Below are positions 1 to 43,152 of a stretch of DNA of 43,152 nucleotides, in pieces. The notes beneath the pieces are model-generated. The model was not told the origin of the DNA, made no database searches, and saw only the letters and a list, made by a program, of their open reading frames with translations. Both the position numbers and the translations under genes were made by a program. The DNA is from Folioceros fuciformis (taxonomy: Eukaryota): NCBI GenBank assembly GCA_049999805.1, contig JBNGIO010005873.1, positions 100,765-143,916 of the forward strand, written 5' to 3'. Every line of letters starts with the position of its first letter. Positions within the stretch are counted from its first letter, which is position 1.

Positions 1-1137
1 CGACTGGGTCGAGGAGAGAGCCTGCGACAAGTGCAGGGGCAGCGACAGGCGGGAGGTGAAACAGGCTACAAGGGAAGCCATTGCCAATGCCGCGAGAGCT
101 GCTTGCAGGCTTCGGGCCTGGAGGTTACCCGTCGTCCAACCCATGGGTCAGGCGGCTGCCCACCCAGGTTAATGTCCCCGGCCGCTTCTGTGTTGCAGGA
201 TTTGTGGCATGACATCTGCCGAGTGATAAATGTCAAAGCTGCCTGCCACACGGGAGTAGGAGCTAGGTTCCGAGCCTGCGGATTGCTGCGTTTGGGGCTC
301 TTGTTTGGTGGATTCCTCTCTCTCTGTGAGCTGCTTCCTTTGCCACTACCTACTAGCAGGTGGTCACGGCGCTGTACTTCAGAGGAAAAGCACAGACGTG
401 TGGACATCGCAGGCCATGTGTCTTTGCCACCGTGCCTACCATCCCGAGTCCTTTGTTGCTCATCACTGCTGTTGCGCGGTCTGGAGGTTGGAGTGTTGGT
501 TTAGCTGTCCTGTCCCCCAACTCCTTCGTAACAGCAGACACACAGCACCCACCTGGAGAAGGGATCTGCATGATCTTGCCGGCTGAAAGACTGTCTTCCT
601 TGCCTGGGTTGGGCTGGGCTGGGCTGGCCGGACTTTTTGAGTGAACAGACCCGTTGCCCCCCGAGTCACAGCCGAAGTCCTTGTCACCCAAGGTTTCCCC
701 TGCTCTGATGGATCCCATCCTGCTGGGATGGCTGATCCAAAGCCCCCCGGGCCGTGATCATGCCACCAGTGCCGGACGCCTTTCTCTAGCAAGGCCGAAT
801 TGCAAGCAGGATGGATTCGAACTGGCGTGCTTCTTGTCTTGTGCTGGTACATGCCTGTGGTATCCGTGTTCTCCTGGTATGGTAGTTCACGCTTTCTTTA
901 GTGTTTGCGTCCACTTCTTGTTCTGAAGAGGTGGAAAGGCGGGCCGAAATTGTATGCAATTGCCCTTGATTTTGTCTGGTGGAAGTCCGCCACCCCCTGG
1001 CCCCGGGTGTGGTCTCACGTATTGTACTGTCTTGTGCATGTCCAGGGAGCTGTGATGTGAGCACATTCTGCATCATGGAAGGACGGAGAAATGGTACGAT
1101 GGCAAACTCAAGAAGTGGGCAAGGGCCTTGACATGAC

Positions 1138-2622
1138 ATGGCGGCCCAGTGTGCGAGCTTGATGGCACCTCCGGATGAGCACCGTGCTGTGTCAGACATA
1201 ATGCACAAGGCCAGCTTAGATCGTGTATTTCCAGGAGGAGCTGTGGGTTTTGGGTCCTGCAATCTGCCGGTCTACTACCGAGCATACGGGACCTTGACAT
1301 ACGAGTCCACGATTGCAGTGACCCCGCAATCTGTGTGGGACATGGCTTCCATCACCAAGGTGATGGTCACAACTCCCTCCATCATGCTCCTGTATGACAG
1401 GGGCCTGCTCAAGCTGGATGCTCGCGCTTGCTACTACATTCCAGAGTTCGGCACCAACGGCAAGGAAGGCGTCACCGTGCGGCAGCTGCTTGCCCATACT
1501 GCAGGACTGCGCGAATTTTACGACTTCTTCGGCATGGGCCTGACCTCAAGACAGCAGGTTTTGGACTACATCATGAACGATAAGCTGTGGTACGCGGTGG
1601 GCACTGCACGCTACAGCGACCTCTCCATGATAGTGCTCGGCTTAGTTGTGGAGCGGATTTCTGGGATTCCCTTGGACGAATTTGCTGCCAAGGAATTGTT
1701 GGAGCCCCTGGGCCTCAGGCACACTTACTTCCGGCCAACAGACTGTTCCGACTTCGATCCCTCTGTGGTTCCCACGGAGGTGGATCTGGTGCACAGGAAC
1801 CGTCTTCTCTGGGGGGAAGTCCACGATCCTACAGCTTTTCTGCTGGGAGGTGTGGCCGGGCATGCGGGCCTCTTTTCATCCATCGTGGATGTGTGCCGGT
1901 TTGCTCAGCTCATGCTGGCTGGAGGCATGGACCTGCCTACTAACAGGCGCTTCTTCCATGAGCAGACTGTGAGGTTGTTCACCACTCCAGCTCCCCAGAC
2001 AGCACGCAATCCCCGCCCCTTTGCTCTTGGCTGGGACGTGGCAGTGCGCAGGTCCTTGGATGGTTATACCTCCGCAGGACGGTTCCTCGGGCCCCGAACC
2101 TTTGGACATACTGGCTTCACTGGCACGTCACTGTGGATGGATCCTGATCAAAACTTGTTTGTAGCTCTGCTCACCAATGCTGTGCACCCAACTGCGACAT
2201 CTGGATCTGGGCACAGGGTTCGAGATGTGCGGCCGTCGATTGCTGATGCTGCCGTGCAGGCCATGAGGGAGCAGGCAATACCTAGGGAGCTCCTGACTTG
2301 GCATCTGGGTCCGTTGTCGGGTCTCTTCGCTGACGAGGCAGCCAAGCCCTTACACAGAAGGGGAGACCCAGGGAAGGTTTTGTACGTCCATCACGAACAC
2401 AGGTCCAATCCTCTGCAGCCTGGTGAGCAAGGAGCACTCCCTGTCCAGACGCTGGGACTGTTTGCAAAACAAGCCTTCGCACCTCTTGGTGATCAGCGGC
2501 CACCAATTCAGGGACCACCTCCTCCAGGGAATTTTGTTAAGATTATAGCGGCCGATGACTTGAACTGGCAAACTCTGCTACCAGTAGTCGTCCTCCTCTG
2601 CCTGTACTGCAAGTTCTCGTAG
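1138..2622 (+). CDS. Intronless serine beta-lactamase/PBP-fold hydrolase (class C/AmiE-YbbE-like) with hydrophobic C-terminal tail
   Basis: 494-aa ORF with SxxK (WDMASITK), LLAHTAGL, YSDL, VHDPTA, GVAGHAGLFS and FGHTGFTGTSLWMDP motifs typical of bacterial beta-lactamase-related serine hydrolases. In-frame TGA lies 9 nt upstream of the ATG. Ends WQTLLPVVVLLCLYCKFS. Confidence 0.88.
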   Translation: MAAQCASLMAPPDEHRAVSDIMHKASLDRVFPGGAVGFGSCNLPVYYRAYGTLTYESTIAVTPQSVWDMASITKVMVTTPSIMLLYDRGLLKLDARACYYIPEFGTNGKEGVTVRQLLAHTAGLREFYDFFGMGLTSRQQVLDYIMNDKLWYAVGTARYSDLSMIVLGLVVERISGIPLDEFAAKELLEPLGLRHTYFRPTDCSDFDPSVVPTEVDLVHRNRLLWGEVHDPTAFLLGGVAGHAGLFSSIVDVCRFAQLMLAGGMDLPTNRRFFHEQTVRLFTTPAPQTARNPRPFALGWDVAVRRSLDGYTSAGRFLGPRTFGHTGFTGTSLWMDPDQNLFVALLTNAVHPTATSGSGHRVRDVRPSIADAAVQAMREQAIPRELLTWHLGPLSGLFADEAAKPLHRRGDPGKVLYVHHEHRSNPLQPGEQGALPVQTLGLFAKQAFAPLGDQRPPIQGPPPPGNFVKIIAADDLNWQTLLPVVVLLCLYCKFS

Positions 2623-2700
2623 AAGAGGCGAGTCGAACAAATTTGTAGGAAGATTAGCTCTTCACCAATTTGATTCATGAAGGGGCCAATGCGTCAGTTG

Positions 2701-2844
2701 CTCATTGCAGTGGCAAGTTCTAAATTCAAAGCATCTTGTGCTCTGGCATCCCACCTACCAGTCTAAGCTCCACTCATTGCAGTGGCAAGTTCTGAATTCA
2801 AAGCATCTTGTGCTCTAGCATCCCACCTACCAGTCTAAGCTCCA
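2701..2844. repeat. 72-bp direct tandem duplication (2 copies)
   Basis: ctcattgcagtggcaagttct...cagtctaagctcca at 2701 and 2773, with 2 mismatches. Lies between the convergent 3' ends of the hydrolase and AMMECR1. Confidence 0.95.
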
Positions 2845-3175
2845 CATGCACGGCCTTCATCAGCCGATTCGCATCCAACAACCATGGGAGTTCAACAGCC
2901 AATTTGGCTGGAATCCAATGAAATGTTTTATGGGCTACAAATGTGACCCTCACAGAGAGCTCACGGGAACCTACCTACTACTACTCTCCTGGCCAGCTGA
3001 ATTGCTTGGCAGACATTATTGGGGTTTCTTTTTACAGATCTCCGGTTGACAGAACATGTACCTTTTTCCTTGCTGGACTGACGGGCAAAGGAAAAAAGGC
3101 AATCCTAGGCCTGGCAATTGGCAAGACCTACCTGGCGCACAGATGAGACATTCCCACGGAGTGTACGTACATACC

Positions 3176-4536
<1,361 letters not shown>

Positions 4537-5805
4537 GGCGACGCCGGGGATGGAGCAGGCCGAGAACGAAGGATTAGAGAGCACAGTGGCGTCGGTATGC
4601 AGAGGCCAATTGCGGAACAAGCCCACCCGCTTGTTCTGCGCACATACCACGCCCCGGCGCCGGCAACACCATGGATGGCCGGACACAAGCAGCAGGTCGC
4701 TAGCTGCGGGACATCCGCGCGGATGGCGAGGCTGTGGATCGGGCGGAAAGCAACAGCATAGCACAAAGCGCTTGAGATTCGATTGCTGGCTGCCAAAGAA
4801 CTGTCGCACCGCACCTTAGGGGCTGAGAGGTAAACGTGCCCTATACGGCCCTGTTACTTTCCCCACCAAGACAATGCATTAGTGGAACGTTTGTTGCAAG
4901 TGCAGTCCACAGCGATGCTCCTCTCCACACTGCTTACCACCCGGGGCAGAAGTGCAAGACCCATGCAACCCCGTTCTGGAGGGGCGTACCTAATTGTAAC
5001 CGCGACACCCGATTCCGCCGGCTCTTATTATACAACTTCCTTCCTCCTTCGTATCGTGATTAGGCGCAGTGCACCGCAGGCACTGCTGCTGTCTTGTGTT
5101 GCCTACAGTATGTACAACCATGATAAATGCCAGGTTTTCAGGTACACATGTGTGCAGGTACCGCGTTCGTTACATATGTCGTGTATCATGGTACAAGCTA
5201 GGCGATGCGACTAGGTACCGAGTTCCAAAACATTCCGTCCCAGTTGTAATGTCCATGTTTCCACGGGTAGCCCTAATTGGTCAGAGCAAAAAAAGGAGTA
5301 ATGAATGGACAAGGTGTAACGTGGCGAGCGAGGTGAGGAGCACGACTAACCAGATCGTAACACTCGGAGGGAGTAAGCAGACTTGTGCTACGGTGCTTGC
5401 TTCGCGTTGCGGTTTGCCAATCTTTCCGGGAACCTCCAATTTCGCGGCTAGACGGACGACTGCTCCCGATTGTAAAGAAAATAACGGAGACTGAGCTAGC
5501 TGTAGCAGATCGTGTGGTATGAGACTGGGGCCAGGGCAAGTAGCATGGAGGGACCAGGGCCCGGGATTCCGTGCGCATCGGCAGCGGGCTGCTTGCGGCA
5601 ATGATCGTTCCCGGCAGCTCTCGGGCTTGCTGGATTGCCGTGGCGGAGGGGTCACAGCTGGTAGTTCATAGGGGATGGCAGCCAAGGCACTGGAGGCTAG
5701 GCTAGGGAGCCTGTGGACCTTCTTTTCTGCTGCTGGCCGATTTGATTGGTGTGGAATGCTCTTGTCGTAGTGCGTGTACTTGATGATGACTTACGGAGGG
5801 CGCCC

Positions 5806-8093
5806 ATGAATATGAGGATTCTATATGAAGGTCTCGTCACCACAGCGGAGTCCAGTTTGTCGAACCAGCACGTCTGGGCAATCATCATTGCTGGTATATT
5901 CGTGCTTGCAGCCCTCGCCTTGTCCACGTTTCTGCTCGTGGAACACCTGACGGCGTACAACAATCCTGAGGTAGGGGTTCACTTGTGAGCTGGGGATTCT
6001 TGGAATTGGCTGTTGCGTTGATCTGGGTGATGCGGTTACCTTTGCTGGCTTCTCTAACGGCAGGCGTTGGTTTGCCAGGAGCAGAAATGGCTGATTGGTG
6101 TCATCTTTATGGTTCCCATATACTCCGTTGAATCGGTAGGTGCAACAGCATGGTTTTGGTGTCTTTTCCTTTTCTCTGTCCCCCGTCCGTTGTGGGCAGC
6201 TCTGTGTTTCACCTGCTCACTGTAAACCCCTCCTGTGGCTGTCAGTTCATATCCTTATGGAAGCCTGATGTGTCGCTGGAGTGCAACATTCTGCGCAACT
6301 GTTATGAAGCATATGCTTTATACTCTTTTGGATGTTACTTGATAGCATGTTTAGGTGCGGTATCTCCTCTCCCAGCAGTTCCTGCCATGGAGTTTATCTT
6401 GCTTGAACGTCTTCTCGCAGACCGGCTATTGCCAGCTGCTTGATGAAACAGGCTGTCCTTGTAGGTGGCGAAGATAAGGTTATAGAAAAGCTTGAGAGGC
6501 AAGCGACGGGGGTAGGACCCCGAACGCCTCTGCTGGAGCATTCTGCAAGTGGTGAAAGTGCGTTCATCAAACATGTACCTCCCCTTAATCTCTGCCTGCA
6601 GCCCTGGGTGCTTGGAGAAGACTTCTATCAGGCTGCAAAGTTTGGCATTGTACAATATGTAAGAGTGTCTTGACATCACCCTGTTGTGGAATCTCTTCTT
6701 GGTGTCTAGCTGGTTTTCCAAGTAGCGGGAAGTAGACTCGTGTATCCTTAACGTGCTGTAGCAGCTAGGCTATCTTTGCTCAGCTTTTCTCGCGAACGAG
6801 TGTCCTTGCAGATGATACTGAAGACATTTTGTGCTTTTTTGGCTTTAATACTGGAGCAGTTCAACCTCTATGGAGATGCTGAGTTTAATTGGGAAACTGG
6901 GTCAGTGCCCCTACTCTACAGTGTTTGCCGATTTGACTGCTTAGCATAGTGCAGTGCATGGTTTGACGTATTCCCCGCTGCTGCTGACCTGGCGGAAAAC
7001 GTGTGTTGCAGGTATCCGTACATAACAATTGTGCTGAATTTCAGTCAAACATGGGCTCTGTACTGTTTAATACAGTTTTATGCCGTTACCAGAGACGAGT
7101 TGGCCCCCATTAGGCCACTTGCAAAATTTGTCTGTTTCAAATCTATCGTGTTTGCCACCTGGTGGCAGGAAGTCATCTTTGCTTTTATCTTTTCTGAAGG
7201 GTTTGCTCCCAAGTGGCTTCCTGAGGGGATCATCGTCATGCTGGGCGACAATTTCCAGAGGAATTTGCAGGACTTCATCATTTGTCTAGAGGTGGGTTGT
7301 TTTCAATTCTGTCGTAAACCGTTCAGATCTTTCTCTTGCTTTCCCATCTGCTTAAACCACAGTACTTGGCAGATGTCTATCGCCGCGGTAGCCCACATCT
7401 ACGTCTTCCCAGCCACTCCTTACCAGATGATGGATGGCCTACATCGACGAGGGAGTGTTGCTGTTCTGGCTGACTATGCCTCAATAGACTCACCCCTTGA
7501 CCCTGAGGAAATCAAGGAAAGCGAAAGACCAAGTATTGTTCGCGTACTTGCCAATGATCTTGAGAAGACAGCCACTAGTCTGAAAGAGAGCTTTCATGAC
7601 GTCGTGTTTGGAGGTGGTGAACACGTAAGTTTCTGTGAAGTTAGTGGTGAGAAAGTAAATCGAGTGCTTTGAACTTGATTCGCGCTTGTCGTAAATTATG
7701 AAAGGGGTTTCACTATTACCATTGCAGGTCGTTAATGATGTGAAAATGACAATGTCGCAAGCTGTGGAGCCCATGGAGAAAGGTATCAGTCGAATTAATG
7801 AGACTCTTCATCAGTTGCACTGGGTTAGCAGGCGGAGGGAGAAGGAAAAGGAGAAGGATAAAGATAAGGATAAGGATAAGCATGTCAAAGATGATACCTG
7901 GCTTTCGGATTCTTCTCACAAATCAGTCAGGGGGATTGATGATCCTTTGTTGACAGGGAGTGTGAGTGATAGTGGACTAGCCAGAGGTAGAAAGCCAAAC
8001 CCATCATATGGGAGCGCTGATAGCAGTGGAGAAAGTAGCGATCAAGGGGGTGGCTTCAAGACTGGGGGCCGAAGGTGGACTGTTCGTCGGTAG
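5806..8093 (+). CDS. LAZ1/TMEM184 (DUF300, OST-alpha family) membrane protein, 8 exons (5806-5970, 6079-6135, 6246-6354, 6465-6658, 6812-6900, 7012-7291, 7373-7624, 7728-8093)
   Basis: EHLTAYNNPEEQKWLIGVIFMVPIYS, RNCYEAYALYSF, KFGIVQYMILK, SQTWALYCLIQFY, KFVCFKSIVFATWWQ, QDFIICLEMSIAAVAH. Canonical splice sites. Start codon could be 5806 or 5812. Confidence 0.92.
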
Positions 8094-8751
8094 TCTTAGG
8101 CGGAAGATTCATGAAAGCTGCGACCTCTCCTGAACGTCATAATCACATCTTTCCCGTATTGTCCATGCAACCTACTCATATGGCTGAAAGGTTCCACATC
8201 GATTCATGTGGATTGTTGCAGCTGGTACCGTGAGAACTGCTTCTGTTTTTTCGTGCAGTCGCACTTTTACAGACGTCCAGGCCCGAGCACCGTAGTCCCA
8301 TCAGTGGCGTTACTTGTAACATGAATGTGGGTATTCTGAGAGGCCAGCATAGGAATTCACCAGGATGGCCAGAAATGCTTTTGTCCGGCCCAGCCCAGGG
8401 ATCAGCGCGGGTAGGCATCGATGCGTATAGATGCAATGCCATCAAGCCATCACTGTGTTTAGGGACAGTTCTGTGTGTCCTTGCTACATCGACAGATTGC
8501 TTCTGTGAGACGTCGGACTTTCTGTGTGTCATACGTCTCGAATATGGTGTGTGCTGTGATTTATGTTTGCATTTGGAAGGAGTACCAGAGATGAGCCCGC
8601 CTTGGTTGCATCAGATTCTGTGGCATCAGTTTGTTGGGAGCATTGTTGTGAGGTGGTTAGGTGTCACAAACTGGTCGTGTGTTCCCTGCTCCATCTTACC
8701 ATCTCGAAACGCTCAGGGTCTTCCGTCATGTGAGCGAGGACTTCCCCGTAT

Positions 8752-9133
8752 ATGAAATGTTGTAGAGTATTTTGAAGAATGTGGATACTGCAACTGGCCG
8801 TGGTACCGTGACTCGTATGTTCCAAAGGTTCGACTCATACGTCCATATTGTAGGCATGTGTGGGGCGGCGCAGCCCTGTACTGTACAGATCCTGTAACCA
8901 TGGACTCGAAAACTCTATTTTGTGATTGTAACCATGGACTCAAAGACTTTATTTGTTGGTGCCTGGCCAGGGTGGTCGTGACTTTATCTCCGTTGGTGCT
9001 TCGCCAGGGTGGCCGTGACGTTATCTCCGTNNNNNNNNNNGGTGGCCGTGACGTTATCTCCGTTGGTGCTTCGCCAGGGTGGCCGTGGCGCGCGAGAAAA
9101 TCACGCGCGCGTGATTTTCTAACACCATATCAA
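8752..9133. mobile_element. Possible MITE or solo-LTR-like insertion with imperfect terminal inverted repeats
   Basis: Left end TGAAATGTTGTAGAGTAT resembles the reverse complement of the right end (TGATATGGTGTTAGAAAAT). GTAT flanks both sides. Contains internal direct repeats, a 37-bp minisatellite and a palindrome. Confidence 0.35.
8967..9087. repeat. 37-bp minisatellite spanning an assembly gap
   Basis: Unit ccagggtggccgtgacgttatctccgttggtgcttcg repeats on both sides of the N run at 9031-9040. Confidence 0.9.
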
Positions 9134-9442
9134 GTATGCAGTGGACACCACGTAGACGTTGTTTGTGATCTTCTAAGTGAAATTACGAAGATCGCTGCCT
9201 CCTTCTACCGTCTGCCGTTGGGTAGTGCATCAAGAGGCAGGTTGTTGCTCGCCGTGTGGCATGTCCTCCTTGTCTCTCAACGATGAACAGAGAGAAAAAC
9301 TTTGCTTCCTCGTGCACACCGTCCTTGTGTAGGCCCATTGCACATCTTACACCACTGACCATGTGCCTACGAATACTAGCCTCCACCACCTCCATTCATC
9401 AATGCAACACAAGCAGCGGAGGAGGAGGCCCATAGGGCCTTC

Positions 9443-9593
9443 TCCTCACTCGCTGCTTGTGTTGGATGAGCAAGGAGCTTCTTGTCTTTGTAAGGGTAGA
9501 TGAACAAATCGGGGCCGTCCTCCTCACTCGCTGCTTGCGTTGGATGAGCTCGGAGCTTCTTGTCTTTGTAAGGGTAGGTGAACAAATCAGGGC
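9443..9593. repeat. 78-bp-period direct repeat (2 copies)
   Basis: tcctcactcgctgcttg...gaacaaatc.gggc at 9443 and 9521. Confidence 0.9.
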
Positions 9594-10300
9594 GGAGGGC
9601 GGCCCCTCCCCTAGATCTAAGCCGATCTAGTTCCAGTCTCTCGTCCTCGTAATGTAGTATGTAACTTCTTGCTAACCTGATCCAAATTCTTTTCTTTGCG
9701 AAAAAGGTTAAGTACTTGCTTCCAAACTTCTACACAAGACATGTCTCCATGCTTGTTGACGCCATCTTTCATTTTCTCTTACTTGCTAATCAATCTTACT
9801 ACTTCACCCTCTTGTTATAGAAAGAACATTATCAGGGCCTCGAAGTTCACACTTGCACACAAGCTCCCACATGCCCAAGGCTAGGAGCTTTGCCATTGTA
9901 TACAACCTTGCGCAAGCACCAAGCACAAGGCTGAGAATTTAGCTGTTGCACACAATTTCTCAAAAGCACAAAGCTAAGTAAGTATCCAATTATGATGCTC
10001 AAGAGAAGTATACAAGGCTCTTGAACATTGCTCTCACACCATGTCACCCTCTATCTCGCAGCGGCACGGGAGGTCCTTGCCTCCCATGGGCTCGCTGCTC
10101 CACCTTCCTTCCCTTCACCCTCATTGCCCTAGCGTATGAGCTCTGCCCCGGTGGACTCCACTCCACTCGCTACTTCGATGCCTGCAGTACCGCTGGCCTG
10201 TGAAATGAAGAAGCTTCAATCAATCTTGACTGCACCACACGCAATGTAAGGAGTCTCGCGTCGTCCAGGCTTTGGGACATTGCTTTTCTCTTTCCGGAGA

Positions 10301-10469
10301 GGCGCATAAAGTTCGTCATTCAATGCTACGTTCCTCATCGCTCGTCTGAGGGGGGCGCATAAAGTTCGTCATTCAATGCCAGATTCCTCACGCTCGTTGG
10401 CGCAGCTGGGAATCGGGTGGTGCAGACAGCTCAGAGGAGGAGACTCCCATAAAGTTCGTTGTTCAATTG
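10301..10469. repeat. Short dispersed repeat (gcataaagttcgtcattcaatg), two near-identical copies plus one degenerate copy
   Basis: Copies at about 10301, 10354 and 10448. Confidence 0.8.
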
Positions 10470-11153
10470 GACGTGCCTTTTGAGCTGGACAGTATAAAGA
10501 TCGGGGTTCAGCGCCCGGCGTTTGGAGAAACATGAAGACAATTGACAGAGAATGGCCGACAAACCAGCTGTCCCACGCCGCAATAAGTCACCGTCCACGT
10601 TTCTGGAGGATGCTCCCGGACTTCCGGACTCCAGAACACGTACTGCTCGACAATCCCCGCTCGTCCACTGGCGGCGCATGGCCTATTGAACGTATTTGCA
10701 TATCTAGACCACATGCACAGAGGGAATAGCAGCAACGTCGATTCTGCGGCTAATCCCATTGCTCCTCCTCTTGCCCGAGTATCGTGCTCCGTAGATGTAT
10801 CATGGGCCTCTCATGTTTACAAATCCATCCAGGTTTCCATCTCCCCTTTGTGGGAGCCCACGTGCAGCTTTTGAAGATGGCGTGTTCGAGGCTGAAACGG
10901 TCACGATGATATTTATTACTGCCTCGACAAACGGTGGGACCGGCTGTGACTCCTGGACCAAACGCCAGGCCAGGTGTTCGCCCAAGGCCATTCAATGCAA
11001 TGGCCAAGCGACAATGCTTCGATGGGGGAAGGCTAGATTGCTAGCAGCTAGCCCAGCTCCGGTCATCCTTGGGCTTCCACCTCCGGTAATGTACATACAT
11101 ACGCTTGGGCTTTATGATACAACAGGTCCATGTGCACGCTGTGAGGTGAGTCG

Positions 11154-12759
11154 ATGAAGCCGAATGCGATGGTGCGGCGGCCGGCGGAAGGCTGCATCCA
11201 ACTGGTCATGGCGGGGTTGCTGATAGGGGGTAGCCTGCTGACGCTGCTAGCCCTACTCTGGCCCTCGTTGCTGCCTGAGTCGGAGTCCGGGTCTGGGTCC
11301 GGGTCCGAGTCCGGGTCCGGGTCCGGGTCCGGAGCCGGAGCCGGAACCGGAGCGGGTCGCTGCTGGCCTCGGAAGCAGGCTCCCGATTCCCAGGAGCAGG
11401 GAAGCCTGGGAGGCCACGGCCGGGTGCGGCAGTTCGCGGAGCACGGGCGGGTGTCCGCCCTCTTCGTGCAGATGGGCGCGTTCCGAGGCGGGGACAAGAC
11501 ATTCGCGGTGGTGGGTCTCTCCTCCCGCCGGCTGCATGACGTAGGCAACCCCTGGTTCCATTGCGCGTGGGAGGAGCCCGGGGAGCCGGAGGTGCTCGGC
11601 ACCGTCGAGGTGATGAAGCCAGACTGGCAGCTGGGCCGGATCTACACCGTCCTAGTGCTCAACTGCACCTTCCCGCGCCCGGTCGGGACGTCGAGGCCCG
11701 ATCGGGGCGGCTCCCTCCTACTCACGGCGGGCTATGGGGATTCCGACCGATTCTCCCCGCCGGAGACGTTCACGGCGCTGCAGGAGGCCCCGGGGGAGTA
11801 CAATCCCCGCCTCTACTCCGGAGAGGACCCCCCGCCGTTCGATTTCCTCTACTGCGGCTCGCCCTTGTTCGGAGACCTGAGCCCGCAGCAGATACGGGAA
11901 TGGATGGCGTACCATGTGCGCCTCTTCGGCCCTCGCTCCCTCTTCGTGTTGCACGACGCCGGTGGAGTGAACGACGGGGTCCGCCGTGTGATCGAGCCCT
12001 GGGAGCGCCTGGGCCGCGTTCTGGTGGAGAACGTGCGGAACCAGGCTCGGTACGATGGCTACTACTTTAACCAGTTCCTGGTGCTCAACGACTGCCTGCA
12101 CCGCGCCAGGTTCCTAGCGCCATGGGTCTTCTTCTTCGACGTGGACGAGTATGTGGCCGTGGCCCCCGGCACGACTCTCCCGGAAGTCATGGACGGGTTC
12201 ATAAACTACACCCAGGTGCTCTTCACGCAGAAGCTCATGTCCGTCCGGCTGTGCGCCGACGTCTGGCGAGGCTCCGTCCATAGGTACACATGAGAAGGGA
12301 TCTGGACGAGGTCGCGGTGTGTGTGCGAGCGATATGGGATAATCGTGACTTCGCTCATGGCGTTGGTATTGCTGTTGTTTGTATGACAGGGATGCGGATC
12401 ACTGGACGGTGGAGAAGCTGGAGTACAGGGAGGTGGTGCCGGCGGGGAAGGTGCTGGCAGTCAAGTACGCAGTGCAGCCGAGGAATGTGTTCGCCACCGG
12501 CGTGCATCGCACAGAGCAGTTTTTGGGATTGAGCACAATTGCTGAGCCGGACAGATTGCAGTACTACCATTTCCATGGCGGCATCAACAACAGGGGGCAG
12601 GTGTGCTTGGAATTCCCTTCGCAGGATCCCACCAACTCCTCACTTTTCCGGAGCTTGAGAGGCGGGGCCTTCGAGTTCGATGACGGCTTGGCTCGCTCCA
12701 TTCCCTCAGTTCGCGAGTTTGAGCTGGAAACCGTAGGACGGCAGCCCTTCGTTCCATGA
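11154..12759 (+). CDS. GALS: Glycosyltransferase family 92, galactan beta-1,4-galactosyltransferase (GALS-like), 2 exons (11154-12283, 12390-12759)
   Basis: Type II N-terminal TM segment; LFVQMGAFRGG, FAVVGLSS, PDWQLGRIYTV, YCGSPLFGDL, REWMAYH, HDAGG, DCLHRARF, FFFDVDEY (DxD), KYAVQPRNVFATGVH, YYHFHG. Confidence 0.93.
11277..11352 (+). repeat. Hexanucleotide repeat encoding a (Ser-Gly/Ala-Gly)n stem linker in GALS
   Basis: (tccggg)n and (gccgga)n encode ESESGSGSGSESGSGSGSGAGAGTG. Confidence 0.9.
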
Positions 12760-13620
12760 CATGACAGGATTTAGCGTGCTGGACGATGCAGCCCAGCTCG
12801 TGCTCTCCCGCACGTTCATGGTTCGATGCTGCTTTTGAACGGACTGCTCAACAATGAGGATTCGCGTTGCTGGATCGTACGGTGGTTGGAAGGTGGAGTG
12901 CCTGGTAACAGCTGGGCTCGGCTTGATCAGCTCCACCTGCATTGTGACAACGCCGTGGCGCCAGCTTGTTGTATCAAGTCTTCAGAGCCAGGGTGCTAAC
13001 TCGTTCAAGGTCATCAAATTAAGTATACAACAACTGCTCAGTTTTAATAACGGAACCGCCTTTCCTGGCTTGAATCTGAGCCTTGTGATCGGCAACAGCG
13101 AGCTGGTATGCATGTGGGGCAGGCGTAGTAGAATGTACCTGGTGTGTCTTAGTCTTCAATATGCGGTCATCATGGTGCACAGCCGCTGCGGGCGGACAGA
13201 TGACAGTCTTCATTCTGCTGCTGTCACTCAGACGTCAGCATGTCTTCACTTTGTCTGTGAGGAAATGTCCGCCACGACGTTGTGGTGCAGAAGGAAGGTC
13301 CATGTTAACGATGTGTGCAAACGCATCTATTCAATAGAGCGACACAAAGAATGCGGGGAGGCAACGAGAGTCCGACTGATCGAAGTGACACAGCAGAGTG
13401 CGAGGAGACAACGAGAAGCCTACTCTACTGTTTAAATTGCCACAACATACTGCGAGGACTTCAACCAAAGTCGAAGTGTTCCATTTGGCAAACCCGCGCC
13501 ACCCGCCACATAGACAATCAATATGTCCAATTTGCTACTCAAAGGATACGAGACAGAGTTACTGTAGGTTAGGGTTTAGTAGCGGGTACGCTCCACTCAC
13601 CCCTGCAGCATCCGCGGATG

Positions 13621-15521
13621 TTACGGCCAGAGGAGTGATCCTCCATGGCCAGGGAGAGAACTAAAATTGCACACTGACCCACTCACTGCGCACGAGCAGA
13701 ATCGGTTTGATGAGAAGCAACATTGTTTTGCACAGTGCAGAAGGCCCACTATCGGTAAGGAATGCATCTAAGAGAAGTTGGCTTACTTACCATGGTAGCC
13801 CCCCTGTACAGGATCCGTGGCCAGGAGAAGTGGGGTATCGAGGTCTACGAATCTGCAAAGCCAGGTTGGTCCACTCTTCGGTCATGATGACTTCATGGTG
13901 AGAGAGGAATGCGGATAATCATTGTAGCACAAAGTGAAGAGACAACCTGAAGCAACCAAGACCGGCAGCAAAGTTGCCAGCAAACCCCATTGCAATGCGC
14001 GTTTCTACCATGCCCCCTATCATCAAGTCAACACCTGCATCACCTGCAATGCCCACTATCTGCAATGCCGCAAGAAGTCCAACTTTTGCCAGTTTGATGT
14101 TAATGACGTTAGCTAGGCCCTCATTCACGATGCGTTCAGCATCCAAAGGGCATCGGCAGCTTTCATCCGCAGCAACAGAGACTCCGTATTCGCCGTTGGC
14201 AACCCTGGAAACGTGGCCTAGTCCAGCCCAGTTTCCTCGACTGACAGGCTGCTCGAAGAGAACTGGTGTCAGGTCAGCCTCTGCAGGAAAGCACTGAGAA
14301 GTAACTAACACGATGTAAAACAGCTTCCCTTGAATCGAAAACGACAAGCTAATCCTGGACTGCTTTCAGTCCGTCAACGATGGAAACGCCGAAAGTACTC
14401 ACCATGCAAAGTCCTTAACACTTGTAGAGCTTCATCCACAGTGTAGCCCTCGTTTGCATCCAGTATGAGGGAACAGCCTGGATGGCCACCTTTTACAGCT
14501 CTCAACAGTGCGATATCCTGCGAAGGACTTCTGCCTCCTATCTTCACCTTGAGAGTGTCAAAGTCTTTCTTCGCGTAGTCTGCTGCCAAGACTGCTGCTT
14601 CTTCTGGTGTGCATATGGGTATCTGGAGGCATCAGTGTTTGTCATTCCTTAATACTGGGAGACAGCATGCTTTCTATAGTAACACGAAGGTGTGCTCAAC
14701 ATGAGGCTTGCAGCAGTGCTTCAAGATGCATATCTCCTCTCCTACGTGATGTCAGTCCAATGCTTTGGAAGGGCCCACAGCGTTCTGAACTTCTACGGCG
14801 CTGCCAGTTCTCACCGTTATGTCCGTTGTCACCGAATTGCCATGACCTCCAAAAAGTTGCCAGAGAGGTAGACCAGCTTTGCGTGCAACAGCATCAACAA
14901 AAGCCATCTCCATGCCGGCTCTGATCTGTTGCACCATCAAGCAGTCAGTCCCACTTGCAAGGTTACGACGCTCCATCCTCCCCGCATACTGGAAAAGAAC
15001 CCACTCGGATCCGCCGGCAGTCTTACAGGTGCGAAATTGTAGCCGGGAAGAAGGCCTGCTATGCGCTCCAAAATATGAAGGCAACAGTCTGGACTTCCCG
15101 GGAGTAGGCTGCAGACTTCCTCGGCTTTTACCAACGCGGTAGGCTGGTCCTCTGCAGTGACAGGAGGCAAGATGGGAACCTCCCCCCATCCTACGGTGCC
15201 GTCCGTGAGCTCTAGTCGAATCGCAACGTTGTTCACCGACGTCAGCTTGGCGGACGCAATTTCAAAGGGAGCCATCAATGGCACATCGAGGCGTCTCGCT
15301 TCCACCTTCAAAACCTCCGCGGTGGATTGCAGCATGGTATGCCATTCTTTGCAAGGACTGTACCAGTTCGATGTCAATTTACAGAGTGGACCACCTTCTG
15401 ACACCTCCCAGCCGGAAGATCTGGATGAAGCGAGACACAAAGGAAGCCTGGAGGACGCGGGATACAGCGCTGCAGAGCTGGAAATGAAGCATCCTCGGGT
15501 GCAATTAGTACCTGACGCCAT
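13621..15521 (-). CDS. L-Ala-D/L-Glu dipeptide epimerase (enolase superfamily, MLE subgroup), multi-exon, with probable transit peptide
   Basis: PLMAPFEIA, GTVGWGE, RAGMEMA..DA, TTDITIP, TLKVK (KxK), LDANEGY, LFEQP, AADES, INIKLAK, GGMVET, FVDLDTP (DxD). Last exon VSGSVCNFSSLPGHGGSLLWP*. Ser/Arg-rich N-terminus. Start position is approximate. Confidence 0.9.
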
Positions 15522-15985
15522 CAAAGAGACGTCACGAAAATGTCCGAGTCACATGGATCGTGCCCGCAATCCTTTCCACCAAGGTTCTTGTGTACTTTCT
15601 CTTCACCACCAAGCTTCTTGTGACCTCTGAGTGGGTACAGGTTCCAGAGATTCCGTCAGTGAAATAGATTTCCCACTTTTTTATTGATTTAGTTACAATA
15701 TTTAGCTTAAGTTCAATCCGACTCTTGACGTCAAGCAACTCGATATGGAACACGTCCGTATATTAGCTTGGGATAGGCAGTTCTGCAAGTATATTCTCAT
15801 CCCAGATTCCAGTATGCCCAGACGTGGATTTGCGAAGGAAAACGCGGAAGAACAATCACGAAGTCGGAAGATATTTTCATTCCGAAGTAGGTGTGACCAG
15901 CCTCGTGAGACCAGAAAATCATTGACCCAAGACAGTCAGATAGATCATTGATAACCGAAAGAAAGGGATCACAACTAACAAGAAC

Positions 15986-16119
15986 ATATGTACCTCCAGT
16001 GTCACCAACCATGCCATACACAGGGCACGTGTGGAGCTAACTGGTGAACAACCTGCTATAGCATAATGATAGAACCGATGAATCCATGATCAGGAATCAT
16101 AGGCTTGCAATGTTATGCA
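15986..16119 (-). ncRNA. Box H/ACA snoRNA, copy A
   Basis: Minus strand: hairpin 1 GCATAA...TTATGC with an internal pocket, H box ATAGCA (16059-16054), hairpin 2 CCAG...CTGG with a pocket, then ACA (15991-15989) plus 3 nt. About 134 nt. Conserved with copy B. Confidence 0.82.
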
Positions 16120-16344
16120 TTCTTACTCGAAGTTTCAAAAAATTGCGCATTAAGGTCTGAAGGTCTCATAACACATAGTAGGCACTGCGCAAGCCCGCTA
16201 CCGTCAGAACACACTACGAGGTGGACTGAAAGACATGCACAGGGTGGACACCTACATCATTAGAGTACACTAAGTAGAAGACTACTACACTCCATCATAG
16301 GGCATTAGAAGCTGTTCTGCAAAGTCTGTAAAGGAAGCAAGTTT

Positions 16345-16490
16345 GAATGTTTCTCCCGTGTCACCAATGCTAACAGGCCTAGGCGATTTAGCATTGGAGC
16401 TAACGGGAGATCCTAGGGTGCGGTGCTATTGCATAATGATAGAACCGGTCAATCCACTTACAGGGATTAACAGGCTTGCAATGTTATGCT
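16345..16490 (-). ncRNA. Box H/ACA snoRNA, copy B (paralogue of A)
   Basis: Same architecture: H box ATAGCA (16429-16424) and ACA (16350-16348) plus 3 nt. Pocket sequences match copy A (CATTGCAAG/TTCTATCA; TTAGCT/TGACA) while stems differ but still pair (GTTAATCC/GGATTGAC; TCTCCCG/CGGGAGA; CCAATGCTAA/TTAGCATTGG). Confidence 0.82.
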
Positions 16491-16982
16491 TTGAGAGGAG
16501 CATAGAGACTCTGCTGCTCACCACTCCAAAACTTGAAAGAAATACTTTCTCATACATAGGTGGTGTTGGTGTTTGTTTAGGGTGGGTAGGGACCGTGCGG
16601 ATCACCAGCCCCAATATTTTTCCTTCAACACTACAGTCACCATTGCTAAACTGATACAAAGCAGTCTTGGAAATAAACAGAAAGGGACCCTAACTAACAA
16701 AACCCGAAAAAAAAAAACACGGACCACATGCCTCCAACCTATACATTTACTTTCATCAGTCAGGCTACAACGGATAGAAAAAACAAGTGCAAGCAATAGC
16801 CAAAATTCCTTGCCATTGAAAGTTTGGCAAGAATACCCTTCACATGGAAACAAAGAGATAGCATTTGGGAATAAAGGAAATACTCCAGACAGAAGGGAAC
16901 AAGCTTTGTAAATAGTAAGTTACCGGTTCTGGACACATGAAAGTTCACGTTTCAGGTGCGCCCATAACGTTTTCGTGGACAG

Positions 16983-19967
16983 TCAGTCACAGTTCGGTGG
17001 TAGTATCATAGTGCACTCCCCTTTGACCGTCTCCAGCAATTTCTCCAGCTCGGCATACAACTGACTTCTATCTGAATGCCTTTTATCTTCAACAGTAAAT
17101 GAGTGCACCCCATTTTCCAATTCCATCCACGTGCGACCAGGTTCTTTCTTCATACCTGTTCCTTGCATAATCCTTCTGATGTGCGCACTTTCTTCCAGTT
17201 TGCCATTCAAAGTGTAGATGTCAGCTATCATAACATAAGCCGCAACTTCCGTTGCATCTAACTCCAGCACGGCCTCAAAAGAAGATATTCCAAAATCGAT
17301 ATTCCCATGGGTTCGGCAAGCTCCAAGCAAAGTCAAGTGCACATCAATCTCAGGAGACATCGGCATATTGTTGATAAAGGCCACTGCTTCAGACAGCAAC
17401 CCGGCACGGCCAAGGAGGTCGACCATGCAAACATAATGCTCCATCTCTGGTCTGATGCAATATACCTCTGACATGGAGTGGAACAGGGTGCAGGCCTCGT
17501 CCAACAAACCACAGTGGCTGCAGGCAGAAAGCAAGCTGACAAAGGTGGCGGCATCTGGAAGCATGTCATCAGCTTGCATGTCTTGAAACAGTTGAAGTGC
17601 ATCCATCGCACGACCATGCTGGGCGTAGCCTGCAATCATGGAATTCCAGGACACCACATTCTTCACTGGCAAGATATCAAAGACAATCCGTGCCTCTTCC
17701 CAACTCCCACATTTGGCATACATGTCAACAAGGGCGCTTGAGATGAACAGATCTGTCTCTAACCCACACCTCTTGATCTCAGAGTGAATAAGCTTGCCTT
17801 GACTTAGTGCTGCAACACTAGAACATGCGTTCAAGATGCTGAGAAATGTATACTTGTCTGGCTGCAAGTCCTCCCTGTGCAGTTGGTGATACATTTGAAG
17901 GACGTCAGCGCCCAGACCATGGTTAGCAAAGCCTGTTAACATAACGTTCCAAGTCACTAAGCTCGGCCTTGGAACACTACAAAAGACACTGTACGCATCC
18001 TCCGGGCTCCCCAACTTAGCAAACATGTCAATGACCGTACTAACTACAGATTCATTCTGATCAAGTCCAAACTCTTTCACCTGGGCATACATAAGCTTTC
18101 CGTACTGAAGAGATCCCATGTTGGCACATGCCTTCAAAATACTCATGAACGTTACTTGATTGGGCTGAATACCCTGGACTGGCATTTGTTCAAAGAGTTC
18201 TATAGCAATCGATCCATAACCATGCTCGACACACCCACCAATCATAGCGTTCCATGTACCCACATCTCTGGTGTGAACTCTGTCAAACACTGCGCGTGCA
18301 TCCTCCAGGCTGCCGCAACTGGAAAACATGTGTATTAAAGCATTGCCAATCTCATCTTTCGATTCAAGACACCTTTCGATAATCTCTGCACAAATAAGCT
18401 TCCCTTGCTCCAGACATGCCATGGTGGAGCATGCCTTCATGACAATCAAGAGGGTGACTTTATCTGGAATCATGCCTTGCTTTCCAATTTCATAGAATAG
18501 TTGAATAGCCTCGTGGCACAACCCATGCTGGGCATATCCCGCCACTATCGCATTCCACGCAGCCAAACTGGTTTTACCCCACGACTCAAACAAATTCCTT
18601 GCATCATCTACACTCCCACATTTGGCGTACATATCAATCAGGCTGGTAACCAGGTACAAGTCTGGCTCACAACCACGTTTCGCAACAGATAGATGGACCA
18701 GCTTGCCTTGCTCCAAGGCAGCTATATTTGAACAGGCCTTCAATACACTGAGCAGGGTCACATGATTTGTCTCCAGGCCCACCTGTTGCAAATCGTGGTA
18801 CAGATTTACAGCTTCGCAACAAAACCCATGTTGAGCATAAGCCTCAATCATTGTTGTCCAGCTCACCAAATCTTTTCTTGTTAACGTGTGGAATACATCA
18901 CAAGCATCTACCAGACTCCCACATTTAGAGTACATGTCAATGAGACTATTCCCCACCAGCAGGTCTAACACAAAACCAGCTTGTAAGAGCTGAGTATGAA
19001 GTGCCCTGCCGTCATCCAGGGCTGCAATACTAGAACATGCTTTGAAGATGCTCACGAGAACAAGGCTATCAGGTTTCAGGCCCTCCTTCAACATCTGTCG
19101 GAACAGTTGAAGGGCCTCATGACCATCGCCCCTTTGGACATATCCCGAGGTCATGGTTGTCCATGTTACCACACTTTTCACAGGCATTCTCTCAAAGACA
19201 ATACGTGCATCTTCCAAGCTGCCACACTGGAGATACATTGCAACAAGTGCACTTCCAACAAATACATCGGATTCAACCCCTCTTCCCAAGATGTAGGCAT
19301 GAAGCCCCTTGCTTTCAGCGAGCGATCTCAAACCGGCGCAAGCTTTCACAAGGGCCACAAGTGTGTACCCGTTTGGTTCAAGACCCTGCTCTTGCATGAG
19401 ACGGAAGAGAGCCAGTGCCTCGAGACCACAGTCGTGCCGTGCATACCCTGCAACCATAGAAGTCCAGGTTACCAAGTTCTTAACAGTCAATCTGTCGAAA
19501 ACAGACCGCGCATCCCCGAGGCTCCCACATTTCGCATACATGTCAACCAGGGCGCTGCCTACAAACAGATCTGATTCATTGCCACTTTCGACAATGTGAC
19601 GATGAATCAGCTTGCCCTCCACGAAGGCTTTACCTCCAGAACAGGCCTTCAAAGCGGCGACGTAAACTCCGACGTCGGGTTTCAAATTCCGCTCTAGCAA
19701 GAGTCGAAAAATATTCAGGGCTTGCTCAGTCTGTCCCTCCCTGGCGTGAGCTGCAATGGCCTCCTGCGCCCAGGCCAAACGGTTCCAGGGAGACCCTGCA
19801 CCAAGCCCACTATGTGCTTCCAGAAAATGGGAGGAGACGACACATTCCTGGCCCACGGCCCCAGAAAAATCCCTACGCTGTCCCCTGAGAAGTTTCCAAG
19901 AAAGAACTGGCCTGCCAGCCACCACATTTGCCTGCTTGACGCAACAGCGCAGAAAACCACAGCGCAT
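16983..19967 (-). CDS. PLS-class pentatricopeptide repeat protein with E/E+ extension (PG box, no complete DYW domain); probable organellar C-to-U editing specificity factor
   Basis: Intronless 994-aa ORF with P-L-S triplets (SALVDMYAKCG, VTWT/NAMI, TFVSLLSACSH), HYVCMVDLLGRAG and MKKEPGRTWMEL, ending before any HxE/CxxC motif. Confidence 0.93.
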   Translation of the reverse strand: MRCGFLRCCVKQANVVAGRPVLSWKLLRGQRRDFSGAVGQECVVSSHFLEAHSGLGAGSPWNRLAWAQEAIAAHAREGQTEQALNIFRLLLERNLKPDVGVYVAALKACSGGKAFVEGKLIHRHIVESGNESDLFVGSALVDMYAKCGSLGDARSVFDRLTVKNLVTWTSMVAGYARHDCGLEALALFRLMQEQGLEPNGYTLVALVKACAGLRSLAESKGLHAYILGRGVESDVFVGSALVAMYLQCGSLEDARIVFERMPVKSVVTWTTMTSGYVQRGDGHEALQLFRQMLKEGLKPDSLVLVSIFKACSSIAALDDGRALHTQLLQAGFVLDLLVGNSLIDMYSKCGSLVDACDVFHTLTRKDLVSWTTMIEAYAQHGFCCEAVNLYHDLQQVGLETNHVTLLSVLKACSNIAALEQGKLVHLSVAKRGCEPDLYLVTSLIDMYAKCGSVDDARNLFESWGKTSLAAWNAIVAGYAQHGLCHEAIQLFYEIGKQGMIPDKVTLLIVMKACSTMACLEQGKLICAEIIERCLESKDEIGNALIHMFSSCGSLEDARAVFDRVHTRDVGTWNAMIGGCVEHGYGSIAIELFEQMPVQGIQPNQVTFMSILKACANMGSLQYGKLMYAQVKEFGLDQNESVVSTVIDMFAKLGSPEDAYSVFCSVPRPSLVTWNVMLTGFANHGLGADVLQMYHQLHREDLQPDKYTFLSILNACSSVAALSQGKLIHSEIKRCGLETDLFISSALVDMYAKCGSWEEARIVFDILPVKNVVSWNSMIAGYAQHGRAMDALQLFQDMQADDMLPDAATFVSLLSACSHCGLLDEACTLFHSMSEVYCIRPEMEHYVCMVDLLGRAGLLSEAVAFINNMPMSPEIDVHLTLLGACRTHGNIDFGISSFEAVLELDATEVAAYVMIADIYTLNGKLEESAHIRRIMQGTGMKKEPGRTWMELENGVHSFTVEDKRHSDRSQLYAELEKLLETVKGECTMILPPNCD

Positions 19968-20966
19968 CCTGGTAACTGCGGCAGCCCCTTGTTACGCCAT
20001 GGGATCCCGGTATCGCTGAAGGGACTCATCGCCTCTACGACGATGCAGAAACACTGCCGGTTGTTCACTGAAGCGCTAGCAACACTTTGAGGCAGGCAGC
20101 TTGCTCACGCGCCAAGTGAATTAGGGTTCACGGCGCCGAGCGTGGGCGGTTCAGGTGGACGTCTAGGCCCTTCCAGCCAAATATGAAATAACCCACCTTT
20201 CGTAGGAGGTCTTTCTAGTTGGGCTTCAACGTTTAGTATCTCACTTTCCTTGCAGAATCAAAACCCACTGACTCGGTACCCGAAATCGGCCTCGGAGGGA
20301 TCCTTGAAAGCTGACCCTCGAAAAGACTCCCGAGAAGGCCTTCAACGTTTTGCACCGTGCTCGGCATACTGGCTTGAAGGAGAACACATATCTGCTTGCT
20401 TCGTTTGGGTTGTCCCGTCCCCTGCACGGGAGCTATGGTTTGTGGCTGTCTTTTGCGTTCAGCAGTCCAGTCCATTTGACAAGAGGGCCGACATCATGAA
20501 CTGACAGAAGAAATTGGCGCTGCATGGAAAGGGAGTTCAGAACGTTGGGTTGGGAATGTGGGATTGGATTGATCTCAACCAGGTGCACATGAAAATAATC
20601 TCGAATGGATCTATTCAAAATCCTTTCAATGAAGGGAGTCCTTTACAATTAGGAAACAGCCACTGATAGGGGCTGGAAAGAAATCTCGAAAATCTTGCCA
20701 CGATCTCTGAGACATAAGTTAGCAAGGTCATACAGTCCTTCAACTTGAAAGAGCTCCCACCGCCTCACTCAGGATTTCGCAGTTCTTCCGCCCGGAGGAT
20801 ATCCGGTCGGTGCAGATGAGGGAGCAACGGGGGAAGCCCGTTGGAGTCAGGACGCTGCTGGGGTTGTACGCTAAGTCTGTCAATCACGGATGAATCGATG
20901 GTAAGTTCAGAGAACGAAGTACCTGTGCAGTGCAGAGCCAGAACGCTCGCACGGATGACCACCTGC

Positions 20967-21707
20967 TCAATACTTGGGATACGCGGGAGGGGTCTGGCTG
21001 TAGGGGGCAGGAGGAGACGTCTCCTCAGGCTTCTCGTACGAAACGGCTGGGGATTGGTTGTAGGGAGGAGGAGGAGGAGGAGGAGGGGCCTGAAAGTAGG
21101 CGGGTGGAGGAGCTTGGTATTTGTGGGGTGATGGAGTCTTGTAAACTGTCTTGGTCTTGTAATCTGGCTTCTTGTGAGGCTTTTCCTCTGGCTTTTTGTA
21201 TGGCTTCTTGTAGGGCTTCTCTTCTGGCTTCTTGTAGGGCTTCTCTTCTGGCTTCTTGTAGGGCTTCTCCTCTGGCTTCTTGTAGGGCTTCTCTTCTGGC
21301 TTCTTGTAGGGCTTCTCCTCTGGCATCTTGTAGGGCTTCTCCTCTGGCTTCTTGTAGGGCTTCTCCTCTGGCTTCTTGTAGGGCTTCTCCTCTGGCTTCT
21401 TGTATGGCTTCTCCTCTGGCTTCTTGTANNNNNNNNNNGGCTTCTCCTCTGGCTTCTTGTACGGCTTCTCCTCTGGCTTCTTGTATGGCTTCTCCTCTGG
21501 CTTCTTGTACGGCTTCTCGTCTGCCTTCGTATTGTCGTGGCGAGGCTTGTTGTAGTTGTCGTAGGGCTTCTCCTCAGGCTTCTTTACCTCCTTCTTGGGC
21601 TGGTCGAAGGCATAGGTATAGGCATAGTTATAGCCTGCACTGGCCTCCTGAACTACGGTGCCTGCAAGGAAGAACAGGAGAAGGAGGCCCAGCAGCCGGA
21701 GCCCCAT
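20967..21707 (-). CDS. Secreted Lys/Glu/Pro/Tyr-rich repetitive cell-wall protein (extensin/PRP-like)
   Basis: Signal peptide MGLRLLGLLLLFFLAGTVVQEASA, YNYAYTY, more than 12 KPEEKPYK repeats, a VYK motif and a poly-Pro/Tyr tail. N gap lies inside the repeat. Confidence 0.85.
   Translation of the reverse strand: MGLRLLGLLLLFFLAGTVVQEASAGYNYAYTYAFDQPKKEVKKPEEKPYDNYNKPRHDNTKADEKPYKKPEEKPYKKPEEKPYKKPEEKXXXXYKKPEEKPYKKPEEKPYKKPEEKPYKKPEEKPYKMPEEKPYKKPEEKPYKKPEEKPYKKPEEKPYKKPEEKPYKKPYKKPEEKPHKKPDYKTKTVYKTPSPHKYQAPPPAYFQAPPPPPPPPYNQSPAVSYEKPEETSPPAPYSQTPPAYPKY
21165..21520 (-). repeat. 24-bp coding tandem repeat (KPEEKPYK), interrupted by an assembly gap at 21429-21438
   Basis: Plus-strand unit ggcttctcctctggcttcttgtag repeated. 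Confidence 0.95.
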
Positions 21708-23415
21708 GTTTCCTACAATGGTGGCTGCAGAGCAGTGAACGAAATACAGCCCGGATGCGGACAGACGCTGGATGATGACAGTCCGCGCAGCCTATCCCCA
21801 TATATTGTGCAGCAAGATCTGCAGGCCTGTTGTGATCCAGAGACTAGACGACCACTGTAGCCATGCTTCCGCATGGCACATCAAGCCTCCAGGCTGTGAA
21901 CCAGCTAGTAGTCAAATGTGCAGTCAACATGTACAGAGGCAGCCAGCACTCGTCCCGATCCCAATGTGGCTGGCTACTTGCAGAAACACCAAGACTGCAG
22001 GTGAAGCAAGCATCCAAGCCGTTCCATATCGCAGGCGACTTAAACTAACAATCCTGTAGGGGAAATCGGCATACAGAGAGCTCTCACGGACCACGGACCT
22101 GCCCACTCTACAGCGCTGCGAGAGGCGGGTCGTGCGCACGTCACACCTCCAGACTTCATGGTTTAGGACCAAGCAGGCTTGTAAATCGCACAGGTACGGA
22201 ACACGTGATTTGCCTGATAATGCGCCACAGTCTCCATTGCCAGTGCGTAGTACACTCGTACTGTATGTACATATCACATCTCCTGGCACCACGGCCGCGC
22301 AGCTGCCTGAAAAATAGCGAGGGACGCATTGATTATTATAGCCACGGCCAAGTTCGGGGAATGTATCCTGAAAAAGATGGTGGCCTCAGTGCACACACTG
22401 GCAGGCCGCCACGTTCAGCATGCGACAGTGTCGAAAGATGATGACATCCGAGCGCCGTGGACGCATTGGAGTACTGTGGTGTATTTAACAAGAAGCCTGT
22501 TGCTGTTTCTCGCAGGTATGGACTCTGGAATAGGCTGGTGCCGCTGGTGAGGTTCATCAGTCTCCATGTTCATGGCCGCATTGAGTCTTACAGTGTCAAC
22601 CTTACAACTGGAAACTGGAAGGTCACATCTGGTCTGAAGATGAGAAGAACAGCATGAGCCTGAAGCTGTATATATACATGATCTCTACAAGTCTCCAGCG
22701 CTGATACGTGCCAGCTAGCTCCCTGACAGTGTATCTGTATGTATCGTCAAGGTGTACAATTCCTGGGCCAGCCGATCCGATCCATGCGCAATGTTCCGGG
22801 ATCGAGCAGCCCAAACCAGCGCGATGCATAAGGTGATACGAGGTTGGATAAGCCCCGAAATGGCGTTACCTGGAGCTGCATTCACCGACGGTGAAACAAA
22901 CGAACAAGATGCAAAACGTGTGTACACACATCCAGCAGGTTAAATTTGGTGAGAAGAGTGGATGGCATTGGGACCTCCCTCGTACGCGATGCTTGTCGAC
23001 TGTCACCAACAACATGTGAACGTGGGAAGGGAGCAGGGTGAGTCCCACGGGCCCGGTTGAGTGAGATCTGCTGGCTCGCGATCGGAGCTGAGATAAGCCA
23101 AGCTTTCTATTGCTAACAAGCTTGTGACACTTAAAAATCTGGCACCATTAATAATGGTGTCGATCTGGGTTGGAAATGTTAACGCCTCACATTCAGAAAG
23201 CGTATGCCCAGCCAGGTTTGTACAAGAGGTTGTAGCCTAAGCACTGAACGGGGCTGCAAAACAATGCGCTTGGTTGGACAAACCGGCCGGCAACCCGGCC
23301 AGCGCCACCACAGTAAGCTTATGTGTCCACTTCCGTGACCCTTTATGAATTCGGACGATCGGTCGACAAACAAATGGCCGATATCGATCGGTGCACGACT
23401 GCGCTCATTTCGAAA

Positions 23416-24197
23416 TCAGCCAGTGATGTGAGGAGCTGGCTTTCCATGGGCGCACTTGCCGGGAACAGTGTAGAAGGGGCCAACAGTGTAGCTGATGTTC
23501 TCCACCCCGTTGGCCTTCACCGACTTCTTCTTCTCGAGGGGGGCGCCGGAATGGCCCTTGTTCAAATCCGTGACGAAGTGGCAGGGGCCCGGAACCGACA
23601 CAACCGTGGCCTTGCAGTGCGACACTCCGAACGCAGAGTAGTCGTAGTCGTACAGATTGATCACAAAGTAGCCCTTGTCATTCGTTTTCGCAGCCCTGTA
23701 GTCCGTCTTCAGCCCGTACAGGTTGATGCAAGTCACACTCACAATGGCGCCTTCGCAGCAACGGTTCCCGCGTCCCAGCACATTGTCACATTCCAACATT
23801 ACTCAGTCACGAAAACGGCGCACGCAGATCTGAAATGAACCGGCCGCTGTTGCGGTAGATCCTATCTGAAATTGCAGTTTCAGCATTGAACTTCCGTCAC
23901 ACGCACGGGCAGCGAGCCACACTACTCTTGACCTTAGCACTTACCATTGATCGGCACGCCCGTGGAAGGGGCCTTGCTTTTGGGATCCACACACGCCTTG
24001 GCGCAGAAGACGAAACCGTTCACGCTCACGGTTAGATCTCCCCCGCGGAATGGCTCGCTGGAAGGCTCATGCTTCCTGGATTCCGCCTTCGGATGGTTTT
24101 GCGGTCTTCCAGCCAGAACAGGATCCGCCACAACAGCCAATACAGCCAACGCCAGGGCGAGCACCAAGCCCCGCCTCTCCGCTCTCCAAGAAGCCAT
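23416..24197 (-). CDS. Pollen Ole e 1 / PAC-domain secreted protein, 2 exons (24197-23945, 23750-23416)
   Basis: Signal peptide, VSVNGFVFCAKAC, PINGAIVSVTC, TNDKGYF, CKATVVS.P.PC, GAPL, YTVGPFY match the Ole e 1 cysteine pattern. Confidence 0.88.
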
Positions 24198-24764
24198 CCC
24201 TCGCCCCGATTGCTGATCCCAAGTTGCTGCTCGCTCCCGCCTGTTGTCTTCCCCGGAGTACTAGAGCTCTTCAGTCGCGAAACAAGGGAGCTTTGCCTTG
24301 ATCTCAACTTATGTTAGGTCTGTAGGTGCTATGCCTGCATTTCAGTGGCCCTGCCCCTGGCCCTGGACGTGGTTACACGTTCGCCTAGGATATTACAAAT
24401 AGAAAAGGCAGTGGAGCAAGCTCGGCGCCTTCGAAGATCCAAGTTTGCCAACGCCTTCACAATGCAACTTGAAACTGCGTTTCTTTTTATAGTGGGAAGA
24501 AACCTCCACGGTTAGCTGTTATATGTTTTCTACTCCTTACTGGTCTTTACCCTCTTTCTATGGCTTAAGGCTCTCAGCATAGCTTCTTCTCCTCCTCAAA
24601 CCAAAGTTGTGGATGCTGAACATCAATCTTGAAAATTCCTGCATTGCCATCTCCTGGGGGCCTCTGGTGGTGGAGGAAGCTCGGCGCTTGTTTTCTACAA
24701 AGCTCTAACTGAAGGGCACAAATTTGCAAAATATTCTGTACGATGCATCATGCAACTGGTTTCT

Positions 24765-25925
24765 CTAATCCAGGGGATAGAATCCACTGGCAGTGAAGCC
24801 TCCATCCACAGAAATAATTTGACCGGTGACGTACTTGGCAGCGGGGAGGGAGAGAAAGGCTGCAACTGCTGCCACTTCCTCAGGCTCCCCTACACGGCGG
24901 GCAGGAGTCCGACTGAGTACGTCCTTCACGAACGCATCGTCTGCTAGCAGCTGCAACCAACGAAAACAAAGCTCAACACCAAGCAAGGAGATGAAACGAG
25001 AAGGAAAGACCTCAGTAGTAGGTACCTTCTCGACGAGGGGAGTCCTTATGTACCATGGAGACACGGAGTTCACTCGTATCCCGTCCTTGGCCCATTCGGC
25101 GGCAAGATTCTTGGTTATTTGGTTAAGAGCTCCTGCATGCCAACGACAGCCTGTCAGCACGGCCATGGGCTACTGTGGGACTACGCAGTCATAATGCACT
25201 CACCCTTGGTTGCTGCGTACAGTGTGCCGGAGCGGATGGCTGTGACTCCAGCCACAGAGGAGATCAAAACGATGCTTCCATTTCCTGATGCTTTCAGGAG
25301 CGGATGGGCGAGCTGGTTGAAATGATAAGCGGACTCGAAATTAGTGCTCATGAGGAATGAGTAGTCCTCAGCCGTGTACTCCACAGTCGGTTTCCTGATG
25401 TTCGTCCCCACATTGTTCACCTGTCGACCACACACGTTTCAGTCCTAACAAAACCTCCGGCCTCCTGATGTGCACTGCAACATAGGAAATCACGATGTGG
25501 CATGGCAAGGCATACCAAAATGTTCAGCTTGCCTCCGAAATGCTCTCCTACTTTCCGAATGAGCTCTGTCCTGGCTTCCCGCACGGAGGCATCGCACACA
25601 GAGCCCTCGACCGAAAACCCCGCAGCTCTCCATTCCTTCAACCGCTCAGCAACATCGTTTTCCGACCGCGCGCAAATGTAAACGGACGCTCCCAGGCCAG
25701 CCAGCTCCTCTGCAATGGCGCGGCTGCATCATACTCAACGTCACGCTCCGGGCTACGGGAAGGCAAAATCACAAGTGCGAGCATCAATCCTTCCACAGTC
25801 CAGGAGAGGTGCGCGAGGAGGAGAAGGAGAGCAAACCCTAGACCCTTCGTGCCACCCGTGACCAAGGCTGTCTGGCCCTTGAGACTCCATCGACCAGCCA
25901 GGGATTGAGGCCCTGTCCCCGCCAT
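24765..25925 (-). CDS. Tropinone reductase-like short-chain dehydrogenase/reductase, 5 exons
   Basis: [19 protein letters not shown] (TGxxxGxG), [30 protein letters not shown] (YxxxK), [26 protein letters not shown]. Confidence 0.93.
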
Positions 25926-26368
25926 TTCGCACCACGGCTGCGCCGAATTCGGAAGATGCTTGCCTGACGTTCCAGGAATATGGTTGTGCGGCTCGGACGG
26001 CACGAGACGGCATGCATGCCTGGTTAGTCGGAAAAGCTCATGACTCCAGTGCTTCTGATGCGTTCGGGACACTTGTCCCAAGCTTCATTGGACAGACATC
26101 GACATGCAGTAGGTAGATTAGGTGGAAACGTTGGCTGGTCGTTGATGTTAACTGGGAGTGAGACCCTCGATTTGGCTTCATTCAAGCCAACCGATCAATC
26201 CAACATTTAGTTAATACTAAATTGAATTTGCGGGTTCCCGTTACCTACGATGCGGTCGAGGTGTACACGACAGTACAATTGTACGTGTACCAAGACCCGT
26301 ACATCCATCTGAATTCGGCCGAGCTAATTCGCTTGGAAAGGCGAGCGCGCCAGGGACTGGGAGGCAGC

Positions 26369-28329
26369 ATGGACTTCTCTCGTTGGGGCGGTTTCCGTGA
26401 TTTGCCAACGATGATTTTCCAGTACAACGAGCTCCAGATTCGTGATGCCCTGAACCGCAGGTTTGTCCTCGTCTCGTAAACATTGTTTGCGACTGCCTGA
26501 CGCAGCACTTGGAAAACACGGTGGAGAAGAAGTGAAAGGTTTGCCATGTCTTTGGTACGCGACTGGGCAGGATACCTGATGGATGCTGCCGCGCAGCATT
26601 TGTGGTTCTGTTTCTGTTGCTTTCGGAGGTCGACACTTTAGTTATGTCGTGAATTCGCCATTGCCTGGTCTGCATGGATGGGAGCGCTCCTGCGTGTGCG
26701 CCATGCATGGGATGGCGGTTGCCCGGATGTCGGGACCAGGTTTCTTATGCATGTGCAGTTGTGATTATGTACGAGCATGCAAGGAGTTAGCAGCGGTGCT
26801 GAAGGTCTACAGAAGGGTGGACAAGGTCATTCAGGCGGCTATGTATGATGACGTGCTTGTAGCATTCCGAGTACTTGCTAGGTGAGTTCGGATTCCCCTG
26901 TGTCACTTGATTTGCAAGCAGTAGGGTTAGGGATGTTACTCAGTGTGTGGTGGTTAATGTATTCTTTGACAGCTTGGACACAAGCAAACAACGGGCAGCA
27001 GCAAATTTTCTGTTCCAAGAGGCGGAGAGGATACTGCCCAAGCAGCGACGGCTTGCAGCCGAAAATCAATACAAGCAAGCTGCGATAGCTCAAAGCCACC
27101 GCTCTAAGAGCCAGCAGCAGAGAACAGCAGGTGAGCATACCGAGTTGCCTCCTTCCGTCACAAAGAGCTTATTTCTTTGTTCAACTGCATGGCTCTGAGT
27201 ACTGTCGTCGAGCTCCACTGGCATGCCTCTTCGGCGAAGAAGCTCATACTGTGATAAACGAGCCACACTGTGAGCTAGTTTAGAACTTGTGTCATGTTGG
27301 AGTGACTCCAGCCGAAAGCCTGGCAGGGGGCTATGTTTTACAACAGCAATCGAGTCATGTTTATCTAGATCGCGCTTTGGAATCTGAGACGTCGTGATTG
27401 TGATGTTCCAGACTACGTTCCACTTGCTCATGATGTTCTGGTCCACATCTTTGGATTTCTGGATCCTTGTGCGTTAGCAACAGCTCGTGCTGTGTGCAGG
27501 TTCAAACCTCTCTCTTGTTTGCATGAATTGTTTTGGAATTGGTTTTCTTTTCTTCAGTTTATTACTTCATTAGGGACGTGTGAAACCTGGATTGAAGGGT
27601 TGGTGAGGATGAGTATTGGTTGAAGAAGTGGGTGGTGGGGTAATCGATGATTTCCGACAGGGACTGGAGAGCGGCAGCCTCGGAGGACTCGCTTTGGCGT
27701 TCATTATACCATCGTTTTATTGCCTTGAATGTGTTCGTCAGATGTTCCCGAGTCCCTCCAGGAGTTGCCTGGTCGGAGGCTTTCGAAACTGCTCGAACAT
27801 GTTTTCCTCTCTCTTCCCCCTTTTGTCATTGGAATTCAATGCGGAGTTGGACATCCGTTTCCGTTCTAATTTACCATTTGTTGCGTAAGCAGATCATCCA
27901 GACGCACTCTTTCTCTCCAACAGAGCCTTCTGCTGGGACTGTCGTCGGATACTTTGGATGAGCGAGTCACGAGAAAGCCAAGGGACCTGCACCGGACAGG
28001 GGACCAGCAGCAGACTGGTCGTCAAGCATCACACGGTCATGCCTTTCGCTCTTGAACAGGTGAGTCCGTTTAACTTATGGTGGTGTGATCTTCCTTCCAA
28101 AAGATCACGTATCTTTTACGAAGGAACGTAGTGTGCTCGGGAGGCTGTTTCCCTAAGCTCGTGCCGTTTCCGTTCTCAGGTGATGAGGTACAGTGGGTTC
28201 TGGACCTGGAGGGACATTAAAGGCGAGGAGGAGAGAGACGAGGATGAGGAAGGTGAAGACGAGTTTGTGGAAGGTGAGGATGATGAATTCCTCACTTCAC
28301 CTCTTTCTCTCGCTGTGGCTGATCCCTAG
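26369..28329 (+). CDS. F-box protein resembling Arabidopsis At5g52880-type proteins, about 7 exons (approx. 26369-26460, 26759-26881, 26973-27130, 27412-27499, 27661-27800, 27893-28059, 28180-28329)
   Basis: Spliced translation gives DYVRACKEL, DDVLVAFR, AANFLFQEAERILPKQRR, F-box LAHDVLVHIFGFLDPCALATARAVCRDWRAAASEDSLW, SNRAFCWDC and an acidic tail. Family similarity is recalled, not searched. Exon 5 donor is uncertain. Confidence 0.78.
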
Positions 28330-29985
28330 ACTAATCGGTTAGCTGTGTAGGCATATCCTCTTGAGTGCAAGACTCTTATCCTTCAATAGCAATGGACTGG
28401 CGCTCGATGTTCTCCGAGAAAAGTGAATGGCATTGGTCCATGTGCAGAACTCCTCCAGGAAATTGAAAGAAGTGAGAGGAAGAAGAGAGCTGCCTGCCGA
28501 CTGTGTAGACAACTCTCCGTGCGATGGTGGCAGCTGCTTAGACCTGGGCTTGCCTTTGCGCCGGCTAATTAGTCAAGCTAATGATGGCGAGCGGATTCAG
28601 TTCCATGAGGGATAGCCACAACGGCCTCTTGTCCAAACGGCTGGACATACATCTAAAAGAATTCCACGATTATGCACCACGATTATGCATACTGTGCGAC
28701 CATGTTGGAACTTGGATGGAATTCCTAAAAAGTAAGGTTTTGGGGATTTTCAAATACCAAATTACATGATGGATTATACAATTTTTTTCCTTCTTTTCTT
28801 TCTTCTACATCTTGCTTCCACATCTGTGGATTGTTGGCTTGGCCTGCGGGCAGAATGTTCAGCTCTACGAGTCGATATCCAAGTGAATCTCGTTTTCTTT
28901 GAACAACGACTTTCAACATGAAATACAGGACACTACTGGCGTCATAGCCCCATGCAAAGAAAGCCCGAGAAACTGGTTCTCGGACAAGCTTTAAGAACTG
29001 CAAAACCAGTGCTCACCTTTCCTGTGTGCGCAGCCGACTTCTCTACGCTGTTGAGGTTCGGAGCCCAGGCTGCCATTGAAGGCATCCAGATCAGATTCAT
29101 GGGAAGAGCGCTCGAACGAGGCCCACAATCCTGGAAACAGGTGAAGATCTAATTGATTTCCAGGACTTGGCGAATCTCTCATTAAATTCCATGCTTTGAA
29201 ATGCACAGTGCAGTTTGTAAAGAGACATACCTACTAGGAGACACCAGCTTGTCCAGGCAAGCACTCATGTTTGCGAAACGAGTACAAGACGAAGGGTCAG
29301 GGGCTGGTGGACTCAGACCACAAAATGGCTTAGCAAATACAAACTGCATGCAGGCCAAATCCGACACAACACAGACAACATTATCGAGGAAAAATATACC
29401 AGGAAAGTCTGGGCAGACCTGCCTAACGTGGAAGGTGACATACAATTGTACACAGAGAATAGAAAGTCCACAGGAGCATACACCCAGCAGACATGTATGT
29501 GGGACGTAACTTTCACCCCATAAACCTAACAGTCTATGTCCCGGTTCACATGCAGAGGACACAAGGTCAGGATGTGGCGGACAGAGCTTACATGGAGAGA
29601 GACGAACAATGAGTCATTCTGAGGCGGCCATCACATCTTCTTCACCTGTACCGCATTTGCCTCGAACACAGGTGCATTCTTGCTTCATTTGTCCATACGA
29701 AATATGCGCCCTAGGCTGAGCCCTTCCTGGGCAGTCCTTGTCACCACATCCGTTCTGTTCATGCTTTCCTAAACCTGGTGTGCATCATCCAGCTACGACG
29801 TGAGTGAGGTAGGCAAGGACACGGTTAACGCCCATGATGTGCCTGGATGAGTGTTAAGCGATCTATGCCCCATCTCTCAGTTAGGAAAGGGATGGAATTA
29901 ACTAAGCACATACAGCCCGAAAGGAAGGAGCACTATCCACGGGCGCACAACCGTAGAGCACTGGCAACCTAGTTCTTCACCATTC

Positions 29986-32943
29986 TCACGGTCGACCCTT
30001 ACAACTGCAACAACCAGCTGCGAATCGATGCACACGGTATCCATCCCTCACAACAATGTCTCGCTGTTCAAGCCTTGACATTATCTCTGTGGAACTGTGG
30101 CAGTCACTGCACATGCGGAGATTCTTCGTCACCATCAGTGGTGTCCCACTCGGAGTGTTCAAGAGGCCAAACGCCAGAGCTAGCTTCTCAGCATGTCCAC
30201 AAAGCACATCTTCCTTTTCCTTTTCAGACATTGGCTGAAACACGAACTCTGCGTGAGGAACGGAGATTGGCTTCAACACCAACTTCGTGTGAGGTATGTG
30301 GCCTCCTTCCTGCTTCAGACGTGCGTTCGTTCTCTCTACCTGAAGTGCAATATCCTCCCTTTTTTCTCCCACCACAAATCTATGTATTTCATTATTCACC
30401 TCTATGGTTGCCACCGCAGGCTTCTTGTTAGCTCCTAACATCATTCGCTGTTTTTCAATCCTGTCTACATCAGTCCACCTACCTGCATTGGCGTAGGCAC
30501 TCGCCATGAGCACATATGCGGGAGCCTCTTGTGGGTCCAGCCTGACAATGCTTTCAAAACACCACCTGGCCCTCTCTACATCCCTGTGACTTTTGCAGGC
30601 ATTCAACAAAGACTTCAATCCCACAACATTACTTTGAGTCTCGGATGATAAGCGCATCTTCTCTTCTAGCATCTTCTCTGCCTCATCTAGATGGCCTGCA
30701 CGCCCAAGAAGATCAATCATGCAATTATAATGCTCAAGACTAGGTGTGATACCATGCTGTTTAGCCATGGAATCAAAGTACTTGCGTCCATCATCGACCA
30801 GTCCCCCATGACTGCATGCCACTAGTAGGCAAGTAAAAGTAACATCATTAGGCTGAATTCCAGCAACCAACATCTCCTCAAAACAAGCTAGAGCCTTGTG
30901 ACCCTCATCACAAGTACCATATCCAGCTATCAGGGCGGTCCATGTCACCACATCTTTTGCGTCCATGCTGTCAAAAACCTGGCGAGCGTCTTCCACTTCC
31001 CCGCATTTTACATACATGTCTACGAGGCTGTTGCCCACCACTATGTTGTCAAACAGCCTTCTCTCCACAATCTGTGAGTGCAGCTGCCTTCCCTTCTGTA
31101 AAGCACCAGTGTTTGCACAGGCCTTCAGAAGGCAAGCAAAAGTAACAGGGTTAGCTAAGATGAGACCACTTTTTTCCATTTGTTCATACACCACAAACGC
31201 CTCTTGGCAGACTCCTTCCTGTGCATACCCACATTTTGCATACATGTCCACCAGGCAGTTCCCCAACACTACATCATCAAGTAGTCCTCTTTCGACAATC
31301 TGTGAGTGCAGGTGCCTGCCCTTCTCTATAGCACCAGTGCTTGCACAGGCATTCAGAAGGCAACAGAAGGTAACACGGTCAGCCAAAATCAGGCCCTCCT
31401 CCTCCATTTGTCCATAGAGGGCAAGTGCCTCATGTCCGAGCCCTTGCTGGGCATACCCAGCCATCAGGGCATTCCATGTCACTACATTCTTTGTGTTCAT
31501 GCTGTCAAAAACCTGGCGTGCATCTTTGAGTTCACCATACTTCGCAAACCCAGATATCAGTGCATTCCATGTCACCACATCCTTCGCGGCCATGTGGTCA
31601 AAAACTTGGCGAGCCGCTTTCAGTTCCCCACATTTCGCGTACATGTCCACCAGGGCATTGCCAACAAATAAGTTTGTAGGAATGCCACTCTGCAGTACAT
31701 CGTAGTGCACTTTTCTCCCGGATTCCAAGTCACCGGCAAATGCACACGCCTGAAGGGCAGCTACAAAGACGTGAGCATCCGCCTTGACTCCTGACCTACG
31801 CATCTCATGATACAGTCGTATGGCCTCACTAGGTCTCCCTTGCTTAGCACAAGCGGTCATTATGGAGGACCACATGAAAGCATCTGGTTTGCCCACCCTG
31901 CTGAGCACATCCATGGCCTTGTCTAGCCGACCTCCACCTGCATACATGCGCAAGATCTGGTTCCCCAAATACGCATTCGACTCGTATCCAAGTTTGACAA
32001 TGAGCTCATGAACTCGTCGACCCACGACCAGATCCTTCTTGGCTGTACACAGTTTCAGCACAGGGTAGAACAGAGACTCAGAACCGGGAGAGTCTGTGAG
32101 CGCTAGAGATTCCAGGGCTCCAACGGCCTCAAAAAGCTTCCCCTGTTGACATAACATGTTCACGGTAATAGCAGTGACAACACCCGTTTCCGATCCTGCA
32201 CACCTTTCACGTTCAGGCTTATTCTGAGGGCTAGATTCAGAGGGAGAGGGACCATGAACCATCGGATGAGCAAGTGATGGGCTCCGTACACTGCTACAGC
32301 AGGATCCCATTTCTGAACCTGCACACCATACAGGTTCAGGATCGTCTGGAGAGCTGGACTTGGGAGGAGAGGCACCGTGAGGCATGAGCATATCCAAGGA
32401 GAAGAGTTGCTCATCAACCCAAGCTGGCTTAAACATGTTGTTCAACCACAACACCTCTCCAGACCCCTTGCGCCGGAAGTCAGGGTAACGGGAACTCTTC
32501 TTATGTCGTCTGTTGTCCCACCACATGGTAGGGTCCAGAAAAAATTGTTGCCACAAATGCTCCTGCTCCTGGCAACGACCATCGCTGGAAATCCCGTCCG
32601 TATCCTTTCTCAGGAGTGAGGGTGCTGCGCTCCTTACACTGCTGCACCTAGAGGCTTTGCTTGCCAGGGTTCGACTCCCTAAGATGAGGTTAGCAGGAGC
32701 TCCTCGTAGAATCCCAAAACACACACCAATTTGTTGGGTCTCACCTGAAATCCGATGAAATGCAAAGAAAAGAAAAGAAGCTTTAGCCTTGGCTATGGCC
32801 ATCGTTGAGGGACCGCTGTCGGAGGTGCATGACAAGACTAGACTGCTCACAAATGCGCCCCCGCTACGCACTCTAACCCACATCCCCCCACAGCAACCGG
32901 GCCAGGGTTGGTAGACTGACCTGGACGGTGAATGGCTGTGCAT
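29986..32943 (-). CDS. PLS-PPR protein with C-terminal DYW:KP (GRP-ending) deaminase-like domain and N-terminal PDF motif; candidate U-to-C RNA editing factor
   Basis: PLS repeats; KKPAVATIEV replaces the PG box; CGHAEKLA, KNLRMCSDCH, HRFAAGCCSCKGRP*. N-terminal LWQQFF..PTMWWDNR.HK..RYPDF..KGSGEVLWL. True start may be a downstream Met. Confidence 0.92.
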   Translation of the reverse strand: MHSHSPSRSVYQPWPGCCGGMWVRVRSGGAFVSSLVLSCTSDSGPSTMAIAKAKASFLFFAFHRISGETQQIGVCFGILRGAPANLILGSRTLASKASRCSSVRSAAPSLLRKDTDGISSDGRCQEQEHLWQQFFLDPTMWWDNRRHKKSSRYPDFRRKGSGEVLWLNNMFKPAWVDEQLFSLDMLMPHGASPPKSSSPDDPEPVWCAGSEMGSCCSSVRSPSLAHPMVHGPSPSESSPQNKPERERCAGSETGVVTAITVNMLCQQGKLFEAVGALESLALTDSPGSESLFYPVLKLCTAKKDLVVGRRVHELIVKLGYESNAYLGNQILRMYAGGGRLDKAMDVLSRVGKPDAFMWSSIMTACAKQGRPSEAIRLYHEMRRSGVKADAHVFVAALQACAFAGDLESGRKVHYDVLQSGIPTNLFVGNALVDMYAKCGELKAARQVFDHMAAKDVVTWNALISGFAKYGELKDARQVFDSMNTKNVVTWNALMAGYAQQGLGHEALALYGQMEEEGLILADRVTFCCLLNACASTGAIEKGRHLHSQIVERGLLDDVVLGNCLVDMYAKCGYAQEGVCQEAFVVYEQMEKSGLILANPVTFACLLKACANTGALQKGRQLHSQIVERRLFDNIVVGNSLVDMYVKCGEVEDARQVFDSMDAKDVVTWTALIAGYGTCDEGHKALACFEEMLVAGIQPNDVTFTCLLVACSHGGLVDDGRKYFDSMAKQHGITPSLEHYNCMIDLLGRAGHLDEAEKMLEEKMRLSSETQSNVVGLKSLLNACKSHRDVERARWCFESIVRLDPQEAPAYVLMASAYANAGRWTDVDRIEKQRMMLGANKKPAVATIEVNNEIHRFVVGEKREDIALQVERTNARLKQEGGHIPHTKLVLKPISVPHAEFVFQPMSEKEKEDVLCGHAEKLALAFGLLNTPSGTPLMVTKNLRMCSDCHSSTEIMSRLEQRDIVVRDGYRVHRFAAGCCSCKGRP

Positions 32944-33675
32944 ACAAAGCTGTTGAACATCGGGCGGTTCAGCTATGCTCAGGACGGAAATCGCTGCAGA
33001 ATAGCAAGGCTAGACTGCACCTGGAGAAAAATAGCACTAGGCACCTGCACCCCAATTGGACGCTGGCACCTGGACCTGGACCTAAACCTCGCCTGCATCG
33101 GAGAGCGCAGCATTGGCACCCTCTCCTACGCATGCTCATGGTTGATTTCGCTCAGCTAAGGTGAACTGGTGAAGAAGGAGGTCCTACCAAATTGGACAGA
33201 CTTGGCAGAGAAAGCTTCGAAGACTTTCGTGCCCTGTCCGAAGACTTCCTCAACATAACTCATCTCAGCGACTCAGAATGCTGCTATCGCTGCACATGCT
33301 AACTCCAGGCTTGGCGATCGACTACCTCCCGTGCCCGCGCCAGCAGATTTGGTGGTGGGATTTGGGCTAGACCTAAAGCCCAATCCTCAATGTGAGAGCT
33401 TTCTAGGCTTTATACAATGCGTTACAAGGAAAACTCATTCCCCCATTAGTTGTGTAAACAGGCCTAGTTCACGAAAAGGCCTCCATCTGGAATGAAGAAC
33501 CCTAAAAACAGGTATGCAGAGAGAGAAACCTTTCTGTGTCATTAATTAATTGCACACGTTTGGTCTCATTGTTTGACAATGCGGGTGTGACGTACGACCC
33601 AGTGACCCGTCGGGATCGAGTGGAATGGTCGCAGAGTGGGCGAGAGCTCCACCAGCTCTGGGATTGGGTGGCAGA

Positions 33676-35910
33676 CTAGTATTGCTGAATGGCCTCAATT
33701 CTGACGGGGACACCGTTTTTGGGGCATGGCAAACCCCTAAAGTCTCGGCGACTGTCTGGCTTGTCGACTGTCCACCTGTTTGAACACCAGCAGATCAGCA
33801 CCCCGTCAGTCAGCCCACTTAGATATATATCTACATATGCGGATCCGAACTGGGAGCGCATTTGAAAAGCTCTGGCGGTGCAAAGTGGTGGGGGCGCACC
33901 TGAACTTGAGCATCATATGATGCAACATCACTTTGATCTCCATTAGAGCCAGCTCCTTCCCAAGGCATAATCTTTGCCCGCCTCCAAATCCCAGCAGGGT
34001 GAAGGGCTTCGGCGGCACCTGTTCGTAGGCAGGGGACGCACAGTGTCACAAGATAGATCCAAGGATGTCCCACGGCTATCATGAGTCCGACATGACTGTA
34101 GCCATTCCTCGTGCTGAACTCAACTGCAAGCATCAGTCTGCTTACATCGAAGCGAGAGGGATTGAATGTCTTCGGGTCTTGGAAGATTTCTGGACTGTGG
34201 TGCACGTTGTGAGTGTCTAGCACGAGGTTCCAGCCTTTAGGGATATGGTATCCTGCATGTGGCATTTGTGTGAAAAGTAGACTGTCAGAAAGCTTCGAGG
34301 AAGTGATGGCCGCAGTCAAGCACTCGGTGGAAATCCAAACCGATGGCTATGCCGATGCAGCATACTCTTACCATTGAATGTGAAGTCCTCCTTTACCTGT
34401 CGATGCCACCAGAATTCCAGGGAAGCTATTCTGAGCGCCTCGTTGATCACCTGCACAAGGCAGAAAACTAAGAATCGTCTCCGGATACCGGGTTCCAGGA
34501 ATGGAGTAGAAAGAGAGGTTTGAAGGATATGAGTTTCACTTTCGTGGTATAGGTCATTGGTTGGCCAAGTTCGGCCCATGTAAGTGGCTCTCCAGGTTGT
34601 TTGTTTGCTCTCACTGCCCAATGCTCAGCCTACAAACATTGGTCCAAACAGAAGAAAGACATTGGTCCAATTAAAAAATTCCTTGCACATGAGGCCCGCC
34701 ATAGACCGGCCTCACGCTCACCAGCAGCTTCTCCTTGACGCTGGGATTCTCATGGAGCAGCTTGATAATCCAGGTGAGCGTGTTGGTGGATGTTTCGTGG
34801 CCGGCGAAGATGAGCGTGGTCAAATTGTCTCTCAGCTGCTCGTCGCTCAGGGCAGGCTTGTCGATGGACGAATCCGGGTCGACTGCGGTCATCATGTCCT
34901 TCAGAAGGTCGGTGCGAACAATTTTGCCGCTCCTTCTCAACGCAAACTCCGTGTCAAACATTTTTCTCAGCTTCCTTCTTGCCTGCATGCCCGGTCCCCT
35001 GCGTTGTTGTGACATGCACTCTTTCTGCCTATCTCTAGGGCAAGCAGAACAATGAGCTCCAAATTGGCATTGGCCCTGAGCTTCGAATTCGCACCTGCAT
35101 GGCCTTGTGGTACGGGAATCCAGGAAGATTGATGGGCACACTGAGCAAATTGGCACTCACGACCTCGGTGAGCTCCAGGCTCCTGTCACGCACTGCACCA
35201 GGGCCCCAGCTCAGCAACACTCCCGCGATCACATTGAAAGTGAACTGTGCATCGTGCGAGCAAGCAGCAGTCACACTGTTAATCACAATCCCCACGGCGG
35301 GTCGCGAACATTGCAATTTGCAGACAAGCGGTGAGATTCGCCCATTTCCTTCTCATGCACGCACCTTGGTGGCCTCGTGTTTGATCACAGGAACGTCTCC
35401 CGGTTTCCAGGAACTAAGCGTATCGAGAGCCGATTGCTCCACCAGCGGCAGGTACTTCCTAATGCCCTCGCCCATAAAGGCTTCGTTGAGCAATTTGCGA
35501 TAGAGCTTATGCCTGGGGCCGTGCACATTGATGAGGGACTCCTCGCCCATGAGCTTCCTCGCGGGAAGGAACTGGTGCGCCTGCACCAGCTTGTCCTCGC
35601 CGGTAATGAGCAGCTTGGCCGCCTCGGCACCCCTGAAAAACACGTACGGAGTCCCCAACATGTGCGACTTGAACACATTGCTGCCATACTTGCGGAAGCG
35701 CTTCATCCCGAATTCCTCCACATCCCCGGCCTTCAAGTGGGCCAGCACCGTAATCGTCTCACCCAACAGTGGGAAGCCCATGCTCCCCGGCAGGTGCTTG
35801 GACCCCTTGGGCGCCCAGATGCCCCACCGCCCCCAGCACCTCCACACCGGCCAGGCCACAGCCAGCACCGCTAACGCCACTCCAATCTGCACACCCAATG
35901 TCACCTCCAT
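33676..35910 (-). CDS. Cytochrome P450, CYP85 clan, 8 exons (approx. 35910-35365, 35244-35095, 34982-34722, 34629-34540, 34450-34372, 34252-34145, 34018-33900, 33775-33676)
   Basis: N-terminal TM, LPGSMGFPLLGET, VFKSHMLG, I-helix FAGHETS, EALR (ExxR), GYHIPKGW, FNPSRF, heme motif FGGGQRLCLG. Confidence 0.92.
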
Positions 35911-36123
35911 AGGGGACGGCCCTGCTGCTTTCACCGATGCTATGCAATCGTAAGAAGGAAATGCAGAGCTTCGCTACATCCCCTCCAAGTTCACACAGAT
36001 CTGTGAGCTATGAACGCTAGTCCCCAGCAGCTGCCACATACAGTCGTGTCTAGACTGTCCACATCCTGCTATTGAAAGAAGGAGCTGGTGTCGCTACGTT
36101 GGGCATCTTTTGCATTGGTGTCA

Positions 36124-36183
36124 GGAAGGATATATGGACAGAGGGTATTTATACCTCTAGAAGCTCGGTATTTATACCTCGAG
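36124..36183 (-). repeat. Remnant 3' LTR with duplicated TATA-containing segment
   Basis: ggaaggat and gagggtatttatacctctagaag match the 5' LTR (40837 and about 40943). ggtatttatacctc occurs twice (36144, 36167). Confidence 0.7.
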
Positions 36184-39100
36184 TTTATGCGAATTGCTCC
36201 GTAGTGAGATCCTTGGTAAGAATATCTGTAAGGGTCTGACTAGTGTGAACTTTGACAAGTTGTATCCTCTTGTCTTCCAACACCTTTCGAATGAAGTGAT
36301 ACTTCACTTTCTCATGTTTGGTCTTGGCATGAAACACTAGATTCTTTGCTAATTGGATACCACTCTGGCTATTACAATGCAACACTGGTAGCTCAACCTT
36401 AATCCCCAAGTCTACCACTAAACGAGCAAGCCTCAGTCACTACAACATACTCGGCCTTTGTGGTAGATAGCTTTATGCATGATTGCAAACGAGATCGCCA
36501 TGAGATTGTCCCTCCAATGCACATGAAGACATAACCTCATGTGGACCTCCTTTTGTCCATATCCCCTACATAATCAGCATCTGTATATCCCACGACAGAT
36601 GCATTTTCACTACCAAAACATATGCACAAAGCTTTTGTACCATTTAAATACCTTATAACTCCTTTTACTGCGTTCCAATGCTTCTTGTCAGGGTTTGATA
36701 TAAACTTACTAACCACTCCCACTGCAAAGGCAATGTCAAGACTTGTAGCAATCATTGCATACATCAAACTCCCTACAGTTGATGAGTATGGAACCTTCTC
36801 CATTTTAGCTTTGTCCTCCGCAGAGAATGGGCAATCCTTGCTCGAAAGTTTCACATGTGGAGGCAACGGAGTACTCAATACCTTCCCCTTCTCCATGTTG
36901 AAACGTTGAAGGACCCTGTTAATGTATTTAGTCTAAGACAAGTAAAGCAAATGCTTATGTCTATCTCGACGAATACGCATGCCAAGAATATGGCTAGCCT
37001 CTCCCAAGTATGTCATGTCAAAGCGAGCATTCAACTTTGACTTCAACGCTGAAATCTCATCACTGCTATTCCCATCAATTATCATATCATTCACATAAAG
37101 GACCAAAATGAATAAGCTTCCATCCTTAGCTTGCTTCGTATAGAAGCAATGATCCTCATCGCCATGTTTGTAGCCTTGAGAAAGCATAAATGAGTGGAAC
37201 TTGTAATACCACTCTCTGGGTGCCTGTTTCCAACCATAAAGGCTCTTCTTTAACCTGCACACCAAATTCTCTCTGCCCTTCTCAATGAAACCCTCTAGTT
37301 GCTGCATGTATACCTCTTCTTGGAGATCACCATGCAAAAATGCCGACTTCACATTCATTTGGACAAATTCCATGTCATTCCTCACAACCAAAGCAAGAAC
37401 ACATCGCAAAGTGGTCATTTTGACAACTGGTGAGAAAATCTCATCAAAGTCAATATCTTGCTGTTGCTTAAAACCCTTAGCAACCAATCGTGCCTTGTAC
37501 TTGGGTTTGCCATCATAGGGTATGACCTTCACCTTATACATCCATTTGCATGGTAATGCCTTCTTATCCCTAGGCAACCGAACCAACTCCCAAGTTCGGT
37601 TTCTATGGAGCGAATCCATCTACGATTGCATTGCCTTCTCCCACTTGTCCTCGTGAGTCAATGACATGGCCTCTTTGTAACAAGAGGGCTCCCCACAATC
37701 CGTCAGCATGACATAATCAAGAGATGCAACATACCTATCAGGAGGACATGAAGTCCATCCTGACCTACGAAACACATGCGCCTCAACCAAAGCTGGTTGC
37801 ACTCTCTCTTCTTCTACAAGTGGAGGAACAGGTTCCTGCACATCACGACGTTCAACCTGCCCGTGACGGTCAAGTCCATCTTCTTGGAAGACCACTCGTC
37901 GCACCTCCACAGTTGGAGTAGGCTTCTTGCGCACTTTGTTCTCATTGAAGAACACGTCATTGCTGCGAACAACCTTCTTGGCTTCTGGATCACATAAACG
38001 ATATACCATCTCACCAGAGTGACCATCGCCAAGAAAAATACATTTTTTGGACGTGGGTGCCAACTTGTCCCGAAACTTCTTTGAAACATGGTAATATGCC
38101 TTGCAGCCAAACACTCGTAGATGCTTGTAAGACGGCTTCTTTCCAGACCACAGCTCCTTTGGAACCTGCTTATTCACAGCCTTATCAAGAGATCTGTTAA
38201 TAAGATGCACCGCAATAGACACTGCTTCTGCCCCAAATCCGTTAGGCAATCCAAAGTTTCACGACAAACTACGCATCTCTCCTAGATGGTCCTGTTCATC
38301 CGTTCAGCCACACCATTTTGGGGAGGAGTATATGAGGCAGTCAATTCTCTCTTGATACCCTTGGAATCACATAATGACTCGAAAGCCTTCGAAACATACT
38401 CTCCCCCATTGTCTGTCCTTAAACACCTTAGTCGGAGGCTAGACTGATTCTCCACAAGGGTGACAAATTTCTGAAACACTGTCAGAACATCGTCCTTTTT
38501 CCTCAAAGGATAAACCCACACCTTGCGTGAGAAATCATCTATGAAAGGGACAAAATAAGATGCACTGCCTAATGATACAGTGGGCATAGGTCCACAAACG
38601 TCACTGTGAACCAATGCAAGAGGTCTACTTTTGTGTTTACCTCTTGCTCCATGTGGTGATTTCGTCTATTTCCCATACAAACGGTTCTCACACACGGAGA
38701 AATCGGAGAAGTAAAAAACAGGTACGTAACCAAAATGAGATAAGATCTTCATTCCTTTTTGAGACATATGTCCTAACCAACAATGCCACAGGGAAACATT
38801 TGGCTATTTCGTTACACAAATCACATGATCCTTGACAGTGGTTACGTGAAGTGAGTACAAACTGCCACACTTCGATCCATCAGTTAACACAAGAGAACCT
38901 TTGGAGATCTTCCAAGAACGATCTCCAAACCAACAGTGGTAGCCAGCATCATCCAACTGCCCTGTGCTAATCATGCTTTTGGTCAACTTCGGAACATGCC
39001 TAACATCCTTGAGTACGAATGAAGATCCATTGTCGAACTTGAGCTACACATCACCAACGCCTGCAATCTTGCATGCGTAGTTATTTCCAAGCCAAACACA

Positions 39101-40823
39101 TCCTTTCCTAGTAGCATCATAAGTGCTAAACCACTCCCTATGCGGAGTAACATGAAAAGATGCTCTAGAGTCAATCATCCAAATAGAGAATAAGTGACTC
39201 TCCACGGCTGTTAGTTGTGCAAAATGGAAGGAAGAAGAGGTAAGAACATCTCCATCATCAACAGAGTTCACCTCGTCACGCTTGACACATGGACTTTCCT
39301 TGTTGTCGCTCTGCTTCTTCTCGTTTCCTTTGTCCTTCCTGAACTTCTCGCAGTCCCTTCTGATGTGACCCTTTTTGTGACAATGATAACACTCAACATT
39401 GTTACGACTACGACATTTGCTACGGGAAAAAGTTTGCTCCTTGTACTTCCCCTTTGAAATGGACCTTCCTCTCACCATGAGGGCATTGGAACCTTTCGAA
39501 GGTTCCATATTCTTTCTGTTCACTTCTTCTGTTAACAGGCTATCTTCTACATTTACAATGGTGAGACTACTGGCAGGAGCGGAATTACTCAGAGTTGTAC
39601 GAAAGGAGTCCCAACTCTCTGGTAATGTGACCAATAGAAACATAACTCTCACAGAATCTGGGAATGAGATACCTTGAGATGAGAGCTAGCTGAAAATGAT
39701 ATTGAACTCATTAAGATGATCGGACATCCTCGTCCCTTCCTTCATCTTCAAATCCACCAGCTGTTTCAAACAGTACACTTGAGAAGCAGCACTTTGCTTC
39801 TCATAGAGGTCACACATCTTCTACCATAGCTCGTAACTTGTGGTCTTGTCTTTCACATTGAAGTAGACCGACTTCGAAAATGTTAGCATGATGGTAGATC
39901 TAGCAAGCTCATCTAGATCCTGCTACTCATCCTGAGTCATGCTAACTGGTTTCACACCTAGCAACTTTATGGGCTTGATCTGCTTTTTCTGCACTAGAAC
40001 ATTGTACACTTGTTCTTTCGAGAACGGGAAGTTAGTACCATTAAACTTCTCAATATTGAACATAACGTTTTTTGAGGACGTCATCATTCAAAATCGATAC
40101 AAATGAAACAAAGGCTAGTTAGAAATGGTCTAAATGTAATCTAGATTCTAAAAGTTATCTTTATGGTAATCACGCCTTATTCTGCATCGGCTGACACAAC
40201 TTGTAGACCTCAAACCATCGCATGAGTCTGTCCAGCACCACCGTTCTTTCCACGGCCGAATGCACTATTATTGCTGCCTTGCAGCATTCGGAACCCCATG
40301 ACAGCCTTTCTACTTCGCGGCGTCGACTGTCCTGCGACACTGGCTACCAAGGCTCGACGCGGTTTGACGCCTCCCTGCGCCCGTCTTCCTACGCCGAGCA
40401 TGGCAAGGCAGCCGTCCCCCCCAGCGGGACTGCTTGTGCTGTGGGGCTTATCCGCCCCGTGCCGATGGTGCGGCATCCGGCCTAGCGATCGCACGGCACG
40501 TCTGGGTGCCCCGCGGCCTGCGCTAGGCAGGGGGCCTAGCGCCCTACGCGTCGCGATAGCGCCCTCCCGGGTACCTCGCACTGGGGCAGGCACCACGTGC
40601 TGCGGAGTGGTGCGGCGGTGCCCTCCTAGGTGCCCCGCGTTGCCGCAGCCCATGCCTTAGCATGGCGGAGCTGGAGCTCCCTCCACCTCAGGCAGCAGGG
40701 TTGCCGCACACGAGCCCCCGAGATGCTGCCCTCACTTCGGAGCCTTCCTCACGACCTTGTTGCGCCTTTGTGCATCTTGTCTGCAGCACCTACAGCCATC
40801 ACCCTCTTGCTCCGCAACCTAAC

Positions 40824-40834
40824 CTTTGATACCA
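40824..40834 (-). other. Primer binding site (tRNA-iMet type)
   Basis: Minus strand TGGTATCAAAG, one mismatch to the canonical TGGTATCAGAG, adjacent to the LTR. Confidence 0.85.
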
Positions 40835-40836
40835 AT

Positions 40837-41108
40837 TGAAGGATCGCTAGAGGAGCCACATGATGAAGAAGGAGGGGACCCACATGATGAAGGAGAAGAG
40901 GAGAAAGCAAGGTCTCTCACATTATATTGCAAGGGAGCTTAAGAGGGTATTTATACCCTCTAGAAGAACTCCCAAGGAAGCTTCACAAAAAGCTCTCAAG
41001 AAGTTGTGCAAGAAGCTTCCTAAAGATTAGCTTAAGGTAATCTAAACAAACAATACTTAACTAGACACTAATCTTAGACTAAACACATTGGGTTTTAATA
41101 ACCCTACA
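40837..41108 (-). repeat. 5' LTR (272 bp) of the Copia element
   Basis: Minus strand reads TGTAGGG...CCTTCA and contains TATAAATACC. Followed after 2 nt by the PBS. Confidence 0.85.
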
Positions 41109-41814
41109 CGTCAGTCATGTTGGCATCTTTTCTCCCCACCAGTGTCCAATATTGTCAAATTGCTTGTCCAGGATCCTGATCTGGACATCGGCTTTCGTAG
41201 ATCTATTCCGGAGGGTATCGAGAGGACATGGAGACTTGACGTTGTGAGGCTAAGCTTTCAAGGTATCCAATTACACTTCATGAATGGTTGGTATTGAATA
41301 TTACAAATTATTATCCAGGGTGAAAGCATCATTCTTTCTCTTTTGTATCTCTCATGTACAATATTTTGTTCATACCGAAATTCTGAATTATGTTAATAAG
41401 ATGCCAGGGAGAATGGGTTCCCCGCGGCCGGAAGAAACGATGGTGATGCTGGCTGGCAGTACCCGAGGGTACCGTGAGGTCCACACAAACCCTCTATGAC
41501 GTTATAGCACTGGGATTCAATCCCATGGGAATGATTTGTGCCAAGTAACACAGGTTTCTTCTAAAAGTCAGCTTCTACCTAGGTCAGGCCTTGCCTACCC
41601 CCGGTTCTACTACCTGCTAGATCAACTACCCCTACCCCTCAGCTGGCCGAGCTACCACAGACCCTACTCTACAGCTCTAGACCTCACTCAGCTACCGGGG
41701 TAGGGGTCTCTACAACTACTGACCTTTCAACTACCAGTAGGGGCCTCCACCACCACGGCCCTTCTACAACCCCGATCCCTACTCAACAATCGCGGTAGTG
41801 GTCTCCATGATGGT

Positions 41815-42100
41815 AGTGGGTTCCACTACCGTGGTGGGTCCCACAATGACCGTCTTAGTTCCCCTACCCTGGTGGGTCCCACAATGACCGTCATGGTTCC
41901 ACTATTGTGGTGGGTCCCACAACGACTGTCGTGGTTCACTACCGTGGTGGGTCCCACAACGACCGTCGTAGTTCCACTACCGAGGTGGGTCCCACAACGA
42001 CCGTCGTAGTTCCACTACCGTGGTGGGTCCCACAACAACCATCATGGTTCCACTACCATGGTGGGTCCCATAACGACCGTCGTGGATTCACTTCCGTGGT
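41815..42100. repeat. 38-bp tandem array, about 7.5 copies
   Basis: Unit ttccactaccgtggtgggtcccacaacgaccgtcgtag at 41821, 41859, 41897, about 41935, 41972, 42010, 42048 and about 42086. No unique spacers. Confidence 0.93.
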
Positions 42101-43152
42101 CGGTCTCACCCCAAACCCTAACTAATTATTTCCGGCGCAGGCGCCGCCGCGGGTTTCCACCCACAGTTTTCTGCCTAGGCCTTCCAGACTCACAAATCTG
42201 AGTTATTCAATGCTTCTCACACATGCAAGTGCTGATCCATGAGGAACAAAACCTTGCGGATTAGCCACACCTCCCCACACACACATGCAACACTCCACAC
42301 ACATGCAAATCACACACAAGAGCTTTGGTTCACAGTTATTCTCACAGGCTTGCCCCCAAGGATCTCAATCTCCAGCAATGTTCCCAAATCTCCAGCAAAT
42401 CCTTCACAATCCTTCACCACTCCTCAAACTTCCTCACAAGCTTCAACAATCTCCCACAGCCGCTCACAAACGCTTCGAAATCTCTTAAAAATTCTCCAGG
42501 ATTCGCATCTAATCTTCAGCACTCCCTCTCAATCATACAACAATCTTTTCAGCCGTTTTCTCCAGTTCTCCAGCAATGTTCCCAACTCTCTAGCAATCTT
42601 ACAACAACCTCTGCAACCTTCCACAATCCTCCACAAACGTCCAAGGATTCCTCAGAAATTCCCCAGCAATCTCGTCCAAACTTCAGCCAACTATCACCCA
42701 ACAATTTCTCAGCGTTTCTGTTCAGTTCTCCAGCTATCTCGCAACAATCTTCCAAGGTTCTCTTTAGTCTCTCAGCTCTCTCTTCCTCACCAGATTCAGA
42801 ACGTAGCCGATGGTTCAAGGAATAAGGGAAGGAGAATCTCTCCCTCCACTCCAGTAGTGGTGGATTCGTCCCCCTGTCCTCAGCTACGGACCACAATCAA
42901 TCCTCACTCAATCCTTGTAGAGGGGAAAAATATTCGGAATCCCCTTTTTGAGTGACAGAATGTGTGGACTTTGTTTTTTTTTGCGAAAGTGTGAGGAAAA
43001 CGGCTTAGGTTGTGAATAATACTTGGGTATTTAGACCTAAAGTCTCCTTGGACCATGGTGTTTTGCATGGATTGGGCAGTCGGACCAGGTGTCTGGAAGA
43101 GCGAGGTCGTCCTTGGCTCTTGGCGAAGAGGGGGGTACCAGGAGGTCTATAT

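Follow-up and report, generated by a model that had tools for sequence, protein, structure and literature searches.

The window, the 43,152-nt stretch of Folioceros fuciformis DNA that was analysed (contig JBNGIO010005873.1), contains an open reading frame running from an ATG to a TAG, with an in-frame TGA at 1129-1131 directly upstream, and, convergent to it, the AMMECR1 gene (Table 1). Three transcript-type contigs, X1, X2 and X3, coming from three organisms and three studies, span the reading frame from 1045/1046 to 2690/2720 or beyond, with no joint and no indel inside the coding sequence; indels lie 3 nt 5' of the ATG and 12 nt 3' of the stop. X1, which comes from the window's own species, showed no difference from it, and X2 and X3 were about 7.5-7.8% different; X18, a further dataset of the study behind X1, yielded no matching contig. 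None of the matching runs listed is recorded as RNA; we infer that the three contigs derive from RNA, because the same contigs exhibit four minus-strand GT..AG joints in AMMECR1. The open reading frame is a real, expressed plant nuclear gene. Its GC content is 0.566 and its GC3 0.622, within the range of 0.505-0.85 that GC3 spans in four further coding regions of the window, so that no compositional anomaly relative to host genes was seen in this comparison; the GC profile likewise showed nothing unusual.

Table 1 Features of the hydrolase gene and its surroundings (positions in the window; residues of the 494-aa protein)
Feature	Position	Strand	Details
Putative 5'-UTR intron(s)	847..1045	+	acceptor AG 1044-1045; alternative GT donors 847-848 (X2) and 952-953 (X3)
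AmiE-like PF00144 serine hydrolase, coding sequence with candidate C-terminal anchor	1138..2622	+	single exon, 494 aa
PF00144 beta-lactamase/DD-peptidase-fold catalytic domain	1219..2199	+	residues 28-354, Pfam profile
SITK (SxxK motif)	1348..1359	+	residues S71-K74; S71 and K74 at least 90% conserved
YSD, second motif	1612..1620	+	residues 159-161; Y159 and S160 invariant; position of class C YxN
WGEVHDPT...GVAGHAGLFS, subfamily signature	1819..1878	+	common to bacterial NagZ- and NamZ-fused relatives
VHD	1819-1827	+	residues 228-230; H229 and D230 at least 90% conserved
GHAGLFS	1858-1878	+	residues 241-247; H242 at least 90% conserved
GHTG, third motif (HTG replacing KTG)	2104..2115	+	residues 323-326; G323, H324 and G326 invariant
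Variable predicted-disordered linker	2341..2559	+	residues ~402-474; pLDDT <50 for 402-409 and 411-474
C-terminal hydrophobic helix, tail-anchor candidate	2566..2616	+	residues 477-493; AlphaFold2 helix
72-nt tandem duplication, 3'-UTR/intergenic	2697..2840	+	offset 72; 64/70 letters identical
AMMECR1, convergent neighbour	3176..4536	-	exons 4436-4536, 4180-4299, 3780-3894, 3507-3597, 3176-3369; 206 aa

Upstream of the ATG, the fit of X2 and X3 to the window breaks off at 1045/1046. Compared by eye, the loose ends of these contigs matched the window at 816-845 in 26 of 30 letters and at 922-951 in 25 of 30, and a GT directly follows each donor site of the putative intron. In X1 this intron is unspliced, and the contig reaches beyond position 900 by about 3.9 kb in the upstream direction. 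The absence of introns claimed in the preliminary description therefore held for the coding sequence, where none of the three contigs has a joint, and not for the whole gene, which is probably not intron-free owing to the 5'-UTR intron spliced in X2 and X3.

The coding sequence of AMMECR1, read from 4536 to 3176, comprises five coding exons separated by four GT..AG introns, and the four corresponding CT..AC joints (GT..AG on the minus strand) were seen in X1-X3. The single-exon open reading frames of this gene gave a sub-threshold Pfam match or none; of the in-frame exon pieces, four match PF01871, at the consecutive profile positions 32-66, 69-102, 107-130 and 133-166. The stop codons of the two genes are separated by 553 nt. 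The only N runs of the window, at 9031-9040 and 21429-21438, lie elsewhere, so that the ungapped contiguity with a spliced AMMECR1 gene described earlier was borne out, with AMMECR1 on the opposite strand, and spliced contigs of the three organisms run across the two genes.

The 494-aa protein matches the Pfam PF00144 profile with 209.7 bits (E 8.1e-62, cut-off 27 bits). All the motifs quoted in the preliminary description, SITK, YSD, VHD, GHAGLFS and GHTG, were confirmed by position in the protein, and its assignment to the bacterial-type PF00144 serine hydrolases, of MEROPS S12 type, with an intact catalytic motif set is supported by the Pfam score and by motif conservation. The conservation values in Table 1 come from a 45-row alignment of 21 eukaryote-clade rows, query included, and 24 bacterial relatives. 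By the established chemistry of class C enzymes and DD-peptidases, S71 would be expected to act as the nucleophile and K74 as the general base.

The AlphaFold2 model of the protein has a mean pLDDT of 81, with a confidently folded region over approximately residues 12-400 (pLDDT mostly >90), in which the two-domain alpha/beta plus all-alpha fold was found. Foldseek gave a probability of 1.00 to class C beta-lactamase (AmpC), R61, EstB, LACTB and family VIII esterase folds, with target-length-normalised TM-scores of 0.61-0.77 to the AmpC, R61, EstB and LACTB chains. The PDB matches by sequence or fold included the family VIII carboxylesterase 4ivi, the macrolactin acyltransferase 6kjh, EstG, EstB, LovD and LACTB; by sequence and fold the PDB held nothing above 17-23% identity, the matches being generic class C, esterase and R61 folds, and the best sequence matches were esterases and acyltransferases, not amidases. 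The ESM Atlas returned only generic PF00144 clusters. The protein thus has the fold and the three-motif serine mechanism in common with class C beta-lactamases, the Streptomyces R61 DD-peptidase, family VIII carboxylesterases and human LACTB, but its identity to them is only 17-23%. LACTB is an intermembrane-space, filament-forming protein. Its PDB chain titles describe it as mitochondrial, whereas the plant protein bears a candidate C-terminal anchor instead.

A beta-lactam resistance enzyme was considered and rejected, since class C models score far under their cut-offs: the NCBIfam class C model NF033085 reached 55.5 bits against a cut-off of 415 and aligned to residues 29-199 only, and the protein is not a member. 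The best NCBIfam model was NF002968 (PBP4B), with 157.8 bits (E 3.8e-46, residues 51-351), far under its equivalog cut-off of 385 bits, which makes the protein a homologue of E. coli PBP4B (YfeW) and not a member of that family. No AmiE model occurred among the best 25 of the 46 NCBIfam matches.

Bacterial relatives are numerous, 7985 of the 8000 scored candidate proteins falling at E <= 0.001. Among the best 120 rows, the best bacterial ones showed 44-52% identity to the query, and the 12 that carry an organism name were all Bacteroidota, Rhodothermia/Rhodothermales or Ignavibacteria, with no cyanobacterium. Cyanobacterial names were likewise absent from the 80 genome loci found by a scan with six peptide patterns, WGEVHDPT included, in which the pattern behind each bacterial locus was not assigned. 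In these sequences, the nearest named bacterial relatives are Bacteroidota/Rhodothermales-like, not cyanobacterial. A fusion to a GH3 (NagZ-type) domain occurred in 10 of the best 120 rows and was verified for the Bacteroidota/Rhodothermales rows P0031, P0032 and P0060, which upholds the relation, proposed earlier, to the beta-lactamase module of GH3 fusions. A fusion to NamZ_N and NamZ_C was found in 8 of the 9 long or standalone bacterial open reading frames checked, and PF07075 (NamZ) was reported in the Bacillus subtilis and Bacteroides thetaiotaomicron control genomes. Across the catalytic domain, the NagZ-type fusions and the NamZ/GH171 fusions (L003, L031, L039) are 34-52% identical to the plant protein and have the motifs SxxK, YSD, PTEVD, WGEVHD, GxAGHAGLFS and GHTGFTGTS in common with it. 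In the fusions a glycosidase domain is present and the chain stops about 35 residues past the last domain motif; the plant protein, in contrast, lacks the glycosidase domain and continues into a linker and a candidate C-terminal anchor.

These fusion partners recall B. subtilis AmiE (YbbE), an exo-N-acetylmuramoyl-L-alanine amidase that Table 1 of PMC10653849 lists as a PF00144 protein. According to an excerpt of PMC8054146, AmiE is encoded in the operon murQ-murR-murP-amiE-nagZ-namZ, is secreted, and cooperates with NagZ and NamZ. The plant protein belongs to the same Pfam family, and the partners of AmiE, both glycosidases of peptidoglycan recycling, are the fusion partners of its relatives; unlike the secreted AmiE, it has no signal peptide and is apparently tail-anchored. 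The coupling to NagZ or NamZ is present in the bacterial relatives, whereas the neighbour of the plant gene is AMMECR1 and its product holds PF00144 only. It is reasonable to call the protein AmiE-like, the likeness being drawn through the family and the fusion partners of the relatives.

The two ends of the protein were then considered. At the N-terminus, 17 residues precede the first helix and lead directly into the domain, no signal peptide is present in the 494-aa protein, and in the orthologues no more than about 20-40 residues separate the start of the protein from the domain. An organellar presequence, plastid or mitochondrial, was rejected, the N-terminus being short and containing acidic residues, and so was a GPI-anchor signal, there being no N-terminal signal peptide. 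At the other end, 136-156 residues follow the LLTNAVHP motif in the orthologues and 238 in Klebsormidium, compared with 35-36 in two bacterial rows. Over residues 471-494 the 10-residue pLDDT blocks average 64, 94 and 85. A C-terminal hydrophobic segment was found in 23 of 32 eukaryote-clade rows versus 2 of 85 other rows; the nine eukaryote-clade rows without it comprise three models from Closterium, two fragments and four metagenome rows. The best 15-residue hydropathy window of the orthologues is the C-terminal one, and the hydrophobic run is short: in the query it counts 13 uncharged residues, in the orthologues 11-16. A single hydrophobic segment no more than about 30 residues from the C-terminus, combined with the lack of a signal peptide and of any further transmembrane segment, agrees with the sequence criteria for tail anchors, and from the predicted model we infer a tail-anchor architecture in which the catalytic domain would be turned towards the cytosol. 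The absent presequence, the disordered linker and the conserved hydrophobic C-terminal helix are green-lineage features beyond those of the preliminary description.

Orthologues with 57-72% identity were found among land plants in Sphagnum, Physcomitrium, Ceratodon, Marchantia, Riccia, Diphasiastrum and a Ginkgo-type model, among streptophyte algae in Klebsormidium, in Closterium and in models of Mesotaenium type and Spirogloea type, and among early-branching green algae in Chloropicon and Picocystis. The 22 eukaryote-named rows among the best 120 all belong to the green lineage, at 45-72% identity; one of them is labelled 'Pavlova', a doubtful label as it is nearly identical to the Picocystis rows. 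Cluster members name Physcomitrium patens, Ceratodon purpureus, Marchantia polymorpha, several Sphagnum species and Picocystis salinarum. None of the 22 named eukaryote rows is an angiosperm, and no Selaginella, fern, Chara or glaucophyte name appeared among the matches listed (best 120 rows). The plant orthologues sit on chromosome-scale contigs of 15-31 Mb. They include Mp5g10020/MARPO_0048s0069 of Marchantia polymorpha, LOC112274301 (XP_024359429.1) of Physcomitrium patens, O6H91_04G112600 of Diphasiastrum complanatum and R1flu_003824 of Riccia fluitans, which all fall into the same clade as the query. The Marchantia, Physcomitrium, Ceratodon, Sphagnum, Diphasiastrum, Riccia and Klebsormidium orthologues are 59-72% identical to the query. 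Most plant orthologues are 494-511 aa long (Riccia 550, Klebsormidium 584) and share one architecture without presequence, in which the PF00144 domain is followed by a variable linker and then a hydrophobic C-terminus; the linker sequence itself is not conserved and differs between the query and the others. Their source names are 'hypothetical', 'uncharacterized' or 'Beta-lactamase-related domain-containing protein', and 'beta-lactamase' in Klebsormidium nitens. No paper on the plant family was found in the literature searched; an excerpt of PMC9667741 names 'beta-lactamase' once among HGT-derived plant genes.

A tree of 86 rows and 362 columns was built by a quick IQ-TREE search (LG+C20+F+G4 PMSF, SH-aLRT support), leaving out 48 of 134 rows, namely 9 that were fragmentary or near-duplicates and two thirds of P0061-P0120. 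Its bacterial sample consisted of the best-scoring rows and the peptide-pattern matches, which is not a balanced taxon set, and cyanobacteria, glaucophytes and red algae were not deliberately sampled. The query was placed inside a 10-row land-plant clade (SH-aLRT 99), nested in a 16-row streptophyte clade (95) with Klebsormidium basal, followed by the zygnematophyte rows, an order that agrees with the species tree. The streptophyte clade is in turn nested in a eukaryote-type clade of 29 rows (97), whose sister group (84) comprises 36 rows, among them all the Bacteroidota/Rhodothermales-named rows of the tree, and the NamZ-fused Acidobacteriota, Desulfobacterota and Acidithiobacillus rows branch further out.

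The AmiE-like gene is an old, vertically inherited gene of the green lineage and not a recent bacterial transfer into the hornwort, because mosses, liverworts, a lycophyte, Ginkgo and green algae share it. The preliminary description had proposed such a transfer, hinting at the Nostoc partner, and had named orthologues spread across Viridiplantae in a vertical clade as what would speak against it; these are what the homologue search and the tree revealed. A recent transfer from the cyanobiont or another associated microbe has in its favour the bacterial type of the family, the intronless coding sequence and the many bacterial relatives, and it is nevertheless very improbable: plant and streptophyte-alga orthologues are closer to the query than the best bacterial rows, the query lies in a land-plant clade of species-tree-like order, the eukaryote-specific linker and the C-terminal anchor are common to other plants, the 5'-UTR intron is spliced in related species, the composition is normal, none of the 12 named bacterial rows is cyanobacterial, and the size of the contigs makes it unlikely that the plant orthologues are contaminants. 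More remote still is an assembly artefact or a bacterial contaminant misjoined to plant DNA, for which only the bacterial look of the domain speaks. A chimeric assembly, raised earlier as a concern, was not found, since RNA-type contigs of three organisms and three studies join the reading frame to the spliced AMMECR1 exons across a stretch without N gap, and plants hold the closest relatives of the protein. Whatever bacterial origin the gene may have is at minimum older than the streptophytes, and probably older than the Viridiplantae, as follows from the vertical orthologues in mosses, liverworts, the lycophyte, the Ginkgo-type model and algae. Such an origin could also lie in the cyanobacterial plastid ancestor, by endosymbiotic gene transfer, or the gene could be an ancestral eukaryotic one, instead of an acquisition from the FCB group. 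The confinement of the gene to a plastid-bearing lineage and the unbalanced bacterial sample would suit either, but we consider both unlikely: no cyanobacterial name was seen in the named rows or the genome loci, the eukaryote-type clade is sister to the Bacteroidota/Rhodothermales-named rows, and, the doubtful 'Pavlova' label excepted, no non-green eukaryote was named among the matches listed.

We put the probability of the explanation as a whole, a vertically inherited gene of a non-seed land plant that encodes an AmiE-like, tail-anchored hydrolase, at roughly 0.78. The coding sequence is uninterrupted in Folioceros, whereas the moss orthologues show several splice-dependent isoform break points. 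In Physcomitrium and Sphagnum the isoforms annotated for the orthologue part from each other at about 5 internal points, which indicates multi-exon genes, so that the uninterrupted coding sequence is most simply explained by intron loss in this lineage. An intronless frame with a bacterial-type domain is thus a poor proxy for recent transfer, and the candidacy of this gene as a hornwort HGT falls. What remains is of modest but real interest, a conserved and uncharacterised enzyme family of the green lineage that appears, from its sequence relationships, to descend from bacterial peptidoglycan-recycling amidases and to have gained a eukaryote-specific linker and a candidate C-terminal anchor.

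As to the mechanism, the protein would be inserted post-translationally as a tail-anchored protein, with its catalytic domain exposed to the cytosol at the membrane of an organelle or of the ER. S71 of the SxxK motif would form an acyl-enzyme with the help of K74, Y159 and the H324-T-G strand, and this route would hydrolyse a small substrate at an amide or ester bond; for the substrate, a MurNAc-peptide or a D-amino-acid-containing peptide is our best guess by descent. Two points run counter to a peptidoglycan role, namely that the plant has no NagZ or NamZ partner in cis and that a cytosol-facing domain would not reach the peptidoglycan between the plastid envelopes. The same gene, with the same evolution, may therefore have another function, as a carboxylesterase, an acyltransferase or a LACTB-like peptidase acting on a lipid or a cytosolic metabolite, the link to peptidoglycan having been lost at some time after the gene's ancient acquisition. 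This is a tentative but sizeable possibility, to which, besides the predicted topology and the missing partner, the best PDB matches (4ivi, 6kjh, EstG, EstB, LovD and LACTB) also point, as does the apparently patchy distribution, several plant and algal taxa being unnamed among the matches listed. Those PDB matches are, however, only 17-23% identical and generic for the fold, whereas identity to the NagZ/NamZ-fused bacterial proteins is 40-50%, and the subfamily motifs PTEVD, WGEVHD and GVAGHAGLFS are kept, with HTG and not an esterase-type third motif. At the opposite end, the green clade could be a tail-anchored muramoyl-peptide amidase seated on the cytosolic side of the outer chloroplast envelope, cleaving muropeptides set free as plastid peptidoglycan is remodelled during division, acquired once from the FCB group and lost together with plastid peptidoglycan. 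Such an enzyme would give eukaryotes an equivalent of the NagZ/AmiE/AmpD recycling step of bacteria, and the named rows listed partly mirror the distribution of full Mur gene sets reported in an excerpt of PMC12681378; it is an improbable reading, the predicted topology facing away from the peptidoglycan layer. For the AmiE-like, tail-anchored hydrolase of the green lineage that we favour, function is tractable in the model bryophytes Marchantia and Physcomitrium, which carry an orthologue, and the family could reveal whether plants with plastid peptidoglycan also retain a turnover enzyme.

Downstream of the hydrolase gene, in the region of the 72-nt tandem duplication, X2 skips 108 nt and X3 80 nt of the window.

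The ORF 1138-2622 is limited upstream, as read from the sequence, by an in-frame TGA at 1129-1131. Pfam assigned its protein, used here as the query, to the Beta-lactamase domain PF00144 with a score of 209.7 bits (E 8.1e-62), and all five motifs named in the preliminary description (SITK, YSD, VHD, GHAGLFS and GHTG) were found. In an alignment of 45 rows (21 from the eukaryote clade, the query among them, and 24 from bacteria), no variation was seen at Y159, S160, H324 or the GFTGTS strand, and S71, K74, H229, D230 and H242 are conserved in at least 90%. The base composition of the ORF is normal, with a GC3 of 0.62 compared to 0.505-0.85 in four other coding regions of the window.

Table. Features of the window, motifs of the query protein and bacterial loci with related ORFs
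Feature	Position	Strand	Remarks
AmiE-like hydrolase ORF	1138-2622	+	494 aa, uninterrupted
PF00144 domain	residues 28-354 of query		
SITK	residues 71-74 of query		
YSD	residues 159-161 of query		
VHD	residues 228-230 of query		
GHAGLFS	residues 241-247 of query		
GHTG	residues 323-326 of query		
AMMECR1 CDS	4536 to 3176	-	206 aa, five coding exons, four GT..AG introns
GT92-type glycosyltransferase ORF	11154-12293	+	GC3 0.85, very high
ORF with signal-peptide-like start	20967-21707	-	many tandem KKPEEKPY repeats, proline-rich tail
PPR protein, E motif and DYW deaminase	29986-32943	-	PF14432, 109.7 bits; 985 aa, intronless
Ty1/copia pieces in separate frames	36933-39652	-	RVT_2, SH3-like integrase C-terminal part, gag / Pol beta-barrel part
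Second PPR-E protein	window		
P450 fragment	window		
NamZ-fused bacterial ORFs			loci L003, L031, L039, L066, L036, L054, L021, L012
Bacterial ORF with PF00144 standing alone			locus L063

The protein search with the query scored 8000 candidates, 7985 of them at E ≤0.001. The best 120 of these included 22 eukaryote-named rows, with Sphagnum, Diphasiastrum, Marchantia, Riccia, Klebsormidium, Closterium, Chloropicon and "Pavlova lutheri" as named sources and none from angiosperms; the remaining ones were the EukProt transcript c13825_g1_i1, of unidentified source, and EukProt identifiers that we take to denote Spirogloea (SM000...), Ginkgo (Gb_), Mesotaenium (Mesen1) and Picocystis (Pico_ML). 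The 12 organism-named bacterial rows among the same 120 were all Bacteroidota/Bacteroidetes, Rhodothermia/Rhodothermales or Ignavibacteria, and none was cyanobacterial. Identity to the query was 57-72% for streptophytes and 44-52% for the best bacterial rows. Cluster look-ups added Physcomitrium patens (LOC112274301), Ceratodon purpureus, Marchantia polymorpha (Mp5g10020 / MARPO_0048s0069), further Sphagnum species and Picocystis salinarum. The "Pavlova lutheri" row (P0022) was nearly the same as the Picocystis-type rows P0036, P0023 and P0164 (branch lengths 0-0.07); the haptophyte label in EukProt probably stems from contamination or mislabelling, and the row was not counted as a haptophyte gene. 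The green relatives are annotated at source as hypothetical, uncharacterised or "Beta-lactamase-related domain-containing protein". A literature search found no paper on plant proteins of this family or on their locus identifiers; PMC9667741 names a "beta-lactamase" as one of the HGT-derived genes of plants and gives the particulars in its supplement. The gene adds a new member to a plant family that is catalogued but uncharacterised.

The top NCBIfam model for the query was PBP4B (157.8 bits, under the cut-off of 385), and the query fell far under the cut-offs of the class C beta-lactamase models. No close solved structure was found in the PDB by sequence or by fold: the best sequence match was the family VIII carboxylesterase 4ivi (E 3e-19), and the many class C, R61, esterase and LACTB structures matched by the AlphaFold2 model (mean pLDDT 81) have a fold like that of the query but only 17-23% identity. 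GH3 domains were present in 10 of the 120 relatives listed (best 120 of 8000), confirmed for the relatives P0031, P0032 and P0060, and PF00144 was followed by NamZ_N and NamZ_C in eight of nine scanned bacterial locus ORFs. It is domain fusion that gives the informative signal. According to PMC8054146, the murQ-murR-murP-amiE-nagZ-namZ operon of B. subtilis has NagZ, AmiE and NamZ as its three exo-enzymes, which degrade peptidoglycan sequentially, and Table 1 of PMC10653849 places AmiE (YbbE) under PF00144. Because relatives are fused to NagZ-type GH3 or NamZ, the earlier designation AmiE-like is reasonable for the subfamily, by way of these fusions and not of the AmiE sequence itself. The fused ORF L012:4372-8484 (plus strand), from an Acidobacteriaceae MAG, is a 1371-aa open frame composed of a sodium:solute symporter (PF00474), an AmiE-like PF00144 domain and NamZ; provided that this is really one gene, transporter, amidase and muramidase would share one frame.

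The ORF adjoins AMMECR1, four exon pieces of which matched successive parts of PF01871, and zero N lie between the two genes. Logan contigs from four sequencing runs (X1, X2, X3 and X18), whose recorded run type is a guess, were aligned to 900-5000. The AMMECR1 introns were skipped at CT..AC (GT..AG on the minus strand) in each of X1, X2 and X3, so these contigs derive from spliced RNA; no X18 contig matched over 900-5000. X1, from the same species, showed 0 differences from the window, and one 6606-nt contig of it leads from AMMECR1 exon 3 across 3367..900 with no joint, the entire ORF included. X2 and X3 come from related organisms, with 123 differences from the window over 1646 nt and 131 over 1675 nt, respectively; their contigs likewise span both genes, from 1045/1046 on, with zero indels within 1138-2622 and indels directly outside, at 1135 and 2634. 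The gene is therefore transcribed, with a CDS unspliced in three organisms and tied to a spliced eukaryotic gene, which bears out the intronless CDS and the gapless contiguity with AMMECR1 reported earlier. Transcription and this physical linkage rule out contamination or chimeric assembly, and it is hardly conceivable that the ORF is an assembly artefact when contigs of three organisms join it to AMMECR1.

For the tree, 134 rows (the query, 120 proteins and 13 ORFs cut from 13 of 80 genome loci) were reduced to 86 rows and 362 columns by leaving out nine fragments or near-duplicates and thinning P0061-P0120 to every third row, and a quick IQ-TREE run was made (LG+C20+F+G4 PMSF, SH-aLRT support). 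The query fell in a 10-row land-plant clade (99), among non-seed land plants, its exact placement there being unresolved. This clade is enclosed by a 16-row streptophyte clade (95), with Klebsormidium basal and zygnematophyte rows next to land plants, and then by a 29-row clade (97) that takes in every eukaryote-named row together with a few unnamed metagenome rows. The sister (84) is a 36-row group with all Bacteroidota/Rhodothermales-named rows of the tree; rows of Acidobacteriota, Desulfobacterota, Nitrospirae, Acidithiobacillus and Ferrovum lie further out. The pattern matches an old acquisition from bacteria followed by vertical inheritance within the green lineage. The preliminary description had proposed a transfer into the hornwort, a claim that does not survive the finding, named there as refuting it, of orthologues across Viridiplantae in a vertically inherited clade; a recent transfer into hornworts is very improbable, given the position of the query among land plants and its higher identity to streptophyte than to bacterial proteins. 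On a bacterial sample drawn from top-scoring rows and peptide-pattern hits, a cyanobacterial or ancestral eukaryotic origin instead of an FCB-type donor is unlikely.

The X2 and X3 contigs cease matching at 1045/1046, immediately past an AG, and by eye their loose ends correspond to 816-845 (26/30 letters) and 922-951 (25/30), with a GT following each, which points to splicing of a 5'-UTR intron that has alternative donors. The X1 contig leaves this intron in and reaches about 3.9 kb further than position 900, outside the window; overlapping transcripts of several genes may have been merged in it, or it may contain RNA that is unspliced. Among annotated isoforms of the Physcomitrium and Sphagnum orthologues, shared prefixes or suffixes break off at residues ~73, 95, 144, 333, 357 and 448, and in one Sphagnum isoform exactly 31 residues are missing internally. 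Since the isoforms diverge at internal break points, these orthologues are multi-exon, and the uninterrupted CDS is most simply an intron loss in this lineage.

The green-lineage proteins differ consistently from their bacterial relatives in start, C-terminal length and a hydrophobic end. They start right at the domain without a presequence, and ~136-156 residues follow LLTNAVHP (238 in Klebsormidium), compared to 35-36 in two bacterial rows; their extreme C-terminus is a hydrophobic stretch, often preceded by W-R-R/K. A filter called for 11 or more uncharged residues in a row, no more than 4 residues after them and a mean Kyte-Doolittle value of at least 1.5; it was passed by 23 of 32 eukaryote-clade rows and 2 of 85 other rows, and the nine eukaryote-clade rows that failed comprise three models from Closterium, two fragments and four rows without a name. 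The AlphaFold2 model of the query has a confident domain at ~12-400, disorder at 402-474 and a helix at 477-493. Such a layout is that of a tail-anchored protein. Insertion into some membrane would be post-translational, with the catalytic domain toward the cytosol.

The evidence best supports reading the protein as an AmiE-like serine hydrolase that is vertically inherited and tail-anchored. S71 would be acylated with the aid of K74, Y159 and H324-T-G, and the substrate would be a small amide or ester, the best guess by descent being a MurNAc-peptide or D-amino-acid peptide. The main functional rival, an enzyme that now acts as esterase, acyltransferase or peptidase on a cytosolic metabolite, is favoured by the predicted topology and by the absence of NagZ/NamZ in cis. 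That the hydrolase is an amidase of plastid-peptidoglycan turnover, kept where plastid peptidoglycan persists, seems doubtful; PMC12681378 gives the Mur gene distribution as background.

The window is plant nuclear DNA by gene content, as previously stated: it holds the PPR-E/DYW protein, the second PPR-E protein, the GT92-type ORF, P450 and Ty1/copia. The PPR protein ends in ...CSCKGRP instead of the usual DYW, with a KPA motif upstream, and presumably resembles the "DYW:KP" variants. Such variants are linked to U-to-C RNA editing in hornworts, lycophytes and ferns; the likeness, if right, fits a non-seed-plant origin of the window. The Ty1/copia pieces suggest a degraded element. The GT92-type ORF has a low-complexity (SG)n/(GA)n stretch close to its N-terminus and sits in the kilobase with the highest GC content in the window (0.664). 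The ORF 20967-21707 looks like a repetitive proline/lysine-rich wall-type protein, and its repeat array is broken by an assembly gap (N run 21429-21438). Between the convergent hydrolase and AMMECR1 genes, we found also a 72-nt tandem duplication (2697-2840, 64/70 letters identical), absent from the X2 and X3 contigs, where 108 and 80 nt are skipped.

What the first reader, a model, noticed from the sequence alone, without database searches (positions are those of the whole stretch)
32413..32562. OSB-type PDF (ssDNA-binding) motif fused ahead of the PPR array of a putative U-to-C editor
LWQQFFLDPTMWWDNRRHKKSSRYPDFRRKGSGEVLWL....PAWV closely fits the PDF motif (W.DNR..K....PDFK.K.....LWL) of plant organellar ssDNA-binding OSB proteins. 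It is in the same uninterrupted ORF as the PPR array and DYW:KP domain, separated by a Pro/Ser linker. Inference: it could tether editing to nucleoids or transcription bubbles, act as an RNA chaperone, or be a cofactor for reverse editing. I cannot confirm whether this fusion is already described.
Basis: partly seen in the sequence, partly recalled or inferred. Interest (0 to 1): 0.8.

Follow-up and report, generated by a model that had tools for sequence, protein, structure and literature searches.

The report
OSB-type PDF motif on PPR editor
A plant RNA-editing protein gene carries, ahead of its RNA-binding repeats, a real copy of the small DNA-binding motif known from organellar OSB proteins, and the same combination turns out to be common in mosses, liverworts, lycophytes and ferns rather than special to reverse (U-to-C) editing.

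Summary
Window 32413-32562 (minus strand) encodes a genuine OSB-type PDF motif. It gave 621 HMMER hits at E<=1e-3. Of the 150 listed hits, 77 have the OSB layout (SSB-like fold, then PDF). The window copy keeps all 8 invariant and 9 of 10 near-invariant columns.

The motif lies in one open 985-codon frame (29986-32943, minus). The order is: probable presequence, PDF, Pro/Ser linker, PLS-type PPR array, E motif, and a DYW domain with KP box, HAE and a C-terminal GRP. That is the hornwort "GRP" type of DYW:KP.

The proposed link to U-to-C editing is not supported.
- A profile of PPR-linked PDFs listed 120 proteins; 114 are PPR proteins and PDF precedes the repeats in 113.
- All 45 full DYW domains among them are canonical in type (42 HSE, 37 ending DYW).
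- They come from Sphagnum, Calypogeia, Diphasiastrum and Adiantum.
- Designer GRP-type editors are reported to work without any PDF.

Best reading: a folded, selectively maintained single-strand nucleic-acid-binding accessory module, widespread in non-seed-plant PLS PPR proteins. Its target (RNA 5' of the PPR footprint, or nucleoid ssDNA) is untested. I found no paper describing the fusion, but three key papers were not readable.

The parts
29986..32943 (-). Whole open reading frame, 985 codons plus stop (stop-to-stop frame reaches 33009): presequence, PDF, linker, PPR array, E, DYW:KP (GRP type)
32800..32802 (-). Probable true start codon (Met48 of the ORF, MAIAKAK...). Inferred, not shown.
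   Evidence: Contigs of related runs at >=85% likeness cover the gene up to about 32805-32830. Depth falls from 9380 (bin 32680-32863) to 378 (bin 32864-33047) in X2. Position.
32578..32799 (-). Probable organellar presequence (aa 49-122): Ser/Ala/Arg-rich, with acidic residues almost only in the last 16 residues. Poorly conserved: 14/75 and 20/75 identical to P0160 and P0128.
   Evidence: Targeting itself was not tested.
32371..32577 (-). Predicted fold: helix, three short strands, helix.
   Evidence: AlphaFold2 blocks 21-80 have pLDDT 85-93. 34/69 and 37/69 residues identical to P0160 and P0128.
32164..32370 (-). Pro/Ser-rich linker (aa 192-260) built partly from a 123-nt direct repeat (32183-32262 and 32306-32385, 71% alike). 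A 25-nt repeat (32274-32298) matches 32622-32646 upstream of the motif.
   Evidence: Only 7/69 and 5/69 residues identical to P0160 and P0128.
30589..32163 (-). PLS-type PPR array (aa 261-785)
   Evidence: Pfam PPR 9.1e-72 with 10 stretches; PPR_2 1.4e-68
30433..30588 (-). E motif region (aa 786-837; the Pfam E_motif match runs 786-848)
29989..30432 (-). DYW:KP domain, GRP variant (aa 838-985): KKPAVA box at 30409-30426, HAEKLA at 30178-30195, CSDCH at 30097-30111, terminal GRP
   Evidence: Pfam DYW_deaminase 6.4e-32. Motifs and comparison with P0128, P0160 (GRP) and P0138, P0181 (canonical). Defining features from passages of PMC9478123 and PMC11845758.
30223..30267 (-). Insertion of about 13-15 residues (aa 893-907) inside the DYW domain, upstream of HAE, absent from relatives
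   Evidence: Contigs of X2, X6 and X8 skip 41-45 nt here (table 5). P0128 and P0160 lack it.

Best explanation
The stretch is a bona fide OSB-type PDF motif: a small, independently folding domain rich in aromatic and basic residues. It was fused to the N-terminus of PLS-class PPR editing factors, and this gene is a hornwort-type (GRP) DYW:KP member of that fusion class. Shown: the homology, the domain order, the wide occurrence of the fusion, and conservation of the motif compared with its flanks. Inferred: translation probably starts at Met48; a roughly 80-residue presequence is removed on import; and the PDF domain remains as the first folded module of the mature protein. My committed mechanism is also inferred. 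The PDF module adds sequence-independent affinity for single-stranded nucleic acid next to the sequence-specific PPR tract. Most likely it holds the RNA on the 5' side of the PPR footprint. That placement follows because the N-terminal repeats read the 5' nucleotides, which is established knowledge of PPR-RNA recognition and was not tested here. This would help target capture whichever way the DYW domain edits. It is a general accessory of non-seed-plant PPR proteins, not a cofactor specific to U-to-C editing.
For: Homology: 621 hits at E<=1e-3. 77 of the 152 motif-bearing proteins in the local set have an SSB-like fold, which precedes the PDF copies in 76. One hit is named OSB3 by its source. 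All 8 invariant columns are kept.
Independent fold: pLDDT is 85-93 over residues 21-80 of the 95-aa piece and lower in the flanks.
Constraint: 34/69 and 37/69 residues are identical to two other GRP-type proteins. The presequence shows 14-20 of 75 and the linker 5-7 of 69. The one well-supported paralogue difference inside the core (32494) is synonymous, AGT to AGC.
Multi-copy: position 32494 is covered by 30, 67, 68 and 56 contigs carrying that variant letter in X1, X2, X6 and X8 at >=85% likeness.
Generality: 12 other PDF-then-PPR proteins occur among the 150 representatives. 29 of 120 PPR homologues carry PDF. 114 of 120 profile hits are PPR proteins, with PDF before the repeats in 113 of 114 and 1-4 copies.
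Position: in those 114 the motif core starts at a median residue 44.5 (middle half 40-81), which leaves room for a presequence.
Biochemistry from papers: the PDF motif of AtOSB1 is stated to be sufficient for ssDNA binding (passages of PMC6963530; PMC4166229).
Composition: the 49-residue core has 5 Trp, 4 Phe, 1 Tyr and 9 Arg/Lys.
Against: No binding data exist for any PPR-linked PDF.
The OSB proteins tested prefer ssDNA over dsDNA or RNA (passage of PMC4166229). This favours a DNA target over my RNA-clamp reading.
Designer KP2 and KP3 edit without PDF, so the motif is dispensable for catalysis in E. coli.
Two other GRP-type proteins (P0169, P0172) show no PDF in their predicted ORFs, although those ORFs may be cut short at the N-terminus.
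In this gene the PDF is about 70 residues from the first PPR hit, against a median of 7 in the 114 homologues. Its geometry relative to the RNA may therefore differ.
The start codon, expression and the mature N-terminus are not shown.
Confidence: 0.5

Rival explanations
1. Nucleoid tether. The PDF motif binds single-stranded organellar DNA, as it does in OSB proteins. This places the editing factor at nucleoids or transcription bubbles so that nascent RNA is edited co-transcriptionally.
For: The only biochemistry reported for PDF is ssDNA binding, preferred over RNA (passages of PMC4166229 and PMC6963530). The residues invariant across OSB-type and PPR-type copies are the same. From my recall only, not from a call: OSB2 is a component of the plastid transcriptionally active chromosome.
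Against: No localisation or binding data exist for any PDF-PPR protein. PPR-linked PDFs fall in three clades of their own, with supports of 80-87, apart from OSB copies. Their specificity may therefore have shifted. Many PPR editing factors work without such a tether.
Confidence: 0.22
2. KP-specific cofactor. The motif supports the reverse U-to-C reaction of DYW:KP domains.
For: This gene and two relatives (P0128, P0160) combine PDF with a GRP-type KP domain. Designer GRP editors without PDF reach only about 22-26% editing.
Against: 0 of 45 DYW domains in the profile-hit set are KP-like. The fusion is abundant in Sphagnum and Calypogeia, lineages outside those reported to have U-to-C editing or DYW:KP. 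Only 3 of 11 HAE-type proteins, against 27 of 110 others, carry it. KP2, KP3 and KP6 do U-to-C editing without it.
Confidence: 0.04
3. Protein-protein or self-association module. PDF mediates oligomerisation or recruits another editosome component rather than binding nucleic acid.
For: PDF occurs in 1-4 copies on PPR proteins and up to 13 stretches in PDF-only proteins, as interaction repeats often do. Seed-plant PPR editing factors rely on helper proteins (MORF), which are absent outside seed plants (passages of PMC13386178).
Against: No interaction data exist. The published property is nucleic-acid binding. I ran no complex prediction.
Confidence: 0.12
4. Vestigial or cleaved in this particular gene. 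The motif is part of the removed presequence, or is a decaying remnant with no role in the mature protein.
For: It lies near the N-terminus. The linker shows duplication and decay, possibly a lost second PDF unit. The gene also has an unusual insertion in its DYW domain. No expression evidence was obtained.
Against: All invariant residues are intact. The motif is as conserved as the PPR tract between GRP-type relatives, while the flanks are not. It is predicted to fold. Over 100 homologues keep it in the same place.
Confidence: 0.1

Closest known systems
PDF motif of plant organellar ssDNA-binding proteins OSB1-OSB4 (Zaegel et al. 2006; seen only through review passages in PMC6963530 and PMC4166229)
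   Same: The same ~50-residue motif with the Pro-Asp-Phe signature and flanking conserved Trp, Phe, Arg and Lys. The sequence similarity is highly significant. Copy number varies (1-3 in OSB; 1-4 on PPR proteins).
   Different: In OSB proteins the motif follows an SSB-like OB fold at the C-terminus. Here there is no OB fold and the motif is N-terminal to a PPR array. PPR-linked copies fall in three clades of their own. Binding properties are unknown.
Hornwort 'GRP' variant of DYW:KP PPR proteins, and the designer editors KP2 and KP3 (PMC9478123, PMC11845758; Gerke et al. 2020 not readable)
   Same: PLS array, E motifs, a DYW domain with a KP box, HAE, Met before the CxDCH, Glu in place of the canonical Lys after CxDCH, and a terminal GRP.
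   Different: The published descriptions that I could read deal with the PLS tract and C-terminal domains only and mention no N-terminal PDF. This gene also has an insertion of about 13-15 residues in the DYW domain.
Unnamed PDF-PPR(-E/-DYW) proteins in public databases (e.g. P0138 Sphagnum compactum, P0181 Calypogeia fissa, P0113 Selaginella XP_024517303, P0153 Ceratopteris, P0125 Adiantum, many Diphasiastrum)
   Same: Identical architecture: a short N-terminal leader, 1-4 PDF motifs, then a PLS PPR array.
   Different: Their DYW domains, where present, are canonical (PG box, HSE, DYW). The gap from PDF to the first PPR hit is short (median 7 residues), against about 70 here.
MORF/RIP helper proteins of seed-plant editosomes
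   Same: A possible functional analogy only: an accessory that improves RNA engagement by PLS PPR proteins. [quoted passage not shown] The distributions look complementary: MORF only in seed plants, and PDF-PPR seen here only outside seed plants.
   Different: No sequence or fold relation. MORF acts in trans, PDF in cis. The analogy is untested.

Membership tests
OSB-type PDF motif | About 50 residues with a conserved Pro-Asp-Phe signature | tested here: met
   YPDFRR lies within a 50-aa block. P49, D50 and F51 of the 95-aa piece fall in invariant or near-invariant columns. The definition comes from passages of PMC6963530.
OSB-type PDF motif | Significant sequence similarity to PDF copies of proteins with the OSB layout | tested here: met
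   621 hits at E<=1e-3. 77 of 152 motif-bearing proteins have an SSB-like fold. P0047 is named OSB3 by its source.
OSB-type PDF motif | Binds single-stranded DNA | not testable with these tools
   Needs EMSA or similar. Only a literature statement for AtOSB1.
OSB protein family (whole protein) | SSB-like OB-fold domain N-terminal of the PDF motif(s) | tested here: not met
   No SSB match in Pfam at E<=1. The residues before the motif are a low-complexity leader. The protein carries the motif but is not an OSB.
PLS-class PPR editing factor with DYW domain | PPR array followed by an E motif and a DYW deaminase domain with the HxE...CxxC signature | tested here: met
   Pfam PPR 9.1e-72, E_motif 2e-13, DYW_deaminase 6.4e-32. 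HAE and CSDCH are present.
DYW:KP subclass, GRP variant | Lys-Pro instead of Pro-Gly in the N-terminal box of the DYW domain | tested here: met
   KKPAVATIEV here, against K(E/Q)PGRTWIEV in the canonical P0138 and P0181. The criterion comes from passages of PMC11845758.
DYW:KP subclass, GRP variant | Last three residues Gly-Arg-Pro | tested here: met
   The ORF ends ...SCKGRP. The criterion comes from a passage of PMC9478123.
DYW:KP subclass, GRP variant | Conserved active-site lysine ('Lys88') | tested here: inconclusive
   A Lys lies four residues before the Met of NLRMC (TKNLRMC). That fits the paper's M92 numbering, but I did not align to the paper's own numbering, and its alignment is in a supplement.
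DYW:KP subclass, GRP variant | U-to-C editing activity | not testable with these tools
   Needs an editing assay. The insertion at aa 893-907 could matter.
PDF-PPR fusion class (database proteins; no name found in print) | One or more PDF motifs between a short leader and the first PPR repeat | tested here: met
   PDF at aa 123-191, PPR from aa 261. The same order holds in 113 of 114 profile-hit PPR proteins.

The most novel reading that the evidence does not exclude
The PDF motif is an ancestral, built-in helper of the land-plant editosome. It would be a cis-acting single-strand clamp that does for bryophyte, lycophyte and fern PLS PPR proteins what trans-acting MORF proteins do in seed plants. 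On this reading it was lost from PPR proteins when MORFs arose. That would explain the apparently complementary distributions, and appending it could improve designer C-to-U and U-to-C editors.
Probability: 0.15. Interest if true: 0.75.

Novelty: new variant of a known kind. Interest (0 to 1): 0.5.

Why it matters
PPR-DYW proteins are being engineered as programmable RNA base editors, and the natural U-to-C editors are still poorly understood. This analysis points to an accessory nucleic-acid-binding domain sitting on well over a hundred natural PLS PPR proteins. No Pfam family matched it here: nothing in this protein's N-terminus at E<=1, and no PDF entry in the precomputed Pfam lists of OSB-type hits.

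If the domain raises affinity, on-rate or sub-organellar targeting, it could be tested directly as an add-on to designer editors. It also links two fields usually treated apart: organellar DNA maintenance (OSB) and RNA editing (PPR). For this particular finding the sober message is that the motif is real but not KP-specific.

Tried and rejected
- Word-index search with residues 110-200 among proteins of 541-1724 aa gave no hit. It was superseded by the exhaustive search.
- No whole genome is held for the window, so I could not take a census of PDF against DYW type in this organism.
- Expression: no RNA holder was listed. The runs laid (X1, X2, X6, X8) are contigs of uncertain kind, and X1 also covers intergenic DNA. 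So there is no evidence on transcript start or expression either way.
- Fold: Foldseek against PDB gave no match at E<=0.001 (best 1.8). VIA-align 2 against 48,161 chains gave a best Z of 4.4 and none at 5 or more. A profile search of PDB sequences gave 0 hits at E<=1.
- Tree of 408 PDF copies over 65 columns (FastTree). PPR-linked copies form three clades, but the tree does not join them; the smallest enclosing set has 125 tips, 52 of them OSB. One fusion event or several therefore stays open.
- Literature searches:
  - 'PDF motif' + OSB: 3 papers.
  - 'PDF motif' + pentatricopeptide: 1 unrelated review.
  - 'PDF motif' alone: 5 papers, 3 relevant, none on PPR.
  - OSB + DYW: 407 papers, nothing relevant among the 15 listed.
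  - pentatricopeptide + OSB1 + fusion: 7 papers, none relevant by title or abstract.
  - 'organellar single-stranded DNA' + PPR + N-terminal + hornwort, at least 3 of the 4 terms: 68 papers, and none of the 15 listed holds the OSB term.
  - PMC13386178 and PMC7027989 contain no 'OSB'; PMC13386178 also has no 'PDF', and PMC7027989 has no 'single-stranded'.
- Not readable: Zaegel 2006, Gerke 2020 and Gutmann 2020 are not held, and supplements are closed. A description of the fusion there cannot be excluded.
- Earlier findings of this scan: nothing.
- No complex prediction was run, because I make no specific binding-partner claim.
- A second structure job for the full protein was not run, because the tool returns no coordinates from which domain packing could be judged.
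Full report
**What is there.**
Window 32413-32562 read on the minus strand gives EHLWQQFFLDPTMWWDNRRHKKSSRYPDFRRKGSGEVLWLNNMFKPAWVD. This is residues 127-176 of one uninterrupted ORF of 985 codons, 29986-32943 minus. Pfam finds 10 PPR stretches (9.1e-72), an E motif (aa 786-848) and a DYW_deaminase domain (aa 895-983, 6.4e-32). It finds nothing in the first ~300 residues, even at E<=1.

**Is the motif real?**
- phmmer with a 95-residue piece (window 32344-32628, minus) against 1.84 billion representative proteins returned 621 proteins at E<=1e-3, 185 at <=1e-10 and 17 at <=1e-30. Many hits have 2-13 matched stretches.
- From the stored hits I built a local HMM. Its consensus runs parallel to the window sequence over the whole ~57 residues.
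- I classified the 152 motif-bearing proteins:
  - 77 have an SSB-like OB fold, which precedes the PDF copies in 76.
  - 13 (query included) have the motif ahead of a PPR array.
  - 62 are PDF-only arrays or fragments; two of these (P0154, P0156) are PPR proteins added after the PPR scan.
- Pfam SSB matched the two OSB-like proteins that I scanned, P0028 and P0004, both below the curated cut-off.
- One hit is named by its source 'organellar single-stranded DNA binding protein 3'.
- In a 27-row alignment the window copy keeps all 8 invariant columns and 9 of 10 near-invariant ones; the consensus His after PDF-K is Arg here.

So this is an OSB-type PDF motif as the reviews define it: 50 residues, a Pro-Asp-Phe signature, 1-3 copies, and stated to be sufficient for ssDNA binding in AtOSB1 (passages of PMC6963530 and PMC4166229). 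The protein itself is not an OSB, because it has no OB fold.

**The C-terminal domain.**
Canonical copies (P0138, P0181) show K(E/Q)PGRTWIEV, HSEKLA, NLR(I/V)C, TATKFIS and a DYW end. The window protein shows KKPAVATIEV, HAEKLA, NLRMC, SSTEIMS and a GRP end, as do P0128 and P0160. Passages of PMC11845758 and PMC9478123 give the KP-for-PG pair as the defining feature. They name 'GRP' as one of two hornwort DYW:KP variants, and they mention Met for Val before the CxxC and Glu for the canonical Lys in GRP proteins. One oddity: about 13-15 extra residues (aa 893-907) lie upstream of HAE. P0128 and P0160 lack them, and contigs of related runs skip that stretch.

**Gene model.**
I could not show the start codon or expression. 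No RNA run is on record, and the laid runs are contigs. What the contigs do show:
- DNA at least 85% like the motif region is multi-copy. Contigs carrying the G variant at position 32494 number 30, 67, 68 and 56 in X1, X2, X6 and X8.
- Summed depth in the motif bins is of the same order as in much of the PPR part.
- Likeness among copies ends at about 32805-32830, just upstream of Met48 (codon 32800-32802). Depth drops about 25-fold in the next bin.

I therefore take Met48 as the likely start; this is an inference. From Met48 there are 80 residues before the motif core. They are rich in Ser, Ala and Arg, with acidic residues almost confined to the last 16, as expected of an organellar presequence (not tested). 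The one well-supported paralogue difference inside the core (32494) is synonymous.

Against the two other GRP-type proteins, identity by region is:

| Region | Identical to P0160 | Identical to P0128 |
|---|---|---|
| Presequence | 14/75 | 20/75 |
| PDF | 34/69 | 37/69 |
| Linker | 7/69 | 5/69 |
| PPR tract | 312/525 | 236/525 |
| DYW | 95/148 | 92/148 |

The PDF behaves as a constrained domain between two unconstrained spacers.

**Structure.**
AlphaFold2 on the 27-row alignment gives mean pLDDT 78.5 and pTM 0.60. Blocks of 85-93 cover residues 21-80, with lower flanks. The layout is helix 15-31, strands 36-38 and 51-53, a two-residue strand at 59-60, and helix 69-81. No solved relative was found with Foldseek, VIA-align 2 or a PDB sequence profile.

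**How general is the fusion?**
- Representatives. Twelve other PDF-then-PPR proteins appear among the 150 listed representatives. Their sources name Sphagnum compactum (P0138), Selaginella, Ceratopteris, Adiantum, Diphasiastrum and Pteridium. P0138 has a fully canonical DYW domain.
- PPR homologues. A search with the whole protein listed 120 PPR homologues, and 29 of them carry 1-3 N-terminal PDF copies.
  - By a crude typing, PDF occurs in 3 of 11 HAE-type, 6 of 47 other DYW-type and 21 of 63 proteins without DYW, query included.
  - This sample is biased, because the index words came from the first 500 residues, which include the motif. The 'other' class also includes HCE/HVE variants.
  - Two further GRP-type proteins (P0169, P0172) show no PDF, though ORFs called on short contigs may be cut short.
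- Profile search. A profile of PPR-linked PDFs, searched among longer proteins, gave 182 proteins at E<=1e-5, of which 120 were listed. By local scan:
  - 114 are PPR proteins, with PDF before the repeats in 113.
  - Copy numbers are 1 (82 proteins), 2 (25), 3 (6) and 4 (1).
  - 45 have a full DYW domain. None is KP-like: 42 have HSE, 3 were undetermined, and 37 end in DYW.
  - By my hand count of the listing, 37 are from Diphasiastrum complanatum, 54 from seven Sphagnum species, 6 from Calypogeia fissa, 1 from Adiantum and 16 are unnamed.
  - The six non-PPR rows include OSB-type proteins from Amborella, Rhodiola, Euphorbia and Adiantum.
- Seed plants. No seed-plant PPR protein with PDF appeared in any listing, but I saw only the top rows of each search.
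- Position. In the 114, the motif core starts at a median residue 44.5. The gap to the first PPR hit is a median 7 residues, against about 70 here.

**Origin of the long linker.**
Part of the linker comes from a 123-nt direct repeat. A 25-nt element is shared between the region upstream of the motif and the linker, 348 nt apart. This could be the remnant of a second PDF unit (my inference).

**Phylogeny of the motif.**
In a FastTree of 408 PDF copies over 65 columns, the label 'PPR-linked' needs only 10 changes. 50 of the 51 PPR-linked copies fall in three clades, with supports of 87, 83 and 80. Their few non-PPR members are short fragments of 147-164 aa, except one copy from the 280-aa P0073. 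The window copy sits with P0128, P0160, P0009 and fern copies. The three clades are not united in this tree, so one fusion event or several cannot be told apart.

**Mechanism.**
- Shown: homology to a motif reported to bind ssDNA, predicted independent folding, selective maintenance, a fixed position ahead of the PPR tract, and independence from the editing direction.
- Inferred: the motif stays in the mature protein and contributes sequence-independent single-strand binding.
- Committed reading: I favour an RNA clamp on the 5' side of the PPR footprint, because the N-terminal repeats read the 5' nucleotides (established PPR knowledge, not tested here).
- Main rival: nucleoid tethering through ssDNA fits the only published biochemistry better, since the OSB proteins tested prefer ssDNA to RNA. 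I rate it second.
- A KP-specific role is very unlikely, for two reasons. The first is the distribution above. The second is that designer KP2, KP3 and KP6, built from a PLS tract and C-terminal domains, perform U-to-C editing without the motif.

**Novelty.**
Both building blocks are known. I found no paper describing their fusion.
- A 2026 kingdom-wide survey of domain fusions in editing factors (PMC13386178) contains neither 'OSB' nor 'PDF'.
- The Anthoceros angustus genome paper (PMC7027989) contains neither 'OSB' nor 'single-stranded'.
- No Pfam family matched the motif here: nothing in this protein's N-terminus at E<=1, and the precomputed Pfam lists of OSB-type hits show no PDF entry. 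My inference is that Pfam-based surveys would therefore miss it.
- Zaegel 2006, Gerke 2020 and Gutmann 2020 and all supplements were not readable, so prior mention cannot be excluded.

MORF genes occur only in seed plants (passages of PMC13386178), while PDF-PPR proteins turned up here only outside seed plants. That is a suggestive but unproven complementarity, and it underlies the boldest reading.

**Verdict.**
This gene is one member of a large and apparently undescribed architecture class of PLS PPR proteins. Interest is moderate (0.5).

Noticed in passing
window 32164-32370 and 32622-32646: The Pro/Ser linker after the PDF motif contains a 123-nt direct repeat (71% alike). It also shares a 25-nt element with the region just upstream of the motif, 348 nt away. 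This is possibly the remnant of a second PDF unit whose motif was lost.
   Followed up: partly
window 30223-30267 (minus), aa 893-907: An insertion of about 13-15 residues inside the DYW:KP domain, upstream of HAE. It is absent from P0128 and P0160, and contigs of three related runs skip it. It could affect activity.
   Followed up: partly
window 16983-19991 (minus): A second long PLS-class PPR ORF (1002 codons) with an E motif. It has no DYW domain and no PDF motif, so not every PPR gene at this locus carries the motif.
   Followed up: yes
proteins P0056, P0004, P0012 (hits): PDF motifs occur in other contexts too. P0056 is a 1526-aa protein with three PDF stretches ahead of a kinesin motor domain. 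There are also PDF-only arrays of up to 11-13 copies.
   Followed up: partly
window 33831-35910 (minus): Pieces of a cytochrome P450 gene in several ORFs, i.e. with introns, directly upstream of the PPR gene.
   Followed up: partly
window 36537-39685 (minus): Ty1/copia-type retrotransposon remains: a reverse transcriptase RVT_2 match at 4.5e-62, split over adjacent frames.
   Followed up: partly
window 1132-2622 (plus) and 11145-12293 (plus): An ORF of the beta-lactamase / serine-hydrolase family (PF00144, 8.2e-62) and an ORF with a GT92 glycosyltransferase domain.
   Followed up: no
window 20765-21860, both strands: Five overlapping ORFs of 242-293 codons on both strands, with no Pfam match for the one tested. 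Unexplained.
   Followed up: no
whole window: The window holds 20 N and has 50.9% G+C.
   Followed up: no
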